Assembly: GCA_036788295.1 (NCBI GenBank)
Contig: DAIQNR010000005.1
Location: forward strand, 7,402 to 71,401
From: Myxococcota bacterium
GTDB lineage: Bacteria; Myxococcota; Kuafuiibacteriia; Kuafuiibacteriales; Kuafuiibacteriaceae
Length of the DNA stretch: 64,000 nt
Direction of reading: 5' to 3'
Under the pieces are notes generated by a model. That model was not told the DNA's origin. It ran no database searches and saw only the letters and a list, made by a program, of their open reading frames with translations. Shown one piece after another: positions 1-64,000 of the stretch; within the stretch, counting starts at the first letter, position 1; every line of letters begins with the position of its first letter. Made by a program: the position numbers and the translations under genes.

Positions 1-850
1 CGTAGAAACTCTTCGCGGAATCGGCTCGGTGCCCCAGCGCTCCGCTCGGCACGCCGAGCACCCAAACCTCGACGCCTCGCCCTGGCTTCTCGATGCGCGC
101 CGCCATCGATCGGTGCTCCTCGGCGGAGACCTCCTTGGACAGCGCGAGCAGTACGACTTGGGCCTGGCTCATGCGAACCGCCCAGACCAGCTCCTCCCGG
201 GGCAACTCGGGCCCGAGGTACAGCGGATCGAGACCCCTGCTCGCGGCGAGCAAGGCGGCCACTAGCACCCGCATCTCTCGTCGGTGCCCAGCGGGGGTGC
301 TGAGCAGGATCTGCGGCGCGTCGGCCCGCGGCGGGGCGTAACGCAGCAGCGTGCTGACCAAACTGCGCAGCTGGGAGACGACCATCTGCTCTTGGGCCAT
401 CAATCCTCCGCTGGTCCACTCGGTCTCGAAGCCCTGCACCAGCGGCACCACCAGCCCGAACAGCAGCTCTCGATGGTCGAGAAAGGAGGCAGCCCGCATG
501 AGCACGTCCAAAGCCCGCCGCGCGTCGAAGCGCTCCACGGCGCGCCGGTAGTCTCCGCGGAGCTCGGCGATCCCGCGATCCGAGGCCAGCTGGCTCTCCG
601 GCGGGAGCGCCGGACTCTCGGGCGACTCACCGGAGAGCTGCTCGAGCGCCTCGATCGAGAGCTTGGCGATGCTGGAGATGGCGTGACCTTTCGAGGTCGC
701 GTCCCGGAGCAGGACCAGACGCCGGACTTCCTCGGCGGAGAACCGGCGGGTGTTGCCCGCGCTCCGAACGGGCTCGATCGCGCCGTAGCGGCGCTCCCAG
801 GCTCGAATGGTGTCCGCGCTGAGCCCGGTGAGCCGAGTCACCAACCGCAT
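1..850 (-). CDS. carH: CarH/LitR-family light-responsive transcriptional repressor, 3' end beyond window start. MerR HTH (MRLVTRLTGLSADTIRAWERRYG...TRRFSAEEVRRLVLLR) followed by a B12-binding-like region (…STPAGHRREMRVLVAALLAASRGLDPLYLGPELP…). ATG at 850 on the minus strand; GTG/TTG alternatives a few codons upstream.
   Basis: My own reverse-strand translation (no ORF in the track because there is no stop inside the window). MerR HTH plus cobalamin-binding-like domain order; last gene of the crtE-crtI-crtB operon, as with Myxococcus carA/carH. Confidence 0.6.
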   Translation of the reverse strand, partial: MRLVTRLTGLSADTIRAWERRYGAIEPVRSAGNTRRFSAEEVRRLVLLRDATSKGHAISSIAKLSIEALEQLSGESPESPALPPESQLASDRGIAELRGDYRRAVERFDARRALDVLMRAASFLDHRELLFGLVVPLVQGFETEWTSGGLMAQEQMVVSQLRSLVSTLLRYAPPRADAPQILLSTPAGHRREMRVLVAALLAASRGLDPLYLGPELPREELVWAVRMSQAQVVLLALSKEVSAEEHRSMAARIEKPGRGVEVWVLGVPSGALGHRADSAKSFY

Positions 851-893
851 CGGGTAGAGCCCAGATTCCAAGGCAGCGCTCGGGTCCACCCGC

Positions 894-1706
894 TCACCCC
901 CCCAGCGCGCGAAGCGGGGTCGAAGGGGCGAAAGCGAGATTCGCCACCTGCTCTGATTGTTCGTGCATGGGTACGTGCCCTGCGCCAGCTATGGCAAACA
1001 CCGTGAGCTTCGGCCACACCTCTCGAAATCGGTCCACCGAGTCGAGCACCGCGGAGAAGGTGCTCTCTCCGTGGATGATCTCAACCGGACCCCGAAATTT
1101 GGCCTGCTGCTCGAGCGGGACCGAGACGCCGTCGCAGAGCGCCCTCAGCAGACGGTAGTTCTCCTCGTGGGAGACCTCGGCGAAGCCTTCGGTCAAGCTC
1201 ACGCCGGCCGGGCGACGACCCCCGAGCGCCCCGTCGGTCAAGGCGCGCCCGAAAGGGTTCGCGAACGTGAGCCGATACAGGGCCGGACCAAGAACCGGGA
1301 GCAGAAAGATGCGAAAGTACCAGGGCACGAACGCGAATGGATCGACGAGAACCAGCCGCTCGAAGCGTTCGGGTTGCCGAGACGACAGGCGCATCGCCGG
1401 GCAGGCCCCGCCGCACGCAGCGATGACCTCGACCCGATCGAGCCCGAGCGCATCGATGGCCTCGGCGAGGCGGTCGGTCAGTCCCTCCGCGGTCCACTCG
1501 GTCGGTCGAGCGCTCCCGCCCACACCGGGCAGATCGAAGGCGTACAAGGTGGCTTCGGCGGGGAGGAAGCGAACGAGCGGGTCGAAGCTCGCGCTCGAGC
1601 CGCTCCAGCCGTGAAGGCCCACGAAGGGCCGCGTTCCCTGGCCATGCACGACGACCCTGCAGCCGGCGGCGCGGCGCTCCACGCCGAGGGTGGGTGAAGC
1701 GTTCAT
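894..1706 (-). CDS. alpha/beta-hydrolase fold protein inside the carotenoid operon
   Basis: 270-aa ORF with an alpha/beta-hydrolase-like fold (HGWSGS.., GGAC nucleophile-elbow-like, C-terminal GAGHVPMHE). Stop overlaps the crtB stop/start region; 44 nt upstream of carH. Confidence 0.65.
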   Translation of the reverse strand: MNASPTLGVERRAAGCRVVVHGQGTRPFVGLHGWSGSSASFDPLVRFLPAEATLYAFDLPGVGGSARPTEWTAEGLTDRLAEAIDALGLDRVEVIAACGGACPAMRLSSRQPERFERLVLVDPFAFVPWYFRIFLLPVLGPALYRLTFANPFGRALTDGALGGRRPAGVSLTEGFAEVSHEENYRLLRALCDGVSVPLEQQAKFRGPVEIIHGESTFSAVLDSVDRFREVWPKLTVFAIAGAGHVPMHEQSEQVANLAFAPSTPLRALGG

Positions 1707-2698
1707 CCTTCCCCTACGCGGCCGAGCAGCCGGGGGTTGCAGCCGGGGAGCCCCGCGAGCGCTCGATGCAGCTCCGGCGGGTGGGAAGGAGCCGGTCCGA
1801 GGCCGAGAAGGCGGGGCGCCACCGCGATGCCGAGCAGCGCGACCGCGGCCCGACGGATCTTTTCCCCCCCGCTCACGACGGTGCGGCCCCCCATCGGGTC
1901 GCCGCCCGCCCTCGTCAGCTTGTGGCCAATGGCCCGATACACCCGGCTCGCGACCAAGATCGCGACTCGAGGTCGAAACGGGATGTACCGCAGCCCCTGA
2001 TCGCCGCTTCGATAGTAGCGGTCGGCCAGGCGAACGACGTCGCCCACCACCTCGGCCAGGGCCCGCCTTCTCCCCTCGTCGGTCAGGAGCCGGCCCTGAA
2101 CCAAATCATCGGGGGACAGGCCTCGGTCGGCGAGCCGGGAGGTGGGCAGATACACCCGGCCCAGCCGCGCGTCCTCGGCCACGTCCCGGCAGATGTTGGT
2201 CAGCTGCATCGCCACGCCGAGGTCCACCGCGAACGGCGAAGCCTCCGCCGACCGAACCCCGATGATCGGGCACATCAGCAGCCCTACGGTGCCTGCGACC
2301 CGGTACCCGTACCGGATCAGCGCGTCGTCGTCGGGGACCCTAACCTCTCCGAGGTCGGACGCCACCCCCGCGAGCAGCTCGGCGGCGTGGGCCGGCTCGA
2401 TCCCCCGGCGATGCGCCACTTCGAGGAACGCGCCCACCACCGGGCCGGCCGCTGTCCGCCCGAACAGCTCGTCGTCGAGCCTCGCCACCGCCTCCAAACC
2501 GGCCGCGGGATCGGGGGCCTCATCGGCGGCGTCATCGGCGAATCGGCAGAAGGTGTACACCACGGCGGCGTCGGCGCGGTCCGCAGCGGGGAGAAACCGA
2601 GCCGCAAACGAAAAGCTCTTCGAGCCGGCGCCGAGCACCGCGTGGAAATCGGGGAGGACCGGCGCCTCCAACGAGACGAGCGCGCTGGCTTCGCTCAC
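1703..2698 (-). CDS. crtB: phytoene synthase (CrtB). Likely GTG start at 2698 overlapping the crtI stop; the ORF stays open to 2950.
   Basis: Squalene/phytoene synthase motifs (…GAGSKSFSFAARFLP…AVVYTFCRFADDAADE…, second Asp-rich region …NICRDVAEDARLGRVYLP…). Confidence 0.85.
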   Translation of the reverse strand: MSEASALVSLEAPVLPDFHAVLGAGSKSFSFAARFLPAADRADAAVVYTFCRFADDAADEAPDPAAGLEAVARLDDELFGRTAAGPVVGAFLEVAHRRGIEPAHAAELLAGVASDLGEVRVPDDDALIRYGYRVAGTVGLLMCPIIGVRSAEASPFAVDLGVAMQLTNICRDVAEDARLGRVYLPTSRLADRGLSPDDLVQGRLLTDEGRRRALAEVVGDVVRLADRYYRSGDQGLRYIPFRPRVAILVASRVYRAIGHKLTRAGGDPMGGRTVVSGGEKIRRAAVALLGIAVAPRLLGLGPAPSHPPELHRALAGLPGCNPRLLGRVGEG

Positions 2699-4233
2699 AC
2701 TGCGACCTTCGACCCCCTCGACGCCGCCGGCACGGGCACGCGCTCGGCGTCGGACGGCCGGGGCAACAGCTGCTCGGTCGCTTTCGCGGTCGAGAGCACC
2801 CCGGGCAAGCCGGCGCCGGGATGCACGCTCGCTCCGACGAAATACAGGCCGTCCACGTCCTCCGACCGGTTGTGGTACCGAAACCAAGCCGACTGGGTGA
2901 GGATCGGCTCGAGCCCGAACGCGGCGCCGTCCACGGAGCGCAGTTCGCACTCGAAGTGGTCGGGGGTGATGAAGTGGGAGGTCACGAGGTTGTCTCGCAG
3001 GCCGGGTACGCCCCGCTTCTCGAGCTCACCATAGATCCGGTCGAGGTACCGCTCGCCGAGCTCGCTCCAATCGAGCCCGCTTCGGTTGTTCGGAACCGGC
3101 GACAGAACATAGAAGTTCTCGTGGCCGGCGGGCGCGAGGTCTGGGTCGCTGCGCGTAGGAGCGTGGAGGTACAAGGAGAAGTCCTCGGCCAAGGTCTTCT
3201 TGTCGAAGATGTCCTTCAAGAGCCCCTCGTACCGGGGGCCGAGCACGATCGTGTGGTGGGCCAGGTCGGGATAGGTTCTCTTCGTGCCGAAATAGGCGAC
3301 GAACAGGCTCATCGACGGCCGGCGGCGGGCCACCGACCGGTCGGTGTGCTTCTTTCGGTGCTTCGCGTCCACCATCCGGGTGTACACGAAGGACGGGTCG
3401 GCGTTCGCGACCACGAACCGGCACGGGATGCGCTCCCCGCCTACGAGGTGGACAGCGGTGGCGCGACCGTCCTTCACCTCGATGGTCTCCACCGGCGCGC
3501 TGGTTCGCACCTCGACGCCGATGTCTTCGAGCAGCCGACCCAGCGACCGGACCACCGCCGCGGTCCCGCCTTTCGCGAAGTGCACCCCCCACTCGCGCTC
3601 GAGCCAGTGGATCAGCGCATAGATGGACGTAACTCGGAATGGGTTGCCGCCGACGAGCAAGGGCTGAAATGTGAACACCTGCCGGAGCCGCTCGTCCTCG
3701 ATGTAGCTCGAGACCATCGAGTACACGCTTCGGAAGCTCCCCAGCCGGACCAGGTCGGGGATGACCTTCAGCATGTCCGTGAGCTTGTCGAAAGGAACGT
3801 CGGCCAGCTTCAGGTAGCCGATGTCGAAGATCTGCTTCATCTTCTCGGCCATGCGCCGATAGTTGTCCACGTCGGGCGGGTTGAACTCCTTGATGCGGGC
3901 CAGGAGTCGCTCCTCGTCCCCGACGTAGTCGAACTTCGTCCCGTCGGAGAAGTCGATGCGGTAGAATGGGTCCACCGGCATCAGCTCGAGATAGTCTTCA
4001 CGCCGCCGGCCGACCAAGGAGAACAGCTCGTCGATGAGATAGGGGGCGGTGATGACCGTGGGTCCCATGTCGAAGCTGAAACCCTGATCCTCGATCACGC
4101 TGGCCCGGCCTCCGAGCTGGTCCCGAGCCTCGAGCAGCACCGTCTCGTAGCCCAGAGCCCGGACCCGAACCGCCGCGGCCAGCCCGCCGAAACCCGACCC
4201 GATCACCACCACCGGCTGCCGGTCGCCCGTCAT
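2695..4233 (-). CDS. crtI: phytoene desaturase (CrtI)
   Basis: N-terminal FAD Rossmann motif MTGDRQPVVVIGSGFGGLAAAVRV and CrtI-family body. ATG 4233 overlaps the crtE stop (ATGA). Confidence 0.85.
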   Translation of the reverse strand: MTGDRQPVVVIGSGFGGLAAAVRVRALGYETVLLEARDQLGGRASVIEDQGFSFDMGPTVITAPYLIDELFSLVGRRREDYLELMPVDPFYRIDFSDGTKFDYVGDEERLLARIKEFNPPDVDNYRRMAEKMKQIFDIGYLKLADVPFDKLTDMLKVIPDLVRLGSFRSVYSMVSSYIEDERLRQVFTFQPLLVGGNPFRVTSIYALIHWLEREWGVHFAKGGTAAVVRSLGRLLEDIGVEVRTSAPVETIEVKDGRATAVHLVGGERIPCRFVVANADPSFVYTRMVDAKHRKKHTDRSVARRRPSMSLFVAYFGTKRTYPDLAHHTIVLGPRYEGLLKDIFDKKTLAEDFSLYLHAPTRSDPDLAPAGHENFYVLSPVPNNRSGLDWSELGERYLDRIYGELEKRGVPGLRDNLVTSHFITPDHFECELRSVDGAAFGLEPILTQSAWFRYHNRSEDVDGLYFVGASVHPGAGLPGVLSTAKATEQLLPRPSDAERVPVPAASRGSKVAV

Positions 4234-5312
4234 CGCTTCGCCTCCATCAAGTCTCGAATGGGAGCCAGGGAGCGCTCGACGAGTCCGAGCGCCACCTCCC
4301 TGAGTCCAGCCTCCGCCGCGAGCAGCGGTGACTCCCGAACGCCTTCTTCGAGCTCGCGAATCCGGCCGATGACCGCGTCGACCGTGCCTCGGCTCTCGAA
4401 GCGCTCCGCGACCCGCTCTACGTCGCGGGCGCTCGTCTCCTCGCGCCCCTTCGCCAGCAGGGCCACGAGCCACTTTTCGTCCTCCGGGCAACGGCGCAGG
4501 TGCTCGGCCACGAGCGCGCTCACCCGGCCCTCTCGGACGTCACCGCCCGGCTCTCCGCGGCCCTTGTCGCCGTAGAGGTCGAGGACGTCGTCCTGGATCT
4601 GAAACAGGAGGCCGACCGGCCGAAACGCGTCGGCGAGCGCTTCCGCGACCTCCGGGGGCCTCCCAGCGAGAAGCGCCGCCCCGTGCACCGGGAGCACCAT
4701 CAGCGCCGAGGTCTTGCCCGCCGAGGCCTCCACGTACGAGTTCCAGTCCCACTGGCCGCTCTCGAGCAAGCACATCTCCAGCGATTGTCCCCGTACGGTG
4801 TCTTCGGCCCGGCGCGCGACCGCCCGGGCGAGCTGCCAGCGGGTCGCGTCGTCGCAGTCCAAGTGTTCCAGGGCGAGGTACGGCAGCATCAGGAGCAGGT
4901 CGCCGGCGTTGATCGCCTGCGAACGGCCGTGCCTGACCCACACCGTGAAGTGGCCGCGCCGGACCGGATCGCTGTCCTGCAGGTCGTCGTGCACGAGGCT
5001 CGCGTTGTGGAGGAGCTCGCATGCGGCCGCCCAGGCCACCGCGCTGCCCGCCGGCGCCCCGAGGGCGTCGAGGCTCGAGAGCGCGAGCTTCGCCCGCAGC
5101 CGCTTCCCCCCGGTGAACAGGTGCTCCTGCACGATCGCGCCGAGACGCTCGAATCGCCGACCGGCGGCCAGCTTCAGCATCAGCGCCTTGATTTCGGCCA
5201 GACGCGCGTCGGCGTCGATCGTGTCCTCCCCAGAGGAGGCGCCGCGGCTTTCGCGCAGGTCGTGCGGGCGTCCGGGCGGCGGGGCTCCGGGGTCGGTGCT
5301 CAACGAACTCAT
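4230..5312 (-). CDS. crtE: geranylgeranyl diphosphate synthase (CrtE, polyprenyl synthetase)
   Basis: First and second Asp-rich motifs (LVHDDLQDSD; IQDDVLDLYGD) typical of trans-IPPS. Confidence 0.8.
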   Translation of the reverse strand: MSSLSTDPGAPPPGRPHDLRESRGASSGEDTIDADARLAEIKALMLKLAAGRRFERLGAIVQEHLFTGGKRLRAKLALSSLDALGAPAGSAVAWAAACELLHNASLVHDDLQDSDPVRRGHFTVWVRHGRSQAINAGDLLLMLPYLALEHLDCDDATRWQLARAVARRAEDTVRGQSLEMCLLESGQWDWNSYVEASAGKTSALMVLPVHGAALLAGRPPEVAEALADAFRPVGLLFQIQDDVLDLYGDKGRGEPGGDVREGRVSALVAEHLRRCPEDEKWLVALLAKGREETSARDVERVAERFESRGTVDAVIGRIRELEEGVRESPLLAAEAGLREVALGLVERSLAPIRDLMEAKR

Positions 5313-5396
5313 GTGTGGGTCCTGGGGGAAATGCCGTGCGCCCGCGGCGGGCCGCGGCGAAGCAAAATCACGCGGCGACTCTCGAAATCGGGCCGA

Positions 5397-5421
5397 TGTC
5401 TGTCAATGATTTGTCTAACTC
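5397..5421 (-). promoter_or_regulatory. Putative CarH-type operator overlapping a sigma70-like -35 (TTGACA) upstream of crtE. On the minus strand it reads gagTTAGACAaatcaTTGACAgaca: two 11-bp-spaced direct repeats carrying the nAnnTnnACAn signature, in a local AT-rich island.
   Basis: Sequence inspection of the crtE upstream gap (5313-5475). The repeat geometry matches the TtCarH/MxCarH operator architecture known from the literature. Confidence 0.4.
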
Positions 5422-5475
5422 GGGGCCGACCATTCCTGGACCGGCGGCGGCAGGCCCCGGTCACCAGGTTTTGGG

Positions 5476-6696
5476 TCAGCGCCACGGCCACAGGGCCGAC
5501 CAGAGGATCGGGCCGCGGGGACCGAGTCCGGCCCCGACGAGGCGCCGCCGAAGATCCCAATCCGCCGCCGCGAAGACGCCGAGCATGGCCGCCCTCACCG
5601 CCGAAGGCGAAGCGGTCCCCGACAGATAGCCAGTCCACAGCGGGTCCGGCAGCGAGAAGAACGCGGTGAAGAAGCGCTGGAGCTGGGCCGTGTCGAGCCC
5701 GAGCAAGACTTCCGAGCCAAACCGGAACAAGTCGTGGGCCACCCGCTCGTCCCTCGACCACACCGCCGCCCACGCCCGCGCCGACCGGGCGTCCCGGTCC
5801 TCGCCGGACTCGAGCCCCTCGGCGACCGCAGCAGCGAGGCGGGGAGCCGTGCGGAGCACGCGCGCGAGCAGGTAGCCGCTCGCCGGGTGTACCTGGCGAG
5901 CCGCTCCGCCAAAACCCACCACCGGCTGCACCGCCGGCGGCGGCGGCCCCCCCATGGGAATGAAGCAACGCTCGACTTCGAGCACCCGCCCCACCGAGAC
6001 CCCGAGACGCCCGAGGCGAGACTGCAGCCGGGCCTCGAGCTGCTCGATCGGTAGCCCTGGACGGGCGACGAGCGACGTCTCCTCGAAGAACACCACCCGT
6101 TCGTCTTCGGGGAGGACATAGAGAAAGCTCGGGACGCGCGCGGCCTCCGTGGAGCGGTCGGGCGGCCGAAAATCCATGAGCACAGCCTCGCCCTCGGGAA
6201 AACGGTGCCCGCGCTCGAGCTCGGCCCGGATCCCGTAGGCAACTTGCCACCCTGGCGCGGGCCCGGGCCGATGGCGGAGCAGCCGGCTCTCATGGCCCGA
6301 AGCGTCGATCACCAGGTCGGCGCCCAGGGTTCCATCGCTCGTGCGCACCCAAAAGCGGTCGCCCTCGGGCTCCACCGCATCCGCCACCCCAACGACGCGC
6401 ACCGCGGAGGAGGCGTCGTCGAGCAGCCGCTCTCGCAGCCGGTCGTTCGCGACTCGTCCGTACGCCCGCGCGAAGGCCCGCTCCGCCGTATCGGAGCCGT
6501 GCACACGAACCCGAGGCCAGGTGCGCTCGAGCACCGACTCGAAGCCGGACACTTCGTCGACCCAAACTCCGTAGCCGTTGCGAAATGGGGCTTCGGGCTC
6601 CGGCGCCACCAGCGTCACCGCGAGACCGCGGCGGCACAGCGCGCCCGCCGCCGCCCACCCCGCCGGACCGGCTCCGATGACCAGCACCTCCGCCAC
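5476..6696 (-). CDS. lycopene cyclase, CrtL/CrtY family (FAD-dependent). Start set at GTG 6696 just before the Rossmann motif VAEVLVIGAGPAGW; the ORF is open to 7032.
   Basis: Motifs VLVIGAGPAGWAAAG, FLYVLP, FGGAARQVHPASGY match lycopene beta-cyclase (CrtL type). Confidence 0.75.
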   Translation of the reverse strand: MAEVLVIGAGPAGWAAAGALCRRGLAVTLVAPEPEAPFRNGYGVWVDEVSGFESVLERTWPRVRVHGSDTAERAFARAYGRVANDRLRERLLDDASSAVRVVGVADAVEPEGDRFWVRTSDGTLGADLVIDASGHESRLLRHRPGPAPGWQVAYGIRAELERGHRFPEGEAVLMDFRPPDRSTEAARVPSFLYVLPEDERVVFFEETSLVARPGLPIEQLEARLQSRLGRLGVSVGRVLEVERCFIPMGGPPPPAVQPVVGFGGAARQVHPASGYLLARVLRTAPRLAAAVAEGLESGEDRDARSARAWAAVWSRDERVAHDLFRFGSEVLLGLDTAQLQRFFTAFFSLPDPLWTGYLSGTASPSAVRAAMLGVFAAADWDLRRRLVGAGLGPRGPILWSALWPWR

Positions 6697-6883
6697 GCCT
6701 CCGCCTTCGCATGGCGACGGGTCCGCGAAAAGCCCGGCCGCGCATCTCCGCGAAAACCTCGACTTCGACCTCCGCGGCCCGTACGTGGAGGCCCGGCCGG
6801 TGCGCTCGAAGGGAGGATCCCAGTCCCCCCAGCGCGTCGGCCAAGACGGCGGAGACGGCGAAGCCGTTGACCGAGGCTGCGAC

Positions 6884-8020
6884 ATGAACGAACCGGGCAA
6901 AACGAGCACCATGATGTCGCTCGGCGATCCCTCGCGAGGGGATGTGGACGAAGCGGTGCTCGACGCGCCCGGGGGGTTCGCGTGGTGGTATGTGGACACC
7001 ATCGATGAGCACGGCGACGGCGCGGTGATCATCTGGTCCTGGGGTTTGCCCTTCCTCCCCGGCTATCTGTCCGGGGTCCGCGCCGGACGGGGGGATGCGG
7101 CGCGGGACCGCCCGAGCCTGAACGTGGCCCTGTACCGCGGGGGTCGCCGCCACTTCTACCTGCTTCAGACGTACGCGCCAGGCGAGGCCGAGCTGCTGGG
7201 CGACGGACGGTTCCGTTTCGGTCGCACCCGGATCGAGACTTCCTCTTCAGGGACGGTGCAGATCGACCTCGACTGCGATCTCTTCCGCACCAGCGAAAAA
7301 CTGACCGGACGTTTCGTCGTGGAGGGCCCACGAGCGCGGCTCGCCCCTGGCCTGTCGCCGAGCGACGATCGCAACCATCGCTGGACCCCGGTGCTCGGTC
7401 CGGCTCGGGCGCGGGCCGTGCTCGAGGTGGGGAGCGAGACGGTGCGCATCGACGGCCCCGCCTACCACGACCGAAACGAGGGCACGCAGCCGTTCGACCA
7501 GCTCGGAATCGACCACTGGTCATGGGGACGGCTCGTGACCGCGACCGAGACCTCCATCTGGTACGTCAACCACGCGCTCGACGGGCCCCCGATGGCGTGG
7601 GGCGTGCGCCTCGACGAGTCCGGGATCGTGCACCTCGCCGCCGAGCTCGAGCCCCGGTTCGAGCGACCCCGTAGCGGCCCATTCGGGCTTCGCACCTGGG
7701 ATCGCATACGGCTGCTCGACGCCAGCGGGTCCGAGTGGATCGCCGCCGACACCGGGCCGCGGGTGGACGACGGCCCATTCTATGCCCGAACGTTGAGCTC
7801 GGTCCGGTCCAGCGGGAGGGAGGGTCCCGGCCTCGGGGAGTGGATCGTGCCCCACCGGATCGACCTCTCCGTGCACCGGCCACTGGTGCGGATGGCGGTG
7901 CACAACGCGAGCGGTCCGAACTCGATTTGGCTTCCCCTCTTCAGCGGCCCGAAGGCCGGCCGGCTCGCCCGACTGCTCGGGCTCAAAAGGCGCCGAAACC
8001 TCGGTGAGACCGCCGCATGA
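6884..8020 (+). CDS. crtC: carotenoid 1,2-hydratase (hydroxyneurosporene synthase, CrtC)
   Basis: CrtC-family motifs GGFAWWYVD, PAYHDRNEG, HWSWGR, GPFYARTL. ATG at 6884 inside the longer open frame 6578-8020. Confidence 0.8.
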   Translation: MNEPGKTSTMMSLGDPSRGDVDEAVLDAPGGFAWWYVDTIDEHGDGAVIIWSWGLPFLPGYLSGVRAGRGDAARDRPSLNVALYRGGRRHFYLLQTYAPGEAELLGDGRFRFGRTRIETSSSGTVQIDLDCDLFRTSEKLTGRFVVEGPRARLAPGLSPSDDRNHRWTPVLGPARARAVLEVGSETVRIDGPAYHDRNEGTQPFDQLGIDHWSWGRLVTATETSIWYVNHALDGPPMAWGVRLDESGIVHLAAELEPRFERPRSGPFGLRTWDRIRLLDASGSEWIAADTGPRVDDGPFYARTLSSVRSSGREGPGLGEWIVPHRIDLSVHRPLVRMAVHNASGPNSIWLPLFSGPKAGRLARLLGLKRRRNLGETAA

Positions 8021-9150
8021 GCGCGAATTGGATCGTGGCCGTGCTCCCGCTGACCGTGTTCGCGGTGGCGCTCGTCAACCTCTTCCTCTGGCCACGAGGG
8101 CGACCGGGAACCCAGCTTCCCGGGACGCTTTCCGTGCTCATCCCGGCGAGAGACGAGGCGGGGCGCATCGAGCGCACGGTTCGGGCCGCGCTCGCCAGCA
8201 CCCACCCGGTGGCCGAGGTCCTCGTCTACGACGACGGCTCCAAAGACGCGACGCCCGAAATCCTGGCCGAGATCGCCGCTCAGGACCGGCGCTTGACGGT
8301 GCTCGTGGGCGGCGGTCTCCCGGACGGCTGGATCGGGAAGGCCCACGCTTGCCACCGCTTGGCCGAGGCAGCTTCCGGTGAGTACCTCTGCTTTCTCGAC
8401 GCGGACGTCGTCCTTGCTCCCCGGGGGCTCGAGCACTTGGCGGACGTGTTCGACCGGCTCGACGCCTCCGTGGTGACCGCGGTGCCGAGGCAGGAGGCCG
8501 GTACCTGGTTCGAGCGCCTCGTGCTGCCCCTGCTCCATCTCACCTATGTATCCTGGCTGCCCATGCCTCTCATCTGGCGCTCGAAGGATCCCCGGTTCTT
8601 GGCCGCGAACGGCCAGCTGCTCGCCCTGCGCGCGGACGCCTACCGCCGCTTTGGAGGTTACGAGTCCGTCCGCTCCGAGGTCGTGGACGACATGGCGTTC
8701 TGCCGAGCGGCCAAACGCGCCGGGCTGCGGGTCGTCTTCGCCGACGGCGCGTCGATGGCGACGTGCCGCATGTATTGCTCGGCCCGCGAGGTCTGGGAAG
8801 GTTTCTCGAAGAACCTGTACGAGGGGGTCGGGGCTCGTCCGGACGCCCTGCTGCTCGCCCTGGCGCTCAACGTGGGCGCCTTCCTGCTCCCGTGGGTCCT
8901 CCTTGCCGCAGCGATCTCGGACCCAGCCTGGCTCGCCCCAGCCGCGGTGGGCGTCATCGCCAACGTGAGCCAGCGGGGGCTGCTCGCCTGGCGGCACCGG
9001 CAGCCGTGGTCATCGCTGCTGCTTCATCCCTTGTCCATCTTGGCCCTGGTGGCGATCGCGGTGAACTCGTGGCGCTGGCAGGCTTCGGGCTCCATTTGCT
9101 GGCGAGGAAGGACGTACGCTCGTCGAGCGGAGCGGGGGGTGTCGGGATGA
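8017..9150 (+). CDS. family-2 glycosyltransferase, putative carotenoid glycosyltransferase (CruC/CrtQ-like), membrane-anchored
   Basis: GT2 signature LSVLIPARDEAGRIERTV…VLVYDDGSKDATPEIL plus C-terminal TM helices. ATGA overlap with the crtC stop and with the crtD start. Confidence 0.7.
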   Translation: MSANWIVAVLPLTVFAVALVNLFLWPRGRPGTQLPGTLSVLIPARDEAGRIERTVRAALASTHPVAEVLVYDDGSKDATPEILAEIAAQDRRLTVLVGGGLPDGWIGKAHACHRLAEAASGEYLCFLDADVVLAPRGLEHLADVFDRLDASVVTAVPRQEAGTWFERLVLPLLHLTYVSWLPMPLIWRSKDPRFLAANGQLLALRADAYRRFGGYESVRSEVVDDMAFCRAAKRAGLRVVFADGASMATCRMYCSAREVWEGFSKNLYEGVGARPDALLLALALNVGAFLLPWVLLAAAISDPAWLAPAAVGVIANVSQRGLLAWRHRQPWSSLLLHPLSILALVAIAVNSWRWQASGSICWRGRTYARRAERGVSG

Positions 9151-10637
9151 GCCGAGTCGTGGTCATCGGAGCGGGCGTCGGCGGGCTCTGCGCCGCCATC
9201 GAGCTTGCGTCCCAGGGGGTCGAGGTCCTCGTGCTCGAAGCTCGGGGAGCCCCGGGCGGCAAGGCCGGCGTCGGGAGCTTCGACGGCGTGGAGTTCGACA
9301 CCGGCCCGAGCGTCCTCACGCTGCCCGAGATCTTCGATCAGGTGCTGAAGAGCGCCGGCACCAGGCTCGAAGACGAGCTGACCCTCATCCGGCCGGAGCC
9401 AGCGTTTCGCTATCTGTATCCCGATGGCACTGCGCTCGACGTGCACCATGAGATCGGGGCGACGCTCGATTCGGTGAACGGCACGCTCGGGGCAGAGGCC
9501 CGGCTCGAGCTCGAGCGGTTCATGGTCTACGCCGGCCGCATCTGGTGGGCGAGCGCCGACACCTTCGTGTTCGGCGACGCCCCGACCGTCGGCGCGGTGC
9601 TGAAGTTCGGTTTGCGCGGTCTGGGTCAGCTCTTCGCGATCGATGCCGGTCGCTCGATGGCCCGCGCCATCGACGCGAAGATTCGAAGCCCCCACCTTCG
9701 GGACCTCCTCCTTCGATACGCCACCTACAACGGCTCCGACCCCTATCGAGCACCGGCGACGCTGAACTGCATCGCTCACGTCGAGCTCGCGCTCGGGGGC
9801 TTCGGGATCGAAGGCGGCATCCACCGGCTGGCGACGGCGCTCGCCCGGGTGGCGGAGCGATCCGGGGCCGAGATCCAATACGACGCGCCCGCGAGCGAGA
9901 TCGTGGTCGAGCGTTCCCGGGCGGTGGCGGTCCGGACGCGGGGCGGCCCACCGATCCGGTGCGACGCGGTCGTCGCGAACGCCGACCCGGAGCACGTCTT
10001 TCGCCATCTCCTGCCCGAGGAGGTGGGCGCCGCCCGAAGGAGCCGCGCGACCCCCTCGACGTCGGGCTGGACCGCGGTGATCCGGGCCAGGAGAGACCCG
10101 GCTCGCGCCGCCCACACCGTGCTGTTCCCGGCGACGTACCGAGAGGAGTTCGCCGACTTGTTCGAGCGGGAGCGCCCCCCGGAGGACCCGACCGTGTACC
10201 TCTGCGACCAAGCGGTCTGCCACCGGCGCACAGGGTGGGCGGATGCGGTGCCTCTGTTCGCGATGGCCAACGCCCCGGCCGAACCGGAGGACGGTCGGAC
10301 CCCCGACGAGGTGTGGAATGGGCTCGAGGAGAGGATCAGGGCCCGCCTGGCCGCTGGCGCGCTCGTGGACGCCGGCGATCCGATCGTGTGGAAGCGCACC
10401 CCGACCGGGCTCGCCGAGACCTTCCCCGGCAGCCGTGGCGCCCTCTACGGGGCGGCATCGAACACGCCGCTCGCGGCGTTTCGGCGCCCTCCGAACCGTC
10501 TGAGCAACCCCCGGGGCCTCTACCTCGCGAGCGGGGGCGCGCACCCGGGCGGAGGCTTGCCCCTGTGCGCGTCGAGCGGACGAGCGGCGGCCAGGGCCGC
10601 GCTCGCCGACCTCGGCGTCGAAAACGGAGCAGCATGA
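9147..10637 (+). CDS. crtD: phytoene-desaturase-family carotenoid desaturase, putative CrtD (3,4-desaturase of hydroxylated acyclic ends)
   Basis: MSRVVVIGAGVGGLCAAIELA… Rossmann start and CrtI-family body. Placement after crtC and the GT supports the CrtD call; specificity is inferred. Confidence 0.65.
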   Translation: MSRVVVIGAGVGGLCAAIELASQGVEVLVLEARGAPGGKAGVGSFDGVEFDTGPSVLTLPEIFDQVLKSAGTRLEDELTLIRPEPAFRYLYPDGTALDVHHEIGATLDSVNGTLGAEARLELERFMVYAGRIWWASADTFVFGDAPTVGAVLKFGLRGLGQLFAIDAGRSMARAIDAKIRSPHLRDLLLRYATYNGSDPYRAPATLNCIAHVELALGGFGIEGGIHRLATALARVAERSGAEIQYDAPASEIVVERSRAVAVRTRGGPPIRCDAVVANADPEHVFRHLLPEEVGAARRSRATPSTSGWTAVIRARRDPARAAHTVLFPATYREEFADLFERERPPEDPTVYLCDQAVCHRRTGWADAVPLFAMANAPAEPEDGRTPDEVWNGLEERIRARLAAGALVDAGDPIVWKRTPTGLAETFPGSRGALYGAASNTPLAAFRRPPNRLSNPRGLYLASGGAHPGGGLPLCASSGRAAARAALADLGVENGAA

Positions 10638-11380
10638 ACCCCTCCTTCCTGATCGCGCTCGCCATGAGCCCAGCCCCGGACGCCCCGGAGTGGCCCGATT
10701 TGCAGGGTCACTGGGCCTTCTCTCAGGTCACGACCGCGGTGTCGAAGGCGCCGCTGCTCGGCGAGGTCACGACGCAGACCCGCGCGCTGGGCACCGTCCG
10801 GATCAAGCAGAGCGGGGAGAAGCTCGATCTTCTCGAGACCCTGTGCACGCTCGAGACGAGCGATCCGTCCCCGATGGTGAAGACCCGCTACCCCGACGCG
10901 TTCATCGCCGCCCTGTCCGGCAACCGTCGCTCCGCCCGGTTGAAGACCGGTCCGGACGGCTTTCGCTTCGTGCAGGACAAGACCTGGACCGTCCACGGGG
11001 CGGAGATCCTGAACCAGGGCGACGCCCTGCCCACCGACGCTTCGGACCCCCGGGTGCGCGACGACGACGGGGACGGCGCGCCGGGGCTGACCGTGCAGGT
11101 CAGCGGCATCGTGAGCGGGCAGCTGCGGGTGGTCACCCGGGGCTGGACCGCTCTGGATGCTCGAGTCCACGAAGCCGACCGGGTACAAGGGCGGGTGCAG
11201 TGGGGGACCGAGCAGCGGGTGCTCGGCGTGACCCACTGGCTGCTCGACCACCAGCCCCGGCTCCGGCCCCACCCCGACCAGGACCGCTCCCACTTCGCTC
11301 TGGTGAGGCTCCCGGAAGCCACCACCTGCGCTACCGTGGTCGGCGCGGCCGACCGTCTGTTTGCCGAAGCCCGACCCTAG
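10634..11380 (+). CDS. hypothetical protein, translationally coupled to crtD (ATGA); possible N-terminal signal-like segment (FLIALAMSPAPDAP)
   Basis: In frame with the long ORF 9545-11380; ATG 10634 overlaps the crtD stop. No recognisable family. Confidence 0.45.
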   Translation: MNPSFLIALAMSPAPDAPEWPDLQGHWAFSQVTTAVSKAPLLGEVTTQTRALGTVRIKQSGEKLDLLETLCTLETSDPSPMVKTRYPDAFIAALSGNRRSARLKTGPDGFRFVQDKTWTVHGAEILNQGDALPTDASDPRVRDDDGDGAPGLTVQVSGIVSGQLRVVTRGWTALDARVHEADRVQGRVQWGTEQRVLGVTHWLLDHQPRLRPHPDQDRSHFALVRLPEATTCATVVGAADRLFAEARP

Positions 11381-11483
11381 GGCTGCCACCGCATTTCTCC
11401 CTTTACTTGGCGGGTCCGTTGGTTGAAGCAGGCCCGCGCGAGGGGCGATTCGCCCTCCGACGTCCCCGCACCGAGGTCAAGCC

Positions 11484-13583
11484 GTGATCAGCGACATCAG
11501 CATCGTCAGGAACATTGGGATCTCCGCCCACATCGACAGCGGGAAGACCACCCTGACCGAGCGGATCCTCTTCTACACCAACCGGGTCCACGCCATTCAC
11601 GACGTGAAGGGCAAAGATGGCGTCGGCGCCAAGATGGACTCCATGGAGCTCGAGCGGGAGCGCGGGATCACCATCGCGAGCGCCGCCACCTACTGCGAGT
11701 GGAAGAAGCACCACATCAACATCATCGACACCCCCGGGCACGTGGACTTCACGATCGAGGTCGAGCGCTCCCTGCGGGTGCTCGACGGGGCGATCCTCGT
11801 CCTGTGCTCGGTGGCCGGTGTCCAGTCCCAGTCCTACACGGTGGACCGCCAGATGAAGCGGTACAACGTGCCCCGGCTCGCCTTCGTGAACAAGTGCGAC
11901 CGCGTGGGCGCCAACCCGGTCCGCGTCCGAAACCAGCTCCGAGAGAAGCTGGGACACAACGCGGTGATGATGCAAATCCCCATCGGTCTCGAGGACAAGC
12001 ACGTCGGGGTGGTGGACCTCATCGAGATGAAGGCCCTCTACAACGATGGCCCGAACGGGGAGAAGATCATCGAAAAGGAGATCCCTGCCGAGCTCCTGGA
12101 CGAGGCCGCGGCGTACCGCGAGGAGATGCTCGACTCGGTCTCGATGTTCTCCGAAGAGCTCATGGAGGCCATGCTCGAGGAGAACGTCACCCCCGAGCTC
12201 ATCCGGAAGGCGGTTCGTGACGGGACGATCTCCCTTCAGCTCACCCCGGTCTTCATGGGTTCCGCGTTCAAGAACAAGTCCGTGCAGCCGCTGCTCGACG
12301 CGGTCACGCTGTACCTGCCGAACCCGGCCGAAGTGAGAAACGAGGCGATCGACCTGACGTCGGGCGCGGACGAGTCCCGGGTGGTCTTGAAGACCGATCC
12401 CGACGCTCCGTTCGCCGGACTCGCCTTCAAGCTCGAGGACGGCCGGTACGGTCAGCTCACCTACGTGCGCATCTACCAGGGGAAGGTGGCTCGCGATGAC
12501 TTCATCGTGAACACCCGCACCGGCAAGAAGACGAAGGTGGCCCGCCTGGTCCGCATGCACTCGGACGACATGGAAGACATCCAGGCTGCGTCGGCGGGCG
12601 ACATCGTGGCCGTCTTCGGGCTCGATTGCGCATCGGGCGATACCTTCACCGACGGGACGCTCAAGATCGCGATGACCTCGATCTTCGTCCCCGACCCGGT
12701 GATCTCGCTGTCGATCAAGCCGAAGGACTCGAGGTCCGAGCAGAACCTCAGCAAGGCGCTGAACCGATTCACGAAGGAAGACCCCACGTTCCGGGCCGGA
12801 GTGGACCCGGAGTCGGGGGAGACGGTCATCCAGGGCATGGGGGAGCTTCAGCTCGACGTGTACATCGAGCGGATGAAGCGGGAGTACAGCTGCATCGTGG
12901 AGACCTCGGCGCCCCAGGTGGCGTACCGAGAGACCTTCACCCAGCGGGCGGACTTCAACTACACCCACAAGAAGCAGACCGGCGGCTCCGGACAGTACGG
13001 AAAGATCGCGGGCTTCCTCGAGCCCATCCCCGAGGAAGAGGCCACGGAGTTCGAGTTCGTCGATGACACGGTCGGCGGCGTCATCCCGAAGCAGTTCATC
13101 CCGTCGGTGGAGAAGGGCTTCAAGTCCATGCTCGCCAAGGGCCGACTCATCGGGTTCCCCGTGGTCAACGTGCGCGTGGTGATCAACGATGGCGGCTCCC
13201 ACGCGGTCGACTCGTCGGACAACGCGTTTCAGGAGGCCGCCCGGGGAGCGTGGCGAGCGACCTTCGACAAGGCGCGCCCGCGGATCCTCGAGCCGGTGAT
13301 GAAAGTCGTCGTCGAGGGACCCTCCGAGCACGCGGGCAACGTGCTGCAGACGATCATGCAGCGGCGCGGCATCATCAACGGCTCGCAGGAGGAAGACGGC
13401 ATGACCCGCACCGAGGCGGAGGTGCCGCTCGCGGAGATGTTCGGCTACGCGACCGTCCTGCGGTCGGCTACCCAGGGCAAGGCCGAGTTCTCGATGGAGT
13501 TCTCGCGGTACATGCTCACCCCCTCGACCGTCGAGGAGGAGCTGGTGGCGAAGGCACGGGAAAAAGAAGCCAGCAAGAAGTGA
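11484..13583 (+). CDS. elongation factor G paralog (EF-G2 class)
   Basis: Full five-domain EF-G ([18 protein letters not shown]…[22 protein letters not shown]…NKCDR). GTG start. Distinct from the canonical fusA in the str operon at 46642-48738. Confidence 0.85.
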
Positions 13584-13654
13584 CACCGCGACCGGTGGCC
13601 TTCCGGACGTAGGACCGGAGGTCATCGGATTCCACGAGAGGCGAGGTCAGGCCC

Positions 13655-14962
13655 ATGTACCGCAAAGAAGTCAACGAACGGAGCCCCCTGCGGATCTTCG
13701 AGCGCTCCATCCATGGGGGCCTCGGCGCCGGAAACCTCGGGGTCGTCATGGCCCGGGCCGGGGTGGGGAAGACCGCTTTCCTCGTTCAGGTCGGCCTCGA
13801 CGACCTCCTTCGGGAAAAGCAGGTCCTTCATGTGGCGGTAGGGCAGACCGTCGAGCACGTCCAGGCTTGGTACTATGCGCTCTTCGACGACCTCGCCCAG
13901 CTCGTGGGGCTAGAAAACCGCGCCGCCATTCGGGCGGAGGTTGGTCGTCGGTCGGTGATCCAGGCCTATCCGGGCGAGACCCACGTCGACCCGGACCAGC
14001 TCGAGAAGGCCCTCGACCTGTACGGTCAGCACGCCTCGTTTCGGCCGGCGGCGATCTTGCTCGACGGCTGGGACTGGAGCGGGCCGGCCGAGACCAGAGC
14101 GGCGGAGCTGACCAGGCTGAAGGAGATCGCCGGGCGAGCTGGCGCGGAGCTGTGGGTGGCCGCCCAGACCAAGCGCATGGACAGCCCCGAGCATCCGGTG
14201 CAGGTGCCGCCCCCCTGCTCCGACTTCGCTTCACTCATCGACGTCGCCGTGTTCCTCGAGCCGCACGCCGGGGCGCACGTCTCGGTCCGCATTCTGAAGG
14301 ACCACGACAACCCGAACGTGCCCGAGATCCACCTCGCGCTCGACCCCGACACCATGCGGTTGATGGTCGAGGAAGAAGAGTTCGACACGCGGACCCCGGT
14401 GGTTCTTCCACCGTCGCAGTACACGGTGCTGTCGGGCGGCTGCAAAGGCGCAGAAGCCGAGTTCGGGGCCTGTGCGGAGCGGTGGGGCCTTCAGGAGGTC
14501 AACTACTCCTTCGCCGGCCGACCGGTGGTCCGGAGCCGGGGGCTGGTGGAGCTGACCGAGACCGAGCTCAAGCAAGGGGGCGTGAACCCGAGCTACATCG
14601 AAGCCCAGCTCCACCGGTCGTTCGCGAAAACGCCCCAGTTCCAGCGCATGCTTCAGACCATCTGGCACCAGGTGGCGACCGCCGGCCAGGTCTTCGTGGT
14701 GGGGCTCATCCTGCCCGACGGGACGGTCAACGGGGGCACCGGCTGGGCGGCCGAGCTTGGCCGTCACTTCAAGAAGGAGACCCACGTCTACGACCAGGAT
14801 CAGCGGAGCTGGTTCACCTGGCGGGACGGGGCCTGGGTCGACGAAGATCGGCCCAAGATCACCCGGACCCGCTTCACCGGCACGGGGACCCGGTTTCTGT
14901 CCGAAGAGGGGCGGCAGGCCATTCACGACCTGTTCTCCGACTCCTTTGGACCGAGGCACTGA
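13655..14962 (+). CDS. RecA/KaiC/DnaB-like P-loop ATPase fused to a C-terminal DprA/Smf-like (SLOG) Rossmann domain; uncharacterised
   Basis: N-terminus: HGGLGAGNLGVVMARAGVGKTAFLVQVGLDDLL (RecA-superfamily Walker A context). C-terminus: YTVLSGGCKGAEAEFGACAERWGLQEV…GQVFVVGLILPDGTVNGGTGWAAELGRHF resembling the DprA Rossmann domain (VVSGLARGIDAAAH…RSGSLITARLALELGR). Confidence 0.55.
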   Translation: MYRKEVNERSPLRIFERSIHGGLGAGNLGVVMARAGVGKTAFLVQVGLDDLLREKQVLHVAVGQTVEHVQAWYYALFDDLAQLVGLENRAAIRAEVGRRSVIQAYPGETHVDPDQLEKALDLYGQHASFRPAAILLDGWDWSGPAETRAAELTRLKEIAGRAGAELWVAAQTKRMDSPEHPVQVPPPCSDFASLIDVAVFLEPHAGAHVSVRILKDHDNPNVPEIHLALDPDTMRLMVEEEEFDTRTPVVLPPSQYTVLSGGCKGAEAEFGACAERWGLQEVNYSFAGRPVVRSRGLVELTETELKQGGVNPSYIEAQLHRSFAKTPQFQRMLQTIWHQVATAGQVFVVGLILPDGTVNGGTGWAAELGRHFKKETHVYDQDQRSWFTWRDGAWVDEDRPKITRTRFTGTGTRFLSEEGRQAIHDLFSDSFGPRH

Positions 14963-15087
14963 GGACCAGGGACAAAAGCACCGCCCCCCTGGCGTCGTCG
15001 CCGCTTCGCTCCCGTCCGTCCCAGACGACCGCCCGCCGTTCCGTCGTTGACTCCACGTCCGCCGGCGCGGACGCTGCCGATGCCGCA

Positions 15088-15945
15088 ATGAGTCGAAGCT
15101 ACCAGGGCCCAGCGAGCGTGGGCGGGGCCTACGATACTTGGACCGCCGACGGTGTGCTCGAACGGTACTGGGGCGAGCACATCCATCACGGCTTCTACCC
15201 CGAGGGCCGGATCAACGGGGTCGATTTCCGGGCGGCCAAGCGCGCGCTCGTCGAGCGACTGCTGTCCTGGGCCGACCCCGGCCCGGTGCAGTCGGTGCTC
15301 GACGTCGGCTGCGGGATCGGGGGTAGCTCCCGGCTCCTGCATGAGCGGCTCGACGCCGAGGTCGTCGGGGTGACCTTGAGTGCGGCGCAGGTCGGCCGGG
15401 CCCGGCAGCTGACCGACGCCGCCGCGCCGATTCGCTTCGAGCAAGCGGACGCGCTCCACCTGCCCTTCCCCGACGATCGTTTCGACCTCGTTTGGTCGTG
15501 CGAGTCGGGGGAGCACATGCCGGACAAGCGCACCTTCTTCGCCGAGCTCGTGCGGGTCCTCAAGCCGGGCGGCACCCTGATCCTGGCCACTTGGTGCGTC
15601 CGGCCTGGAGAGCTGTCCCATCGAGAGCGGGCCCGTCTCGACGCAATCTACCGAGACTGGACGCTGCCGTTCTTCATACCGGTCGAGGAGTACGCCCAGA
15701 TGGCGCTGCTCGATGGCCGGCTTCGGGCGGTGCGGACGGACGATTGGAGCAGGCAGACCAGCCCGACCTGGCGCCACCAGCTCGTGCTCGGGGCCCGGGA
15801 CGTGTTCTGGCTGTTGAGGCAGGGCCCAGGGGTCATAGGGCGCAGCCTTCGCGATGCCCGCACCGCGCTGGCGATGATCCGCGGCTTCGCGGAGGGCACG
15901 GTCCGGTACGGGCTGCTGCGGGGCACGAAGGAGCCTCCGCGGTGA
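15088..15945 (+). CDS. gamma-tocopherol methyltransferase-family SAM methyltransferase (MPBQ/MSBQ-MT or gamma-TMT; VTE3/VTE4, Sll0418/Slr0089-like)
   Basis: WGEHIHHGFY, VLDVGCGIGGSSR, GVTLSAAQ, DLVWSCESGEHMPDK, LATWC. Closely parallels plant gamma-TMT (WGDHMHHGFY…VVDVGCGIGGSSR…DLVWSMESGEHMPDK). Confidence 0.8.
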   Translation: MSRSYQGPASVGGAYDTWTADGVLERYWGEHIHHGFYPEGRINGVDFRAAKRALVERLLSWADPGPVQSVLDVGCGIGGSSRLLHERLDAEVVGVTLSAAQVGRARQLTDAAAPIRFEQADALHLPFPDDRFDLVWSCESGEHMPDKRTFFAELVRVLKPGGTLILATWCVRPGELSHRERARLDAIYRDWTLPFFIPVEEYAQMALLDGRLRAVRTDDWSRQTSPTWRHQLVLGARDVFWLLRQGPGVIGRSLRDARTALAMIRGFAEGTVRYGLLRGTKEPPR

Positions 15946-16919
15946 AGCGCGCCCTGCTCGGACGACTGCACCCGGAGGGGTTTCACGGCCGGGGCGCCGG
16001 GTCGCCGTTTTTCGAAGGGTGGTACCTCAAGCTCGCGACCGCCGACGAAACGAGAGCGGTCGCGCTGATCCCAGGGATCTTTCGCGGCCGCCAACCAGCG
16101 TCCCACCACGCCTTCGTGCAGGTCGTGGATGAAGGCGTGCGGTACCATCGCTTCTCGGCCGGTCAGCTCGACGGGGCCGAAGACCGCTTCGACGTCCGCA
16201 TCGGTCCGAATCGCTTTCACGAACACGGGCTCTCGGTCGATCTCGACCGCTGCCGCGGGGACCTGCGGTTCGGTCCGATGACCCCTTGGCCGGTGTCCAT
16301 CCCTTCGCCCGGGGCGATGGGTTGGTTCGCTTGGGTCCCGTTCATGCAATGTTACCACGCGGTCCCGAGCTTTGGTCACGAGCTTTACGGCTACCTCGAG
16401 CTCGATGGACAAAGCATCGACTTCACCGGGGGCCGCGGCTACCTCGAGAAGGATTGGGGCCGGAGTTTTCCGAAGACGTGGGTATGGATGCAGGGTCAGC
16501 ACTTCAACGAAGACTTCTGCGTCGCAGTGTCCCTCGCCGACGTCCCTTGGCTCGGCCGGTCGTTTCCCGGTCTGCTCGCCGCCATGCATTTTTCGTCGCC
16601 CCCCCCCGAGCTCGATCCGTTTCTGTTTTTGACGACCTACGGCGGCGCTCGGGTCAGGGGCCTGGCGCGGACTCCCGACGGCATCGATCTTCGGGTCGGC
16701 GGCGGCGGCTTCGAGCTGGAGCTCAACGCTCGAGGCGGCGCCCCGGTTTCCATTCACATCCCATCGGAGGACTCGATGGATCAGGTCGTCGAGGAGCGCC
16801 TCGGCGCGACGCTCTCGGTGCGCTTGTCGAGACGAGGGCGGACCGTTCTCGAGACGCGAGGCCAACTCGCCGCCTACGAAGCCCACGGCGACATCGACCG
16901 GCTCGGGGGAAAGTCATGA
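15942..16919 (+). CDS. tocopherol cyclase (VTE1/Slr1737 family)
   Basis: N-terminal SPFFEGWYLKL (plant VTE1: KFFEGWYFRV) and core YLEKDWGRSFPKTWVWMQGQHF (VTE1: [22 protein letters not shown]). GTG start overlaps the MT1 stop (GTGA). Confidence 0.85.
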   Translation: MKRALLGRLHPEGFHGRGAGSPFFEGWYLKLATADETRAVALIPGIFRGRQPASHHAFVQVVDEGVRYHRFSAGQLDGAEDRFDVRIGPNRFHEHGLSVDLDRCRGDLRFGPMTPWPVSIPSPGAMGWFAWVPFMQCYHAVPSFGHELYGYLELDGQSIDFTGGRGYLEKDWGRSFPKTWVWMQGQHFNEDFCVAVSLADVPWLGRSFPGLLAAMHFSSPPPELDPFLFLTTYGGARVRGLARTPDGIDLRVGGGGFELELNARGGAPVSIHIPSEDSMDQVVEERLGATLSVRLSRRGRTVLETRGQLAAYEAHGDIDRLGGKS

Positions 16920-17767
16920 CGAGGGAGGATCTCGGGGAGCGCATCCGGCAGCTGTACGACCGCACGACGGGCGGATGGGTCGATGTGTGGGGCGAGCACC
17001 TGCACCACGGTCACTACGGCTCGGACGGGTCGGCGAAAGTGGACCACCAGCAGGCGCAGGTGGACATGGTCGACCGCCTGCTCGACTGGGCCGGGCCGGT
17101 CGAAGGACCGACGAAGCTCGTGCTCGACGCCGGCTGCGGGGTGGGAGGCAGCGCCCGGCACCTCGCGACCCGGCTCGGGGCCGAGGTCGAGGGGCTCACC
17201 CTGTCCCCGGTGCAGGCCGGCATCGCCCGCCGTCTGTCCGCCGGCCGGCCCGACGTCCGGTTCACAGTGGCCGACGCGACCCGGGCGCCCTTCGAGACGG
17301 GGAGCTTCGACCTCGTTTGGGCGCTCGAGAGCGCCGAGCACATGCCCGACAAAGGCGCGTTTCTTCGCGAGTGCAGCCGGGTTCTGCGGCCGGGCGGGCG
17401 CCTCGTCCTCGCGACTTGGTGCCACCGCCCGGAGCCCCCTCCACTCCATCGCCGCGACCGGCTCCAGCTGGACACGATCAGCTGGTCCTACGGCCGCTCG
17501 CTGACCTGGGTGTCCGAGTCCACCTATTCGACCGCGCTCGCCGAGGGTCCGTGGACGCAGGCCCGCACCGAGGACTGGTCGGCCGCCGTCGCCCCGTTCT
17601 GGGCGGCGGTGCTCCGATCGGTGGTGACGAAGAGAGGCCTTCTCGCCGTGGCCCGCGGAGGGCGAAGGATGGTCGCCGGCGCGTACGGCGGTTTGTGGAT
17701 GAGGGGGGCGCTCGCCACCGGGCTCGTGCGCTACGTCGTCGCCACCGCAGTCCGGGGGGATGCATGA
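16916..17767 (+). CDS. second gamma-tocopherol methyltransferase-family methyltransferase
   Basis: WGEHLHHGHY, LVLDAGCGVGGSARHL, GLTLSPVQAG, DLVWALESAEHMPDK, LATWCHR, DWSAAVAPFWAAV (plant gamma-TMT: DWSENVAPFWPAV). ATGA overlap with the cyclase stop. Confidence 0.85.
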   Translation: MTREDLGERIRQLYDRTTGGWVDVWGEHLHHGHYGSDGSAKVDHQQAQVDMVDRLLDWAGPVEGPTKLVLDAGCGVGGSARHLATRLGAEVEGLTLSPVQAGIARRLSAGRPDVRFTVADATRAPFETGSFDLVWALESAEHMPDKGAFLRECSRVLRPGGRLVLATWCHRPEPPPLHRRDRLQLDTISWSYGRSLTWVSESTYSTALAEGPWTQARTEDWSAAVAPFWAAVLRSVVTKRGLLAVARGGRRMVAGAYGGLWMRGALATGLVRYVVATAVRGDA

Positions 17768-18660
17768 TCCGCACCCTCTGGGACTTTTCTCGCCCCCACA
17801 CCATCATCGGCTCGACCCTCGCCGTCGTCGTCTTCTATCTCATCGCGGCCAGGGACGCGGGGCGACACGACCTCTTCCTCTTGCTCGTCAGCTATGGGGC
17901 CGCGCTCGCGGTCAACCTGTACATCGTCGGGCTCAACCAGCTCACCGACGTCGCCATCGACCGGGTGAACAAACCCCATCTCCCCCTGCCCTCCGGCCGG
18001 CTGTCGGCCCACGACGCCGCGCGCATCGTCGCCGTCGCCGCCGTCCTCGGGCTGGGGCTCGCCGCTGCCGGGGGCCCTTGGCTCTTCTTTACCATCGGGA
18101 CCGTGTTCGTCGTGGGCTCCTGCTACTCGCTCCCTCCGCTGCGCCTCAAACGAAAACCGGGATGGGCAGCGCTGTCGATCGTCCTGTCCCGCGGCGTCAT
18201 CGGCAACGTCGGGCTGTGGCTGACGTTCACCGTGGGCCTGTCCGGGGTCGCCCGGCTGCCGGCCCACGTCCTCGCCTTCGTCGCGTTCATGGTGGGCTTC
18301 ATGACCGTCATCGCCTTGCTCAAGGACGTGCCCGACATCGAAGGGGACCGCATCCACGAGATCCGAACCTTCAGCGTGCGCTTTGGCCCAAAGCGCGTGC
18401 TCGCCAGCTCGGTGGGGATCCTCGGCGTGGCGTACGCGGGAATGGCCAGCCTCGGGGCGTTCGGGGTCGAGGGGCTCGACCCGCCGGTGACGGCGCTCAC
18501 CCACCTCGCGCTGCTCGCGGTCCTGCTTCGGTTCGCGCGGCAGGCACAGCCAGAGTCGAAAGCGTCGATGACCCGCTTCTATCGACAAGTGTGGACGCTC
18601 TATTACCTCGAGTTCGGCGCCTATCTTTTCGCGTGCCTGGGGACCGGCCGCTGGATCTGA
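17764..18660 (+). CDS. homogentisate prenyltransferase (UbiA superfamily, HPT/VTE2-like)
   Basis: WDFSRPHTIIGS, NQLTDVAIDRVNKPHLPLPSG, KDVPDIEGDR, YRQVWTLYYLEF, matching Arabidopsis VTE2 (WRFLRPHTIRGT; NQIYDIGIDKVNKPYLP; KDLPDVEGDR; YRFIWNLFYAEY). ATGA overlap with the MT2 stop. Confidence 0.85.
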   Translation: MIRTLWDFSRPHTIIGSTLAVVVFYLIAARDAGRHDLFLLLVSYGAALAVNLYIVGLNQLTDVAIDRVNKPHLPLPSGRLSAHDAARIVAVAAVLGLGLAAAGGPWLFFTIGTVFVVGSCYSLPPLRLKRKPGWAALSIVLSRGVIGNVGLWLTFTVGLSGVARLPAHVLAFVAFMVGFMTVIALLKDVPDIEGDRIHEIRTFSVRFGPKRVLASSVGILGVAYAGMASLGAFGVEGLDPPVTALTHLALLAVLLRFARQAQPESKASMTRFYRQVWTLYYLEFGAYLFACLGTGRWI

Positions 18661-18708
18661 ACCACGAGGGGCCTGGTTCGCGAGCGTGCTTTTCGAAGCG
18701 CTCTTTGC

Positions 18709-20652
18709 TCAGCCGGGGTCGAGGATCGTCTCGTCGGGGTCAAGAGGAGCGCGAGGGGTCGCGGAACCCGGGGGAGCCCGGTCGCGTCCAGCGTCGCCCG
18801 GACCGGACTTTCGGCCGGGGCTCGGCGTCGCCGACACCGCCTCGACGCCGCTGAGCGTGACATCGACCTCCTCCACCGCCTTTGCCCGGCGACCGGCGAG
18901 CACCCAGGCGCAAGCGACCGCGCCGAACCCAGCCCCGACCGCCGGACCGAGGCCCCCCGCCGCCCCGGCGAGCGCGGCGAGCGGCGGAGTCAGCAGCGCG
19001 GGCCACACCGGCCGGCGCTCGGCCATCGACCGCCGCGCCCCGGCCAGCGCCTCGGGAAACCCGGGGAGGGCGGGCTCCCATATCCGCGGCGGCCCTTCGT
19101 TCAGCTCGAGCCCGATGAGCAGCGGCAGCACCCGAACCGCGAGCCCCCGGGCCGGTTCGGGGCCGTCCGGATGGCAGAGAACGACGGTCTTCTTGCCGCC
19201 GAGCTCGGCCGCAGCCTCGAGCCCCGACTTGCGAAGCACCGCGGTGCGGAGCGCCTCGTCGGCGCCCGGCGGGACCGATGCAAAGAGCGCCCGGGCGACC
19301 GCCCACGCCTCCGGCAGAGGCTCGACGTCCACGCCGAGCGCGGCGACCGGCCCGCCTTCGGGGGTCGAGAGCAAGAGCACCCGCCGCCCTTGGTCCTCGA
19401 GAAAGGACACCGTGCCCTCGAGCGACCGAGGCAGCTTCAGCCGGCTGACCCGCTCGAGCGCGGCCCGGGACCCGAGGTGCCACCTGGCCCCCTGGACCGT
19501 CCCCATCCACACGCCCCCCCGGTGGGAGAACGCCGCGCCCCGAAACCCGTCGGTCCCCCGCTCGCGGGCGGCCCGGCGAATGGCCTCTGCGTGGGGGTCG
19601 TCGGTCTCGGACACGAGCGCCGCCGCCACCCCGAGCGCGTGGGCCTTCGGGGTCTCGTCGAAGACCACCATCTCCACCGTCCCCGGGCCGACGAGCAGCG
19701 CCGGGTCGAGCTGCCACCGCGCCGCTTTGAGCAGCTCCTCGAGATCCGGAGGTCGGCGCACGATCACCCCGGCCCCGGTGAGGACCTCGAGCGCGGACCG
19801 GCGGCGCCGCTGCGCCTCGACCAGAAACAGCCCGACCGGCAAACTGAGCAAGAGACCCGCCGCCTCCGTGGCCCAGACCGCCGGATCGGGGGCCAGACCG
19901 AGCCCCCATCGAAGGGCGGCAGCGATCCCGATCGAGACCCCCGCCGCCGCCGCGACCCGGCCGCCGCCGCGGTGCTTGGCGCCCACCCGATCGATCGCCT
20001 CGTCCCGCAGGCGAAGAAGGCTGTCCCTCGGCGCCCGCGCCACCTCTACCTCGACCTCGACCTCGGGGACCCACCCCTGGAACACCGGACCGCCCCCCGC
20101 GACCTCGATCGGGCGGGCGAGGCCGATCGCTTGGCCGTCGAAGCGCACCGGCGCACCCGGGGCGAGGACCCCATCCGCGGGAACCGTCGTCCCCGCTGCG
20201 ACCCGCACCCGATCCCCAGGGCCCAACTCGGCCTCGGGGACCGCGACCTCCCGTCCTCGGGACCGAACCAGCCGAGCCGAGCCGGACTCCGTCCCTCGGC
20301 GGGCTCGAGCCCGCCAAGCGGCCGCATCGAGGACCGCCGACAGCGCCGCCGCCCCCGCCACCGCCTCGAGCCCGACCGAGGTGGTCGCAGACGAGAACAC
20401 TCCGGCCACCGCGAGCGCGAAGCCGAGGCCAGCCGCGACCGCCAGCGAGCCGTGGGGACCCGGGGCCCGCTTCGCCCGCCACCCGAGCCACGACGCGGCG
20501 AGAAAGGACACCGCCGCCGCGACCGCAGGGCCGCCGAGGCCAGCGCGGACGGCCACCGCAGCGGCGGCAGCGGCGGCGGCGAGCGCCAACGAGACGACGA
20601 GGCTCGTCCCCGTCCATGAGGCTCCCGATGAAGGCTCCGCCCTGACGCGCAT
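18709..20652 (-). CDS. degenerate P1B-type ATPase homolog (pseudo-ATPase or pseudogene). Actuator-like GDRVRVAAGTTVPADGVL and the phosphorylation-site region are retained but DKTGT is replaced by DETPK, CPC by LPV, and no TGES or GDGxND.
   Basis: Of the three overlapping >600-aa open frames at 18.7-20.7 kb, only this one shows domain-ordered similarity to heavy-metal P-type ATPases. Extremely Ala/Gly-rich. Confidence 0.45.
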   Translation of the reverse strand: MRVRAEPSSGASWTGTSLVVSLALAAAAAAAAVAVRAGLGGPAVAAAVSFLAASWLGWRAKRAPGPHGSLAVAAGLGFALAVAGVFSSATTSVGLEAVAGAAALSAVLDAAAWRARARRGTESGSARLVRSRGREVAVPEAELGPGDRVRVAAGTTVPADGVLAPGAPVRFDGQAIGLARPIEVAGGGPVFQGWVPEVEVEVEVARAPRDSLLRLRDEAIDRVGAKHRGGGRVAAAAGVSIGIAAALRWGLGLAPDPAVWATEAAGLLLSLPVGLFLVEAQRRRRSALEVLTGAGVIVRRPPDLEELLKAARWQLDPALLVGPGTVEMVVFDETPKAHALGVAAALVSETDDPHAEAIRRAARERGTDGFRGAAFSHRGGVWMGTVQGARWHLGSRAALERVSRLKLPRSLEGTVSFLEDQGRRVLLLSTPEGGPVAALGVDVEPLPEAWAVARALFASVPPGADEALRTAVLRKSGLEAAAELGGKKTVVLCHPDGPEPARGLAVRVLPLLIGLELNEGPPRIWEPALPGFPEALAGARRSMAERRPVWPALLTPPLAALAGAAGGLGPAVGAGFGAVACAWVLAGRRAKAVEEVDVTLSGVEAVSATPSPGRKSGPGDAGRDRAPPGSATPRAPLDPDETILDPG

Positions 20653-20742
20653 GCGAGGCCTGTACCGAAGAAGCGGGCCGGGGCAAACCGCCGCCGATCG
20701 CCCGTTGACTCCCATGCCACACAAAACTTAGGCCCCGCCGCG

Positions 20743-22338
20743 ATGAAGAGTTGGTGTTTGTTCCTAGGCCTTGCGGCAGCCACCGTCGTGGGATGTCGGG
20801 GCGATGAAGACGGCGATGGCGCTTTCGACGGGGGCACGGGGACGACCGACGTCGGCCCCGGGCGGGACGTCGGACCGGGGCAGGACGTCCCCGTGGTGGT
20901 CGGAGACTGTCCGATGGGTCAGGGCTCGAGCTTCACGGTGTGCGAGCTGAAGAACCCGAACCCCCGTCAGCCCGAAATAGGGGACGTGGTCGAGGTCCAG
21001 GGGGTCGTGGTGACCACGGCCCCATTCTCGCTCACGATGGAGCTGGGCTCGGGCCTCGATGGCTTCTTCGTGCAGGACCAGGAGACGACGGCGACGCTCG
21101 AGGGCCGCTACTCGGGGGTGGTCGTGACCTATCGCGCGGACGAAGTCTCGGATCTTCCCAGCACCGGAGATGTCATCCAGGTGACGGGACGGCTTCAAGA
21201 GTTTGGTCGAGATGGGGCGGACCAGCAAACCCAGATCGAGCTCACCCGGTTCGACCGCGCCGGCACCGCCGCGCCGACGCCGCAAACGGTCTCGCCGGCC
21301 CGCATCGCGAGCGGCCCCGACGCCCGGGCCTACGAAGGCGTGCTCGTCGAGGTCCGGGACGTGGAGGCGACGCAGGTCCGGGACATCCCTGGCGCCGGCG
21401 GAAGCAGCATCTTCGGAGCCTTCCTGGTGACGGGCGATCTCGTCGTCCGAAACGGGCTCCACATGTTCAGCCAGCCCGCGCAGGGGGCGCGCTTCGCGCG
21501 GATCACGGGCATCCTCCGGGTGGGCACCGCCCCGTTCGACGCCGGCATCTACGGCCTGTTCCCCCGCACCGCGCTCGACCTCGAAGCCGGCGGAGGCGGC
21601 GGAGACACCCTCACCTCGGTGGTCGCCCTGCAGGACCCGAGCACCCCAGGCCGCCCGTCGATCTGCACGCAGACCGGCGGTCTCCAAACGAGGATGGGCA
21701 CCTGCCCGCCGGTGCGCTTCGAAGGGGTGCGCCTGACCGCCGTCGGCGCGCCGGGGGCGGGCAATCGCCGCAACCTGTACGTCCAAGATCCTTCGGCGAT
21801 GGACGGGCGCTTCGCCGGGGTCCGGGTCTTCTCCGCCAACATCGAGGGGGGCGATCCTTCGGTGGGAAGCACGGGGACCCTGACCGGGGTGGCGGTGCTG
21901 TTCAACGGCGGCCTGCAGGTGGCGGACGCAACCTTCACCGTCACCGGTCCGGGCGAAGCGATCCCGCCGGTGGTGGTGACGCCCCAAGACATCCCGGGAA
22001 CGGTCACGCTGACCGGGGGCGAGGTGACGAACCCCTACGAAGGGGTGCTGGTCCGGGTCGAGAACGTGGACGTGACCGAGCGCTGCATCGACAGCAACGG
22101 CGACCGAGGCCTGTTCGGGGTCACCGGCGGGGTCATCATCGGCGTCGCGTTCCCCTACGCCTACAACGGTCGGTCGCGCATGGGCGTCATGCACACCTGC
22201 GCATCCATGGACCGGGAGGACGACCAACGCACGGTGGGGGACCGGTTCCGCGCCATCACCGGCGTGATGGACTACGCCTTCGACACCTTCCGCCTCACCC
22301 CCCGCGGCGACGCCGATCTCGATCGGGAGATGAACTAA
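20743..22338 (+). CDS. secreted lipoprotein with repeated OB-fold/beta-rich segments (lipobox …VVGC)
   Basis: Signal peptide plus lipobox MKSWCLFLGLAAATVVGC; no catalytic motifs. Confidence 0.55.
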   Translation: MKSWCLFLGLAAATVVGCRGDEDGDGAFDGGTGTTDVGPGRDVGPGQDVPVVVGDCPMGQGSSFTVCELKNPNPRQPEIGDVVEVQGVVVTTAPFSLTMELGSGLDGFFVQDQETTATLEGRYSGVVVTYRADEVSDLPSTGDVIQVTGRLQEFGRDGADQQTQIELTRFDRAGTAAPTPQTVSPARIASGPDARAYEGVLVEVRDVEATQVRDIPGAGGSSIFGAFLVTGDLVVRNGLHMFSQPAQGARFARITGILRVGTAPFDAGIYGLFPRTALDLEAGGGGGDTLTSVVALQDPSTPGRPSICTQTGGLQTRMGTCPPVRFEGVRLTAVGAPGAGNRRNLYVQDPSAMDGRFAGVRVFSANIEGGDPSVGSTGTLTGVAVLFNGGLQVADATFTVTGPGEAIPPVVVTPQDIPGTVTLTGGEVTNPYEGVLVRVENVDVTERCIDSNGDRGLFGVTGGVIIGVAFPYAYNGRSRMGVMHTCASMDREDDQRTVGDRFRAITGVMDYAFDTFRLTPRGDADLDREMN

Positions 22339-22584
22339 GGGCCCGGGCAGAGGTTAGCGGTGCAAGTTCGTCGAGCCATCGTCGTCGCTGTTGGTGGCGC
22401 GAGGAGGGAGCATACCGAGCGTCTGTGACCGACGAGAGCGAAGCGGCGACGCCGCCAGCGGCGGCGAGGGCCGGCGAGATTGTGCCGATAATTTCTGTCC
22501 GGGCCCTAAGGTCCTGCGACGAGATCACCTGCACCATCTCGCCGCCATGCGCGATTTGGCCCGCAGTTTGCTGACCGTCACCCC

Positions 22585-24093
22585 ATGAACGTGTGGGGTG
22601 TGCATTTCCCAAACGCCAAATCCTGGAAGCTCGAGCCGCTGTCCGTCGCAGCGCGGGTGGCTGCCCTTGTCCTCACCGGCGCGTGGTTTTTCTGCGCGTG
22701 CGGGGGAAGCGAGGTGCAGCGTGCAGGCGACGCTGGCCCCCGCGAAGACGTTGGCACCCACGAAGACGCTGCGGTGGAGCCCACCAGCTGCACGATCGAC
22801 GCTGACATCGACCGGAACCTGAGCGTCGGGGCCGGGGAGCGGCGGTGCTTCTCCTTGGCGGTCACGGAGGGCGGCGAGGTGCAGCCGCCCTCCGCGACGA
22901 CCGCTCGGGTTTGGCTTCGCGAGGACGGTCTCGTGTGCGTGCGCGCCGCCGCTGTCGGCGAAGAAACCTACGAAGAGATCGCGCTCGAAGTGCATTGTGA
23001 CGACCCGGCGAGCGACGCGCCGGTGGTCGCGACCCATACCGTCAACCTGCTCACCCGCCCGATCGGATTTCGACCCCTTCCCGCCTGGCAGGAGAATGTC
23101 GACGGGCCCCTGGCCCGTGAGTATTTTGGCATCTTCATCGACGAGGAGGACAGCGACAGCCTCTACGTCTACGGCGGCTTTCACTACCAGCCCCGGCAGT
23201 TCACGCCAGGGTTTGATCTGTGGCGTCTCGACCTCGCGAACGAGACCTGGACGCAGCTCGAATGGGAGGGCGACGGCCACCGCATGGCGGGGTTCGGAGC
23301 GGCCCGGTGGCCGGGGACCCGCACCGCCCTTCTCTTCGGCGGTCTCGAAGCGACCGGCTTTGGCTTCGCGCTGCCGTTTCGGCTCTCGGTGCTCGACTAC
23401 GCAGCGGAGCCGCCGGCGTTCACTGCGCTGGCTCCGACCGGAGCGCCCGCCGCCGGCACCTACCAGCCCGCGCTCTTCTACGACGAGCCCCGGTCCCAGT
23501 TCATCGCCGTTGGGGGCCAAGACCTGAGCGGCACCCACATGGACATCACCGGGTTCGACCCGGCCGCGAACTCCTGGTTTCGGATCCCGAGCGAGGCCGA
23601 CCCCATGTTCGGCCGACCGGATGGCCGCACCGGCTTCTTCTGGGCCCACGACCCCGCCGCTCGCCGGCTCATCGCGTACTCAGGCGAGCGCGGGGGCAAT
23701 GAGCAGGGGGGGTGCAACTGCGCCGACGACACCTGGCTGCTGGAGTTGGGCCAGGACCCGCCGCGCTGGCGAAGGCTCGTCCTGCCCGGCGAGCCGCTCG
23801 GCCGGCGCAACGGGCTGTTCGGGTTCGACCCGGTGAACGAGCGCTTCTTCGTGTTCGGCGGAACGCGCGACGGCATGCTCACCTCGGCCGGGTTGTTTGC
23901 GCTCGAGCTGGATGAAGGTCGCGAGCGCTGGGTGCAGATCCCGCTCCCCGACGCCGGAGCCCCTCCCGTGCGCAGCTCGGGGGCGATGGTGTTCGATCCC
24001 GCACGGCGCCGCATGCTGCTCGGCTTTGGCAACGACGGAGCCGCCATCTACGCTGACTTGTGGGAGATGGCGCTCGACGGCGGGGCCCGATAG
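22585..24093 (+). CDS. Kelch-repeat beta-propeller lipoprotein
   Basis: Lipobox …GAWFFCACGG. Repeated …YVYGG/LFGG/FVFGG… Kelch-like blades with W-containing motifs. Confidence 0.6.
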   Translation: MNVWGVHFPNAKSWKLEPLSVAARVAALVLTGAWFFCACGGSEVQRAGDAGPREDVGTHEDAAVEPTSCTIDADIDRNLSVGAGERRCFSLAVTEGGEVQPPSATTARVWLREDGLVCVRAAAVGEETYEEIALEVHCDDPASDAPVVATHTVNLLTRPIGFRPLPAWQENVDGPLAREYFGIFIDEEDSDSLYVYGGFHYQPRQFTPGFDLWRLDLANETWTQLEWEGDGHRMAGFGAARWPGTRTALLFGGLEATGFGFALPFRLSVLDYAAEPPAFTALAPTGAPAAGTYQPALFYDEPRSQFIAVGGQDLSGTHMDITGFDPAANSWFRIPSEADPMFGRPDGRTGFFWAHDPAARRLIAYSGERGGNEQGGCNCADDTWLLELGQDPPRWRRLVLPGEPLGRRNGLFGFDPVNERFFVFGGTRDGMLTSAGLFALELDEGRERWVQIPLPDAGAPPVRSSGAMVFDPARRRMLLGFGNDGAAIYADLWEMALDGGAR

Positions 24094-24101
24094 CCGGCGG
24101 C

Positions 24102-25985
24102 TCACCGCCCCTTGCGGAGACGACCAAAGCACAGCGCAGCGGCCAGAATCAGGAACACCAAACCCGGACCCTCTCGGCCGGTCCGGGTGTGCGCGCAGCC
24201 TCCAGTGCAGTCCGGATCGCAGTCACAGTCCCGGTCGCACTGCGTGGTCCGGTCGCACGGACAGTAGCCCTCCACCGGCGCTGGCGTGCGGTCGCGGGGG
24301 GCGTCCGGACGGCCGACGCCTCGGGGCCAGCACAAGCCCTGAACGCTGCCCGATGGCGCCGCGCACGAGAGCCCCGTGGGGCAGGCATCGGGGTTGGTGG
24401 TCACGCACTCGTTGGTGCACAGGCGCAGGTCTCCGATCACCCGGCACAGCCGGCTCGTGCACTCCGCGTCGGAGCGGCATGACTCGCCGAGCTGCTTGAA
24501 TCCGGCGAGCGGCATGCAAATCGGAGCCGCCAGGCCGGCGTTCACGCAATCGAAGTTGGCCGGACATTCCTCGGCGAGCCCGCGCGGGCACACCGCGTAG
24601 CAGAGAGCCGAATCGAGCCCCTGCTCCGGATCGAAGGCGCACAGCGACCGGTCGTCGCACTGTTCGGGCGCGCACGGCTCGCCAGGCCGGGCGACCTCGG
24701 CGCAAAACGCGGTGTTCGCGACCCCTGGCACCGCGCGGCAAACCGAGCGCTCGGTCCCGCAGCTCTCCCCGGCCCGGCGCGGATCGCACAGCGCGTAGCA
24801 GAAGTTCACGTCCGTCCAGTACGAGAAGCAGCCGTGGCCGGGTTTGCAGGTCCCGTTGCCGAAGCAGGTCTGCAGGTGCCCGCCCCGCCCGCCGGGGCTG
24901 CAGATTCCCTGGGTGGGCACACACACCGCGATCTGCGTCGTCCGTTGCTGGGTCAGCTCGCACTGGAACCCGGCCGGGCACTGCGCCGGTTGCCCCGGCG
25001 TCGGATCGCAAGGGCGGCTGCAGAACGGGGCGTTCTGGTTGCGGTTCGGCACCGTGACGCAGAGCCCAGTGACGCAGTGCTCGTGGAGGTTGCACGGGTC
25101 GCACAGCTCGTCGACCGGTTCCGGCTTCAGGCAGTAACCCTGGCCGTTCTCGGCCAGCTCGCACGTGAATCCGGACGGACAGCGCCCCGCCCGGCCGGGC
25201 TCGCATTCCCGGGAGCAATACCGCTCGTTTCGAGCCCCGTCGTCGATGCAGATCGACTCGGAGCAGTTCGTGTGGGTGAGGCACGGCGCGCCCACCGGGG
25301 CGCCCTCGCCAGCCCCAGGGGCATTCGGGAGCGGGCGTCCGTTCGAGTACAGCGCGCACACGCCCTCGACGTCGTTTCGGGCCGGCCGGCGCATGACCGG
25401 CTTGTTGTTGGCGGCGAACATCGCCGCCTCCGGGTCCTCGCTGTGCCCAAGACCGAGGAAATGGCCGACCTCGTGAAACATCACCGTCTCGAAGTCGACC
25501 GCCGGCGGGCTGCCCTGCCCCGCCGCGGCTTCGCTCGTCGTCCACCGCCAGTGCACTCCGTTGAAGACGATGTCGGCGTCGAGGATCACCCGGTTCTCGT
25601 CCAGGGTGTACGCGGTGAACGTCAGGGCGAGCGTGCCTCGGTCCCCGGGCCACGCGTCCGCGTCATCGGCGAAGAACACCCGATTCGCGTCGTCCACTTG
25701 GATGATGTTCCGCTGCTCCGGCGAAGAGGGCGAAAATGTCTGCTGAGAGAACGACAGCAGACTGCACGAGACCTCCTCCCACGCCGCAAAGGCCCTCCGG
25801 ACGGCCGCCACCACCGGCTCGCCGCCGAGCTGCCGAGAACCCGCAGGGTCCACCATGTAGGGCACCGGCCGAGAAGCGGCGTCCGGCCACCGGTGCCCCG
25901 GCGCCGAGAACGCCGCGGCCCCGGTCGGAGCGAGCAGGGGAAACGAGGCCAAGAGGCCCGCGAGCAGTCGTCGGAGGTCGGACAT
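24102..25985 (-). CDS. secreted zinc metalloprotease (matrixin/M10-like HEVGHFLGLGHS) with Cys-rich EGF-like repeats and a C-terminal MYXO-CTERM-like sorting tail (GGCAHTRTG…LVFLILAAALCFGRLRKGR)
   Basis: HExxHxxGxxH zinc motif, many CxxC repeats, and a terminal Cys-Gly, TM helix and basic tail. Confidence 0.75.
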   Translation of the reverse strand: MSDLRRLLAGLLASFPLLAPTGAAAFSAPGHRWPDAASRPVPYMVDPAGSRQLGGEPVVAAVRRAFAAWEEVSCSLLSFSQQTFSPSSPEQRNIIQVDDANRVFFADDADAWPGDRGTLALTFTAYTLDENRVILDADIVFNGVHWRWTTSEAAAGQGSPPAVDFETVMFHEVGHFLGLGHSEDPEAAMFAANNKPVMRRPARNDVEGVCALYSNGRPLPNAPGAGEGAPVGAPCLTHTNCSESICIDDGARNERYCSRECEPGRAGRCPSGFTCELAENGQGYCLKPEPVDELCDPCNLHEHCVTGLCVTVPNRNQNAPFCSRPCDPTPGQPAQCPAGFQCELTQQRTTQIAVCVPTQGICSPGGRGGHLQTCFGNGTCKPGHGCFSYWTDVNFCYALCDPRRAGESCGTERSVCRAVPGVANTAFCAEVARPGEPCAPEQCDDRSLCAFDPEQGLDSALCYAVCPRGLAEECPANFDCVNAGLAAPICMPLAGFKQLGESCRSDAECTSRLCRVIGDLRLCTNECVTTNPDACPTGLSCAAPSGSVQGLCWPRGVGRPDAPRDRTPAPVEGYCPCDRTTQCDRDCDCDPDCTGGCAHTRTGREGPGLVFLILAAALCFGRLRKGR

Positions 25986-26102
25986 TGGGGCTCCCGCAGT
26001 CTCGACGGCGGCGGCGCCGGCGAGCAACCTCGGTATCGACCGGCCGGGGCGCCAGGTTGCCTCCGCTCGGCCCAGCGCCCTCTTCGAGCGAGGCTCGTCC
26101 GC

Positions 26103-26543
26103 TCAGCTCCCCTCTTCGGCCACGAACAGCTCGACTTTCGCCACGCCCTCGAAACCGAGCGCGTTCGCCGCGGCCCGTGAGAGGTCGATCACCCGCCGCT
26201 CGTGAAACGGCCCTCGATCGTTGACCCGACACCGGACCCGTCGGCCGGACTTCGGACGAACCACCTCGACCACCGTCCCGAACCGCAGCCGGCGGTGGGC
26301 GCAGGTCAGCGCCTGCGGATCGTACGGCTCCCCGGTGGCCGTCGGCCGGCCGGCCAGAGAGTCGGCGTACCTAGAGGCGTAGCCCGACCCAACGGACCTC
26401 ATGGCCACGCTCGACGTCGCCACCGTGGATGTCGTGGACGTGGTGGATGGGGTCGACGTCCGGACAGCACCGCCCGGGCCTTGCCCGGTCGGCTCCGAGC
26501 AGGCCGCCAGGGCGAGCACCAGGAATGCGCAAATTCGCAGCAT
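26103..26543 (-). CDS. rlpA: RlpA-like lytic transglycosylase lipoprotein (double-psi beta-barrel domain)
   Basis: Lipobox LALAACS. DPBB motifs GEPYDPQALTCAHRRLRFGT…VRVNDRGPF…RVIDLSRAAANALG. Confidence 0.75.
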   Translation of the reverse strand: MLRICAFLVLALAACSEPTGQGPGGAVRTSTPSTTSTTSTVATSSVAMRSVGSGYASRYADSLAGRPTATGEPYDPQALTCAHRRLRFGTVVEVVRPKSGRRVRCRVNDRGPFHERRVIDLSRAAANALGFEGVAKVELFVAEEGS

Positions 26544-26612
26544 CGGGTGAAGGCTATCGGTCGGCCAACGGGGGACGCAAGCGCGGCACCGCGGGGCGGC
26601 CCATCCGAGCGC

Positions 26613-28223
26613 TCAGCGTCCGAAATATCGGTCGATGTCGCGAGCCATCGAGGGGACCTTGTTTTGGCACACCTTGAACGCGGCGGTGGCCGCTGCGGCT
26701 TCGCGAGATCCCCGGCTGCCCTTCTCGGATCCGGTCACGGTGCGCAGCGTCGCTCCGGTCCTGCCGTTGATGAGCCGGAGGGTCAGCGTCGCCTCGATGA
26801 CGTCGCTGCCTGCGACCCGGCCTCGAGATTCGGCCCGGACCGTCCCCTCGATGCGCACGTCGGCGGCCGCCGAGAGGCGGGGCGGAGTGGCGCTCGTCTC
26901 GTCCACCACCACCTGCTCGAGGGTATGGCCGGCGTCGAGCAGCGCCGTCTCGAGGCAAGCCCGGACCCGCTCCGCCCCCGGCCCCGCGAGCGACACGCCG
27001 AACCGCAGCCGCGCCGACGTCGCCTGCAGCAGGTCGAGCAGCTCGGGGATCGACGTCGGCGCCGGCACGCCACGGCCATCGAGCACCCGCAGGTCGGCGT
27101 CCAGAGCCTGCCGCTCGCCGAGCTGGCCCAGAGCTCGGCGGAGCACGGGCAGCCGCTCGATGTCGCTCGGCGCCCGCTGCGCCGCCCCGATCTGGCTCTG
27201 GATCGATCGGTCGAGGCCTTGAATTCGATCCCGGAGCGTGGCGGCGGCGCGGGCCCGGTCGATCACCGCGAGCGACCAGGTCCGGCCGTCGGGCGCCTGC
27301 CATCGGGCCTCGATCTCGGACATGGGCACCACCTTCTCGGACCTCACCATCGAGTGCTCAGAGACCCGCTCGACCTCCTCCCACGCCGAGCCGGTGCGCG
27401 AATTGACCTCCTTCGCCGCGCTCTGGAAGCTCTCGGCGACGGTTCGGATGTTGGCTTCGAAGATGAGCGCCAGCGCGCCCCGCGCGCTCGCGTCGGCGGC
27501 GGCGGGGGTCGCCCCTTCAGCGCTCGCGCACAGGTAGCGGGCCCGGTCGCACGCGCCATCCACCCACGGCGGCCGTGGGCCACCGGCGGCAGGAGCGCCA
27601 GGGCTTTGCGAGCCGCCGAGCGGGGCCGCGGAGAGCGGAGCCACCCCCGCGGGCGCAGGCGCCGCGCGGGCAGGGGGACCGGCCAGGTCGGCCTCGAGTC
27701 CCTTCAGCACCCTCTCACCGTTCTTCTCGACCCACTCCGACAGCCCCGCGCCCATCTGGGAGCCGGCGACCGCGATCCGCTGCGACCGCTCGAAATCGAG
27801 CTCCACGAGCGCGAACCAAGCGCCCGACCGGGGATCGAGCCACATGTCCTTTCCTTCGGCCCCCTTCACGAGCTGGGCCGAGAACGTCTTGATCGCCTGC
27901 TCCACGTTCTGTGCTTCATCGCTGGCGCTCATGTCGCCCGCGGTCGTGGACGCCTGGAAGTCCTTCATGAGCGAGGCGGAGTAGACCTCCAGGATGCGGG
28001 ATATCTCGGCCCGAGCCCGGTTTCGCGCCGTGTCCTGAGCGAGCGGCGGGTTCTGGATGCCGGTGACCGAGCCGACCCCGACGATCCCGTTGCCTACGAT
28101 TCGGGAACCCCGGGCGACCCAGGCCGGCGCCCCCTCCGGGACTTTGCGAGCCGATGAGCTCGAGCCGCCGCAGGCGGCGAGAAGGAGGGCGAGCGTGGTC
28201 GATGTTCGGGCGATTGCGAGCAT
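26613..28223 (-). CDS. LPP20-domain lipoprotein, long paralog
   Basis: Lipobox LLLAACGG. LPP20-like block ARNRARAEISRILEVYSASLMKDFQASTTAGDMSASDEAQNVEQAIKTFS shared almost verbatim with the gene at 31580-32161. Confidence 0.65.
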   Translation of the reverse strand: MLAIARTSTTLALLLAACGGSSSSARKVPEGAPAWVARGSRIVGNGIVGVGSVTGIQNPPLAQDTARNRARAEISRILEVYSASLMKDFQASTTAGDMSASDEAQNVEQAIKTFSAQLVKGAEGKDMWLDPRSGAWFALVELDFERSQRIAVAGSQMGAGLSEWVEKNGERVLKGLEADLAGPPARAAPAPAGVAPLSAAPLGGSQSPGAPAAGGPRPPWVDGACDRARYLCASAEGATPAAADASARGALALIFEANIRTVAESFQSAAKEVNSRTGSAWEEVERVSEHSMVRSEKVVPMSEIEARWQAPDGRTWSLAVIDRARAAATLRDRIQGLDRSIQSQIGAAQRAPSDIERLPVLRRALGQLGERQALDADLRVLDGRGVPAPTSIPELLDLLQATSARLRFGVSLAGPGAERVRACLETALLDAGHTLEQVVVDETSATPPRLSAAADVRIEGTVRAESRGRVAGSDVIEATLTLRLINGRTGATLRTVTGSEKGSRGSREAAAATAAFKVCQNKVPSMARDIDRYFGR

Positions 28224-28291
28224 GAGGACCTCTTGATTCTAGCAGCCGAGCCCCGTTCGTCGCCGTCGGTCGTGGCCGTGCTCGCGCGCAC

Positions 28292-29653
28292 TCATCGCAC
28301 GCTGCGCACGCTGAGCAGCTGCCGCTCGCCGGCCGCGAGCTGCACCTGTCCCCGAAACGCCACGCCGCTCGGTCGGCCGGCCGCGTCGAGCACGTCCACT
28401 CGCACGTCGTGGGTCCCCGGGGGGAGCCACATTCGGGCCACCCGGAACTGGGCCGGGAGCAGCGTCCACGACCGAAGATCGGCGCCCTCGGACGCCGCGG
28501 AGGCGATGTTCCCGGCGATCCCGACCAACATCCCCATGAGGTTTCGCCCGCTGTCGGACCGGTTGCCCCGCACCGCCTCCGACGTGGCTTTGGTGGCCAC
28601 GTACTTGGTCGCCGCCCGCGCCACCGCTCGTGCCTGGATGCCGCCGATGCGCTCTTGGAACCGGGTCATCGCGATGGCCTCGACCGGCTGGGCCAGCGAC
28701 GAGCGCGCCTCGGTCATGGCCACCACGAGCCGGGAGGACGCGATCCGGGACGGCCGCCGGTCGAGCGCCGGCACGGCGACCCGCACGATGTAGCCGTCGG
28801 GCATCGGGGCGGTGAAGGTAGCCTCCCGCTTCACTGGGGCCTCGCCGGTGGCGTGGATGAGGATCAGCTCGGCGTCGCCGGCGGCCACCCGATCCGCGGT
28901 GCTCCCGGCGGCCCCGGTCGCCCTCGTCCATCGGGCGACCGCGTCGTCCCGGCCAGCGAGGCGCGCGGTGCGCACGATGTCCTCGAGCAGGTACCCAGGG
29001 GGAGCGGCCCCGAAGGTGGTTCGGTAGAGCTCGTCGTACGTCCGGTACGCCGCCTCGTAGGCGAGGAGCGCGTCGCCGTAGCTTCGCTCCACCTCGAGCA
29101 GCAGGCCGACCCACCACAGCAAGAAGGCGTCCTGCGTGTAGGAGGTGTCGGCTTCCGCCTTCTCCGCCGCCACCTGCATCTTCTTCAGGAACCCGTCGGC
29201 CCGCCTCGCCTCCACCAGCGCGTCGGCCATCCGGCCTCGCTTGGCGGCATTCAGCGTCGTGTACACGTAGGACATCGACCGCTCGTAGTCCTCCCCAGGG
29301 TAGGTCTGAATGGTCTCGGTGGCGACGAAGCGGCCGATCTCTTCCGAGATCGACTTCGTGAACAGCTCCTGCATCGCCTCCTCGGCCGAAAAGAAGGCGG
29401 AGGAGGACTTCTCGAGGTCCCCGGCGTAGTGAAGCGCCGTGCCGTGATCGAGCCAGAACATGACCCGATCCTCCTCGCTGTACAGCGAGCCCTTGTTGGC
29501 CTCGATGCGAGCCGCGACCGTCTTCCAGTCGCCCGCCGTGATCGCCGGCCGCAGCGCCTGTTGGTACTCGGATTGAAAACCGCGATGGTTTCGGCAGCCC
29601 ACCGACAGGGTGACCGCGACGAGCAGGATCCACCGCCCCACCGGCGTCACCAT
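28292..29653 (-). CDS. uncharacterised lipoprotein (lipobox LSVGC; helical/TPR-like N-terminal half), co-operonic with the LpoB-like gene
   Basis: Start at MVTPVGRWILLVAVTLSVGC (ATG 29653) overlaps the upstream gene's stop by 7 nt. Confidence 0.55.
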   Translation of the reverse strand: MVTPVGRWILLVAVTLSVGCRNHRGFQSEYQQALRPAITAGDWKTVAARIEANKGSLYSEEDRVMFWLDHGTALHYAGDLEKSSSAFFSAEEAMQELFTKSISEEIGRFVATETIQTYPGEDYERSMSYVYTTLNAAKRGRMADALVEARRADGFLKKMQVAAEKAEADTSYTQDAFLLWWVGLLLEVERSYGDALLAYEAAYRTYDELYRTTFGAAPPGYLLEDIVRTARLAGRDDAVARWTRATGAAGSTADRVAAGDAELILIHATGEAPVKREATFTAPMPDGYIVRVAVPALDRRPSRIASSRLVVAMTEARSSLAQPVEAIAMTRFQERIGGIQARAVARAATKYVATKATSEAVRGNRSDSGRNLMGMLVGIAGNIASAASEGADLRSWTLLPAQFRVARMWLPPGTHDVRVDVLDAAGRPSGVAFRGQVQLAAGERQLLSVRSVR

Positions 29654-30270
29654 CGCGCTGACGCGCGCTCGACCACCTTGCGGATCCGCTCCTCGCCCAT
29701 CCATACCTTCTCGTTCGATTCGACGTGCACGAGCTCCATGTTCACGAGATAGGCCCGAACCGCCTTGCCCCGACCGTCGGTCTCGTTTTGCGAGTTGATG
29801 ACGGTCTGCAGGGTGTAGTCGGACCCGAGCTCCATCTGCTGGCTCTTCACCGTGGCGTCGCTCGCGTGGGTGGATTGCCGGCTCCGCTCCGACACGTTGA
29901 TCCCCTCCTGGCCGGAGGCGGCGACCACCCGGACCCGGCCGGAGTTGAGGAGGAAGCGCTCGAGCTGCTTGCCGAAGAACTGCTCGTTCACGTTCCGGTC
30001 GTCGGTGCGCTTGATCACGCCCATCAGCTTCACCACCGGGCGGTCCGCCGGGCCCCGGACGCGATAGTGCTCCGCCAGCCAGCCTCCGTCCACGATCTGC
30101 TTGGTCATCGCCTGCGCGACCTGCTCGGCGTCGATGTCGTTCCAGTACCCGGACAGGTCCCCGCCGACCGTGCTCGACGGGGACGTCCGCTGCACCCGGG
30201 TAGAGGACGACCCGCACCCGCCCAGGAAGGCTGCCAGGAGGGACGCGCCCCACATCCACTTCGCGTTCAT
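29647..30270 (-). CDS. LpoB-like lipoprotein (penicillin-binding-protein activator LpoB/COG3417 family)
   Basis: Lipobox LLAAFLGGCG. YWNDIDAEQVAQAM… and VVKLMGVIKRTDDRNVNEQFFGKQLERFLLNSGRVRVVAASGQ parallel E. coli LpoB (YDWNGAMQPMV…; LLVDSVNNRTNGSLNAGEATETLRNALANNGKFTLVSAQQ). Confidence 0.55.
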   Translation of the reverse strand: MNAKWMWGASLLAAFLGGCGSSSTRVQRTSPSSTVGGDLSGYWNDIDAEQVAQAMTKQIVDGGWLAEHYRVRGPADRPVVKLMGVIKRTDDRNVNEQFFGKQLERFLLNSGRVRVVAASGQEGINVSERSRQSTHASDATVKSQQMELGSDYTLQTVINSQNETDGRGKAVRAYLVNMELVHVESNEKVWMGEERIRKVVERASARW

Positions 30271-30280
30271 GAGCGCCCGT

Positions 30281-31468
30281 TTACCAGATTCCGCCGCCGC
30301 GAGGGCGACTCCCCCGCCGCCGATCCTCGATGCGCTGCTTCATGTCGTCCATCATCGACTCGAGGGCCCGAATCTCTTTGACCCGGTCCTCGACGAACCC
30401 GTCCATCTCGTAGGGGCGGGACGGCGTGAGCTGCTTCGGCTCCACCTTGGGCGGCGCGTCTACGGCCGTCACCTCGCGGCTGACCGTGTAGGTTCGACCC
30501 GCGGCCGCCGAGAACTGGGCGTCGTCCGCCACGTCCTCTCCGCGCTTCGGCTCCACCACCGTGATCTTGGGCTCCTCGCTCGCGAGCCGCGGGCGCGGCG
30601 GATCGGTTGCCACCCGGTCGGCCATCGCGAGCGCGGCCCGATCCTTTGGGTCCTCCGGTCGGGCGTAGGCAAGATGCAGGACGTCCCGCTGCTTCATCCA
30701 TTCCACCGCCACCGAGCTCTTGAGGCTGAAGTTGATCGCGGTGATGGCCAGGCCGTCGGCCGCTTTTCTCGAGATGCTGGTGTTGATGCCGACCATCTGC
30801 CCGTACGCGTTCAGGAGCGGGCCCCCCGAGTTGCCGCGGTTGACCGAGGCGTCGGTCTGAAAGACGTGTTTGCCCCTCTTTCCCTGAAAGTTGGCCACCA
30901 CCGCGCTGATGGTTCCGGTGGTCAGCGTCCATAGACCCCCGGTCTCCGGGTGCCCGATCGCGACCACGGGCTCGCCGATGTCCACGAGCGCAGGGTCCAC
31001 GAAGTCGAGAACGGTGAGGTCGGCGGGAGGCTCCACGATCCGGAGCAGGGCGAGATCGAGCTCGTGGTCGATGTCCACGAGCGTCGCCCGGTACCGCTGC
31101 TTCAGGTCCTCTTGCATCGAGCCCTGCAGCCGATCCGGCTTCAGGTACACGAAGAGCCGCTGAAACGGCTCCCCGTCCTTCGACACCACGTGGGCGTTCG
31201 TGATCACCTGACCGTCCGCGCTCACGACCGAGCCGGTCCCGGCGCTGCCCCGGGCGCTCCCATCGGTGCCGAACACCAGGACGACCGCCTTCGAGTACTG
31301 CTGGTAGATCTCGCGAGGGCTGAGCGGCTTGGCTTCCGCCGGGCCGGCGAGCTGCGTCGCGGCGAGCGCGAGCAGCGCAACCGAAAACCGGCGCCGCCCG
31401 CGGGCCGCGACCGAGACCTGCCCGGTCGCTGACCGAGCGCTCTGCATGGAGGTGGCTGGCGAACTCAT
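30281..31468 (-). CDS. secreted trypsin-like serine protease (S1C/DegP-like, no obvious PDZ)
   Basis: His block TNAHVV, catalytic Ser block GNSGGPLL, and a signal peptide. Confidence 0.8.
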   Translation of the reverse strand: MSSPATSMQSARSATGQVSVAARGRRRFSVALLALAATQLAGPAEAKPLSPREIYQQYSKAVVLVFGTDGSARGSAGTGSVVSADGQVITNAHVVSKDGEPFQRLFVYLKPDRLQGSMQEDLKQRYRATLVDIDHELDLALLRIVEPPADLTVLDFVDPALVDIGEPVVAIGHPETGGLWTLTTGTISAVVANFQGKRGKHVFQTDASVNRGNSGGPLLNAYGQMVGINTSISRKAADGLAITAINFSLKSSVAVEWMKQRDVLHLAYARPEDPKDRAALAMADRVATDPPRPRLASEEPKITVVEPKRGEDVADDAQFSAAAGRTYTVSREVTAVDAPPKVEPKQLTPSRPYEMDGFVEDRVKEIRALESMMDDMKQRIEDRRRGSRPRGGGIW

Positions 31469-31579
31469 CGCGTTCTCCTAGGGCCCGATGGGCAGGAACG
31501 AGGGGGCGAGGTCGATGACCTCCGGCCCCCTACGAGAGCCGGGCGAGGCCGGCGCGGGGCTCGATGGGGCAGACGCCGC

Positions 31580-32161
31580 TCAGCGAGCGGCGGCCTTGGC
31601 CTCCTCGGCCTCGAGGTCGGCGAAGGACTTGGCGGCGGCCCGCTGCACCCGCTCCTTGACCTGCTGGCTGAGCTGCTTGTGGTTGCTGATCATGTCCCCG
31701 AAGCTCTCCATGTCGAGCCGGGCGAGGGCGAAGATCGTCCCGTCCGTCGGGTTGATCCAGTGGTCGACGATCTGGACCCCGCTCAGGTTGTTGGCCGAGA
31801 AGGTCTTGATCGCCTGCTCGACCATCTGCATCTCGTCCGAGGCGCTCATGTCGCCCGCGGTCGTGGAAGACGCAAAGTCCTTCATGAGGGACGCCGAGTA
31901 GGTGTCGAACACCTTCGACACCTCCGCTCGGGCCCGGTTGCCGGCGGTGGTCCGGGCGAGCGCTGCGTTCTTGATCCCGGAGGCGGAACCGACCCCGAAG
32001 ATCGAGCGTACGTCGCCGCCGAACGCGCCGGAGCCCTTGTTGACCCAATCCGGGTACTCGACCACCTTGCCGCCAGCGCTGAGCTGGCCCTTGCTGGTCT
32101 CCTGGCCGCCGCAAGCGGCGAGAGGCAGCGCGAGCGCCATCGAAATTGCAAATCGCTTCAT
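31580..32161 (-). CDS. LPP20-domain lipoprotein, short paralog. Start at MKRFAISMALALPLAACGG; the ORF in the track extends spuriously upstream.
   Basis: Lipobox, and the near-identical LPP20 block NRARAEVSKVFDTYSASLMKDFASSTTAGDMSASDEMQMVEQAIKTFS. Confidence 0.65.
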   Translation of the reverse strand: MKRFAISMALALPLAACGGQETSKGQLSAGGKVVEYPDWVNKGSGAFGGDVRSIFGVGSASGIKNAALARTTAGNRARAEVSKVFDTYSASLMKDFASSTTAGDMSASDEMQMVEQAIKTFSANNLSGVQIVDHWINPTDGTIFALARLDMESFGDMISNHKQLSQQVKERVQRAAAKSFADLEAEEAKAAAR

Positions 32162-32734
32162 CACGGTTTCTCCCATCGTCTCCATCACGGGTGGCGTCTC
32201 CCGCCACGCAGTCGCTGTATCGCACGGATGAACGGCCGGGGGGCCCAGTTCTTCAAGTGTGGCCGCTGTCACCCCGAACTCGCTCGCGTCGACCCCCACC
32301 CGCTCATCGCCGCCCGGAGGCCGCGGGACCACGAGCGAGGTCGTCGTCACGCCCCGAGTATGGCTTTCTTCGGCCCGCGCTGTCGATGGGAGCGGCGTCC
32401 AGCGAAGCGAACGGCCACGGGTGCCGCCTCGAACCCCGAACCAAGGAAGGCCTCGCGGCGGGCAGCACCGCACATGAGGCCCATCCGCCAAAAAACGGAA
32501 GAGGAGGGGCAAGGACAGGAGTCGTTCCGGGAGCGACCGACCGCGAACCGACGCCTCGCCGGTCGCTCCGAGCGCCACGCAAAGGGGAAGTGGCGCCCCT
32601 CCGTTGGGCCGGGGAGCCGCGACCCTCGCTCGGGCCGAAAGGGGGAACCTGCGGGGATCGAGACGGCCCCCCGCGAGGCCGCCGCCGAGCGATCGAGGAA
32701 GCCGGCTCGGACGACGAGGACCAACGGGAAGGAG

Positions 32735-33181
32735 TCAGGCCTCGGCGGTCTCTTCTTCGGCCTCGACGACGCCGCCTTCCATCTCAGCGAAGTCTACGAA
32801 CTCGATGAACGCCATCGGCGCGTTGTCGCCGTGCCGCGGTCCGAGCTTGATCACCCGGGTGTAGCCACCGGCCCGGTCCTTGAACCGCGCCGCGAGCTCG
32901 CCGAACAGCTTCGCCACCACGGCTTGCGTCACCTCGCCCTTGCCGCCGCCGGGCGCCTTGCCGCCCCCGCCCAGGTCGCCGTAGGCGCGCCGCTTGGCCG
33001 CGAGCGAGCCTTCCTTCCCGAGCGTGATCAGCTTCTCGACCACCCGCCGTAGGTCCTTCGCCTTTGGCTCCGTGGTGCGGATGCGCCCGTGCTCCACGAG
33101 CGACATCGCCATGTTGGCGAACATCGCCCGGCGGTGGGCCGACGTGCGGCCGAACTTCCGAAATGCCTTCCTGTGACGCAT
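32735..33181 (-). CDS. rplQ: 50S ribosomal protein L17
   Basis: [31 protein letters not shown]… with an acidic C-terminal tail. Confidence 0.93.
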
Positions 33182-33185
33182 GGCT

Positions 33186-34190
<1,005 letters not shown>

Positions 34191-34284
34191 TCGTTCCCTT
34201 TCACGCCACCACTCGCGGACCGAGACCGCGAAACCACGGCGTGATGCTGCTGTCGTCTTCTCGGTTCGGACGTCGGAAGGCCGG

Positions 34285-34674
34285 TCAGACCCGGCGCCGC
34301 TTCGGGGGCCGGCAGCCGTTGTGCGGGAGCGGGGTCACGTCCTTGACGAGCGTGACCTTGATCCCGCTCGAGGCAAGCGAGCGCAGGGCCGCTTCCCGCC
34401 CCGAGCCCGGGCCCTTCACCAGCACGACCGCCGACTTCAGGCCGTTCTCCTGGGCCTTGCGGGCAGCCTCATCGGCGGCGACCTGCGCCGCGAAGGGGGT
34501 GCTCTTTCGAGAACCCCGGAACCCCTTGGACCCGGCCGAGGCCCACGAGATCGTGTTGCCGGCCATGTCGGTGATCGTCACCAGCGTGTTGTTGAAGGAC
34601 GCCTGGATGTGGATCACCCCGTGAGGGATGTTCTTTTTGACCTTCTTCTTCTGGTTGGCCTTTGGATTCGCCAT
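34285..34674 (-). CDS. rpsK: 30S ribosomal protein S11
   Basis: …[18 protein letters not shown]…[11 protein letters not shown]…. Confidence 0.95.
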
Positions 34675-34679
34675 GGCGC

Positions 34680-35045
34680 CTACTTCTTCTTCACGCTTCC
34701 GCGCCGCGGGCCCTTTCGGGTCCTCGCGTTCGTGTGGGTTCGCTGGCCGCGGACGGGAAGCCCTCGACGGTGGCGGATGCCCCGGTAGCAGCCGAGGTCC
34801 ATCAGTCGCTTGATGTTCATCGAGATCTCGCGACGAAGGTCACCCTCGACCTTGTACTCCTTCTCGAGGAGCTCGCGGATCTTGGCCATCTGCGACTCGG
34901 TCACCTCGTCGCTCTTCATTTCCGGGCGGACCCCGGTCTTGGCGCAGATCTCCTGCGCCTTGGCCGGTCCAATCCCATAGATGTACGTCAAAGCTATCTC
35001 CATCCGCTTGTTGCGGGGGAGGTCGACTCCTGCAATCCGGGCCAC
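34680..35045 (-). CDS. rpsM: 30S ribosomal protein S13 (GTG start)
   Basis: [26 protein letters not shown]…. Confidence 0.95.
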
Positions 35046-35076
35046 GCTTAACCTCTATCTCCGGGCACCACCGGGG

Positions 35077-35193
35077 TCATCCCTGCCGCTGCTTGTGGCT
35101 GGGGTTCTCTGCGCAGATCACGCGGACGACCCCTCGCCTGCGAACGACCTTGCACTTCGGACACATTTTCTTCACCGATGCTCGTACTTTCAT
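35077..35193 (-). CDS. rpmJ: 50S ribosomal protein L36 (38 aa; below the ORF-track size cutoff)
   Basis: My own translation: [38 protein letters not shown]. Confidence 0.9.
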
Positions 35194-35295
35194 GACACGT
35201 CTCCGAGCCAGCTTGGGCTCGCGCTTCGCCTCTCGGTGTCGTCCCCCGGAGAGGTGGGGGCGCTACCACGAGAGCGGGCGCAGGGGAAGGGTGAA

Positions 35296-36621
35296 TCACT
35301 CGTTTCGATCCCTTCGGGACCGGATGCTGCCCTCGGGCTCGGCCAGCGTGTCGTAGCTCCTCGTAATGAGGTGCGACTCGATCTGGTTCACGGTGTCGAG
35401 CGCCACGCCGACCACGATGAGCAGCGCCGTGCCCCCGAAGTAGAACGGCAGGTTCTCGAGCACCGCGAGCAGCGCGTTCGGCACCACGCAGACCGCGGCG
35501 AGGTAGATGGCGGCTCCCACCGTCAGACGGGTCACGACCCGATCGATGTACTCTGCCGTCTTCTGCCCCGGCCTCACCCCCGGGACGTACCCACCGGCCT
35601 TCTTCAGGTTGTCCGCCACATCGACCGGATTGAAGATGACCGAGGTGTAGAAGAACGTGAAGAACATGATCAGGCCGACGTAGACGACGTTGTAGGCCCA
35701 CTCGGTCGGCAGCAGCATTCGCTGCACCGACTGCATCGCCGCCGACTCGGGGAAGAACTGAACGACCGTCGCCGGGAACAGCAGCAGCGACGACGCGAAG
35801 ATCGGAGGGATGACGTTGGCGGTGTTGACCTTGAGGGGGAGGTGGCTGGCCTGGCCCCCATACATCTTCCGGCCGACCACGCGCTTCGCGTACTGGACCG
35901 GGATCCGCCGCTGCCCCCGCTCGACGAAGACCACGACCGCGACCATGAGCACCGCGAACGCGACCAGGAACAGGAGGGTCAGAGGCTTGATCGCTTCGCC
36001 CGAGGCCATCTGGAACGTCTGGAAGATGCCCTGCGGGAGCCCAGCGATGATCCCGGCGAAGATGATGAGCGACATCCCGTTGCCGATGCCCCGCTCCGTG
36101 ATCTGCTCACCGAGCCACATGATGAACGCCGTGCCGGCGGTCAGCGAGAGGATCGTGATGAGCGTGAACGTGATGCCCGGGTTGATGACGACGCTCTGGC
36201 CCTCGTAGACCACGGACTCGAGGTTCGAGGCGATGAACGTGCCTTGGATGACCGACAGCAGGATCGTCCCGTAGCGGGTGTACTGCGTGATCTTCTTCCT
36301 GCCTTGCTCGCCTTCCTTCGAGAGGCGCTCGAGCGTCGGCACCACCACGGTCAACAGCTGCAGGATGATGCTCGAGGAGATGTACGGCATGATCCCCAAG
36401 GAGAAGACCGAGGCCTGCTCGAGCGCCCCGCCGACGAACATGTTGAACATGCCGAACAGCGTCTCCTGCTGCGCTCCCAGGTACTGCTGCATGAGCCCCC
36501 GGTCCACGCCCGGGACCGAGATGAAGATGCCGAGCCGGTACACGGCCAGCATCCCGACCGTGAACAGGAGCCGGTTACGGAGTTCGGGAATCTTGCCGAT
36601 GTTCGCGAACGAAGCGCCCAT
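35296..36621 (-). CDS. secY: preprotein translocase SecY
   Basis: 441 aa, 10 TM segments; …[15 protein letters not shown]…. Confidence 0.95.
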
Positions 36622-36642
36622 GCCTATCCATCCTCTCCGAGG

Positions 36643-37161
36643 TCAGTCTGCCGCTTTGATTCGAGCGGCGCGCCGCGCCTCGCGGGAGTCCGTCCGGACC
36701 CACTTCTTCTTGTCGGGGATGAGCTGAACCGAGCCGCCCGCCGCCTCCACCGCCGCCCGCGCGCCGGCGCTGATGCGATGGACCTCGAGGGTCAGGCGCC
36801 TGTCCACCGCCCCGCTGCCGATGACCTTGACGCCATCCGCGTTGCCCTTGGCGAGCCCCAGCTCGCGCAGCGCGTCCCAAGTCACCGTCGACCCGTCCTC
36901 GAACCGCTCGAGGTGGGTCAAGCGCACCTCGGCGAAGGTCTTCCCGAAGATGTTCTTGAAGCCCCGCTTCGGCAGCCGGCGCTGAAGGGGCATGCTGCCG
37001 CCCTCGAAACCAGGACGAACGTTCCCCGACTTTCGAGCCTTCTGGCCCTTCTGACCGCGGCCCGCCGTCTTTCCGTTTCCAGAGCCCATGCCCCGGCCCT
37101 TGCGCTTGCCCTCTTTGACCGCCCCGTCTGGAGGCTTCAACCTGCTCAACTCGTCCGCCAT
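36643..37161 (-). CDS. rplO: 50S ribosomal protein L15
   Basis: …GKRKGRGMGSGNGKTAGRGQKGQKAR…. Confidence 0.93.
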   Translation of the reverse strand: MADELSRLKPPDGAVKEGKRKGRGMGSGNGKTAGRGQKGQKARKSGNVRPGFEGGSMPLQRRLPKRGFKNIFGKTFAEVRLTHLERFEDGSTVTWDALRELGLAKGNADGVKVIGSGAVDRRLTLEVHRISAGARAAVEAAGGSVQLIPDKKKWVRTDSREARRAARIKAAD

Positions 37162-37171
37162 GGTGCTCTCC

Positions 37172-37432
37172 TCAGGCCTCGGCCTTCGCGTCTTGGGCCT
37201 GTTGGCGCTGCTTCCTGAGTCTCGCCGACTCTCGCAGCGCGTCGTCGCCCTCGAAGCGCTCCACGTGCAGCATGTGCTGCACCTTCATGATCATGCCGCG
37301 GATCGGGACCGTGTCCATCAGGACCTTCTCCTGCTCCCGCTTGCGAAGCCCGAGCCCCTGGAGCGTCGCTTTCTGACGGTCCGTGCACTTGCTGAGGCTT
37401 CGCACCAATTTCACCCTGATGAGACTCGCCAT
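37172..37432 (-). CDS. rpmD: 50S ribosomal protein L30 with a basic/Gln-rich C-terminal extension
   Basis: [31 protein letters not shown]…. Confidence 0.85.
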
Positions 37433-37442
37433 CCGCTCCTCC

Positions 37443-37991
37443 TCAGTTGCTCAGGCCGGTCGGGGCCTGGACGCGCGTCGCCGCCGGCTGGACGTGCTCC
37501 GACGGCACCGCCCGCCGCTCCGACTGGACTTTGGTCGTGACCAGGGCGCGAAGCCCAGCCACGGTGGCGTTCACCACGTTGTGCTTGTTGGACGTCCCGA
37601 GCGACTTCGTGAGCACGTCGCGAACCCCCGCCGACTCGAGCACCGCTCGGACCGGACCGCCCGCGATCACGCCCGTACCCGGGCGGGCCGGACGCATCAC
37701 GACCTTGCCCGCGCCGCAGTGACCGACGATCTCGTGGGGGATGGTGCGCCCGAGCAGCGGGACCCGGAACAAGCTCTTCTCTGCCTGCTCCTTGCCCTTT
37801 CGGATCGCCTCCGGGACCTCGTTGGCCTTGCCGAGTCCCACCCCGACAAAGCCCTGCCCGTCACCCACGACGACCAACGCGGAGAACGAGAACCGGCGTC
37901 CGCCCTTCACGACCTTCGCCACTCGGTTGATGTGAATGACCCGATCGACGAGGTCGTGTTCCTTGGGGTTGATGATTTCACGTCGAGACAT
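37443..37991 (-). CDS. rpsE: 30S ribosomal protein S5
   Basis: …[30 protein letters not shown]…. Confidence 0.95.
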
Positions 37992-38024
37992 GCGTTTCCC
38001 TCGTCTGCAGGCCCGGTAGGCGCC

Positions 38025-38399
38025 TCAGAACTTCAGCCCGCCCTCGCGAGCACCTTTGGCGAGCGCCGCCACCCGACCGTGAAAAGGCCAACCCTTGCGG
38101 TCGAAAACCACCGCTTCGATCCCCTTCGCCTTCGCGGCGGCGGCGAGGACCTGGCCCACCTTCTCGGCGGCCTCGGTCTTCTTGAGGCCCGCGATCGCCT
38201 CGCGGACCTCCTTGGTGACGGTCGAAGCCGCAGCGATCGTCACCCCAGCGGCGTCGTCGATCACCTGAGCATAGATGTGCTTCGCGCTGCGAAACACCGC
38301 GAGCCGAGGCCGGGAGCTGTGGGCGGCGATGCGCTTGCGGACCCCCTTGGCCCTCCGGAGTCGGCGCTGAAGGTTTGGATCCCTGATCTTTCGCTCCAT
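38025..38399 (-). CDS. rplR: 50S ribosomal protein L18 (start ATG 38399 at MERKIRDPN…)
   Basis: …RPRLAVFRSAKHIYAQVIDD…. Confidence 0.9.
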   Translation of the reverse strand: MERKIRDPNLQRRLRRAKGVRKRIAAHSSRPRLAVFRSAKHIYAQVIDDAAGVTIAAASTVTKEVREAIAGLKKTEAAEKVGQVLAAAAKAKGIEAVVFDRKGWPFHGRVAALAKGAREGGLKF

Positions 38400-38418
38400 C
38401 TCGATCACCCTCACCGGC

Positions 38419-38958
38419 TCAGGAGCCGGTCTTTCCTTCTTTGCGCCGGATCTGCTCGCCCACGTACATGATGCCCTTGCCCTTGTACGGTTCGCACGGT
38501 CGATAGGCTCGGATCTCAGCCGCGAGCTGGCCAACGAGCTCCTTGTCGATGGACTCGAGGTGAATCGTCGTCAGCTTGTCCACCCGGCAGGACACCGTCT
38601 CGGGGATCTTCACGTTCACTTCGTGCGAGAGTCCCACCTGCAGGTTGAGCGCGTCGCTCTTCAGCTCCGCTCGGTAGCCGACGCCCACCACGGACAACGA
38701 CCGCTGGTAGGGCTTCTGCACCCCTTGGACCATGTTCGAGACCAACGTGCGGGCCAGGCCGTACATGCTCTTCGATACGCGGTCGTTCGGGTCCGACGGA
38801 GCGACGCGAACCGAGCCGCCTTCGAGCTCCACGTTCACCTTCTCGGGGAGGAGCCGCTCGAGCTTGCCCTTCGGGCCCTTCACGATGATCCGATGACCAT
38901 CGAGCGCGACCTCCACGCCAGCTGGAATCTCAACGGGAAGCTTTCCTATCCTCGACAT
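38419..38958 (-). CDS. rplF: 50S ribosomal protein L6 (start at MSRIGKLPVEIP)
   Basis: Two-domain L6 with the KLP motif. Confidence 0.93.
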   Translation of the reverse strand: MSRIGKLPVEIPAGVEVALDGHRIIVKGPKGKLERLLPEKVNVELEGGSVRVAPSDPNDRVSKSMYGLARTLVSNMVQGVQKPYQRSLSVVGVGYRAELKSDALNLQVGLSHEVNVKIPETVSCRVDKLTTIHLESIDKELVGQLAAEIRAYRPCEPYKGKGIMYVGEQIRRKEGKTGS

Positions 38959-38962
38959 GACT

Positions 38963-39367
38963 TCACCACACCGTGCACATGAGCTCGCCGCCGACCCGCT
39001 CTCGGCGGGCCTCACGGTCGGTCATGATGCCGCGAGACGTGGACAGAATCGCCACCCCGAGGCCGTTGCGGATGCTCGGGATGCTGTCCGCGTTCACATA
39101 CTGGCGGAGCCCGGGCCGACTCACCCGCTTGATCCCGGTGATGACGGGCTCCCGATTTCGATCGTACCGAAGCTGGATGGTCAGGGTCGCCCTAGGGTCG
39201 CCCTCGCCCACCTCGAAGCTCTCGATGAAGCCTTCTCGCTTCAGGACCTCCGCGAGCCGCACCTTCAGCTTGGAATGCGGCATTGGCACCTTGACGTGCC
39301 GCGCGTTGATGCCGTTGCGGATGCGTGTCAGCATGTCCGCAATGGGGTCGTTGATTACGCCCGCCAT
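38963..39367 (-). CDS. rpsH: 30S ribosomal protein S8
   Basis: …DPIADMLTRIRNG…. Confidence 0.95.
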   Translation of the reverse strand: MAGVINDPIADMLTRIRNGINARHVKVPMPHSKLKVRLAEVLKREGFIESFEVGEGDPRATLTIQLRYDRNREPVITGIKRVSRPGLRQYVNADSIPSIRNGLGVAILSTSRGIMTDREARRERVGGELMCTVW

Positions 39368-39423
39368 GATTCACCTCGTCCTTCGAGCCCGACCTCAACG
39401 GCCCGTGGCCCCCAAGAGCCTCG

Positions 39424-40080
39424 TCAGCTGGCCTCTTGTCCCCGCCGCCGAAAGGGGATGCCGATCGCCTGAAGCAGCGCCCGACCGTGCTCGTCGTTGC
39501 CCGCCGTGGTCACGAAGCAGATGTTCATGCCCCGAACCCGGTCGACCCGGTCGTAGTCGATCTCGGGGAAGATGATCTGCTCCTTCAGCCCGAGCGTATA
39601 GTTGCCGCGGCCATCGAAGGCCTTGTCCGAGACTCCCTTGAAGTCTCGCACCCGCGGGAGCGCCACGTTGACGAGCCGGTCCACGAACTCCCACATGCGA
39701 TTGCGACGGAGCGTGACCATCGCGCCGATGGGCATCCCTTCGCGCAGCTTGAAGTTCGAGATCGACTTCTTCGCCTTCGTCACCACCGCTTTTTGCCCGG
39801 TGATGAGGCCCAGCTCCTCCACCGCCGAATCGAGCACCTTGTTGTTGGTGATCGCCTCGCCGAGGCCCATGTTGATGACCACTTTCTCGAGCCGCGGGAC
39901 CTGCCGGTCCGACTTCAAGCCGAGCTCCTTCACGAGCCGCCCCGCGATCTCATCGCGAAACTGCGTCCCGAGGCGGGGTGCCGGAAGCGGGCGATCGGCG
40001 AGTTCCACGACCTTCTTGGACCGCTTCGCCGCCTTCTCCTCGCCCTTCGAGCCTTTTTTTCCCTTTTCGTCCTTAGCCAT
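39424..40080 (-). CDS. rplE: 50S ribosomal protein L5 with a Lys-rich ~35-aa N-terminal extension ([23 protein letters not shown]…)
   Basis: Core matches L5 (…[16 protein letters not shown]…[19 protein letters not shown]…). Start directly follows the rplX stop. Confidence 0.92.
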
Positions 40081-40083
40081 GAG

Positions 40084-40416
40084 TCACCCGAGCTCGGTTC
40101 CGCCGCCCACGCGACCGCGGACGACCCGTACCTTCTCACCGTCTTCCTTGACCAGGAATCCGACCCGAACGGGGCGCCCTAGCTCCTCGGAAAACAGGCG
40201 AACGTTGGACATGTGAATTTTGCCTGGCCGCTGAAAGACCCCGCCTTCCGGCATCGAGGCCCGAGCGTTCGCCTTCACATGGCGCTTCTGAATGTTGACG
40301 CCCTCGACCACCAACCGGTTCTCCGCCGGATGAACGGACAGGACTCGGCCCTTCTTGCCCCGGTCTCGCCCGGTCATCACCTGGACCAGGTCGCCCTTCT
40401 TTATCTTTGCTGCCAT
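40084..40416 (-). CDS. rplX: 50S ribosomal protein L24
   Basis: KOW motif …KKGDLVQVMTGRDRGKKGRVL…. Confidence 0.95.
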   Translation of the reverse strand: MAAKIKKGDLVQVMTGRDRGKKGRVLSVHPAENRLVVEGVNIQKRHVKANARASMPEGGVFQRPGKIHMSNVRLFSEELGRPVRVGFLVKEDGEKVRVVRGRVGGGTELG

Positions 40417-40784
40417 CAGAGCACCTCCGGGGCGAGCGACACGATCTTCATGAACGCCTTCGCCCGCAGCTCCCGTGCGACCGGGCCAAAGATTCGGGTC
40501 CCGACCGGGTCATTGTCCTTGTTGACGAGCACGCCCGCGTTCTCATCGAAGCGAATGTAGCTGCCGTCGACTCGGCCCGTGGGATAGCGCGACCGCACGA
40601 TCACGGCCTTCACGACATCCCCCTTCTTCACCCGGCTGTTCGGCAGCGCCTCTCGCACCGAGCACACCACCACATCACCGATGTGGGCATACCGACGCCG
40701 CGAGCCGCCTAGAACCTTGATGCAGAACAGTTTGCGGGCGCCGCTGTTGTCGGCGACGTCCAGCACCGAGGTCATCTGGATCAC
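40416..40784 (-). CDS. rplN: 50S ribosomal protein L14
   Basis: [28 protein letters not shown]…. Confidence 0.96.
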
Positions 40785-40787
40785 GGC

Positions 40788-41099
40788 TCAAGCCCCCTTC
40801 CCGATCTTCTCGACCACGCGCCAGCGCTTGGTCCGAGACAAGGGTCGCGTCTCCTCGATCAGGACGCGCTCCCCTTCCTGGCAGCCGACCTCGTCGTGCG
40901 CGGCGTACTTCTTCCGCCGCATCACGTACTTTCCATAGACCGGGTGCTTCAGCCGGCGGTCCACCGCGACCGTGACCGTCTTCTCGGCCTTGGCGGAGAT
41001 GACCACCCCCACCCTCGTCTTCTTGCCCTTCACCGGCTCTGCCGCCGCGGTCTCGGTCCCCTCGGCCTCCGGAGCAGGATCTTGGTTGCTCTCGCTCAC
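40788..41099 (-). CDS. rpsQ: 30S ribosomal protein S17
   Basis: …[32 protein letters not shown]…. Confidence 0.93.
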
Positions 41100-41308
41100 G
41101 TCTCGTCTCCTTGCGCCCGCTCGGACCGAACCGTCATGGCCCGCGCAATCTCTTTTCGCACCTTGTGAAGCCGAGAGGTGTTCTCGAGCTGACCGGTCGC
41201 GTGCTGAAACCGAAGCTTGAACAGCTCGTCCTGCTTTTCAGTCAGAAACGCCGCCAGCTCTTCGTCGGTCTTCTCCCGAATGTCCGCCGCCTTCGCAAAG
41301 TCCGCCAT
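41096..41308 (-). CDS. rpmC: 50S ribosomal protein L29 (start at [14 protein letters not shown]…)
   Basis: …[30 protein letters not shown]…. Confidence 0.88.
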
Positions 41309-41724
41309 CAGATCTGCTCCTGAATGGTCACGATGCGGGTCTTGATCGGTAGCTTGTGACCAGCGAGCCGACACGCCTCTTTGGCGAGCCCCGCGTCCAC
41401 TCCGTCGATCTCGTAGAGGATCCGCCCCGGACGCACCACGGCTACGTAATGATCGGGCGCGCCTTTGCCCTTACCCATTCGAGTCTCGAGCGGCTTCTTC
41501 GAAACCGGCTTGTCCGGGAAGAACCGGATCCACACCCGCCCACCACGCTTGATGTGGCGGGTGAGCGCGATTCGGGCCGCCTCGATCTGTCGAGACGTCA
41601 CCCACCCCGGCTCGAGGGCTTGGAGGGCCACCGTCCCGAAGGCGAGGCTCGACCCGGTCTGGGCGACCCCGCTCATTCGACCGCGATGATGCCTCCGGAA
41701 CTTTTCACGCTTGGGCTGAAGCAT
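41308..41724 (-). CDS. rplP: 50S ribosomal protein L16
   Basis: [19 protein letters not shown]…. Confidence 0.96.
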
Positions 41725-41727
41725 TGG

Positions 41728-42411
41728 TCATCCTTCCCTACGCGGCGGCCGCGGCGCCCGGCGCTGCTGGGGCGGCTCTTTGCCGGCGCCGATCACCTCG
41801 CCCTTGAAGATCCAGCACTTGATGCCGATCGTGCCCTGCTTCGTCTTCGCCACCGCGAGCCCGTACTCGACGTCGGCTCGGAGGGTGTGAAGCGGCACCC
41901 GACCGTCGCGGTACCACTCGTACCTCGACATCTCGGCGCCGCCGAGTCGGCCCGAGCAGGCCACCCGGATGCCCTTGGCCCCGAACTTCATCGCGATCTG
42001 CACGGCCTTCTTCATGGCCCGCCGAAACGCGATTCGTCGCTCGAGCTGCATCCCGATGTTCTCGGCTACGAGCTGGGCGTCGATCTCGGCTTTGCGGATC
42101 TCCTGAATATTGATGAAGACCTCGTTCTCGGTCCTCTGCTGCAGATCCTTCTTGAGCTGCTCGATGCCGGCGCCCTTCTTGCCGATGACGATCCCGGGGC
42201 GAGCAGTGAAGATGTTGACCTTCACCTTGTTCGCCGCCCGCTCGATCTCCACCCGCGAGATTCCCGCGCTCGAGTGCTTCTTCTTCACCAGCTGGCGAAG
42301 CTGAAGGTCTTCATGGAGCCAGTTGGCGTAGTTGCGCTCCTCGAACCACTTCGAGTCCCAGGTCCGGGTGATGCCGAGTCGAAACCCGATTGGATTGGTT
42401 TTTTGTCCCAT
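41728..42411 (-). CDS. rpsC: 30S ribosomal protein S3
   Basis: [23 protein letters not shown]… KH domain. Confidence 0.96.
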
Positions 42412-42427
42412 TTTCGGGGCTCCTTTC

Positions 42428-42778
42428 TCAGCTCCGGGCCTCGAGGCCGATGGTGATGTGCGACGAGCGCTTCAGGATGGGGGTGGCGCGGCCCTGGGCC
42501 CGGGGGGTGAACCGCTTCATCGTGGGCCCCCCGTCCACCTCGACCGACCCGACGAACAGCGCGTCGAGGTCCACCTGACCGCGCTGATCCGCGTTGGCCA
42601 CCGCCGACCGGAGCAACAGCTCGAGCGGCTTGGCAGAGCGCTTCTCGACGAACAGGAGGATGTTCAGCGCCTCCTCCACTTGCTTTCCCCGGATGAGGTC
42701 CGCCACGAGCCGCACCTTTCTAGGGGCGACGCGCAGACCACGCAGGGTTGCTTTGGCTACCATGGACTTCATCGTCAC
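42428..42778 (-). CDS. rplV: 50S ribosomal protein L22
   Basis: …[29 protein letters not shown]…. Confidence 0.94.
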
Positions 42779-42781
42779 TCC

Positions 42782-43063
42782 TCAGCGCCGGCCCTTCTTG
42801 GCCTTCTTGTCCACCGCGTGGCCGTGGAAGGTTCGGGTGGGGGCAAACTCACCGAGCTTGTGCCCGACCATGTGCTCGGTCACGAACACGGGGATGAACT
42901 TCCGGCCGTTGTGGACCGCGAAGGTGTGACCAATGAACTCGGGGATGATCATGGAGCGCCGGGACCAGGTCTTGATGACCGACTTCCTCCCCTCCGACAT
43001 CCGCTCGATCTTCTCCTCGAGCGACGGGTCCACGAAGGGCCCCTTCTTCAGCGAACGCGCCAT
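42782..43063 (-). CDS. rpsS: 30S ribosomal protein S19
   Basis: [15 protein letters not shown]…[35 protein letters not shown]…. Confidence 0.96.
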
Positions 43064-43066
43064 CGA

Positions 43067-43912
43067 TCAGCTCCCACTCTGCTTTCCGCGCTTCCTAGGC
43101 GCGACCACGAACTTGTCCGTCGTCTTGTTCGTCCTGGTACGGAGGCCGCGGGCCATCTTGCCCCACGGGGTGCGAGGCGGCTTCCCGCCCTTGGCTCGGC
43201 CTTCGCCACCACCGTTGTTGTGGTCCACCGGGTTCATCGCCGCACCCCGGACCGACGGCCGAATTCCGAGCCATCGGCTGCGGCCCGCTTTGCCGAGGAC
43301 GACGTTCTCGTGCTGCTCGTTGCCGAGCTGGCCCACAGTCGCCATGCAGCTGCCCAGAATCCGGCGCATCTCGGATGAAGGGAGCCGAACCGTGACGTAC
43401 TTCCCTTCCTTCGCCATCAGCTGCGCGCTCCCACCAGCGGACCGAACCAGCTGGCCCCCTTTTCCTGGCTTGAGCTCGATGTTGTGCAGCTGGGTACCGA
43501 GCGGGATGTCTTTCAGCGGCATGGCGTTGCCAACGACCGGGTCGATGGGACCCACCGAAGACATGACCACCTGCCCGACCTGGAGCTTTCCTGGGGCGAG
43601 GATGTACGCCTTCTCGCCGTCCGCGTAGTGGAGCAGGGCGATCCGAGCGGAGCGGTTCGGGTCGTATTCGACCCCCACCACCTTGGCCGGGATGTCGAAC
43701 TTCGTCCGCTTGAAATCAACGAGCCGGTACCGGCGCCGATGACCGCCGCCCTTGTGCCGCGTGGTGATGTTCCCCCGGGTGCCTCGGCCCCCGGTCCGAG
43801 ACAGCGGAGCGAGCAGGCTCTTCTCCGGGCTGCTCTTCGTGATCTCCGCGAAATCGGACCCAGTCAGATGGCGCCGAGAGGGGGAGGTCGGTCGGTATGC
43901 CTTGATGCCCAT
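43067..43912 (-). CDS. rplB: 50S ribosomal protein L2
   Basis: …[22 protein letters not shown]…. Confidence 0.96.
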
Positions 43913-43927
43913 CGCTTCCTTCCTCCG

Positions 43928-44227
43928 TCAGCCGGCGAGCGCGCCGAACAAATCGAGGGACTGGCCCTCGGCTAGGGTGACGATCGCCTTCTTCCAGTTG
44001 CTCCGCTTGCCGACGAATCGGCCACGGCGCTTGATCTTTCCGCGAACGACCATGGTGCGGACCGACGCGACATCGACCTCGAAGCGCCGCTTCACCGCGT
44101 GGGCGATCTCGGTCTTGTTGGCGTCGAGCGCCACCTCGAAGACCACGACCGGGCCGCGCTCCGCGAGGGCGGACACCTTCTCGGTGACCCGGGGTCGAAG
44201 CAAAATCTCGTGATCAGGCCGAATCAT
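43928..44227 (-). CDS. rplW: 50S ribosomal protein L23
   Basis: …LLRPRVTEKVSALAERGPVVVFEV…. Confidence 0.93.
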   Translation of the reverse strand: MIRPDHEILLRPRVTEKVSALAERGPVVVFEVALDANKTEIAHAVKRRFEVDVASVRTMVVRGKIKRRGRFVGKRSNWKKAIVTLAEGQSLDLFGALAG

Positions 44228-44889
44228 CCTCGAGCCTCCTCGCGCAGCGCGCGTTCCTTCCTCGACAGCTCGGTGTGAAGCCGCTGGCTGATCTCAGGGA
44301 CGGTGTGCTCGAGCAGCAGCACCTTGTCATGATCGAGCAGGTCGTAGACGTTCAAGGACTCGACTTCGATGAACTTCGCCAGGGGGAGGTTTCGAACCGA
44401 TAGATGAAGGTTCCCATCGTCCGCTCCTCCGACCACCAGGGTCTTCTTGCCGCCGAGCGCGCCGAGCACGGCCTCGGCTCCCTTCGACTTCGGCGCCTCT
44501 GGGGCCCAGCCCCGGACCACCGACAGCTGGCCTTCCTGAAGCCTCAAGGAGAGGGCCGAACGCAGGGCTCCGTCCACCATCTTCTTTGGCATCTGGTAGC
44601 TGTAGTCCCGGGGCCGAGGGCCGTGAACGACGCCGCCGCCCCGCATGTTCATCGCTCGGTTCGAACCATGGCGGGCGCGCCCGGTCCCCTTCTGCTTGTA
44701 GGGCTTCTTGCCCGAGCCACGCACCTCGGCGACGGTCTTCGTCGAGTGCGTTCCTCGCCGCCGGTTCGCCAGCTGCATCCGCACCACTTCGTAGTGCAGG
44801 TGCTCGCGCGCCACCGCGCCGAAGACGGACCCGTCGAGCTCGAGCTCTCCGACCTTCTGGTTGCTCGTGTCCACGACGTCGACTTTCAT
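44224..44889 (-). CDS. rplD: 50S ribosomal protein L4
   Basis: …VRGSGKKPYKQKGTGRARHGS…. Confidence 0.94.
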   Translation of the reverse strand: MKVDVVDTSNQKVGELELDGSVFGAVAREHLHYEVVRMQLANRRRGTHSTKTVAEVRGSGKKPYKQKGTGRARHGSNRAMNMRGGGVVHGPRPRDYSYQMPKKMVDGALRSALSLRLQEGQLSVVRGWAPEAPKSKGAEAVLGALGGKKTLVVGGADDGNLHLSVRNLPLAKFIEVESLNVYDLLDHDKVLLLEHTVPEISQRLHTELSRKERALREEARG

Positions 44890-44946
44890 CCTGCTTGCCT
44901 ACCCTTCCTCTTCGAGCTGCGGCCGCGAGAACGACCGGACACCCGC

Positions 44947-45264
44947 TCAGCTGCTCTTGATCTCCACGTCCACGCCGGCGGACAGATCGAGCTTCATGAG
45001 CGCATCGAGCGTTTGTGGGGTGGGATCGTGGATCTCCACCACCCTCTTGTGGGTTCGCACCTCGAACTGCTCCCGGCTCTTCTTGTCCACATGAGGTCCA
45101 CGAAGGACCGTGTACCGGTTGATCCGGGTGGGGAGCGGGATCGGCCCCGCGACCCGCGAGCCAGTCCGCCGGGCGGACTCCACGATCTCGGCCACGGTCT
45201 GGTCGAGCAGACGATGGTCGTAGGCTTTGAGCCGAATGCGAATCTTGGTGGACGTGTCTGCCAT
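44947..45264 (-). CDS. rpsJ: 30S ribosomal protein S10 (start at [17 protein letters not shown]…)
   Basis: Classic S10 sequence. Only 57 nt separate it from rplD, so there is no rplC. Confidence 0.94.
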
Positions 45265-45339
45265 GCCTCTGCCCTTACCGGTCTTCTTCTGGTGCCGCGG
45301 GGAGGAGGGAGCCAAAGCCCCCTCCCCCCGCGACATCCA

Positions 45340-46539
45340 TCACTTCAGGATCTCGGTCACCACGCCGGCGCCGACCGTTCGGCCGCCCTCGCGGATCGCG
45401 AAGTTCATCCCCTTGTCCATCGCGACGGGGGTGATGAGCTGCACGTTCAGCGAGACGTTGTCGCCCGGCATCACCATCTCGGTACCTTCCGGCAGCACGA
45501 TGGCGCCGGTCACGTCGGTGGTGCGGAAGTAGAACTGCGGACGGTATCCCTTGAAGAACGGGGTGTGGCGGCCGCCCTCGTCCTTGCCGAGGATGTACAC
45601 CTCGCACTTGAAGTCCGTGTGCGGCGTGATCGAGTTCGGCTTCGCCAGCACCTGACCGCGCTCCACGGACTCCTTGTCCACGCCGCGAAGCAGGCAACCC
45701 ACGTTGTCGCCGGCGATGCCCTTGTCGAGCAGCTTCCGGAACATCTCGACGCCGGTGACCGTCGTCTCGCTCGTGGGCCGGAAGCCCACGATCTGGACCT
45801 TCTCGCCCACGTTGATGATGCCTCGCTCGATGCGCCCGGTCACCACCGTGCCGCGGCCGGAGATGGAGAACACGTCCTCGATCGGCATCAAGAACGGCTT
45901 GTCCTCGTCCCGCTCCGGGGTCGGGATGTGGCTGTCGAGGGTCCTCAGCAGCTCCAGGATGGGCTCCTGGCCCTCCTTGCCGCCGCTCTCGTACGGCTTC
46001 AGCGCCGAGCCCCGGACGACAGGGCTGTCGGGCGGGAACTTGTACTTCTCGAGCAGCTCCGACACCTCGAGCTCGACCAGGTCGAGCAGCTCGGCGTCGT
46101 CGACCAGGTCGCACTTGTTGAGCCAGACCACGATGGCCGGCACCCCGACCTGCCGCGCGAGCAGGATGTGCTCCTTGGTCTGGGGCATCGGACCGTCCAC
46201 CGCCGAGACCACCAGGATGGCCCCGTCCATCTGGGCGGCGCCGGTGATCATGTTCTTCACGTAGTCGGCGTGCCCGGGGCAGTCGACGTGCGCGTAGTGA
46301 CGGTTCTCGCTCTCGTACTCCACGTGCGAGGTGGCGATCGTCATGATCTTGGTCGAGTCCCGGCGTCCCTGCGACTCCGAAGCCTTCGCGATCTCGTCGT
46401 AGCTGAGCGGCTTCGCCCACCCCTTCGCGGCGCAAACGCTGAGGATCGCAGCCGTGGTCGTGGTCTTCCCATGGTCGACGTGACCAATGGTGCCCACGTT
46501 CACGTGCGGCTTAGTCCGATCGAATTTCTCCTTGGCCAT
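45340..46539 (-). CDS. tuf: elongation factor Tu, with an atypical ~5-residue insertion in the switch-I/effector region
   Basis: [27 protein letters not shown]…[25 protein letters not shown]…NKCD… Start ATG 46539. Confidence 0.92.
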
Positions 46540-46641
46540 CTGTTTCCCACTCCATTCAGGTTGGTGGCCGCAACGGAGCGACCGACCATCGGCCCGGCGG
46601 GACATGCATCCCACCGGAGACCACCCCAAGTTCAGGCTCCC

Positions 46642-48738
46642 TCAGGGCCTCACCTGGGCGTTCGCCAGCACCCCCTCCGCGACACGCGAAGGAACGGGAC
46701 TGTATGATCCAAACCTCATCGAAAAGCTCGCCCGACCCCGGGTTCGCGACCGAAGGTCGCTCGCGTACCCGATCATGGAGGCGAGCGGCACTTCCGCAAT
46801 CACCACATGGGCCCCCGCCCGAGGGTCGAGAGCCACGACGCGACCTCGCCGCGCCTGCAGGTCGCCCACGACATCCCCGGTGGCGGACTCCGGTACCGTC
46901 ACCTCGACCCGCATGAGCGGCTCGAGCACCGTGGGCTCCGCGGCCCGGACCGCGTGGGCAAAAGCGAGGGCGGCAGCGGTTCGGACCGCGAGCGCCACCG
47001 GACCGGGGCCATCGGCCTCGACCTCGAGGAGGCGGACCGAGATGTCCGACACCTCGTACCCCGACGGACCGCCCTGGACCGCAGCTTCTCTCACGCCGTC
47101 CCGGACCGCGTCCCACCACTGCCGTCGTACCGACACGTCGGACGACATGCGGAGGCTCTGGCCGCCCTCCGGGCCAGAGACCCCAGGTCCAACCTCGAGC
47201 ACGACCCGCGCGCTGAGCACGCCCTCGGGGACCGATCGCTGGCAGCGACCCTCGCGGCGAGCCGCCGCGGACACGGTCTCGCGGTAGGCGACCAGGCGAC
47301 GGCCCACCGCGACCCCGACACCGAAGTCCCTTCGGAGCCGCTCGACCGAGACGTCGAGGTGCAGCTCGCCGAGACCGCCGAGCAGGGTCTGACCGGTCTC
47401 GGGATCGGCCCGCACCGCCAAGGATGGGTCCTCCGCGAGCAGCGCCGCCAACGCGGCTTCGAGCGGCAAGCGGTCGGCCTCGGTCTGCGGCAGCACCGCG
47501 ACCGAGAACACCGGCTCGGGGACGGGGAGAGACTCGAGCCGCACCTCAGAGGAGGACGCGCACAGAGTATCGCCCGTCACGACCCGAGCCAGGCCCTCGA
47601 CCGCCACGACCATTCCCGTGGTCGCCACCGCCACCTCGAACTGCTGGTTTGCATGGACCCGGCAGACCCGGCGAACCCTCTCCGCCTGGCCGGTCCGAGG
47701 GTTGAGGACTTCCGACCCGGACCGAAGTTCACCCCGATAGATGCGGACGAAGGTGAGCCGAGCCCCGCCCCGGTCGGCGACAACCTTGAAGGCCATCGCC
47801 ACGAGCGGCTCGGCCGGGTTGGGCTCGATCCTCACGACGGCGTTGCCCGCCGTCCGCGCCACCGGCGCCGGGAAGTCGCGGGGGGAAGGGAGGTACGCGG
47901 CCATCGCGTCGAGCAAGGGCTCGATTCCGCGGTTGTCGAGCGCAGACCCGCACAACACGGGGCACGCCTCGAGGGCGAGGCAGGCTCTGCGCACCGCGCG
48001 CGCGAGTTCGTCTCCGGGGATGTGCTCCCCCTCGAGGTAGCGACGCTCGAGCGCTTCATCGAACCCCGCCACCCGGTCGAACACCCGATCCCGGGCCGCG
48101 AGCGCGGTCCTCACCCAGTCGGCAGGGATGGGGTGGCTCTCCATCGGTCCGCACGGGTCCTTCGTCGGCCACCGGAGCATCCGCTGGTGGACCACGTCGA
48201 TCACCGCGTCGAAGCCGGAGCCGCTGCCCATCGGCAGCTGCAGCGCGACCACCGGGGCGGCGAGGCGCTCCTCGAGCGCGCAGACGGCGGCCGCGAAGTC
48301 CGCTCCCGGCCGATCCATCTTGTTGATGAAGCACACTCGGGGCAGCGCGTACCGGTCGGCCTGGCGCCACACCGCCTCGGTCTGGGCCTCGACCCCCTTC
48401 TCGGCGTCGAGGAGGATCACCGCGCCGTCGAGCACGCGCAGGCTCCGCTCCACCTCGATCGCGAAATCGACGTGGCCGGGGGTGTCGATGATCTGGATGC
48501 GGTGGCCATCCCACGGCACGCTCGTCGCGGCCGCGCTGATGGTGATGCCCCGCTCCTTCTCCTGGGCGAGGAAGTCCATGGTGGCCGCGCCGTCGTGGAC
48601 TTCTCCAACCCGGGTCTCGACGCCGGTGTAGACCAGGAGGCGCTCGGTCGTGGTCGTCTTCCCCGCGTCCACATGAGCGAGGACACCGAGGTTCCGAACC
48701 AGCTCGAGGGGAATGTGACCGAGACCGACCATGACCAT
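46642..48738 (-). CDS. fusA: elongation factor G (canonical, in the str operon)
   Basis: …AHVDAGKTTTTERLLVYTGV…GEVHDGAATMDFLAQEKERGITI…DTPGHVDF…NKMDR…. Confidence 0.93.
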   Translation of the reverse strand: MVMVGLGHIPLELVRNLGVLAHVDAGKTTTTERLLVYTGVETRVGEVHDGAATMDFLAQEKERGITISAAATSVPWDGHRIQIIDTPGHVDFAIEVERSLRVLDGAVILLDAEKGVEAQTEAVWRQADRYALPRVCFINKMDRPGADFAAAVCALEERLAAPVVALQLPMGSGSGFDAVIDVVHQRMLRWPTKDPCGPMESHPIPADWVRTALAARDRVFDRVAGFDEALERRYLEGEHIPGDELARAVRRACLALEACPVLCGSALDNRGIEPLLDAMAAYLPSPRDFPAPVARTAGNAVVRIEPNPAEPLVAMAFKVVADRGGARLTFVRIYRGELRSGSEVLNPRTGQAERVRRVCRVHANQQFEVAVATTGMVVAVEGLARVVTGDTLCASSSEVRLESLPVPEPVFSVAVLPQTEADRLPLEAALAALLAEDPSLAVRADPETGQTLLGGLGELHLDVSVERLRRDFGVGVAVGRRLVAYRETVSAAARREGRCQRSVPEGVLSARVVLEVGPGVSGPEGGQSLRMSSDVSVRRQWWDAVRDGVREAAVQGGPSGYEVSDISVRLLEVEADGPGPVALAVRTAAALAFAHAVRAAEPTVLEPLMRVEVTVPESATGDVVGDLQARRGRVVALDPRAGAHVVIAEVPLASMIGYASDLRSRTRGRASFSMRFGSYSPVPSRVAEGVLANAQVRP

Positions 48739-48770
48739 CCTTCTTAGCTACGAACCCGATGGTTCTCCGC

Positions 48771-49247
48771 TCACCAGCGGAAGTGGGCGAACGCCTTGTT
48801 GGCGTCGGCCATCTTGTGGGTGTCTTCCCGCTTCTTCACCGCGTTGCCGCGACCCTGCGAAGCGTCCAGAATCTCTCCGGCGAGGCGCTCCCGCATCGTC
48901 TTCTCTCCGCGCCTCGACGAGTAGGAGATGAGCCACCGCATCCCGAGCGACGTGCGCCGCTCGGGGCGGACCTCCACGGGGACCTGGAACGTCGCGCCGC
49001 CGACCCGACGGGACTTCACCTCGATGCGGGGCTTGATGTTCTCGAGCGCCTTCTTGAAGACGGTCAGCGGATCGTCCTCGCCGCCGGCCCTCGAGCCGAC
49101 GAGGTCGAGCGCGCCATAGGTGATGCGCTCTGCGGTGGACTTCTTGCCGCCGATCATCAGCGCGTTGATGAATTTCGCAATGACCCGATCCTGGTATTTC
49201 GGATCCGGCAGCAGCTTCCGCTTCGGTGCTTCTCGACGCCTGGCCAT
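48771..49247 (-). CDS. rpsG: 30S ribosomal protein S7
   Basis: [18 protein letters not shown]…. Confidence 0.95.
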
Positions 49248-49262
49248 CTCGTCTCCTCAGTC

Positions 49263-49658
49263 TCAGCTCGGCTTCTTGACGCCGTACTTCGAGCGCCCCT
49301 TGTTGCGCTTAAGCTTGTTGGTGTTCGACGGCCCCTCACCGGCGGAGGCGTCGAGCGTCCCGCGCACGATGTGGTAGCGGCAACCGGGGAGGTCCTTCAC
49401 ACGACCGCCACGGACCAGCACCACGGAGTGCTCCTGCAGGTTGTGCCCTTCGCCGCCGATGTACGCCGTCACCTCGATGCCGTTGGTCAGTCGCACGCGG
49501 GCGACCTTGCGCAGGGCCGAGTTCGGCTTCTTCGGGGTGGAGGTGTACACGCGCACGCATACCCCCCGGCGCTGCGGGCAGGCCTTGAGGGCCGGGGACT
49601 TCGAACCCTTCACCGGGTCCTTCCGCGCTCCCCGAATCAGCTGGTTGATCGTTGGCAT
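49263..49658 (-). CDS. rpsL: 30S ribosomal protein S12 (start at [10 protein letters not shown]; small insertion near the C-terminus)
   Basis: …[39 protein letters not shown]…. Confidence 0.95.
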
Positions 49659-49756
49659 CCGCTCCACTCCCACCATGGGAAAACCCATGGGCGCATCCTG
49701 GCTCGCAGCTTCGCTGCTCGCCGAACCAATCGAGGTGGAAAGACAGAAGAGACGGC

Positions 49757-49781
49757 GAATAGGGCGTATTTGCCCCTATTC
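49757..49781 (-). promoter_or_regulatory. Imperfect palindrome/hairpin (GAATAGGGC-gtatttg-GCCCCTATTC) in the long (~530-nt) rpsL leader/intergenic region; a possible leader structure, or a terminator for the upstream nuoN.
   Basis: Inverted repeat seen by eye in an AT-richer patch. A second AT-rich patch with a TTGACG -35-like hexamer lies at ~50150-50180 on the minus strand. Confidence 0.25.
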
Positions 49782-50190
49782 GTCCAGGCGAGCTCGCTCC
49801 AGCCTCGTTCGCGGTGGTGACCGCGGGCTGGCATCGCCTCTTCACCGGGCCGGTATTGCTGCGCGAACGCTTTGCACCGGCGGTGGTGATGTTCTCTTCG
49901 TCCCGGTTCGTGCAGCCACCCGAATCACGCCCGTCGCTCGAGCTGCAGGGGGCAGCTGGCGTTCGAGGATATCCTGGTGCCTTCCGTCACGTTCCGAGTG
50001 TCTTCGTTCCCCTTTCTCTGGGGCGCCTCCCGCAGACCCTCCCGCCGCTGTCGGTCGAGATGTGGTCAAAAGGACGACGACCCACGTTTCCCGTTGAGGA
50101 GGCGCATTAATCAGAGCGCGGACGGGGGTGTCAACCGGGAAAGCGGGAGTGAGCCGCCGCGGGGAGTCGGCGGGAAAAACAATTGTGTCG

Positions 50191-51702
50191 TCAAGGGTTT
50201 GGGGCGCCTTCGCGGGGGGCCAGCGATAGGCCAGCGCCGTCCACGGCGGCAATCCAAGCCCCGGGCAGAAGACCGAGGCCCAAGGTCAGGGCGACCGCCA
50301 AACCGACGCCGACGACGGGGGCGACCGCCGGTCGAAAGTGGGGCGCTGGCCCCGGTTCACGGTGCTCCCGCAGGTAGAAGGCGACGAGCACCCGCAGATA
50401 GACGAACGCGCCCACGACGGAGCCGAGAACGCCGATCACCACCAAGGTCACCTCCCCGGCCCTCAGCGCGGCGCCGAACAGCTGGATCTTGGCCAGAAAC
50501 GCCCCGGTCGGGGGCATGCCGGCCAGCGCCACCATGAACAGCGCCATCGCCGCCGCCAGGGCCGGGTGGGATCGCCCGATCCCGGCGTAGGCAGAGAGGC
50601 GCTCCGCCTCGCTCGCCCCGTCGGCGCGCTCGAGCAACCCGAGGACACCGAAGGCGCCGATGGTGGTGAAGGTGTAGGCGGAGAGGAAGAACAGCACCGC
50701 GGACGCCGCCCCTTCCGTGCCCCGCGCCGCCGCGACGACCCCGATGAGGGCGTAGCCGGCGTGGGCGATCGAGGAGTAGGCGAGCAGGCGCTTCACGCTG
50801 GTCTGGGTGAGCGCGAGCAGGTTGCCGACCACGATGCTCGTCGCCGACAAGCCGACCAAGAGCCCAATCGGCCCCACCCCCGCGGCAGGGAGTCCCGGGG
50901 ACAAGCCGCTGACCGCCGCCCGCACCAAGGCCCCGAGCGCCGCCGTCTTCACGCCCACGGCCATGAACGCGGTGACCGGGGTGGCAGCGGCCTCGTAGAC
51001 GTCCGGCGCCCACATGTGAAACGGCGCGGCCGCGATCTTGAATCCGAATCCGACGAGCACCAGCAACAACCCGGCAGCGAGCAGCGGGTCCGCCTCCCCG
51101 GATGCGAGGTGCATGCCGATCCACGCCCAGTCGAGTCGGCCGATGGCGCCGTAGGTGAACGCGAGACCGAAGAGGAAGAATCCGGTCGCGAAGGCGCCCA
51201 TCAGGAAGTACTTGAGCGCCGCCTCGGTGGCCCGGCTGTCGTTGCCCCTCATGGCGGTGAGCGCGTAGAGCGACACCGACAAGGTCTCGAGCCCGAGGAA
51301 GAAGGTGAGGAGGTCGCCGGACATGACCATCACCACCATCCCGATCATCGAGAGGCTGAGCAGAGCGTGGTATTCGCCCCGATCCATCGCGCCGTCCTCG
51401 ATGGCTCGCGCCGATCCGAGCAGCACGAGCGTCGCCCCTGTCAGCAGCAGCACCGAGGTCACCCGACCGAAGTCGTCCGCGAAGAGGGCGACCGCTCCGT
51501 CGGCGACGAAGAGCGCTCGACCGGGCTCCCCCACCTGCCAGCCGAAGAGGCCAGCCGCGACGAGAAATCCGAACCCGGTGACCGCGGCGGGGGCGGACCG
51601 TCGGCGGGGCGAAAACACCTCGATCATCAGCGAAGACACCGCCGACCCGAGCAGGATGAACACCGGCAGCAGCGGCGCGATGTCATGGCCGGTGATGTTC
51701 AT
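50191..51702 (-). CDS. nuoN: NADH-quinone oxidoreductase subunit N (antiporter-like)
   Basis: C-terminal 503 aa of the 1243-aa ORF in the track. Starts MNITGHDIAPLLPVF…; …APFHMWAPDVYEAAATPVTAF… ATGA overlap with the nuoM stop. Confidence 0.85.
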   Translation of the reverse strand: MNITGHDIAPLLPVFILLGSAVSSLMIEVFSPRRRSAPAAVTGFGFLVAAGLFGWQVGEPGRALFVADGAVALFADDFGRVTSVLLLTGATLVLLGSARAIEDGAMDRGEYHALLSLSMIGMVVMVMSGDLLTFFLGLETLSVSLYALTAMRGNDSRATEAALKYFLMGAFATGFFLFGLAFTYGAIGRLDWAWIGMHLASGEADPLLAAGLLLVLVGFGFKIAAAPFHMWAPDVYEAAATPVTAFMAVGVKTAALGALVRAAVSGLSPGLPAAGVGPIGLLVGLSATSIVVGNLLALTQTSVKRLLAYSSIAHAGYALIGVVAAARGTEGAASAVLFFLSAYTFTTIGAFGVLGLLERADGASEAERLSAYAGIGRSHPALAAAMALFMVALAGMPPTGAFLAKIQLFGAALRAGEVTLVVIGVLGSVVGAFVYLRVLVAFYLREHREPGPAPHFRPAVAPVVGVGLAVALTLGLGLLPGAWIAAVDGAGLSLAPREGAPNP

Positions 51703-53222
51703 GGCCAGGATCCGCCCGCTTCGAAGGCCAGCGGCGCTCGCTCCCGGACCGTTCGCACGAACGCGTCCACCGAGGCTCGGGTCGGTTCGAGCACGAGCCC
51801 GGGCCACAACCCGATCGCGAGCGAGCACCCGAGCAGCGCGCCGAGCACCCCGATCTCCCTGGGGCGAAGGTCCCGCAGCTGCTCGTTCGCTGGGTTTTGG
51901 AGCGGACCGAACAGAACCCGCTGGACCATGAGCAGCAGGTAGACCGCGGCGAGCACCACCCCGATGACCGCGACGGAGGCGTAGACGCGGCCGTCCGGGC
52001 CGGACAGGAACGTCCCGAGCAGCACCAGGAACTCTCCGGGGAAGCCAGACAGGGACGGCAGCCCCGCGCTCGCCATCGCCGCGACCACGAGCGCGGCCGA
52101 GAACCAGGGGAGCCGGGACGCGAGGCCTCCGAAGTCCGAGAGGCGGCGGGTGTGGCGCTGCTCGTAGAGCACCCCGATGAGGAGGAACAGCGCCGGGGTG
52201 CTGAGCCCGTGGGCAACGAGGATGAACACCGCCCCGCAGACCGACTCCGGAGTCAGGGCCACGAGCCCCAGCATCGCGAACCCGAGGTGGCTGACCGAAG
52301 AGTAGGCGACGAGCCGCTTGGCGTCGGGCTGGACCCAAGCCACCAGCGCCCCGAGCACGATGCCCACCAGCGCGAGCGCCGCGAGCACCGGGACGGCGGC
52401 GACGGCGGCGACCGGAAACAACGGGAACGCGAAGCGAAAGAACCCGTACACCCCGAGCTTGAGCAGGACCCCGGCGAGCAGCACCGACCCCGGGGTCGGG
52501 GCCTCGGTGTGGGCGTCCGGCAACCAGGTGTGGAGCGGAAACATCGGCACCTTGATGGCGAAGGCCACCGCGAACGCCCAGAACAGCCACGTCTGCTCGG
52601 TTGGGGACAGCGTGCGGGCCAAGGCGGCGTCGAGCCCGAAATTCCAGGCCCCATCGGGCTGAAGGGCCAGGTAGACGATCGCGACCAGCATCAACAAGGA
52701 CCCGGCCATCGTGAACACGAAGAATTTCACTGCGGCGTGGATCCGCCGAGACCCGCCCCAAATCCCGATGATGAAATACATGGGGACGAGCATGGCCTCC
52801 CAAAAGACGTAGAACAGGAAGAGGTCGAGGGCGACGAAGGCCCCGAGCATCCCGGTCTCGAGGGCGAGGATCAGGACGAGAAAGCTCTTCACCCGATCCG
52901 TGATCGAGGTCCAGGCCCCGAGCAGGGTGATGGGGAGCAGGAAGGTGGTGAGCAGGACGAGCACGAGCGCGACGCCGTCCAGGCCGGTGGAGTAGTGGAT
53001 GCCGAAGGCGGGGATCCAGGGGACGCGCGAGAACTCGACGAGGCCGGCGCCGGGGTCCCAGCTCAGAAAGAGGGCCAACGCGAGCCCGAAGTCGGCCACC
53101 GTGACGGCGAGCGCCGCCGTCTTCAGGCGCGCGGGGTCGGTCGCCGGGAGCAGCGCGAGGACGAGGGCACCCAGCGCGGGCACGAACACGACCGCGGTGA
53201 GCAGCTCCGCGGGGTGGGGCAT
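51699..53222 (-). CDS. nuoM: NADH-quinone oxidoreductase subunit M (antiporter-like)
   Basis: …FWEAMLVPMYFIIGIWGG…HTWLPDAHTEAPTPGSVLLAGVLLK…. Confidence 0.85.
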   Translation of the reverse strand: MPHPAELLTAVVFVPALGALVLALLPATDPARLKTAALAVTVADFGLALALFLSWDPGAGLVEFSRVPWIPAFGIHYSTGLDGVALVLVLLTTFLLPITLLGAWTSITDRVKSFLVLILALETGMLGAFVALDLFLFYVFWEAMLVPMYFIIGIWGGSRRIHAAVKFFVFTMAGSLLMLVAIVYLALQPDGAWNFGLDAALARTLSPTEQTWLFWAFAVAFAIKVPMFPLHTWLPDAHTEAPTPGSVLLAGVLLKLGVYGFFRFAFPLFPVAAVAAVPVLAALALVGIVLGALVAWVQPDAKRLVAYSSVSHLGFAMLGLVALTPESVCGAVFILVAHGLSTPALFLLIGVLYEQRHTRRLSDFGGLASRLPWFSAALVVAAMASAGLPSLSGFPGEFLVLLGTFLSGPDGRVYASVAVIGVVLAAVYLLLMVQRVLFGPLQNPANEQLRDLRPREIGVLGALLGCSLAIGLWPGLVLEPTRASVDAFVRTVRERAPLAFEAGGSWP

Positions 53223-53380
53223 GGGCGGGGGAGGTACAACGGCCCGACTGGGGGGTCAATGTGACCTCGGACGAACGTCTTGCCGAGCGACCCGGCCTCG
53301 AGTGGCCTCTAGACGGCAAAATACGATGCCAGATGTCGCTCGGAGCTGACCCCCGGTGCACCCGTATGCAGCGTGCGGGA

Positions 53381-53761
53381 ATGACGACGGATGAGCGCCG
53401 GTTTGCGGCCATCGGCCTCGCCGAGCGGTTCTGGGAGCTGGCCTGGGCCCAGAGTGCCGACCTCGGCGCGCTTCGGGGTCTGCTCGTGCCGGATGTCGTG
53501 GCGACCTGCGGCGGACTCGACCTGCTCGGCGTGGAGCCCCTCGAGCGATGGCTGGGAGGCTTTCGAAAACAGGTTGGGTCGGTGGAGTCCAGGGCCGAAG
53601 AGACGTTCGCGTGCGTGGACGCCACGCGGGTGGCGACGAGGTGGCGGGTGCGCCGGACCGATGGTGGCGACCTGACCGGGCTGTCGATCTGGTCGGTGCA
53701 GTGGGATCGAAGCACCCCTCGCCTCGCCCGGGTCTGGATCGAGCACGGACCGAGCGACTGA
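53381..53761 (+). CDS. SnoaL/NTF2-like small protein (putative ester or polyketide cyclase-like fold); ATG 53366 is an alternative start
   Basis: …ERFWELAW…VPDVV… pattern of SnoaL-like domains; weak. Confidence 0.45.
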   Translation: MTTDERRFAAIGLAERFWELAWAQSADLGALRGLLVPDVVATCGGLDLLGVEPLERWLGGFRKQVGSVESRAEETFACVDATRVATRWRVRRTDGGDLTGLSIWSVQWDRSTPRLARVWIEHGPSD

Positions 53762-53921
53762 GGGCGAGCTCGGTCTACCGTCTCGCCGTGTCGAGATGGG
53801 CGTGGCTCGAGGTCGGTTCCTGGCTCGTGTCCCCCGTTCAGCGCCGGTCGGCGCGCCGAACCGACGGCTACGCCGAGATCCGCTGGTGACCGGGGCGGCG
53901 CTGTCGCGTACTCACCCCGCA

Positions 53922-54593
53922 ATGTCCGGCTACTACGACCGCAAGCACCTCGCTGCGTTCCCCGAGATCGGGCGCGGCCACCCCGGGCTCGCCGGGGCGT
54001 TTTTCGGTTGGTACGGGGCGGTGTTCGCGCCCGGTGCGCTCGGGGTGAGGACGAAGAACCTCGCCGCCCTGGCGGTGGCCCACGCGGTGCGCTGCCCGTA
54101 CTGCATCGACGCGTACACCACCGCGAGCCTCGAGCACGGCGCCGACCTCGACGCGATGACCGAAGCGGTGCACGTCGCGGCGGCGGTGGCGGCGGCCTCG
54201 ACCCTCGATTTCGGAGCCCAGATGGTGCGGCAGGCCGCGGCCCTGGGCGCCGGGGACGGACCAGGACCTGTGTCGCAAGGCTACTTTCATGCTGGCCACG
54301 TCGAGGAGCGCCTCGGCGGCGGACCTCTCGACGAAGCCGAGCGAGCTTGGGAACGAGCGGTGACCGAGACCGGTGCGCTCGACCGGGAGGACAAGGCCGC
54401 GATCGCGGTGGCGGTCGCCCACGCCCTCGGTTGTCCGTACGCCATCGACGAGACCACCCGGCGGGCGCGGGCCGCTGGCCTCGACCTCCCGATGCTCACC
54501 GAAGCGGTGCACGTCGCGGCCGCCATCCGGGGCGGCGCCGCCCTCGTTCACGGGATCCAGATGATGGAGCACCTCGAGAGGAGGCCGGCGTGA
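53922..54593 (+). CDS. tandem AhpD/carboxymuconolactone-decarboxylase-like protein (arsenosugar-biosynthesis-associated peroxidase-like family)
   Basis: Two repeats, each carrying the AhpD-core motif (AHAVRCPYCIDAYT…; AHALGCPYAIDETT…). Stop overlaps the GTG of the downstream radical SAM gene. Confidence 0.65.
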   Translation: MSGYYDRKHLAAFPEIGRGHPGLAGAFFGWYGAVFAPGALGVRTKNLAALAVAHAVRCPYCIDAYTTASLEHGADLDAMTEAVHVAAAVAAASTLDFGAQMVRQAAALGAGDGPGPVSQGYFHAGHVEERLGGGPLDEAERAWERAVTETGALDREDKAAIAVAVAHALGCPYAIDETTRRARAAGLDLPMLTEAVHVAAAIRGGAALVHGIQMMEHLERRPA

Positions 54594-55687
54594 CCCCTCT
54601 GCGCGTTCTCAGCCCCCACGAGATCGAAGGGCCGAAGGCGGCGAGGAGCCTGCTGTCGCGGAGGGACCCGCTCGCCCCTGCGGCGGCGCAGCGCCGGCGC
54701 CTGGGCGAGGTGCGGGTGCGGGGCGAGGTCCCGGACTTCGACGCCGCGCTCGACCGGGCCGGCGCAGCGCTCGCGCGGGGGTCGGTCGGGATCCTGCAGC
54801 TCAACCTGGGCAAGCTCTGCAACATGACCTGCAGGCACTGCCACGTCGACGCCGGGCCGGACCGAACCGAGGAGAACATGGACCGGTCCACGGCGGAGGC
54901 CTGCCTCGACCTGCTCGACCGAACCGGCGCCCACACCGTCGATCTGACCGGAGGGGCCCCCGAGCTGAACTCGAACTTTCGGTTCCTCGTCGAGGAGTCC
55001 AGGGCGCGGGGCCGGCACGTCATCGACCGGTGCAATCTGACCATCCTGCTGACCAAGAAGATGGCCGACTTGCCCGCCTGGCTCGCCGAGCACCAGGTCG
55101 AGATCGTCTGCTCCCTGCCCCACTACGCCGTGCGCAACACCGACGCCCAGCGGGGCGACGGCACGTTCGAAAAGTCCCTCGAGGCCCTCAGGCGGCTCAA
55201 CGAGGTCGGCTACGGACGGGGAGATCCGGGGCGCCGGCTCACCCTGATGACGAACCCGGTCGGGGCCTTTCTCGCCCCGAACCAGGCCCTCGTCGAGGCG
55301 GACTGGAGGCGGGCGCTCGAGACGAGGCACGGGGTGACCTTCGACCGGCTGTTCGCGCTCAACAACATGCCGATCAGCCGGTTTCTCGAGTGGCTGCTCG
55401 AGCGGGGCCAGCTCGAGGCGTACCTCGAGCGGCTCACGAACGCGTTCAATCCGGGCACGGTGGCCGGGCTCATGTGCCGAGACACGCTCAGCGTCGGCTG
55501 GGACGGCACCGTATACGACTGCGATTTCAACCAGATGCTCGACCTTCCCATCGAGGACCGGGGCCGGAGGCGGAACGTCCGCGACCTCGACCCCGACGCG
55601 ATCGTCGGCGGCGCGGTGCGCACCGGCGTGCACTGCTTCGGGTGCACCGCCGGGGCGGGCAGCTCCTGCTCCGGCGCCACCACCTGA
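54590..55687 (+). CDS. arsS: radical SAM protein of the ArsS family (arsenosugar-biosynthesis radical SAM, Cys-rich C-terminus)
   Basis: CNMTCRHCHV (CxxxCxxC) preceded by LQLNLGKL; C-terminal CFGCTAGAGSSCSG cluster; coupled to the AhpD-like gene. Confidence 0.65.
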   Translation: MTPLRVLSPHEIEGPKAARSLLSRRDPLAPAAAQRRRLGEVRVRGEVPDFDAALDRAGAALARGSVGILQLNLGKLCNMTCRHCHVDAGPDRTEENMDRSTAEACLDLLDRTGAHTVDLTGGAPELNSNFRFLVEESRARGRHVIDRCNLTILLTKKMADLPAWLAEHQVEIVCSLPHYAVRNTDAQRGDGTFEKSLEALRRLNEVGYGRGDPGRRLTLMTNPVGAFLAPNQALVEADWRRALETRHGVTFDRLFALNNMPISRFLEWLLERGQLEAYLERLTNAFNPGTVAGLMCRDTLSVGWDGTVYDCDFNQMLDLPIEDRGRRRNVRDLDPDAIVGGAVRTGVHCFGCTAGAGSSCSGATT

Positions 55688-55730
55688 CGTCCGGTTGCCG
55701 GCCGGACGGGGCGCTTGCTACACCTGAGCG

Positions 55731-57272
55731 GTGCGGGGCCTGCGGATGCTGCTTCGGCGGGGGGAAGAGCCGCTGCTCCACCTCTGGCTCGACCGCTCGG
55801 AGGTCGCGGTGGGCCGTGCCCCCACCAACGACGTGGTCGTGCCCGACGCCGAAGCGGAGGTGGTCGCGCGGTTCTCCGACCAGGGCAGCGGGCGGTACCG
55901 CGTGGTCCAGCTCGACGGGGGGCACCTGCTCGTGGACGGCCTGCCGGCCGCGGCCGGCGCCTATGTCGGGCCCGGAGACCGGCTCATGCTCGGCGGCTAC
56001 GTGCTCGAGGTCGGCGACGAGCCGCCGGAGCGGACCGGCCGGACCCGCGGGCACGAGCCTTCGGCGGAGGCGGACGGCCGGGGGGAGGCGTGGCTGTACG
56101 CCGAGGAGGTCTCCCACCGGCTCGACCCGGGGGCGCGGTTCACCATCGGCTCGGACTCGGGCAACGACCTCGTCCTCGAGGACCCCTACGTCTCCGCCTA
56201 CCACTGCCAGCTCGACCGCATCGGCGGGGCGTGGCGGCTCACCGACCTCGGCTCCACGAACGGGACCACGGTCAACGACCTCCGGGTTCGGGAAGCGGAG
56301 TTGCCGGAGTCGGCGCGGATCGGGGTCGGGGGGTACAAGCTCCGGTTCTCGGTTGTGCAAGATCAGTTGTCGATGGTGGCCGCGTCGCCGGCGATGCGGG
56401 AGGTGTTTCGGTGGGTGGAGCGCTACGCCGAGGCGGACGAGCCGGTGCTCGTGATCGGCCCGTCCGGGTGCGGAAAGGAGGGGGTCTCTCGCGCGCTGCA
56501 CGAGCGTTCGCGGCGATCCCGAGGACCTTATGTCGCCCTCAACTGCGGGGCGCTCGCCGGTAGCCTCATCGAGTCGGAGCTGTTCGGACACGTCAAGGGC
56601 GCCTTCACCGGGGCGACGCACGACAAGAAGGGCGCGTTCGAGCTCGCCCACGGGGGCACGCTGTTCCTCGACGAGATCGGGGAGCTGCCGCTCGAACTGC
56701 AACCGAAGCTGCTTCGGGTGCTCGAGACGAAGACGGTGCGCCGGGTGGGCGGCGCCGAAGAGATCCGCGTGGCGCCGCGCATCGTCGCCGCGACCCACCG
56801 AGACCTCGCCGGCCTCGTCGCGGAGGGGCGGTTTCGAGAGGACCTCTTTCACCGGCTGTTCGTGCTCGGGATCGCGATCCCGCCCCTGGCCGACCGGCCG
56901 GAGGACGTGGTCGCGCTGACGGAGCACTTCTTGAGCACCATGTCGCCGCGGCCGCGGACCATCAGCGACGCGGGCATGGCGGCGCTGATGCACCACCCGT
57001 GGCCGGGAAACGTGCGGGAGCTGCGAAACCTGCTCATCAGGGCGGTGGTGAGCACCGACGCCGAGCGGCTCGAGCCGGAGCACCTCGACTTCTCGCAGGG
57101 CGCGTTTGCCCGGCGGGAGCGAGGGTCCGAAGAGGAGAAGCGGAGCTTGCTGGCCGCGCTCGAGCGGCACGGCGGAAACCGCGCCGCCGCCGCCCGAGCG
57201 CTCGGGATCTCGAAGAGCACGTTCTACGACCGGGTGCGCCGGCTCGGAGTGACGGTGCCCCGCCGAAGATGA
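55731..57272 (+). CDS. sigma54-dependent transcriptional activator with two N-terminal FHA domains (FHA-FHA-AAA+-HTH)
   Basis: GAFTGA loop ([10 protein letters not shown]), Walker [17 protein letters not shown]-terminal Fis-type HTH ([16 protein letters not shown]), and two FHA-like segments. Confidence 0.85.
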
Positions 57273-57273
57273 C

Positions 57274-58665
57274 TCAGCTGAGGAGCGACAACACGACCTG
57301 CGAGCTGACGTTGGCCTGAGCGAGCATCACCGCGGAGGCCTGCTGCAGGATTTGTTGCTTCGTGAACGCCGCCGTCTCGGCCGCGAAGTCGGTCTCGACG
57401 ATGCGAGCCCTCGCCGCAGCGACGTTCTCGGCCGCGGTGGAGAGGTTCGACACCGTGGAGTCCATCCGGTTGAGCAGCGCGCCCACCGAAGCCTGGCGGC
57501 TCGCGATCTGGTTGAGCGCGTCGTCGAGGACCTCGATGGCGGTGCTCGAGCCGGCCTGCGTCCCGAAGTTCAGGTTGCTCGCGTTGGTCGCGCGGTTGGT
57601 GCTGAAGACCGCAGCCGCGTCGATCGCGACCGTCACGACACCGGCGCCGCCGACGTAGAAGGCCTCGTCGGCCTGCAGGGTGAGGCTGCCCCGGCCCTCG
57701 GCCGCGATGTCCAAGGCGGCGCCCCCGCCCGTTACGGCGATGTTGCGCCCGTCCACCGCGGTGAGCGTGAGGACGCCGCCGCTGTTGGAAGCGGACACCC
57801 CCGTCTGGCTGGACACCGCGTTGATCGCCCCCACCAGGGCGCCGCTCGCGTCGTTTGCGTCGGTGGTGACCTCGCCGACGGTCACGCCGTTGATGGCGAA
57901 GCCGGCGGCGGTAGCGCCCGCGGCCACCGCAGCGCTGGCGACGAGCACGGTGGCGTTGGCCTTGGCGGTCACCCCGTGGGTCCCCGTGCCGTCGTTGATG
58001 GCGGCGGCCTTGGCGATGGCGGAATACACGTTGCCGGCGGTGCTCACCGTGTCGTCGGCGGCGGTGGTGACGCGAACCGAGGTGCCGTTGATGGTGAGCG
58101 CGTCCGCGGCCCACGCGGCGTTGGTGACGGCCGACGAGGTGGTGTGCTGCACGACCTTGCCGAGGTCGCGGGAGGCGGCCCGGTTGAAGCTGAGCTCGAA
58201 GGTGTCGCCGGAGTTGGCGCCGATCTGGAGCTTCGCGGCGGAGAAGCTGCCGTCGAGCAGCTTCTTGCCGTTGTAGTTGGTGGTGGTCGCGATGCGGTCG
58301 ATCTCGGCCACCAGCGCGCTGGCCTCGGTCTGGATCGCGGAGCGCACCGCCGAGTCAGCGGTGTCCGAGGAGGCCTGCACCGCCAGCTCCCGCAGGCGCT
58401 GGAGCATGGTCTGCTGCTCGGACAGGGCGGAGTCCGCGGTCTGCAGCATGGAGATGCCGTCGTTGGCGTTTCGGGAGGCCTGGGTCAGGCCGCGGAGCTG
58501 GGCGGAGAGGCGGTTCGAGATGGCGAGCCCGGCGGCGTCGTCCTTCGAAGAGTTGATGCGGAGCCCGGTCGAGAGGCGCTGGAAGCTCTGGGCGAGCGCC
58601 TTCTGGTTCTGGTTGAGGGTCCGGGAGGCGGCCATCGAGGCCGTGTTGGTGAGGATGTTCAGCAT
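57274..58665 (-). CDS. fliC: flagellin
   Basis: MLNILTNTASMAASRTLNQNQKALAQSFQRLSTGLRINSSKDDAAGLAISNRL… and conserved C-terminus …ILQQASAVMLAQANVSSQVVLSLLS. RBS before ATG 58665. Confidence 0.9.
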   Translation of the reverse strand: MLNILTNTASMAASRTLNQNQKALAQSFQRLSTGLRINSSKDDAAGLAISNRLSAQLRGLTQASRNANDGISMLQTADSALSEQQTMLQRLRELAVQASSDTADSAVRSAIQTEASALVAEIDRIATTTNYNGKKLLDGSFSAAKLQIGANSGDTFELSFNRAASRDLGKVVQHTTSSAVTNAAWAADALTINGTSVRVTTAADDTVSTAGNVYSAIAKAAAINDGTGTHGVTAKANATVLVASAAVAAGATAAGFAINGVTVGEVTTDANDASGALVGAINAVSSQTGVSASNSGGVLTLTAVDGRNIAVTGGGAALDIAAEGRGSLTLQADEAFYVGGAGVVTVAIDAAAVFSTNRATNASNLNFGTQAGSSTAIEVLDDALNQIASRQASVGALLNRMDSTVSNLSTAAENVAAARARIVETDFAAETAAFTKQQILQQASAVMLAQANVSSQVVLSLLS

Positions 58666-58976
58666 TTTCGTTTCCTTCGCGAAGGCCTGGGCCTTCCCGC
58701 CTGGCCACGTCGTGTCGCCAGGGCGGGTGACTTTTCTCCGAGGCTCCGACCCTGGGGTCGCCTTGCCTCGTTGCTTCGATGAATCGGCGCCGCCGGGGGC
58801 CGATGCAGCGAGCGCGGGGATTTCGCGGGAAAGTCGGCTCCTCTTGCTACAGTCGAGGCCAGGCTCGGCCACTGGCCGAATGGGAGCGCTGTCTGGGCCG
58901 GTTCTTGGGGTCGGCTCGAAAATGCGCCGGCCATCGGCGCCAGGATCAGGCTTGCGCGAGCACCCAGGGCCGGCGA

Positions 58977-60086
58977 ATGCCGGGGGCGGAGCGCCCAAGC
59001 TGGACCCGATTCGGCCGAAGCCTCCGAACCGTGGGCAACGGCGAAATCTCGGCCACGCATCGGTTTCTGCTCGGGTCGCACCCCGTGGGCGCGGATGCCC
59101 CCCCGCTGCTCATCGCCGAGGTGGGGCAGGCCCACGATGGGAGCCTCGGCGCCGCCCACGCCTACATCGACGCCATCGCCGACGCCGGGGCCCATGCGGT
59201 GAAGTTTCAAACCCACCTCGCCGCCGCGGAATCCACCCCAGCCGAGCCGTGGCGGGTGATGTTCAGCAGGCAGGACAGGACCCGCTACGACTATTGGCGG
59301 CGCATGGAGTTTTCCTCCGAAGCGTGGGGGGGCCTCAAGGATCACGCGGTGGAACGGGGCCTCGTCTTTCTGTCCTCGCCGTTCAGCGAGGCGGCGGTGG
59401 AGCTGCTCGAACGGCTCGACGTCCCTGCGTACAAGATTGGGTCCGGAGAGGTGACGAACGTCCCGCTGCTCGAGCGGGTGCGGGCCACCGGACGCCCGGT
59501 GCTCCTTTCGAGCGGGCTGTCCACCTGGGCGGAGCTCGACGCCGCGTTCGCTGTATTCCCCGGCCCAAAGGCGGTTCTTCAGTGCACGAGCCGCTACCCT
59601 TGCCCCCCCGAGGCGGTCGGCCTCGGCTCGTTGGCTGCGCTTCGTGACCGCTACCGGTGCCCGGTGGGGCTCTCGGATCACTCGGCCACGGTGCACGCCG
59701 GGGTCGCGGCGGTGGCGCTCGGCGCGGCGCTCGTGGAGGTCCACGTCGTGTTCGACCGGCGCTGCTTCGGTCCGGACACCGCCTCGTCGGTCACCGTGGA
59801 CGAGCTCGCCGAGCTCGGCCGAGGGATGCGTTTCGTGCACGCCGCGAGGGGAGCGCGCGACAAGGACGAGAGCGCCGCGTCGCTCGAGGACATGAAGCGG
59901 CGGTTCGAAAAGAGCGTCGTCCTCGAGCGGGACCGACCGGCCGGGCACCGGCTCGGACGGGAGGATCTCGGGTTCAAGAAGCCCGGCACCGGGATCCCAG
60001 CTCGCCGCTACCCGGAGCTCATCGGGCGGCGGCTCGCCCGGGCGGTGGGCGCCGACGTCCCGCTCACCGAGGAGGATCTCGCGTGA
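58977..60086 (+). CDS. N-acetylneuraminate/pseudaminate/legionaminate synthase family protein (NeuB/PseI-like, with C-terminal SAF domain)
   Basis: …LLIAEVGQAHDGSLGAAHAYIDAIADAGAHAVKFQTH… TIM-barrel NeuB signature; the start may lie slightly downstream of ATG 58977. Confidence 0.8.
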   Translation: MPGAERPSWTRFGRSLRTVGNGEISATHRFLLGSHPVGADAPPLLIAEVGQAHDGSLGAAHAYIDAIADAGAHAVKFQTHLAAAESTPAEPWRVMFSRQDRTRYDYWRRMEFSSEAWGGLKDHAVERGLVFLSSPFSEAAVELLERLDVPAYKIGSGEVTNVPLLERVRATGRPVLLSSGLSTWAELDAAFAVFPGPKAVLQCTSRYPCPPEAVGLGSLAALRDRYRCPVGLSDHSATVHAGVAAVALGAALVEVHVVFDRRCFGPDTASSVTVDELAELGRGMRFVHAARGARDKDESAASLEDMKRRFEKSVVLERDRPAGHRLGREDLGFKKPGTGIPARRYPELIGRRLARAVGADVPLTEEDLA

Positions 60087-61261
60087 GCGCCCGCAGGGTA
60101 GCCGTCGTCCTCGTGGACCGGGCCAATTACGGGCGGCTCGAGCCGGTGATGCGGGCGCTCGACGATCGGCCGGACATCGAACTGCTGACCGTGGTGGGCG
60201 GAACGATGGTGCTCGAGCGGTTCGGCCGGCCGCTCGAGGTGGTCCGGCAAGCTGGCTTTCGCATCGACGCGGAGGTCTTTCAGGAGCTCGAGGGCTCGAC
60301 CCCGGCGACGATGGCAAAGTCGGTGGGGATCGGGATCACCGAGTACGCCCACGTCTTTCACCGCCTCGAGCCCGACCTCGTGCTGATCATCGGCGACCGC
60401 TACGAAGCGTTCGCCGCTGCGGTGGCCGCGGCGTACATGAACCTGTGCATCGTCCACGTCCAGGGCGGGGAGGTCTCCGGATCGATCGACGAGAGCGCCC
60501 GGCACGCGATGACGAAGCTCGCCCACTACCATGTGCCCGCGACGGAGCGGGCGGCCGAATACTTGGTGCGGATGGGCGAGCATCCCGACACCATCCTCAC
60601 GGTGGGGTGCCCATCGTCGGACCTCGCCCGGACCCTCGACCGCCGGCTCGACCCCGGCGTCGTCAACGGCGCCGGCGCCGGGGCCACGATCGACGTGCAA
60701 CGCCCGTTTCTGCTCGCCGTCTTCCATCCCACGACCACCGAGTACGGCTTTCAGCGGGAGCAGGTGGCCGACTTTCTCGAGGCGCTCGCCGCCGTCCACG
60801 AACCCACCGTCCTCTTGTGGCCGAACATCGACGCGGGAGCCGACCGGATTGGAAAGCAGATTCGCCTGTTTCGGTCCCGCTTCGCCGCGAAACCCTTCCT
60901 GCGGACGCTCACGAACCTCGATCCCTCGGACTACCTACGGGTGCTGGGAAAGGCCGCTTGCGCGGTGGGCAACTCGAGCAGCTTCGTGCGGGACGCCGGC
61001 TACTTCGGGACTCCGGTGGTGCTCGTCGGCCGGCGCCAAGGGGGTCGGGAGTTCGACCGCCATGTCCTCCCGGTGGACGGCGGCCGGGCCGAGATCGCCC
61101 AAGCGATCCGGGCCCAGCTCGGCTGCCGCTTCCCGCCGAGCCAGCTCTACGGGGACGGCCACGTCGCCCCCCGGGTCGCCGAGCGGGTGGCGGCGGTGCC
61201 CCTCTACGCCCAAAAACGCCTCGCGTACGTCGCCGAAGTCAGCCACCGGGCCGCCGGCTGA
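60083..61261 (+). CDS. UDP-N-acetylglucosamine 2-epimerase (hydrolysing, NeuC-like)
   Basis: GTG overlaps the NeuB stop; …IGDRYEAFAAAVAAAYMNLCIVHVQGGEVSGSIDESARHAMTKLAHYH… epimerase core. Confidence 0.75.
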   Translation: MSARRVAVVLVDRANYGRLEPVMRALDDRPDIELLTVVGGTMVLERFGRPLEVVRQAGFRIDAEVFQELEGSTPATMAKSVGIGITEYAHVFHRLEPDLVLIIGDRYEAFAAAVAAAYMNLCIVHVQGGEVSGSIDESARHAMTKLAHYHVPATERAAEYLVRMGEHPDTILTVGCPSSDLARTLDRRLDPGVVNGAGAGATIDVQRPFLLAVFHPTTTEYGFQREQVADFLEALAAVHEPTVLLWPNIDAGADRIGKQIRLFRSRFAAKPFLRTLTNLDPSDYLRVLGKAACAVGNSSSFVRDAGYFGTPVVLVGRRQGGREFDRHVLPVDGGRAEIAQAIRAQLGCRFPPSQLYGDGHVAPRVAERVAAVPLYAQKRLAYVAEVSHRAAG

Positions 61262-61307
61262 GCCCGGCGGCTTCATCGAGGCCGTCCGGCGGCGACATCT
61301 CGGAGAA

Positions 61308-63218
61308 TCAGGTGCGGGCCCGGGCGGTGGCCTTTCTCTTCTTGGCCCGAAAACGGGGCCCGGAGCGGGGCTCGTCGAGGGCGAGGATCGCGTCCGCCCG
61401 GCTCGTGATCTCCTGCAGGAGGCTGAACCATTGGCCGGCCTGCTCCACCAGGAAGCGGCCCAGCTCGGCCGGGGTCTCGGCCGCCGCCTCGGCCCCGAAG
61501 CGCTCCATCTCCATGGTCACGAACAAGGATTGAAAGATCGGGAGGAGAAAGCACCGAAAGGCTACGGGGTCCCGGTTGAGCAGCGTCTCCTTCAGCCCGG
61601 CGAGCGTCTTGTAGGGATCTTCGGCGGCGAGCTTGCCCAGGTCGATGTCGGTCGCGACCGGGGGGCGAAAACGTTCGGCGGCCTGGGTGATGTAGCGGAC
61701 GCCGAGCTCGGTGACCTCGGCGATGGCCCGCACCCCCCGGCGGGTGTTCACCACCCGCCGATGGAGCCGCGCCGCCCTGGCTTCGGGCCCTGGGGGTGGC
61801 ACGAAGAGACCGAGGATCTCGGCCCTCGGGTCCGCTCCTCGGGGGAGCTCGGCGAGCGCCGCCTCGAGGTCTACCACCCTCGTTCCTCGGATGTGCGCCC
61901 CCCGGGCGGTCGCGTTCCACACGCGGTTCGGGAGCGCGGCCACGTCGAGCTCGAAGTAGCGGAGGAACTTCTCCCAGACCGGGGAGCTCTCGACCTGGCC
62001 GCCGCGGGAACCGGGCAGGTGGATGCGCTCGAGGTCATGGTAGAATTGCTGGGCCGAGCCGTTCAGGGAGCCGGGGGCGTGGGTTTGGCCCCCTTCGGCG
62101 AAGCACAGGTCCTGCCCGACGAGCACGATCGGGTCGCAGCCGAGCAGCGCCGCTACCCGGTAGGCGAGGTTTCCGGCCGAACCGTTGAAGTCGAACGGCG
62201 GACCATCGATGCCGAGCCACTCGTGCCAATCGCCGGGCCGGTACAAGAGCGCGGTCGGGCCCCGATGGACCTCGAACACCGCCGGCGGCAGCACCGGGAA
62301 GCCCACCAGGGCGAAGGCGTCGGCGTCGCCGGACAAGACCGGGGGGAGGGATTCGAAATGCCTCGTCGTGCCGACGACCCGCTCCCGGGAGGTGGCGACG
62401 TGGGGCCGGATCCCCGCCTCCCGGAGGATCCGGATCGATGTGTCGGGGCAGAAGATCGGAAACTCGTCCTGCACTTTGGCGAGCAGCGGCAAGTGGGCGG
62501 CGAGGCTCGGTCCGGCCGAGGCCACGATCGCCGGACGGCCAGCGAGGCGACCGGCGGCGTCGGCGGCGTTCGGAGCCCGGGCGATGACGCCGAGGTTCCT
62601 GACGATGTTCTCGACCCCCATCAGCGCGTCGTTCGCGCAGTTTCCGTACATGCCGAGCGCGGCCACGAGCATCTCGCGGACCCGGCGGACCGCGCCGAGC
62701 ACGTAGCCTGCGTCTTGGGCGAGCGCCCCGGCGCTCACCACGAAATGCGCGCTCTTCGCGAAGGAGAGGTAGCGCTGGTGAAGAAACCGGGCGTGGAGGG
62801 TCCCTCCGAGCTGCTCGACGCTCTGTCCGACCACCAGGTCCACGGTCTCGTCGGACAGCGCCGCCGACAGGTCGCACGCCCGGACCGCCCACCGCAGCAC
62901 CTCCGGGTCCTGCTCGATCACCATCATCTGGCCCTGGCGCCGGCGTCCGTGGACGAACAGGAGCTCGTGGCCGAGCCCGAGCCCGAACTGCAGCAGCAAG
63001 CGGCGGCGAGAGACGGCGGGGACATCGAGCGGCGCGAGCGCGGACTCGACGTCGGGCGCGTACCAGGGCTCGGAGCCGCCCCGCGCCCTCAGGTTCGGGC
63101 GCGCAGCCCCGTCCTCGAACAGCTCGAAGCGCTCCGACGGCGGCGCTTCGGCGAGCGCGGCCAGCTCGGGCCAGCGGGCGGCGAGCGCAGCCAGGTTCTT
63201 CTCGAGGTGGGATCCCAT
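61308..63218 (-). CDS. motility accessory factor (Maf/DUF115; putative flagellin nonulosonic-acid glycosyltransferase); start at MGSHLEKNLAALAARWPEL
   Basis: Maf-like N-terminus (…LEKNL.AL….PEL…) and central MptE-like/DUF115 region. Sits next to flagellin and the nonulosonate synthase genes. Confidence 0.65.
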   Translation of the reverse strand: MGSHLEKNLAALAARWPELAALAEAPPSERFELFEDGAARPNLRARGGSEPWYAPDVESALAPLDVPAVSRRRLLLQFGLGLGHELLFVHGRRRQGQMMVIEQDPEVLRWAVRACDLSAALSDETVDLVVGQSVEQLGGTLHARFLHQRYLSFAKSAHFVVSAGALAQDAGYVLGAVRRVREMLVAALGMYGNCANDALMGVENIVRNLGVIARAPNAADAAGRLAGRPAIVASAGPSLAAHLPLLAKVQDEFPIFCPDTSIRILREAGIRPHVATSRERVVGTTRHFESLPPVLSGDADAFALVGFPVLPPAVFEVHRGPTALLYRPGDWHEWLGIDGPPFDFNGSAGNLAYRVAALLGCDPIVLVGQDLCFAEGGQTHAPGSLNGSAQQFYHDLERIHLPGSRGGQVESSPVWEKFLRYFELDVAALPNRVWNATARGAHIRGTRVVDLEAALAELPRGADPRAEILGLFVPPPGPEARAARLHRRVVNTRRGVRAIAEVTELGVRYITQAAERFRPPVATDIDLGKLAAEDPYKTLAGLKETLLNRDPVAFRCFLLPIFQSLFVTMEMERFGAEAAAETPAELGRFLVEQAGQWFSLLQEITSRADAILALDEPRSGPRFRAKKRKATARART

Positions 63219-63395
63219 GGTGGGGGATTCGGGCGCCCCGGCCGGCGGCGAAGAGGACCGGCCGACAACGGGCGGCCCCGAGGCGAGGGCCGCACACTTC
63301 GCCGCGAGCTCGGAGGGGGGCCGCAGCGCCTTCGCCATCCCCAACCGTTGGCGCCCGGCCCGCCGGCCGACATGGAGGGCGGGCTCGATCGTCCG

Positions 63396-64000
63396 ATGCG
63401 CTTGGGGAGCACCATGCGCGCCGAAGAGAACCGAGCCTTCGATACCAGCTGGAGGACCCGCGAAGAGGCGGGCTACGGCCACTTCACGCGGGGCGCGCCG
63501 AACAACCAGGTGCAGCTCGCGTTTCGGCGGCACTGGCTGGTCCTTCAGAACCTGATGGCCAATCCCCGGTTCGCGCAGGGTCGGCGGGTGCTCGAGGTCG
63601 GGTGCGGGCGGGGCAGCCTGTCTTGCTATTTCGCCGACGCCGGCTTCGATTGCACCCTGCTCGACCTGTCGCCGGCGGTGCTCGAGGTGGCGCGCTCGCT
63701 GTTTTCGCGGCACCAGCTCGAGGCCCGCTTCGTCGCCGGGGACGCCGAGGCCCTGCCGTTTGGGGACGAGAGCTTCGATCTCGTGTTCTCGATCGGTCTT
63801 CTCGAGCACTTCTCGGATCCGAGGCAGGCGGTCGAGGAGCAGCTGCGGGTGCTCGCCCCCGGCGGCCTCTTCTTCGGCTACGTCGTGCCCGACTACCACG
63901 GCTTGAACGTGCAGGGCGCCTACGCGTGGGTGAACGAGCTGCTCACCGGCTACGCCGCCGCGCCCTCCGAGAAGCAGGAGCTGTACCGCCGGGATGCGGG
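63396..64000 (+). CDS. class I SAM-dependent methyltransferase, partial (runs off the window end)
   Basis: VLEVGCGRGSLSCYFADAGFDCTLLDLSP…FDLVFSIGLLEHF… Not in the ORF track because there is no stop in the window. Confidence 0.6.
   Translation, partial: MRLGSTMRAEENRAFDTSWRTREEAGYGHFTRGAPNNQVQLAFRRHWLVLQNLMANPRFAQGRRVLEVGCGRGSLSCYFADAGFDCTLLDLSPAVLEVARSLFSRHQLEARFVAGDAEALPFGDESFDLVFSIGLLEHFSDPRQAVEEQLRVLAPGGLFFGYVVPDYHGLNVQGAYAWVNELLTGYAAAPSEKQELYRRDA

Follow-up and report, generated by a model that had tools for sequence, protein, structure and literature searches.

The window considered here, that is, the whole 64-kb stretch of DNA analysed, opens with a cluster of carotenoid genes on the minus strand (Table 1). 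crtE is the first gene of an operon that continues through crtI, crtB and an alpha/beta hydrolase gene to a gene for a MerR/CarH-family regulator, and the start/stop junctions from crtE through the hydrolase gene are 4-bp overlaps. Gene order, profile matches and overlaps all agree with the crtE-crtI-crtB-hydrolase-carH-like operon proposed in a first-pass annotation of this DNA. The crtE start (MSSLS) is conserved in three related loci (L005, L093, L094). The regulator comprises 309 amino acids if read from an ATG at position 850, or 322 amino acids from a GTG at position 889; the GTG is probably the start, and a cluster member of 322 amino acids exists. Upstream of crtE lies a 163-bp spacer that follows the same-strand crtL gene, and crtC, a glycosyltransferase gene and crtD diverge from crtL. 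An Rfam scan of positions 4800–7200 returned no riboswitch or known RNA, only a sub-threshold isrB match inside crtL, which rules out a cobalamin riboswitch as a route of B12 control in this region.

Read directly on the minus strand, positions 5421 to 5397 give the 25-mer GAGTTAGACAAATCATTGACAGACA. It contains the pair TAGACA-N5-TTGACA (5401–5417, minus strand) inside the crtL-crtE gap upstream of crtE, and the two hexamers start 11 bp apart, as do the tandem repeats of CarH-type operators (nnnnTnnACAn). The letters bear out the two TnGACA direct repeats with 11-bp spacing that had been noted at 5397–5421. The accompanying statement that both 11-mers fit the unit nAnnTnnACAn stands in full for the first repeat only; the second carries one mismatch, T for A at position 2, and fits the later form nnnnTnnACAn. 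The first-pass annotation had further counted only two clear repeats, as we do, and had set this number against the three of known sites. That concern is outdated: CarH DNA-binding domains also bind operators of Sorangium and Haliangium that have only one or two full repeats beside pseudo-repeats (PMC9304148), and full repeats number one to four in published sites, a range that includes the two seen here. Likewise, the AT-rich island that had been described in the crtE upstream gap is real, as the 25-mer has a G+C content of 36% vs 69% for the window and is the sole 25-bp stretch of at most 36% G+C within positions 1–12000 (one of nine in the whole window).

Table 1. Features of the crtL-crtE gap and the adjoining carotenoid genes (window coordinates).
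Feature	Position	Strand	Evidence or remark
crtL-type lycopene cyclase	5476..6687	-	Pfam Lycopene_cycl, E 8.5e-83; stop bounds 163-bp gap
Outer-left pseudo-repeat GGTCCA, inverted	5437..5442	-	25 nt upstream of repeat 1; 3/4 TGTnnA positions
Inner-left pseudo-repeat GGTCGG, inverted	5426..5431	-	14 nt upstream of repeat 1; 2/4 TGTnnA positions
Direct repeat 1, 11-mer GAGTTAGACAA	5411..5421	-	Core TAGACA 5417..5412; full fit to nAnnTnnACAn
Direct repeat 2, 11-mer ATCATTGACAG	5400..5410	-	Includes -35 hexamer; fits nnnnTnnACAn
-35 hexamer TTGACA of putative sigma-70-type crtE promoter	5401..5406	-	Perfect consensus; exact in 8/10 anchored relatives
-10-like hexamer GAGAGT	5378..5383	-	17 bp after -35; weak, 3/6 consensus; A2 and T6 kept
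crtE, polyprenyl (GGPP-type) synthase, first operon gene	4230..5312	-	Pfam polyprenyl_synt, E 1.8e-50
crtI, phytoene desaturase	2695..4233	-	NCBIfam crtI_fam, 611.8 bits; 4-bp overlap with crtE
crtB, phytoene synthase	1703..2698	-	Pfam SQS_PSY, E 3.5e-63; 4-bp overlaps with both neighbours
Alpha/beta hydrolase	894..1706	-	Pfam Abhydrolase_1
MerR/CarH-family regulator, 5′ part, runs off window	1..889	-	MerR HTH

The pattern TNGACA-N5-TNGACA occurs once on both strands of the 64-kb window, vs 0.02 occurrences expected from shuffles, and the looser TnnACA-N5-TnnACA likewise has a single occurrence there. A generic repeat finder applied to positions 5300–5480 did not pick up the 6-bp cores; its hits were all chance repeats rich in G+C. 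No TnnACA is present on either strand of the divergent crtC-crtL spacer (6688–6883), and no second operator was found in it. A direct repeat TCGGCCC(C)GA flanks the AT-rich island; we judged it a likely chance occurrence in G+C-rich DNA and did not retain it as a meaningful element.

Orthologous loci were gathered without use of the motif, by scanning genomes with the regulator and metagenomes with CrtE, and by inspecting contigs that encode the closest regulator homologues. The relatives compared are Myxococcota or Myxococcales metagenome-assembled genomes, and CrtE identity to them, where determined, is 63–78%. The arrangement crtC<>crtL-crtE-crtI-crtB-hydrolase-regulator is syntenic in L005, L006, L092–L094, L096–L099 and L102. 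The hydrolase gene lies between crtB and the regulator gene in all syntenic loci but L095, where it is missing, and a sigma-54-type activator gene adjoins the regulator gene in most of them. As to the gene calls, no crtI gene is called in L094, and crtB and the hydrolase are fused in the call for L097. The contigs of L100 and L101 are too short to reach crtE.

A TnGAC(A/G)-N5-TTGACA block is found at the same position in 11 of 16 orthologous crtL-crtE gaps, while the flanks diverge. The strict pattern occurs in 5 of 15 independent orthologous gaps, vs 0.003 expected, and a relaxed pattern, which was defined after seeing the data, in 10 of 15, vs 0.006 expected, plus L102. In the window the pair reads TAGACAaatcaTTGACA, in L005 TAGACAaataaTTGACA and in L094 TCGACAaaacaTTGACA, each followed after 17 bp by the -10-like hexamer, which thus keeps its position in L005 (GAGAGA) and L094 (AAGAGT) although the spacer differs. 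Common to the three is T(A/C)GACAAA-n-(A/C)-ATTGACA, 17 bp and (G/A)AGAG(T/A); their spacers and flanks bear no relation to one another. A further group of loci (L097, L099, L098, L006, L102, L085/L088, L087 and L096) displays T/C-n-GAC-A/G, 5 bp, and then TTGACA, GTGACA or TGGACA. In the anchored alignment, the two repeat cores are the sole peaks of information content, TTGACA being the most conserved block, and the T-GAC-A core of repeat 1 is kept exactly 11 bp upstream of the -35 hexamer in 11 of the 16 gaps, whereas the A/T-rich spacer is not. With a weight matrix built from nine orthologous sites, the window excluded, 5401–5417 ranks first of about 128,000 window positions at 27.0 bits; the second-best score, 15.1 bits at 16406–16422, falls inside a long open reading frame. 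Hence, the site in the window displays the conservation at an orthologous promoter that is expected of a CarH-type operator. Other relatives have different layouts: L086 and L090 carry direct repeats at 0, 22, (33) and 44 bp, the three tandem repeats of L091 face the other way, and the gaps of L092 and L093 lack a clear repeat pair. Such variety matches the 'plastic' design described for myxobacterial CarH operators (PMC9304148). CTCAGA/TCTGAG inverted repeats stand in place of the repeat pair in the L092 gap.

That repeat 2 embeds a perfect -35 element, as had been claimed earlier, is supported by the consensus match and by the conservation of TTGACA among the relatives. We infer that TTGACA acts as the -35 element of a sigma-70-type crtE promoter. 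A consensus promoter scan of positions 4800–7600 passed no site, the -10 hexamer being weak, and the promoter call is therefore based on conservation. Four loci (L006, L098, L099 and L102) share the geometry TTGACA-N17-TA(A/T)CGG-N6-ATG, in which the conserved ATGCCGGAAGAAACT encodes the CrtE N-terminus MPEET, implying that the crtE transcript of this subclade may be leaderless. This geometry lends support to the promoter, as a leaderless transcript would suit it only with the promoter at this place. The candidate operator would accordingly overlap the -35 element of a putative sigma-A-type promoter at a carotenoid gene, as in published CarH operators, where 11-bp TnnACA repeats include TTGACA as the -35 element inside one repeat (PMC9304148).

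The direct pair appears to be the remainder of a larger element. In L005, L094, L096 and L097, two inverted TGTnnA-N5-TGTnnA repeats precede the direct pair by 8–9 bp, so that four sites stand in a fixed register; TGT..[AG]-N5-TGT..A occurs in 5 of 15 gaps, vs 0.06 expected. The outer-left register reads TGTCGA, TGTTCA, TGTCTA or TGTCCA in L005, L094, L099, L098, L006, L096 and L102, and the inner-left register reads TGTCAA or TGTCTA in L005, L094, L097 and L096. Only the outer-left site, as TGTCTA or TGTCCA, is kept in the L006/L098/L099/L102 subclade. In the window both registers are occupied by pseudo-repeats that keep the GTC core (GGTCCA and GGTCGG); read against the relatives, the left inverted pair is decayed in this genome.

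The regulator, product of the last gene of the operon, retains the architecture of CarH. Its helix-turn-helix domain matches Pfam MerR_1 (E 4.7e-11) and contains IRAWERRYG, that is, the RxWERRY motif by which CarH proteins bind DNA. Residues 4–240 align with Thermus thermophilus CarH (E 8.7e-17), and an Arg and a Glu are retained at the positions of the salt-bridge pair of the CarH dimer. An AF2 model (pLDDT 89.5) displays the four-helix bundle and the Rossmann-type cobalamin-binding fold; its best Foldseek matches are the CarH structures 5C8D, 5C8E and 5C8F (E 3e-13 for 5C8D and 5C8E), and its cofactor domain superposes on the CarH cofactor-binding domain with TM scores of 0.76–0.78.

The B12 motifs themselves are lost. 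The motifs Wx9EH, which caps the adenosyl group, and D/ExHxxG together define CarH (PMC8156234), and binding of adenosylcobalamin (AdoCbl) depends above all on W131, E141, H142 and H177 (PMC11796333). In the window regulator, the first motif reads WTSGGLMAQEQ (Wx8EQ), with a one-residue deletion and His142 replaced by Gln. The second reads GHRREMR, with Arg in place of both His177, the cobalt ligand, and Gly180. On the strength of an Arg at the position of His177, a related domain has been ruled out as a photoreceptor (PMC11796333). Further downstream SxV reads AxS and GG reads LG, so that the extended signature D/ExHxxG...SxT/V...GG is absent as well. The Pfam B12-binding model (PF02310) does not match the regulator, and with the NCBIfam CarH model it reaches 81.9 bits, vs a cut-off of 400. 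As both motifs are broken, the encoded protein is not a CarH photoreceptor by published criteria (PMC8156234, PMC11796333), and the B12- and light-controlled operon predicted by the first-pass annotation finds no backing in these residues and scores. In GHRRE, a His still stands two residues ahead of the lost ligand, and on sequence grounds non-canonical binding of cobalamin by the regulator is possible.

Loss of these motifs extends beyond the window. Among the loci collected, homologues without crt linkage keep W, E, H142, H177 and G180 in 70 of 71 cases. The crt-linked regulators divide into those with intact motifs (L094, L096, L097 and L008), those changed at His142 only (L005 and L092) and those with broken motifs (the window, L093, L095, L098, L099 and L006). 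Among the broken proteins, the residue at the position of His177 varies, which points to several independent losses, and the distribution suggests that the B12 motifs were lost repeatedly within the crt-linked clade. In the protein database, 31 of 120 regulator homologues are degenerate. Related assemblies commonly contain CarH-like paralogues in which the motifs are intact, and many have two on different contigs; the paralogues sampled adjoin unrelated genes, encoding an NAD-binding protein, a fasciclin, a SOUL haem-binding protein or a PAS histidine kinase. The full four-site operator is found in loci with intact or nearly intact B12 motifs, and loci with broken motifs are devoid of the inner-left site. 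A coupling of motif loss to decay of the left half-sites may be read from this pattern, but it involves no more than about two independent lineages and is to be taken as a lead, not as a result.

Based on this dataset, we hypothesize that TAGACA-N5-TTGACA forms the core of a conserved CarH-family operator in which repeat 2 would be the -35 element itself. The presence of both an operator and a promoter at the repeat pair appears highly probable, and the pair is very likely a real repressor site of the CarH family. The MerR-type winged-helix domains of the regulator would most likely each occupy one 11-bp repeat; a regulator dimer on two repeats would fit, the oligomeric state being a guess. 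Occupancy of the repeats would keep RNA polymerase off the -35 element and thereby repress the carotenoid genes together with the regulator's own gene, exclusion of RNA polymerase by a repressor on the promoter being the established mode of CarH and CarA (PMC8156234, PMC9304148). Since the cofactor ligands are lost, we propose that the regulator probably binds DNA without AdoCbl, and its function may be nearer to that of Myxococcus CarA than to that of the CarH photoreceptor; action of the encoded regulator independent of B12 seems quite probable to us. As a whole, the explanation by a CarH-family operator on the -35 element, with the operon's regulator repressing without AdoCbl, is one that we moderately favour. 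If light acts on the operon, its signal would need a different way in, for instance through an antirepressor, another ligand, or an intact CarH paralogue encoded at another place in the genome, and repression might be relieved by any of these or be a matter of simple autoregulation.

One of these routes amounts to an alternative that is compatible with our preferred explanation, namely that the operator is real and that an intact CarH paralogue from another part of the genome imposes B12 and light control in trans, sharing the site with the degenerate protein. CarA and CarH share one operator in Myxococcus xanthus (PMC8156234), and the two intact CarH-like genes seen in many related assemblies would provide for such an arrangement. 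However, no second CarH-like gene is present within the 64-kb window, and the intact paralogues that were sampled do not adjoin crt genes; we therefore regard control in trans as unlikely.

It is improbable that the encoded regulator is itself a genuine AdoCbl-dependent CarH photoreceptor, which represses in the dark and is released in the light. Its CarH architecture and fold, the operator type and the linkage to crt genes, both typical of CarH systems (PMC9304148), the conservation of both motifs in the close relatives L094, L096 and L097, and the retained His in GHRRE would be in line with this view. Against it stand Wx8EQ, the two Arg residues at H177 and G180, the changed SxV and GG elements, the missing Pfam B12-binding match and the NCBIfam CarH score far below its cut-off, and the altered residues are described as required both for binding AdoCbl and for function (PMC8156234, PMC11796333).

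A site that is a promoter only, with TTGACA as -35 element, TAGACA as a promoter-proximal element or chance match, and no repressor, could account for TTGACA being the best-conserved block, for the resemblance of the AT-rich region to an upstream promoter element, and for the two orthologues without a clear repeat pair. It would leave unexplained, however, that T-GAC-A is kept at exactly 11 bp though the A/T-rich spacer is not conserved, that the further repeats of the relatives hold the 11-bp register, and that every syntenic operon encodes a regulator of the family known to read just this type of repeat, which makes a bare promoter very unlikely. There is hardly any likelihood that a different transcription factor binds the repeats, for example one tied to the sigma-54-type activator gene beside the regulator gene in most syntenic loci, as the site carries no GG-N10-GC sigma-54 signature but a perfect sigma-70 -35 element, and its repeats match the CarH-family half-site and no known activator enhancer site.

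Returning to a CarH-family operator acted upon by a regulator without AdoCbl ligands, the site appears to belong to one class with the Thermus CarH operator and the Pcrt operators of Myxococcus, Cystobacter, Sorangium and Haliangium. At Pcrt (PB) of Myxococcus xanthus and other Cystobacterineae, which is bound by CarH and CarA, 11-bp TnnACA repeats also lie upstream of crtE with the -35 element inside one of them, the repressor gene also ends the same carotenoid operon, and repression operates through occlusion of the sigma-A promoter (PMC9304148, PMC8156234). That operator consists of five tandem direct repeats, of which three are full and two are pseudo-repeats, within about 55 bp, whereas two full direct and two decayed inverted repeats are present here; the gene order differs as well, and the carA-carH tandem of M. 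xanthus contrasts with a single regulator gene here. The Pcrt sites of Haliangium ochraceum and Sorangium cellulosum, footprinted with chimeras that carry the CarH DNA-binding domains, have one or two full repeats plus pseudo-repeats that overlap putative -35/-10 elements (PMC9304148). In H. ochraceum, the site likewise lies upstream of a carotenogenic cluster containing carH, and Nannocystineae clusters include a CrtL-type cyclase, as does the present one (PMC9304148). The CarH proteins of H. ochraceum and S. cellulosum differ in keeping both B12 motifs and responding to B12 and light; the likeness of the sites is one by description. The Thermus thermophilus CarH operator (5C8E) accommodates one DNA-binding domain per 11-bp nAnnTnnACAn repeat, one of which holds the -35 element, and T. 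thermophilus CarH is the best match of the window regulator by both sequence and fold. Three tandem repeats and an AdoCbl-dependent tetramer there are to be set against two repeats and a regulator without the AdoCbl ligand residues here.

Among known regulators, M. xanthus CarA offers a functional parallel, as a CarH-derived, B12-independent crt repressor that has partly lost Wx9EH and uses the same kind of operator over the -35 element. CarA works with the CarS antirepressor. It originated by tandem duplication, has its gene just upstream of carH and forms a single clade that has been reported only in Cystobacterineae (PMC9304148). CarA has lost the Trp and kept the EH and the His motif, whereas the window regulator has kept the Trp, lost both His and is single-copy. 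An assignment of the window regulator as a CarA orthologue is ruled out by these residues, by the lack of a tandem second gene, and by its nearest relatives, which are from uncultured Myxococcota in a crtL-type cluster.

Class II LitR/CarH proteins are not known to have the cobalamin-binding fold, and that fold is retained in the window regulator. Members of this class, for example PmlR2 of Pseudomonas mendocina, are MerR-type regulators of the LitR/CarH family that do not sense light on their own and obtain the signal from a partner photoreceptor, which for PmlR2 is an adjacent LOV protein (PMC9758184); no such gene was seen in the present operon.

A CarH-type operator at a myxobacterial crt promoter is already known. 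Less ordinary is the occurrence of an apparently chromophore-less CarH, which seems to be repeated within the lineage. Tentatively, we consider it possible that, in a lineage of uncultured Myxococcota, the single crt-operon CarH repeatedly lost its B12 ligands without duplication, outside Cystobacterineae and independently of CarA, while the operator shrank from four sites (two inverted and two direct) to two direct repeats on the -35 element. If true, B12-independent CarH-derived repressors would have evolved more than once, and the oligomeric state of the regulator would have co-evolved with the design of the operator.

CarH is the founding B12-based photoreceptor and an optogenetic tool, and CarA, its only known B12-independent relative, has been reported solely in Cystobacterineae. 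For annotation, the present locus implies that a 'CarH/LitR-like' gene beside crt genes should not be taken as a sign of B12 and light control unless both signature motifs have been checked. Together with its relatives, the locus provides a natural series within one conserved operon, in which the B12 sites are intact, partly degenerate or fully degenerate, each with a readable operator. Through this series, it may be tested how a photoreceptor-repressor loses its chromophore yet represses, and whether operator architecture tracks oligomeric state.

For the regulator, the MerR/CarH-like protein at the end of the crtE-crtI-crtB-hydrolase operon, the GTG at 889 is probably the true start codon, rather than the ATG at 850 (window positions, minus strand). 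Homologues share a conserved N-terminal GLYP motif, which in the window copy is encoded upstream of MRLV, and there is a cluster member of 322 aa. Because this GTG lies only 5 nt past the hydrolase stop codon, both genes may be translationally coupled.

On the crtE side, ATTTTGCTTCGC would span positions +2 to +13, approximately, if transcription begins where predicted. The relative L094 carries the near-identical ATTTTGCTTTGC (at about 3899–3910) at an equal offset from the hexamer, and ATTTTCACGCTGC is present in locus L005, but farther downstream than its counterpart in the window and L094. In the subclade of L006, L098, L099 and L102, the crtL-crtE gaps contain a conserved ATGCCGGAAGAAACT (MPEET...) 6 nt after TA(A/T)CGG. 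There, crtE appears to be leaderless, and gene callers have set its start at another position. Separately, a short direct repeat (TCGGCCCCGA and TCGGCCCGA, 33 bp apart) was noticed on both sides of the AT-rich repeat pair; this flanking repeat is probably a chance product of G+C-rich DNA.

Features in the window and on its matching contig (L001)
Feature	Position	Strand	Remark
ATTTTGCTTCGC	window 5357–5368	minus	starts 9 nt past the -10-like hexamer
TCGGCCCCGA and TCGGCCCGA	window 5387–5395 and 5419–5428	minus	flanking the AT-rich repeat pair
EF-G-like gene 1	window 11484–13583		adjoins carotenoid cluster
EF-G-like gene 2	window 46642–48738		within apparent ribosomal-protein gene block
Sigma-54-type activator gene (AAA+ domain and HTH_8)	L001 15308–16630		just outside the window; adjoins regulator

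The minus strand at about 29–50 kb appears to be a ribosomal-protein gene block, as judged from ORF sizes and order only. The sigma-54-type activator adjoins the regulator in most syntenic loci (L001, L092, L098–L102), with a RecQ helicase gene on its far side, and some of these loci additionally contain a HisKA kinase and a response regulator.

A genome scan yielded about 70 MerR/CarH-like homologues in which both the Wx9EH and the His motif are fully intact (L007, L009–L077), with two such paralogues per assembly in several assemblies. No carotenoid genes were found within 10 kb of these homologues; among the neighbours sampled are an NAD-binding protein, fasciclin, a SOUL haem-binding protein, a PAS histidine kinase and a TetR regulator.

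In L094, a 61-aa ORF (5022–5207) lies between crtE and crtB at the expected place of crtI; on this contig crtI has apparently been deleted or displaced. The regulator of the relative L092 is 58% identical, and its sole motif change is His142 to Gln. No TnnACA pair was found in the crtL-crtE gap of this locus (2418–2522). The gap holds inverted repeats of the CTCAGA/TCTGAG type, in two sets and with a periodicity of roughly 11 bp; these may represent a different operator design.

What the first reader, a model, noticed from the sequence alone, without database searches (positions are those of the whole stretch)
6884..18660. About 11.8 kb co-directional array joining carotenoid tailoring genes, EF-G2, an ATPase fusion and the tocochromanol operon
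crtC, a GT2, crtD, a hypothetical protein, EF-G2, a RecA-like ATPase and the MT-cyclase-MT-HPT genes are all on the plus strand. Gaps are at most 125 nt, and many junctions are 4-nt stop/start overlaps. This suggests one or a few transcripts making a lipid-antioxidant (carotenoid plus chromanol) supercluster. A translation GTPase paralog and an uncharacterised ATPase sit, unexpectedly, in its middle.
Basis: seen in the sequence. Interest (0 to 1): 0.6.

Follow-up and report, generated by a model that had tools for sequence, protein, structure and literature searches.

The report
Three unrelated gene modules placed side-by-side
The 11.8 kb run of same-strand genes is real, but it is three separate units that a rearrangement in this myxobacterial lineage put next to each other: a carotenoid-tailoring operon, a widely conserved pair of the main elongation factor G with an uncharacterised ATPase, and a rare four-gene vitamin-E-type operon.

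Summary
Ten plus-strand genes occupy 6884-18660, with six 4-nt start/stop overlaps and three gaps of 103, 71 and 125 nt.

The "lipid-antioxidant supercluster with EF-G2 in the middle" reading is not supported. The three gaps split the array into three modules.

1. crtC-GT2-crtD-hyp is the plus-strand arm of a divergent carotenoid cluster that has a CarH-like regulator.
2. EF-G plus the ATPase. This EF-G is not EF-G2. It is the spdEFG1/mitochondrial-EFG1 type and has the codon usage of a highly expressed gene. In 54 of 54 loci from several phyla, this EF-G type lies immediately upstream of the ATPase's KaiC/RecA-like N-domain, while the other flanking genes differ. The C-terminal half of the ATPase is a SLOG (DprA/LOG/MoCo-carrier-like) domain.
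3. MT-cyclase-MT-HPT is a complete tocochromanol core set. It recurs as the same cassette in three related Myxococcota. There it follows a glutaredoxin gene, not EF-G/ATPase, and it keeps the downstream neighbours seen in the window.

Conserved promoter-like boxes lie upstream of EF-G and upstream of MT1. Linkage of the vitamin-E genes to the other two blocks is therefore lineage-specific. The two leads worth following are the EF-G1-ATPase pair and a vitamin-E-type operon in a non-phototroph.

The parts
2..6687 (-). Divergent arm of the carotenoid cluster: lycopene cyclase (5476-6687), GGPP synthase (4230-5303), CrtI (2695-4233), CrtB (1703-2698), alpha/beta hydrolase (894-1682) and a CarH-like MerR regulator (2-871). 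It lies outside the finding but defines module 1.
   Evidence: NCBIfam and Pfam hits; gene calls of the public record.
6884..8020 (+). CrtC-type carotenoid 1,2-hydratase; first gene of the plus-strand carotenoid tailoring operon.
   Evidence: NF045922 50.6 bits, below cut-off; PF27123 CrtC in precomputed Pfam; 61% and 51% identical homologues in the same position in L005 and L024.
8017..9150 (+). GT2 glycosyltransferase (CruG/HpnB-like), likely a carotenoid glycosyltransferase; 4-nt overlap with crtC.
   Evidence: PF00535 89.8 bits; NF045692 CruG 109.7 bits, below cut-off.
9147..10637 (+). CrtD-type 1-hydroxycarotenoid 3,4-desaturase.
   Evidence: NF045637 379 bits (below the equivalog cut-off of 580); TIGR02734 crtI family 275 bits, above cut-off 238.
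10634..11380 (+). 248-aa protein with no family hit; last gene of the carotenoid tailoring operon (4-nt overlap with crtD).
   Evidence: No Pfam, NCBIfam or PADLOC hit; 49% identical homologue at the same position in L005, not detected in L024.
11391..11429 (+). Conserved promoter-like element upstream of EF-G: GCATTTCTCCCTTTACT (-35-like TTTACT at 11402-11407), a 16-nt spacer, then TGAAGC.
   Evidence: Block invariant in the window, L005 and L024. A TCTTTACA-N16-TAGCTT/TAGGTT box occupies the same place in L017, L018 and L011, which have unrelated upstream genes. Prediction only.
11484..13583 (+). Elongation factor G of the spdEFG1 / mitochondrial EF-G1 type; the likely main translocase.
   Evidence: TIGR00484 955.6 bits. 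Switch-I '[13 protein letters not shown]' carries the KDG insertion that defines spdEFG1. Best PDB match is mitochondrial EF-G1 at 812 bits, against 657 for Thermus EF-G. CAI is 0.793, against 0.58-0.72 for neighbours.
13655..14374 (+). ATPase N-domain: single KaiC/RecA/DnaB-like P-loop domain (Walker A GVGKT, Walker-B-like ILLDGWDW).
   Evidence: Foldseek against PDB: KaiC, E about 1e-13. PDB profile hit to a DnaB-like helicase, 1e-7. AAA_16 and AAA_25 hits are below threshold. Invariant G36, G38 and K39.
14387..14962 (+). ATPase C-domain: SLOG-superfamily Rossmann-like domain with conserved motifs SGGxxGAE, GGTGW, DQ and GTGTR.
15047..15075 (+). Promoter-like element upstream of the tocochromanol operon: TTGACT-N17-GACGCT, 12 nt before the ATG at 15088, implying a near-leaderless transcript.
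   Evidence: The same TTGACT box, with the same 17-nt spacing and a similar distance to the start codon, is present in L012 and L014, where the upstream gene is a glutaredoxin. Prediction only.
15088..15945 (+). Methyltransferase 1 (gamma-TMT / cyanobacterial MPBQ-MT family paralogue).
   Evidence: Methyltransf_11 90 bits; 44% identical to MT2; 53-61% identical homologues at the same cassette position in L012, L014 and L015.
15942..16919 (+). Tocopherol-cyclase-family protein.
   Evidence: PF14249 58.6 bits, above cut-off 26.6; 50-55% identical homologues in the same cassette in relatives.
16916..17767 (+). Methyltransferase 2 (tocopherol O-methyltransferase-like).
   Evidence: The nearest homologues outside the Myxococcota clade are cyanobacterial proteins at 44-50% identity, many named 'tocopherol O-methyltransferase' by JGI.
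17764..18660 (+). Homogentisate prenyl(phytyl)transferase, UbiA family.
   Evidence: NF009525 homogentisate phytyltransferase 312.1 bits, above cut-off 226; PF01040 117.7 bits.

Best explanation
The array is a juxtaposition of three independently evolving, and most likely independently transcribed, units.

(1) Genes 6884-11380 are the plus-strand arm of a divergent, probably CarH/light-regulated carotenoid cluster. It hydrates, desaturates and glycosylates a (mono)cyclic carotenoid.

(2) Genes 11484-14962 are a housekeeping bicistron. It encodes the spdEFG1/mtEFG1-type elongation factor G, which is the cell's likely main translocase. The second, divergent EF-G in the str operon probably does ribosome recycling. 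The bicistron also encodes a KaiC/RecA-like ATPase fused to a SLOG nucleotide-binding domain. That ATPase is an obligate genomic partner of this EF-G type across phyla. By inference only, it acts on or with EF-G1 or the ribosome in a nucleotide-dependent way.

(3) Genes 15088-18660 are a self-contained tocochromanol operon. The prenyltransferase joins homogentisate to a C20 prenyl diphosphate. One methyltransferase methylates the benzoquinol, the cyclase closes the chromanol ring, and the second methyltransferase finishes the head group.

The ancestral home of module 3 is next to the ribosomal-protein superoperon. In this lineage a rearrangement, with its breakpoint in the 125-nt gap at 14963-15087, replaced the usual upstream neighbours of module 3 with modules 1 and 2.

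Shown: the gene families, the paralogue type, the synteny patterns and the conserved upstream boxes. Inferred: the transcript boundaries, the enzyme order and product, and the role of the ATPase.
For: Gene model and junctions.

Module 1:
- Carotenoid families lie on both strands, with a CarH-like regulator.

Module 2:
- The two EF-G paralogues are only 36% identical.
- The EF-G in the finding has the KDG insertion and best matches mitochondrial EF-G1.
- Its CAI is 0.793, close to EF-Tu (0.83). The ATPase is 0.68 and the str-operon EF-G is 0.685.
- EF-G lies immediately upstream of the ATPase N-domain in L005-L011 and in all 54 genome loci that carry the N-domain. Gaps are mostly 4-25 nt and the other flanks are unrelated. 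Taxa include three complete Sorangium genomes and Acidobacteriota, Eisenbacteria, Thermoanaerobaculia and Desulfobia MAGs.
- A conserved -35-like box lies upstream of EF-G whatever the upstream gene is.

Module 3:
- HPT scores above its equivalog cut-off, the cyclase above the Pfam cut-off, and the two methyltransferases are paralogues related to cyanobacterial tocopherol methyltransferases.
- The same MT-cyclase-MT-UbiA cassette, with overlapping genes, is found in L012, L014 and L015. There it has a glutaredoxin upstream and the LPP20/LpoB/trypsin/L17-rpoA neighbours downstream, as in the window.
- L015 and L024 are contigs of one MAG. L012 and L005 come from one sample. In both cases the cassette and the EF-G/ATPase block are on separate contigs.
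- A conserved TTGACT-N17 box lies at a similar distance before MT1 in the window, L012 and L014.
Against: - No transcript data exist, so read-through from crtC to HPT cannot be excluded.
- No terminator-like sites above the chance level were found (4 found, 5.4 expected), and none lies in the three gaps.
- The strict sigma-70 scan found no promoters. The proposed boxes have weak -10 elements and rest on conservation among few sequences.
- The carotenoid-EF-G-ATPase adjacency is conserved in two relatives (L005, L024). This could reflect shared ancestry or some weak functional tie.
- Assigning L005/L012 and L015/L024 to single organisms rests on sample identity and on metagenomic binning.
- The chemical product is not shown. 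Neither HPPD nor a geranylgeranyl reductase is in the window.
Confidence: 0.75

Rival explanations
1. One reading: one functional lipid-antioxidant supercluster, transcribed as one or two long mRNAs and co-regulated (for example by light through the CarH-like repressor), in which EF-G and the ATPase have been recruited to the pathway.
For: All ten genes are co-directional with gaps of at most 125 nt. No intrinsic terminator lies in the gaps. A CarH-like regulator lies nearby. Carotenoids and tocochromanols are both membrane antioxidants built from GGPP (established biochemistry). Elsewhere, a tocopherol-cyclase-family gene sits inside a carotenoid cluster (L098).
Against: The cassette is unlinked from the carotenoid genes and from EF-G/ATPase in every relative examined. 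EF-G/ATPase keeps its pairing in about 50 genomes that have no carotenoid or tocochromanol genes within 10 kb. Separate conserved promoter-like boxes exist. No sequence motif is shared between the intergenic regions. EF-G's codon adaptation differs sharply from that of its neighbours.
Confidence: 0.08
2. The EF-G/ATPase pair is functionally tied to the carotenoid cluster in this family-level clade, for example through shared read-through expression. The tocochromanol operon is the only accidental neighbour.
For: The order carotenoid cluster, then EF-G, then ATPase is kept in the window, L005 (EF-G 88% identical) and L024 (84%).
Against: The three genomes are close relatives, so shared ancestry is enough to explain the pattern. 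The pair has other neighbours in all other lineages. The EF-G promoter-like box is conserved beyond this clade. The gap before EF-G is 103-400 nt in these three genomes.
Confidence: 0.1
3. The MT-cyclase-MT-UbiA cassette does not make tocopherol itself. It makes another prenylated aromatic, such as a tocotrienol, a plastochromanol-like chromanol, or a methylated prenylquinol that is never cyclised.
For: The organism is a non-phototroph and no phytol source is evident. No geranylgeranyl reductase or HPPD is in the window. A GGPP synthase lies 10 kb away. Most bacterial Tocopherol_cycl-family genes have no HPT or MT neighbour (0 of 80 with HPT), and one sits in a carotenoid cluster, so the family's bacterial chemistry is open. 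The cyclase matches only part of the Pfam model (residues 82-196).
Against: The UbiA protein passes the curated homogentisate phytyltransferase equivalog cut-off. Both methyltransferases fall in the family that JGI names tocopherol O-methyltransferase. The four functions are exactly the core tocochromanol set (established pathway: VTE2, VTE3, VTE1, VTE4).
Confidence: 0.3

Closest known systems
spdEFG1 / mitochondrial EF-G1 (Margus et al. 2011, PMC3150367; Atkinson 2015, PMC4342817)
   Same: It has the three-residue KDG insertion in switch I. Its best solved relative is mitochondrial EF-G1. It co-occurs with a second, divergent EF-G in the genome. It lies outside the str operon.
   Different: These papers, as far as I read them, report no conserved partner gene. 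Here, and in 54 of 54 related loci, a KaiC-like ATPase gene follows directly. Those papers restrict spdEFG1 mainly to Spirochaetes, Planctomycetes and delta-proteobacteria, whereas the paired form also appears in Acidobacteriota and Eisenbacteria MAGs.
Tocopherol core pathway of cyanobacteria and plastids (HPT/VTE2, MPBQ-MT/VTE3, cyclase/VTE1, gamma-TMT/VTE4)
   Same: The same four enzyme families are present. HPT passes its equivalog cut-off. The methyltransferases are 44-50% identical to cyanobacterial proteins named tocopherol O-methyltransferase.
   Different: The host is a non-photosynthetic Myxococcota MAG. The four genes form one translationally coupled operon; in cyanobacteria they are dispersed (my own knowledge). 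The product is unverified. The cassette was found in only a handful of related MAGs or contigs.
Myxobacterial light-inducible carotenoid cluster (Myxococcus xanthus carB operon with carA/carH; my own knowledge)
   Same: crtE, crtI, crtB, crtD, crtC, a lycopene cyclase and a CarH-like MerR regulator are clustered. A glycosyltransferase fits the glycosylated monocyclic carotenoids of myxobacteria.
   Different: The cluster is arranged as two divergent operons. It contains an unassigned 248-aa gene. No operator was identified.
KaiC / RecA-superfamily ATPases and SLOG proteins (DprA, LOG, MoCo-carrier protein, YpsA; PDB 3imk)
   Different: It has a single RecA-like domain, where KaiC has two. The Pfam KaiC model is not met (E=0.1). 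This fusion and its strict EF-G linkage are not described in any paper found. There is no match to defence-system models (PADLOC).

Membership tests
Single operon / functional supercluster | Co-directional genes with short or overlapping junctions | tested here: met
   Six 4-nt overlaps and gaps of 103, 71 and 125 nt.
Single operon / functional supercluster | Gene neighbourhood conserved in relatives | tested here: not met
   The tocochromanol cassette has different upstream genes in L012, L014 and L015. The EF-G/ATPase pair has no carotenoid or tocochromanol genes nearby in about 50 loci.
Single operon / functional supercluster | No internal promoters; one transcript | tested here: inconclusive
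   Conserved -35-like boxes lie before EF-G and before MT1. The consensus scan found no sigma-70 sites, and terminator-like sites did not exceed chance. There are no RNA data.
EF-G2 (EFG II) subfamily | Scores above the curated EF-G2 models | tested here: not met
   NF009377 392 bits against cut-off 890; NF058620 407 against 1000. The protein passes TIGR00484 EF-G with 955 bits.
spdEFG1 / mtEFG1 | Three-residue 'KDG' insertion in switch I | tested here: met
   The sequence reads [15 protein letters not shown]. The criterion comes from PMC3150367. The insertion is absent from the str-operon paralogue.
spdEFG1 / mtEFG1 | Closer to mitochondrial EF-G1 than to EFG I | tested here: met
   812 bits to mitochondrial EF-G1 chains, against 657 bits to Thermus EF-G. 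No phylogenetic tree was built.
spdEFG1 / mtEFG1 | Co-occurs with a second EF-G (spdEFG2, or ambiguous EFG I) | tested here: met
   The gene at 46642-48738 lies within rpsL-rpsG-fusA-tuf, is 36% identical, and scores higher to mtEFG2 (474 bits) than to mtEFG1 (402 bits).
spdEFG1 / mtEFG1 | Translocation-only activity | not testable with these tools
   This needs biochemistry. The domain-IV loop motif SHAVDSS is present here and absent from the paralogue.
Tocochromanol core pathway | Homogentisate prenyltransferase | tested here: met
   NF009525 312.1 bits, above cut-off 226.
Tocochromanol core pathway | Tocopherol cyclase | tested here: met
   PF14249 58.6 bits, above cut-off 26.6, but only residues 82-196 align. 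Family membership alone does not prove the activity, because most bacterial members lack pathway neighbours.
Tocochromanol core pathway | Two ring methyltransferases (MPBQ-MT and gamma-TMT) | tested here: inconclusive
   The two are paralogues (44% identical) in the family whose cyanobacterial members JGI names tocopherol O-methyltransferase. No curated model is available, and which enzyme does which step is unknown.
Tocochromanol core pathway | Tocopherol or tocotrienol actually produced | not testable with these tools
   This needs LC-MS or heterologous expression.
KaiC family | Pfam KaiC (PF06745) match and a duplicated RecA-like domain | tested here: not met
   PF06745 E=0.1, 12.4 bits against cut-off 26.6. 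There is a single P-loop domain. Only fold-level similarity to KaiC is seen.
SLOG superfamily | Rossmann-like SLOG fold with glycine-rich nucleotide-binding loops | tested here: met
Anti-phage defence system | Match to PADLOC models | tested here: not met
   No hits for the ATPase or its neighbours.

The most novel reading that the evidence does not exclude
The KaiC/RecA-like ATPase, fused or adjacent to a SLOG nucleotide-binding domain, is a dedicated and so far undescribed partner of spdEFG1-type elongation factor G. The two genes would form an obligate module conserved across Myxococcota, Acidobacteriota, Eisenbacteria and Desulfobacterota. In it, the ATPase would sense a nucleotide-derived signal and load, recycle or gate the translocase on the ribosome.
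Probability: 0.35. Interest if true: 0.75.

Novelty: new variant of a known kind. Interest (0 to 1): 0.45.

Why it matters
The supercluster itself does not hold up, so tidy co-directional gene arrays should not be read as pathways without synteny evidence.

Two of its pieces matter.

1. Tocopherols are generally regarded as products of oxygenic phototrophs. A compact, translationally coupled HPT/cyclase/2xMT operon in non-photosynthetic Myxococcota would be a portable four-gene vitamin-E module. It would also be a test case for what chromanols do outside photosynthesis.
2. The subfunctionalised EF-G1/EF-G2 system, the bacterial counterpart of the mitochondrial one, has no known accessory factors. 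A gene that follows EF-G1 in every genome examined is an obvious candidate and is directly testable in Sorangium.

Tried and rejected
- The consensus promoter/terminator scan of 6400-19000 found 0 promoters and 4 terminator-like sites (5.4 expected), none in the gaps. It was uninformative for this 70% GC genome.
- Folding of the four intergenic regions showed no structure better than shuffles (z from -1.5 to +1.4). The hairpin at 13592-13628 between EF-G and the ATPase is not conserved in L005 or L024.
- A search for shared operators between the carotenoid divergent region, the EF-G upstream region and the MT1 upstream region (shared k-mers, a Thermus-type CarH repeat pattern, palindromes) found only chance 8-mers.
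- Pfam and NCBIfam gave nothing for the 248-aa protein or the ATPase C-domain. PADLOC gave nothing.
- The full-length ATPase model against PDB returned only KaiC hits driven by the N-domain, so the C-domain was modelled separately. The afdb50 fold library was unavailable.
- The contexts of stand-alone SLOG homologues in Desulfovibrio, Nitrospina and Thermodesulfatator are heterogeneous (riboflavin, purine and LarC genes, and RF3 on the opposite strand in L074). The C-domain alone is therefore not EF-G-linked.
- Literature searches for a Myxococcota tocopherol cluster or an EF-G/SLOG link found nothing relevant. One 2016 paper notes unexplained cyclase-like proteins in non-photosynthetic bacteria.
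- I considered that EF-G/ATPase was inserted into a once-contiguous carotenoid-tocochromanol cluster. I rejected this because the cassette is not next to carotenoid genes in any relative.

Full report
**Observation**

The window is about 70% GC, so I used third-codon-position GC to pick real reading frames and then examined candidate starts. Ten plus-strand genes lie at 6884-8020, 8017-9150, 9147-10637, 10634-11380, 11484-13583, 13655-14962, 15088-15945, 15942-16919, 16916-17767 and 17764-18660. Six junctions are ATGA/GTGA overlaps, and there are three gaps of 103, 71 and 125 nt. The window is part of NCBI assembly GCA_964504175.1, contig CAZDDJ010000006.1. The public gene calls there agree, except for a later start for the first methyltransferase.

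**What the genes are**

Pfam and NCBIfam plus precomputed Pfam give these assignments:
- CrtC (PF27123; weak NF045922 hit).
- A GT2 glycosyltransferase that resembles CruG/HpnB.
- CrtD (NF045637, 379 bits).
- A 248-aa protein with no family.
- EF-G.
- A weak P-loop ATPase.
- Two class-I SAM methyltransferases.
- Tocopherol_cycl (58.6 bits against a cut-off of 26.6, partial coverage).
- Homogentisate phytyltransferase (NF009525, 312 bits against a cut-off of 226).

On the minus strand directly upstream lie a lycopene cyclase, a GGPP synthase, CrtI, CrtB, a hydrolase and a CarH-like MerR regulator. The first four genes of the finding are therefore one arm of a divergent carotenoid cluster. The CarH-like and myxosortase-associated hits, together with the taxonomy of close homologues, place the organism in Myxococcota.

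**The EF-G is not EF-G2**

The gene passes the EF-G equivalog (955 bits, cut-off 659) and fails both EF-G2 models. The window holds a second EF-G at 46642-48738, inside rpsL-rpsG-fusA-tuf. The two are only 36% identical.

Margus et al. (PMC3150367) define spdEFG1 by a three-residue KDG insertion in switch I. The finding's EF-G reads [15 protein letters not shown], and the str-operon copy lacks the insertion.

Against solved structures, the finding's EF-G scores 812 bits to mitochondrial EF-G1 and 657 bits to Thermus EF-G. The str-operon copy scores best to Thermus EF-G (643 bits) and higher to mitochondrial EF-G2/RRF2 (474 bits) than to EF-G1 (402 bits). That matches the EFG I/spdEFG2 ambiguity Margus et al. 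describe for delta-proteobacteria.

With the ribosomal-protein genes of the window as reference, the CAI of the finding's EF-G is 0.793. EF-Tu is 0.83, the neighbours are 0.58-0.72, and the str-operon EF-G is 0.685.

By analogy with Borrelia and mitochondria, as cited, this is most likely the cell's main translocase. It is a housekeeping gene, not a pathway accessory.

**Synteny**

The ATPase is much better conserved than the pathway enzymes. It is 57-77% identical across more than 100 protein clusters, whereas the cyclase reaches at most 55%.

Contexts of ATPase homologues:
- The closest relative, L005, keeps the carotenoid genes, EF-G and the ATPase in the same order. It has small minus-strand genes instead of the tocochromanol operon.
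- More distant genomes (L008-L011) keep only EF-G and then the ATPase, with entirely different flanks.
- A scan of one genome per GTDB species returned 80 loci. tblastn of all window proteins against them shows an spdEFG1-type EF-G directly upstream, on the same strand, in every one of the 54 loci that contain the ATPase N-domain. These EF-Gs are 60-88% identical where intact and carry the switch-I insertion or a close variant. Gaps are mostly 4-25 nt. Two of the 54 (L027, L055) are frameshifted long-read MAG sequences in which EF-G is still detectable in pieces (as low as 42% identity).
- The set includes three complete Sorangium genomes and MAGs labelled Acidobacteriota, Eisenbacteria, Thermoanaerobaculia, Syntrophaceae and Desulfobia.
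- Only L024, like L005 among the earlier look-ups, has carotenoid genes nearby. None of the 80 loci has tocochromanol genes.

Contexts of cyclase homologues:
- The same MT-cyclase-MT-UbiA cassette, with overlapping genes, occurs in L012, L014 and L015.
- There it is preceded by a glutaredoxin gene and other unrelated genes.
- It is followed by the same minus-strand neighbours as in the window: an E1-E2-like protein, an M10 peptidase, LPP20, LpoB and a trypsin-like protease, then L17-rpoA.
- L015 and L024 are contigs of one MAG (GCA_019634385.1). L012 and L005 come from one sample (SRR17165160).

The simplest history is that the cassette's ancestral position is beside the ribosomal superoperon. 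In this lineage a rearrangement then placed the carotenoid/EF-G/ATPase block upstream of it, with the breakpoint in the 125-nt gap.

**Transcription signals**

The generic scans were uninformative, and the gap sequences do not fold better than shuffles. Comparative inspection was more useful.

- Upstream of EF-G, the block GCATTTCTCCCTTTAC is invariant in the window, L005 and L024. A TCTTTACA-N16-TAGCTT box lies before EF-G in L017, L018 and L011, whose upstream genes differ.
- Upstream of MT1, a TTGACT-N17-(G/C)A(G/C)(G/C)(C/T)T box lies 12-14 nt before the ATG in the window, L012 and L014, again with different upstream genes.

These are predictions. They fit separate promoters for modules 2 and 3, and a near-leaderless tocochromanol mRNA. 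No shared operator links the carotenoid promoter region with the other two.

**The ATPase**

An AlphaFold model built from 34 homologues (pLDDT 84) shows two domains joined by a low-confidence linker at residues 240-246.

- The N-domain matches KaiC by fold (E about 1e-13) and a DnaB-like helicase by profile (1e-7). It has an invariant GxGKT motif. It fails the Pfam KaiC model and has only one RecA-like domain.
- Both halves exist as separate genes elsewhere. N-only genes, in Eisenbacteria and Acidobacteriota, still follow EF-G. In Desulfobia (L090) the order is SLOG gene, EF-G, N-domain gene. Stand-alone SLOG genes in other phyla have varied neighbours.
- There is no defence-system match.

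The role of the ATPase is unknown. The strict pairing suggests it works with EF-G1 or the ribosome, possibly in response to a nucleotide ligand. That is inference.

**The tocochromanol operon**

- The four families are exactly the core set of the established pathway.
- MT1 and MT2 are 44% identical paralogues.
- Beyond a small Myxococcota clade (55-66% identical), MT2's nearest homologues are cyanobacterial proteins at 44-50% identity, many named tocopherol O-methyltransferase by JGI.
- The cassette is rare. Among 80 metagenome loci with cyclase-family genes, one short contig (L103) has an MT beside the cyclase, and none has an HPT.
- Other family members are solitary (L097) or sit in a carotenoid-glycoside-type cluster (L098). 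The family name alone therefore does not establish chromanol cyclisation.
- A 2016 paper noted unexplained cyclase-like proteins in non-photosynthetic bacteria. I found no paper describing this operon.
- The prenyl donor (phytyl or geranylgeranyl) and the product remain open.

**Verdict**

The 11.8 kb 'supercluster' is an accident of genome rearrangement, and the 'EF-G2' label is wrong. It is best filed as known kinds of genes in a new arrangement. It yields two real leads: an EF-G1/KaiC-like-SLOG ATPase gene pair that is conserved across phyla and, as far as I could find, undescribed; and a compact vitamin-E-type operon in non-phototrophic Myxococcota.

Noticed in passing
window 46642-48738 (-), within rpsL-rpsG-fusA-tuf at about 45340-49676: The EF-G that sits in the str operon is the divergent paralogue. 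It is 36% identical to the other copy, barely passes the EF-G model (709 bits against cut-off 659), and has an ordinary CAI (0.685). It lacks the domain-IV SHAVDSS loop that the other copy has. So the 'canonical' locus holds what is probably the recycling-type factor, and the translocase lies elsewhere.
   Followed up: partly
L098:5143-11033 (JGI 3300012009, Ga0153773_1000059): A Tocopherol_cycl-family gene (42% identical to the window's cyclase) lies inside a carotenoid-type cluster: hydrolase, cyclase-like, Caroten_synth/CruF-like, G3P acyltransferase-like, GT2 and a CrtD-like desaturase, next to mevalonate-pathway genes. No HPT or methyltransferases are nearby. Many bacterial 'tocopherol cyclases' may act on carotenoids or other isoprenoids.
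   Followed up: partly
L090:392-3802 (Desulfobia sp. MAG): This is a split version of the module: a stand-alone SLOG-domain gene, then spdEFG1-type EF-G, then a stand-alone KaiC-like N-domain gene, all on one strand. Both halves are thus linked to EF-G without being fused.
   Followed up: partly
window 57274-63899: A flagellin gene (57274-58665, -) lies beside NeuB, UDP-GlcNAc 2-epimerase and Maf/MptE-like genes, which are typical of flagellin glycosylation. Flagellar genes are unusual for Myxococcota.
   Followed up: no
window 2-871 (-) and 6688-6883: A CarH-like MerR regulator (NF052513, 86 bits, below cut-off) ends the minus-strand carotenoid operon. No CarH-type operator could be recognised in the 196-nt divergent promoter region.
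   Followed up: partly
L017, L018 and L011, upstream of EF-G; window 15047-15087: The promoter-like -10 boxes end only about 8-14 nt before the start codons of EF-G (in L017, L018 and L011) and of MT1 (in the window, L012 and L014). This suggests leaderless or near-leaderless mRNAs.
   Followed up: no
window 18709-20724 (-): A 671-aa protein with only a weak E1-E2 ATPase actuator-domain hit lies convergent to the HPT gene. It is conserved (48% identical) at the same position after the cassette in L012/L013, but not in L014 or L015. It is not a normal P-type ATPase.
   Followed up: no
window 53922-55687 (+): A CMD-family (AhpD-like) gene overlaps a radical-SAM/DUF3641 gene, next to an FHA-sigma54 activator (55731-57272). 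The function was not examined.
   Followed up: no

Follow-up and report, generated by a model that had tools for sequence, protein, structure and literature searches.

Is a "phototroph-only" antioxidant pathway, that of vitamin E, also encoded by other bacteria? The question is raised by a locus in the MAG of an uncultured Myxococcota bacterium, which we analyzed within a 64-kb stretch of one contig (the window). Translation of positions 15088-18660 on the plus strand gave four intact, translationally coupled genes in the order MT-A, cyclase, MT-B, HPT. They encode uninterrupted proteins of 285, 325, 283, and 298 amino acids (15088-15945, 15942-16919, 16916-17767, and 17764-18660, all +) and are joined by 4-bp start/stop overlaps, GTGA at 15942-15945, ATGA at 16916-16919, and ATGA at 17764-17767, exactly as the initial annotation had described them. 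On balance, we consider it probable that they act as a single operon for making a prenylated chromanol derived from homogentisate, in other words a lipid antioxidant of the tocochromanol or vitamin E type.

The 125-bp gap that follows an unrelated 435-aa gene (14963-15087, +) is a putative promoter region, in which no sigma-70-like consensus site was found. Directly 3' of the last gene lies a terminator-like hairpin (18686-18701, +), followed by a convergent gene (18709-20652, -). The number of such hairpins did not exceed the shuffled expectation, so this one is weak evidence for a terminator.

Prenyltransferase and methyltransferases

The last gene of the operon (17764-18660, +) encodes a UbiA-family, HPT-like homogentisate prenyltransferase. 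Its product scored 312 bits against NF009525, the NCBI equivalog for homogentisate phytyltransferase (cutoff 226), and 117.7 bits against the UbiA family. It had been called near-superimposable on VTE2, an overstatement given identities of 39% to VTE2 and 40% to Slr1736 from Synechocystis; plant HST is more distant (34%). Nevertheless, of the 80 positions at which Slr1736, VTE2, and HST all agree, it keeps 61 (76%). Both Asp-rich motifs, NQLTDVAID and KDVPDIEGD, are intact, and the protein contains WDFSRPHTIIGS, NQLTDVAIDRVNKPHLPLPSG, KDVPDIEGDR, and YRQVWTLYYLEF. In an HPT tree, the Myxococcota sequences form a clade (100% support) within a non-cyanobacterial group (82%) that joins the cyanobacterial HPTs (93%), while Calditrichota sequences and plant HPT/HST fall outside this grouping. 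The subfamily phylogeny proposed in the initial annotation as a check thus places the enzyme, as far as sequence can tell, closer to cyanobacterial HPTs than to plant HST.

MT-A (15088-15945, +) is a SAM-dependent methyltransferase that matches Methyltransf_11 and related Pfam families. In a public gene call it begins at GTG 15118 (275 aa); we favor ATG 15088 because alignments with 285-aa relatives cover 100% of the longer protein. Its nearest relatives outside Myxococcota, at 40-46% identity, are JGI proteins named "MPBQ/MSBQ methyltransferase" and algal ones named "cyanobacterial-type MPBQ/MSBQ MT". Pairwise scores against reference methyltransferases, verified by exact look-up, were ambiguous (189 bits for Slr0089 versus 188 bits for Sll0418). 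In neighbor-joining trees built without an outgroup, MT-A grouped with Sll0418 and the algal clade (87% bootstrap), although, unlike the Synechocystis enzyme, it sits in a clade of its own. This grouping makes MT-A a candidate cyanobacterial-type methyltransferase for 2-methyl-6-prenylbenzoquinol (MPBQ/MSBQ type). In this it would resemble Synechocystis and not plants, where the same step uses VTE3, an unrelated UbiE-type enzyme.

MT-B (16916-17767, +) is a SAM-dependent methyltransferase of the gamma-tocopherol methyltransferase (gamma-TMT) type. It scored 224 bits against Slr0089 (45% identity), 212 bits against VTE4, and 152 bits against Sll0418, and it was the sister of the gamma-TMT clade containing Slr0089 and VTE4 in two trees (95% and 82% bootstrap). 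It also carries DWSAAVAPFW, a motif of gamma-TMTs. These trees support the proposed pairing of an MPBQ-MT with a gamma-TMT. The sequence motifs quoted in the initial annotation are all present, but some had been assigned too broadly. WGEHIHHGFY in MT-A corresponds to WGEHLHHGHY in MT-B, whereas VLDVGCGIGGSSR and DLVWSCESGEHMPDK occur in MT-A only, their equivalents in MT-B being VLDAGCGVGGSAR and DLVWALESAEHMPDK, and DWSAAVAPFWAAV is confined to MT-B.

The candidate cyclase

The second gene (15942-16919, +) encodes a tocopherol-cyclase-family protein of a short bacterial type, a candidate chromanol-ring cyclase. The HMM search suggested earlier was passed with 58.6 bits against PF14249 (cutoff 26.6). 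Identity to the verified cyclases is only about 24% (24% to Slr1737), yet hhalign gave a probability of 99.6% over 301 columns to Slr1737 and of 99.0% to VTE1, and by this comparison the protein is a full-length homolog of both. Twenty-six columns are invariant between it and the verified cyclases, including FFEGWY and YxEKxWGxxFPxxWxW, and of the positions at which Slr1737 and VTE1 agree it retains 39%. The protein contains FFEGWYLKL and YLEKDWGRSFPKTWVWMQ; the canonical Asn of YxEKNWG is replaced by Asp, giving YLEKDWG in 325 residues compared with YAEKNWG in the 363 residues of Slr1737. The plant cyclase, at 488 residues, has long insertions. An AF2 model (pLDDT 96) adopted an AttH/CrtC-like fold. 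Among the closest solved folds are a CrtC-domain hydratase acting on a prenyl C=C bond and Diels-Alderases, and no chromanol cyclase. The cyclase is the weak link of the tocochromanol reading.

The short subfamily to which this protein belongs comprises about 380 clusters at E<=1e-30. The three non-Myxococcota homologs whose loci we inspected (41-45% identical) had no HPT or methyltransferases beside them; they stood alone or next to a carotenoid gene, in one case coupled to it (PF04240). Isolated homologs of the tocopherol cyclase are on record from heterotrophic bacteria, in a study that gave their function as unknown (Gruszka et al. 2016, PMC4963081). Like these proteins of non-phototrophs, the cyclase analyzed here belongs to PF14249 and keeps the YxEK(N/D)WG..FP..W.W region; unlike them, as they were presented with no gene context, it is encoded in translational coupling with an HPT and two methyltransferases of the tocopherol type, a coupling that gives it a testable substrate. 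Linkage of an HPT to a PF14249 gene was seen in three phyla. A Calditrichaceae MAG (L059) also has a four-gene set with two methyltransferases, but in the order cyclase, UbiE-type methyltransferase, gamma-TMT-type methyltransferase, HPT, and so with a UbiE-type enzyme in place of a Sll0418-type one. In a Solirubrobacteraceae MAG (L045), a very divergent PF14249 gene lies 1.5 kb upstream of HPT, without an adjacent methyltransferase.

These observations bear on a second reading, in which the end product of the operon is a redox carrier, a methylated prenyl-benzoquinone or -quinol (plastoquinone-like or tocopherolquinone-like), and the PF14249 protein, instead of closing a chromanol, acts on the isoprenoid chain in another way, for example by hydrating it or by starting some other reaction through protonation. 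The solved folds nearest to the model would suit such a role, as would the scarcity of HPT linkage among the subfamily members sampled, most of which lack it, and the coupling of one to a PF04240 gene; moreover, HST, the plant relative of HPT, makes plastoquinone. We nonetheless judge this reading unlikely, since the prenyltransferase lies closer to the HPTs of cyanobacteria than to HST, the cluster conserves a gamma-TMT-type enzyme, which acts on chromanols in known systems, the HPT-PF14249 linkage spans three phyla, and the motifs common to verified cyclases are intact.

Recurrence and native origin of the gene set

The order MT-A, cyclase, MT-B, HPT was found again in four other divergent Myxococcota assemblies (49-68% amino-acid identity, 51-71% GC), and the gene set is therefore not a chance arrangement. 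Downstream neighbors were identical in three of these four loci (L004, L011, and L012). The site is a conserved, housekeeping one near the ribosomal-protein operon, and among the Myxococcota loci compared no tailoring, transport, or regulatory partner is conserved alongside the four genes.

Both features weigh against a further reading, in which the cluster builds a specialized meroterpenoid on some other aromatic acceptor, or with a short prenyl chain, and resembles vitamin E synthesis only remotely. Secondary metabolism is rich in Myxococcota and Actinomycetota, HPT homologs are solitary in actinomycetes such as Actinacidiphila oryziradicis, and sequence reveals neither acceptor nor chain length; still, the nearest characterized relatives of all four proteins belong to the tocopherol pathway, and we hold this alternative to be quite improbable. 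A last alternative is contamination with, or recent transfer of, cyanobacterial or algal DNA, or else functionless genes in decay, as the cyanobacterial (for MT-A, algal) affinity of the nearest characterized relatives might suggest. It is already contradicted and scarcely credible: the base composition is native, with GC and GC3 like those of the flanking genes; on the same contig, L14 of the ribosomal-protein operon falls among proteins from Myxococcota MAGs; two other sequencing runs yielded an identical assembly of the locus; synteny extends across Myxococcota genomes of 51-71% GC; identity to cyanobacterial proteins is only 40-45%, with deep Myxococcota clades; and no ORF or catalytic motif is disrupted.

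The proposed pathway and its probable product

The tocochromanol reading of the initial annotation thus holds at its core by homology, through the equivalog, the trees, and recurrence, its weaker part being the low identity of the cyclase to Slr1737: each of the four products appears to have a single counterpart in cyanobacterial vitamin E synthesis, namely HPT, MPBQ-MT, cyclase, or gamma-TMT. In Synechocystis sp. PCC 6803, the core steps (Slr1736 HPT, Sll0418 MPBQ/MSBQ-MT, Slr1737 cyclase, and Slr0089 gamma-TMT) draw on the same four enzyme families, and the prenyltransferase, MT-B, and cyclase also resemble plant VTE2, VTE4, and VTE1. The genes had been taken to be scattered in phototrophs. 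However, partial clustering occurs there too, slr1736 adjoining slr1737 in Synechocystis and a gamma-TMT gene lying immediately upstream of HPT in 27 cyanobacterial loci. What distinguishes the present locus from Synechocystis is the union of all four genes in one overlapping operon in a Myxococcota host. We found no paper describing the four-gene cluster, in line with the claim that it was undescribed, although database annotation pipelines already name such genes.

From these homologies we infer substrates, step order, product, and physiological role. The UbiA enzyme would join homogentisate to a prenyl diphosphate, with decarboxylation, yielding 2-methyl-6-prenylbenzoquinol, to which MT-A would add the 3-methyl group. 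The PF14249 protein would then protonate the first side-chain double bond so that the phenolic oxygen closes the chromanol ring, and MT-B would methylate C-5 to give alpha/beta forms.

As stated previously, the window contains neither HPPD nor a geranylgeranyl reductase; no phytol kinase or photosynthesis genes were found in its 64 kb either, and the chlorophyll-derived phytol route of Synechocystis is not evident there. For the ribosomal-protein operon at about 33-50 kb, this negative relies on the size and order of the genes and on spot look-ups instead of a gene-by-gene scan. Photosynthesis gene clusters do occur in some Myxococcota (PMC10576062), and the description of the host as apparently non-phototrophic in the initial annotation goes beyond what 64 kb can show. 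A crtE-like short-chain polyprenyl diphosphate synthase in the carotenoid locus (4230-5312, -; PF00348, 172 bits) is a possible GGPP source for the operon; it falls below every NCBIfam equivalog cutoff, so these do not fix its chain length. This locus, described earlier as adjacent, shares the window but is separated from the operon by 3.7 kb and two unrelated genes, and compared with the other Myxococcota loci this neighborhood is specific to the present genome.

The product is probably a homogentisate-derived methylated chromanol, tocotrienol-like, with a side-chain length that sequence does not fix. A tocotrienol type is likeliest because no geranylgeranyl reductase lies nearby and a cyanobacterial HPT is known to accept GGPP; the Synechocystis HPT, together with a tocopherol cyclase, makes delta-tocotrienol from GGPP and homogentisate (PMC12754398). 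Such a lipid would protect membranes against lipid peroxidation and singlet oxygen, and the operon suggests that this "phototroph-only" antioxidant pathway is also present in other bacteria.

Organization and genomic setting of the operon

From the family membership and linkage observed for four consecutive genes on the forward strand, we infer substrates, a product and a role that would probably make the operon a homogentisate-to-chromanol pathway. The genes are four uninterrupted open reading frames encoding the methyltransferase MT-A (15088-15945, +, 285 aa), a cyclase-family protein (15942-16919, +, 325 aa), a second methyltransferase, MT-B (16916-17767, +, 283 aa), and a UbiA prenyltransferase, here called HPT (17764-18660, +, 298 aa). 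In the proposed pathway, the UbiA enzyme would prenylate homogentisate, MT-A would methylate the ring, the PF14249 protein would close the chromanol, and MT-B would add the final methyl group. The start/stop overlaps GTGA, ATGA, and ATGA claimed in the initial annotation were found at their coordinates. Every motif quoted there was also located, with the correction that a few cited for both methyltransferases are present in one only. A public gene call places the MT-A start at GTG 15118; we kept ATG 15088 as the probable start because 285-aa relatives align along the entire longer form. Promoter and terminator scans of the operon region returned nothing informative.

The window sequence is found within contig CAZDDJ010000006.1 (144 kb) of the uncultured MAG GCA_964504175.1, and the operon locus was assembled independently from two further sequencing runs. 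The four operon genes have a GC content of 0.66-0.73 and a GC3 of 0.79-0.89, like the neighboring genes, and MAGs of Myxococcota, Myxococcales, and Nannocystaceae encode the closest homologues of their products. A ribosomal-protein operon also lies in the window, and its L14 shares a 90%-identity cluster with Myxococcota MAG proteins. Flagella are unusual in a genome otherwise placed in Myxococcota; here, a flagellin gene (57274-58998, -) adjoins a NeuB-type sialic/legionaminic acid synthase gene (58779-60086), with a Maf/MptE-like flagellin glycosyltransferase gene in the same neighborhood (61308-63899).

Upstream of the operon are genes for a CarH-like MerR regulator, crtB, crtI and a crtE-like prenyl synthase, followed by lycopene cyclase, crtC, glycosyltransferase, and crtD genes. 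The MerR regulator gene ends the crtE-crtI-crtB string on the minus strand (2-5312), an arrangement reminiscent of the light-regulated carotenoid operon in Myxococcus; the regulator scores 86 bits on NF052513, short of the cutoff. The FAD protein encoded at 5476-6687 was considered as a hidden geranylgeranyl reductase and rejected, since TIGR01790 identifies it as a lycopene cyclase (294 bits, cutoff 209.5). A conserved-looking ORF (10634-11380, 248 aa) without family match has a start that overlaps the end of crtD. The carotenoid-locus gene nearest to the operon ends 3.7 kb before it, and between the two stand an EF-G paralogue (11484-13583, 699 aa) and then a 435-aa protein of unknown family (13655-14962), conserved-looking and with only a faint AAA-like signal. 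The EF-G paralogue is additional to the canonical EF-G of the ribosomal operon (46642-48738), and no other protein in the collection clusters with it at 90% identity. Functional coupling between the operon and the carotenoid locus is unsupported, given these intervening genes and the finding that crt genes lie upstream in this genome only. The flanking 435-aa, 647-aa, and 531-aa genes were likewise rejected as parts of the system: they are without informative family match, the first two have no counterpart beside the cluster in other loci, and the third has one in a single related Myxococcota locus (L011).

The initial annotation stated that the window holds no HPPD or geranylgeranyl reductase gene, and our search of the 64 kb agrees; no phytol kinase or geranylgeranyl reductase was found there for making saturated phytyl-PP, which is needed for tocopherols and not for tocotrienols. 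Synechocystis HPT accepts GGPP, and a tocopherol cyclase turns the product into delta-tocotrienol (PMC12754398), so that no reductase is required for products of the tocotrienol type. No photosynthesis genes (bch, puf, or chl) were seen within the 64-kb window. Photosynthesis gene clusters are known in some Myxococcota, in a paper that leaves tocopherol unmentioned (PMC10576062); the host is therefore at most putatively non-phototrophic.

Family assignment of the encoded proteins

The reference sequences of Synechocystis Slr0089 (gamma-TMT), Sll0418 (MPBQ-MT), and Slr1736 (HPT) and of Arabidopsis VTE1, VTE2, VTE4, and HST were confirmed as database entries by exact-sequence look-up, and that of the Slr1737 cyclase was taken from the Synechocystis locus, directly after slr1736. 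ChlG and barley HGGT sequences that matched inexactly were left out of the comparisons.

The prenyltransferase scored 312.1 bits on the NCBIfam homogentisate phytyltransferase equivalog NF009525 (cutoff 226; model positions 14-308 of 310) and 117.7 bits on the UbiA family PF01040. Both Asp-rich diphosphate/Mg-binding motifs (NQLTDVAID and KDVPDIEGD) are intact and invariant in the homologue alignment, and 61 of the 80 positions invariant among Slr1736, VTE2, and HST are kept. Pairwise identity was 40% to Slr1736 (203 bits), 39% to VTE2 (169 bits), and 34% to HST (132 bits), while chlorophyll synthase and DGGGP synthase matched only at E 1e-10. In a neighbor-joining (NJ) tree, which had no outgroup and is effectively unrooted, the cluster-linked Myxococcota HPTs form one clade (100% support) within a non-cyanobacterial group (82%) that includes actinomycete and Solirubrobacteraceae sequences. 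This group joins the cyanobacterial HPTs at 93%, and Calditrichota sequences and plant HPT and HST fall outside. By these measures the protein lies closer to verified HPTs than it does to HST or the other UbiA enzymes compared, and by sequence it can be assigned to the homogentisate phytyl/prenyltransferase type of Slr1736 and VTE2. Its placement speaks against an HST of the plastoquinone type, and likewise against a recent acquisition from cyanobacteria. That the operon yields a quinone instead of a chromanol is in our judgment unlikely.

For the chromanol pathway, the two methyltransferases would supply the MPBQ-MT and gamma-TMT steps. MT-B carries the glycine-rich SAM-binding motif VLDAGCGVGGSAR, matches Methyltransf_11 at 84.5 bits and aligns at 224 bits with Slr0089, 212 with VTE4, and 152 with Sll0418; it grouped with verified gamma-TMTs and not with MPBQ-MTs in two trees (bootstrap 95% and 82%). 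Pairwise scores of MT-A were equal for both types (Slr0089, 189 bits; Sll0418, 188 bits), and residue-retention counts gave no discrimination between the two methyltransferase types. Its closest relatives outside Myxococcota are JGI-labelled MPBQ/MSBQ methyltransferases and green-algal proteins, among them a Chlamydomonas entry named “cyanobacterial-type MPBQ/MSBQ methyltransferase”. MT-A formed a separate third lineage in the smaller tree. With JGI and algal sequences added, the larger NJ tree joined MT-B with the gamma-TMTs (82%) and MT-A with Sll0418 and the algal MPBQ-MTs (87%), in line with the pair of one MPBQ-MT and one gamma-TMT suggested in the initial annotation. Because this tree splits into two supported clades, assignment of MT-B to the gamma-TMT step is supported, and that of MT-A to the MPBQ-MT step moderately supported, as predictions from sequence. 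Algal “cyanobacterial-type MPBQ/MSBQ methyltransferases” (P0374, P0437, P0456, and others) are 40-46% identical to Myxococcota MT-A and Sll0418 is less so (39%), an unexplained pattern in the history of the enzyme family.

The cyclase is the weakest link of the pathway assignment. An HMM search with PF14249 bore out its reading as a tocopherol cyclase family member at 58.6 bits (gathering threshold 26.6), with the best stretch covering residues 82-196 only. In pairwise comparison it is 24% identical to Slr1737 and gives short matches only to VTE1; hhalign aligned it with Slr1737 over 301 columns (99.6%) and with VTE1 over 298 columns (99.0%). As judged by profile alignment, this shows a full-length homologue of experimentally verified cyclases. 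Bacterial and verified cyclases share 26 invariant columns, including FFEGWY and Y.EK.WG..FP....W, and the canonical Asn of YxEKNWG is Asp in the window protein. Its structure model (pLDDT 96, pTM 0.93) has an AttH/CrtC-like fold. No tocopherol cyclase structure is available in the PDB; of the solved structures, AttH, a CrtC-domain hydratase, and the pericyclases CghA and Fsa2 lie nearest to the model. A modeled fold common to a prenyl C=C hydratase fits the accepted cyclase chemistry and is not proof of it.

The short bacterial cyclase-like family comprises 1745 clusters at E ≤ 1e-3, 1163 at E ≤ 1e-10, and 381 at E ≤ 1e-30. Cyclase-like proteins in heterotrophs were noted in 2016, their function being left open (PMC4963081). 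In three other lineages, homologues at 41-45% identity stand alone or beside a PF04240 carotenoid gene, unlinked to HPT, and family membership alone therefore leaves the substrate unfixed. A specialised meroterpenoid as the product appears rather improbable. In other genomes (L008/L009 8001-9835), a PF04240 gene labelled “carotenoid biosynthesis protein” lies immediately next to a homologue that shares 44% identity with the window protein, a hint that part of the short subfamily functions in carotenoid and not in quinol chemistry.

Related gene clusters in other genomes

A 6.05-Mb ENA contig (ERZ26696514) and three Myxococcota MAGs have the four genes in the same order (MT-A, cyclase, MT-B, HPT), with proteins 49-68% identical to those of the window, and the Myxococcota genomes with this order range from 51 to 71% GC. 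Downstream genes for a peptidase, LPP20, LpoB, and a trypsin-like protease, followed by rpoA/L17, are common to the window and three related Myxococcota loci (L004, L011, and L012). This shared neighborhood points to vertical inheritance of the cluster at a single chromosomal site. The same three loci carry a glutaredoxin gene upstream of the cluster, missing from the window: directly upstream in L004 (8783-9091) and L011 (1847-2110), and about 0.9 kb upstream in L012 (6008-6256). These genes are 75-81% identical between genomes, and the glutaredoxin may be a redox partner or mere conserved synteny. Contamination or gene decay as the source of the operon is scarcely credible, contradicted as it is by composition, synteny, and intact motifs, and contamination or recent cyanobacterial transfer was ruled out by composition, synteny, and deep branching.

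Genes of the putative chromanol pathway are also linked outside Myxococcota. A Calditrichaceae MAG (L059 5952-10015) encodes a cyclase, a UbiE-type methyltransferase, a gamma-TMT-type methyltransferase, and HPT consecutively; compared with the window, the gene order differs, and the presumed MPBQ step falls to a different methyltransferase family. In a Solirubrobacteraceae MAG (L045 6828-10894), a TetR regulator gene, a divergent PF14249 gene (7383-8495), and an HPT homologue lie within 4 kb, and the PF14249 gene is found 1.5 kb ahead of HPT. In the cultured strain Actinacidiphila oryziradicis NEAU-C40, the HPT homologue is a lone gene. A metagenome scan for HPT yielded mostly cyanobacterial loci. 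Tocopherol genes of phototrophs had been described as scattered in the initial annotation, a statement that does not always hold: they are partly clustered. In 27 cyanobacterial loci (among L019-L086), a Slr0089-type gamma-TMT gene immediately precedes HPT in the same orientation, and in Synechocystis (L091 4001-6077) HPT (slr1736) is followed directly by the cyclase gene (slr1737).

Novelty and significance

Reviews state that vitamin E is made by photosynthetic organisms only (PMC5745509, PMC9515888). The operon had been called undescribed, and a full-text search, which covered few subscription journals so that an earlier description is possible, found no paper on a tocochromanol gene cluster outside cyanobacteria. 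The genes themselves are not new to databases, where annotation pipelines already name such MAG genes homogentisate phytyltransferase, tocopherol cyclase, and MPBQ/MSBQ methyltransferase. With a conserved Myxococcota operon and an analogous Calditrichota set, the phototroph-only statement becomes directly testable with a 3.6-kb construct.

If active, the operon would provide a compact, plastid-independent gene set for microbial tocotrienol production. It would also bear on the origin of the pathway, the Myxococcota HPTs being a deep sister group to the cyanobacterial enzymes and not a recent transfer. We regard it as a tentative possibility that tocochromanol synthesis is a wider and older bacterial trait, reaching beyond oxygenic phototrophs; three consequences would follow. 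Vitamin-E-type chromanols would be made by Myxococcota, Calditrichota, and perhaps some Actinomycetota; the short PF14249 proteins of heterotrophs, a large family, would be prenylquinol cyclases; and bacteria living in soils and sediments would contribute tocopherol-derived and chroman lipid biomarkers, a source so far unrecognised. From an active operon of this kind we would also infer that heterotrophic bacteria of soils and sediments supply tocochromanols, with consequences for nutrition webs and for how tocopherol-derived biomarkers are read.
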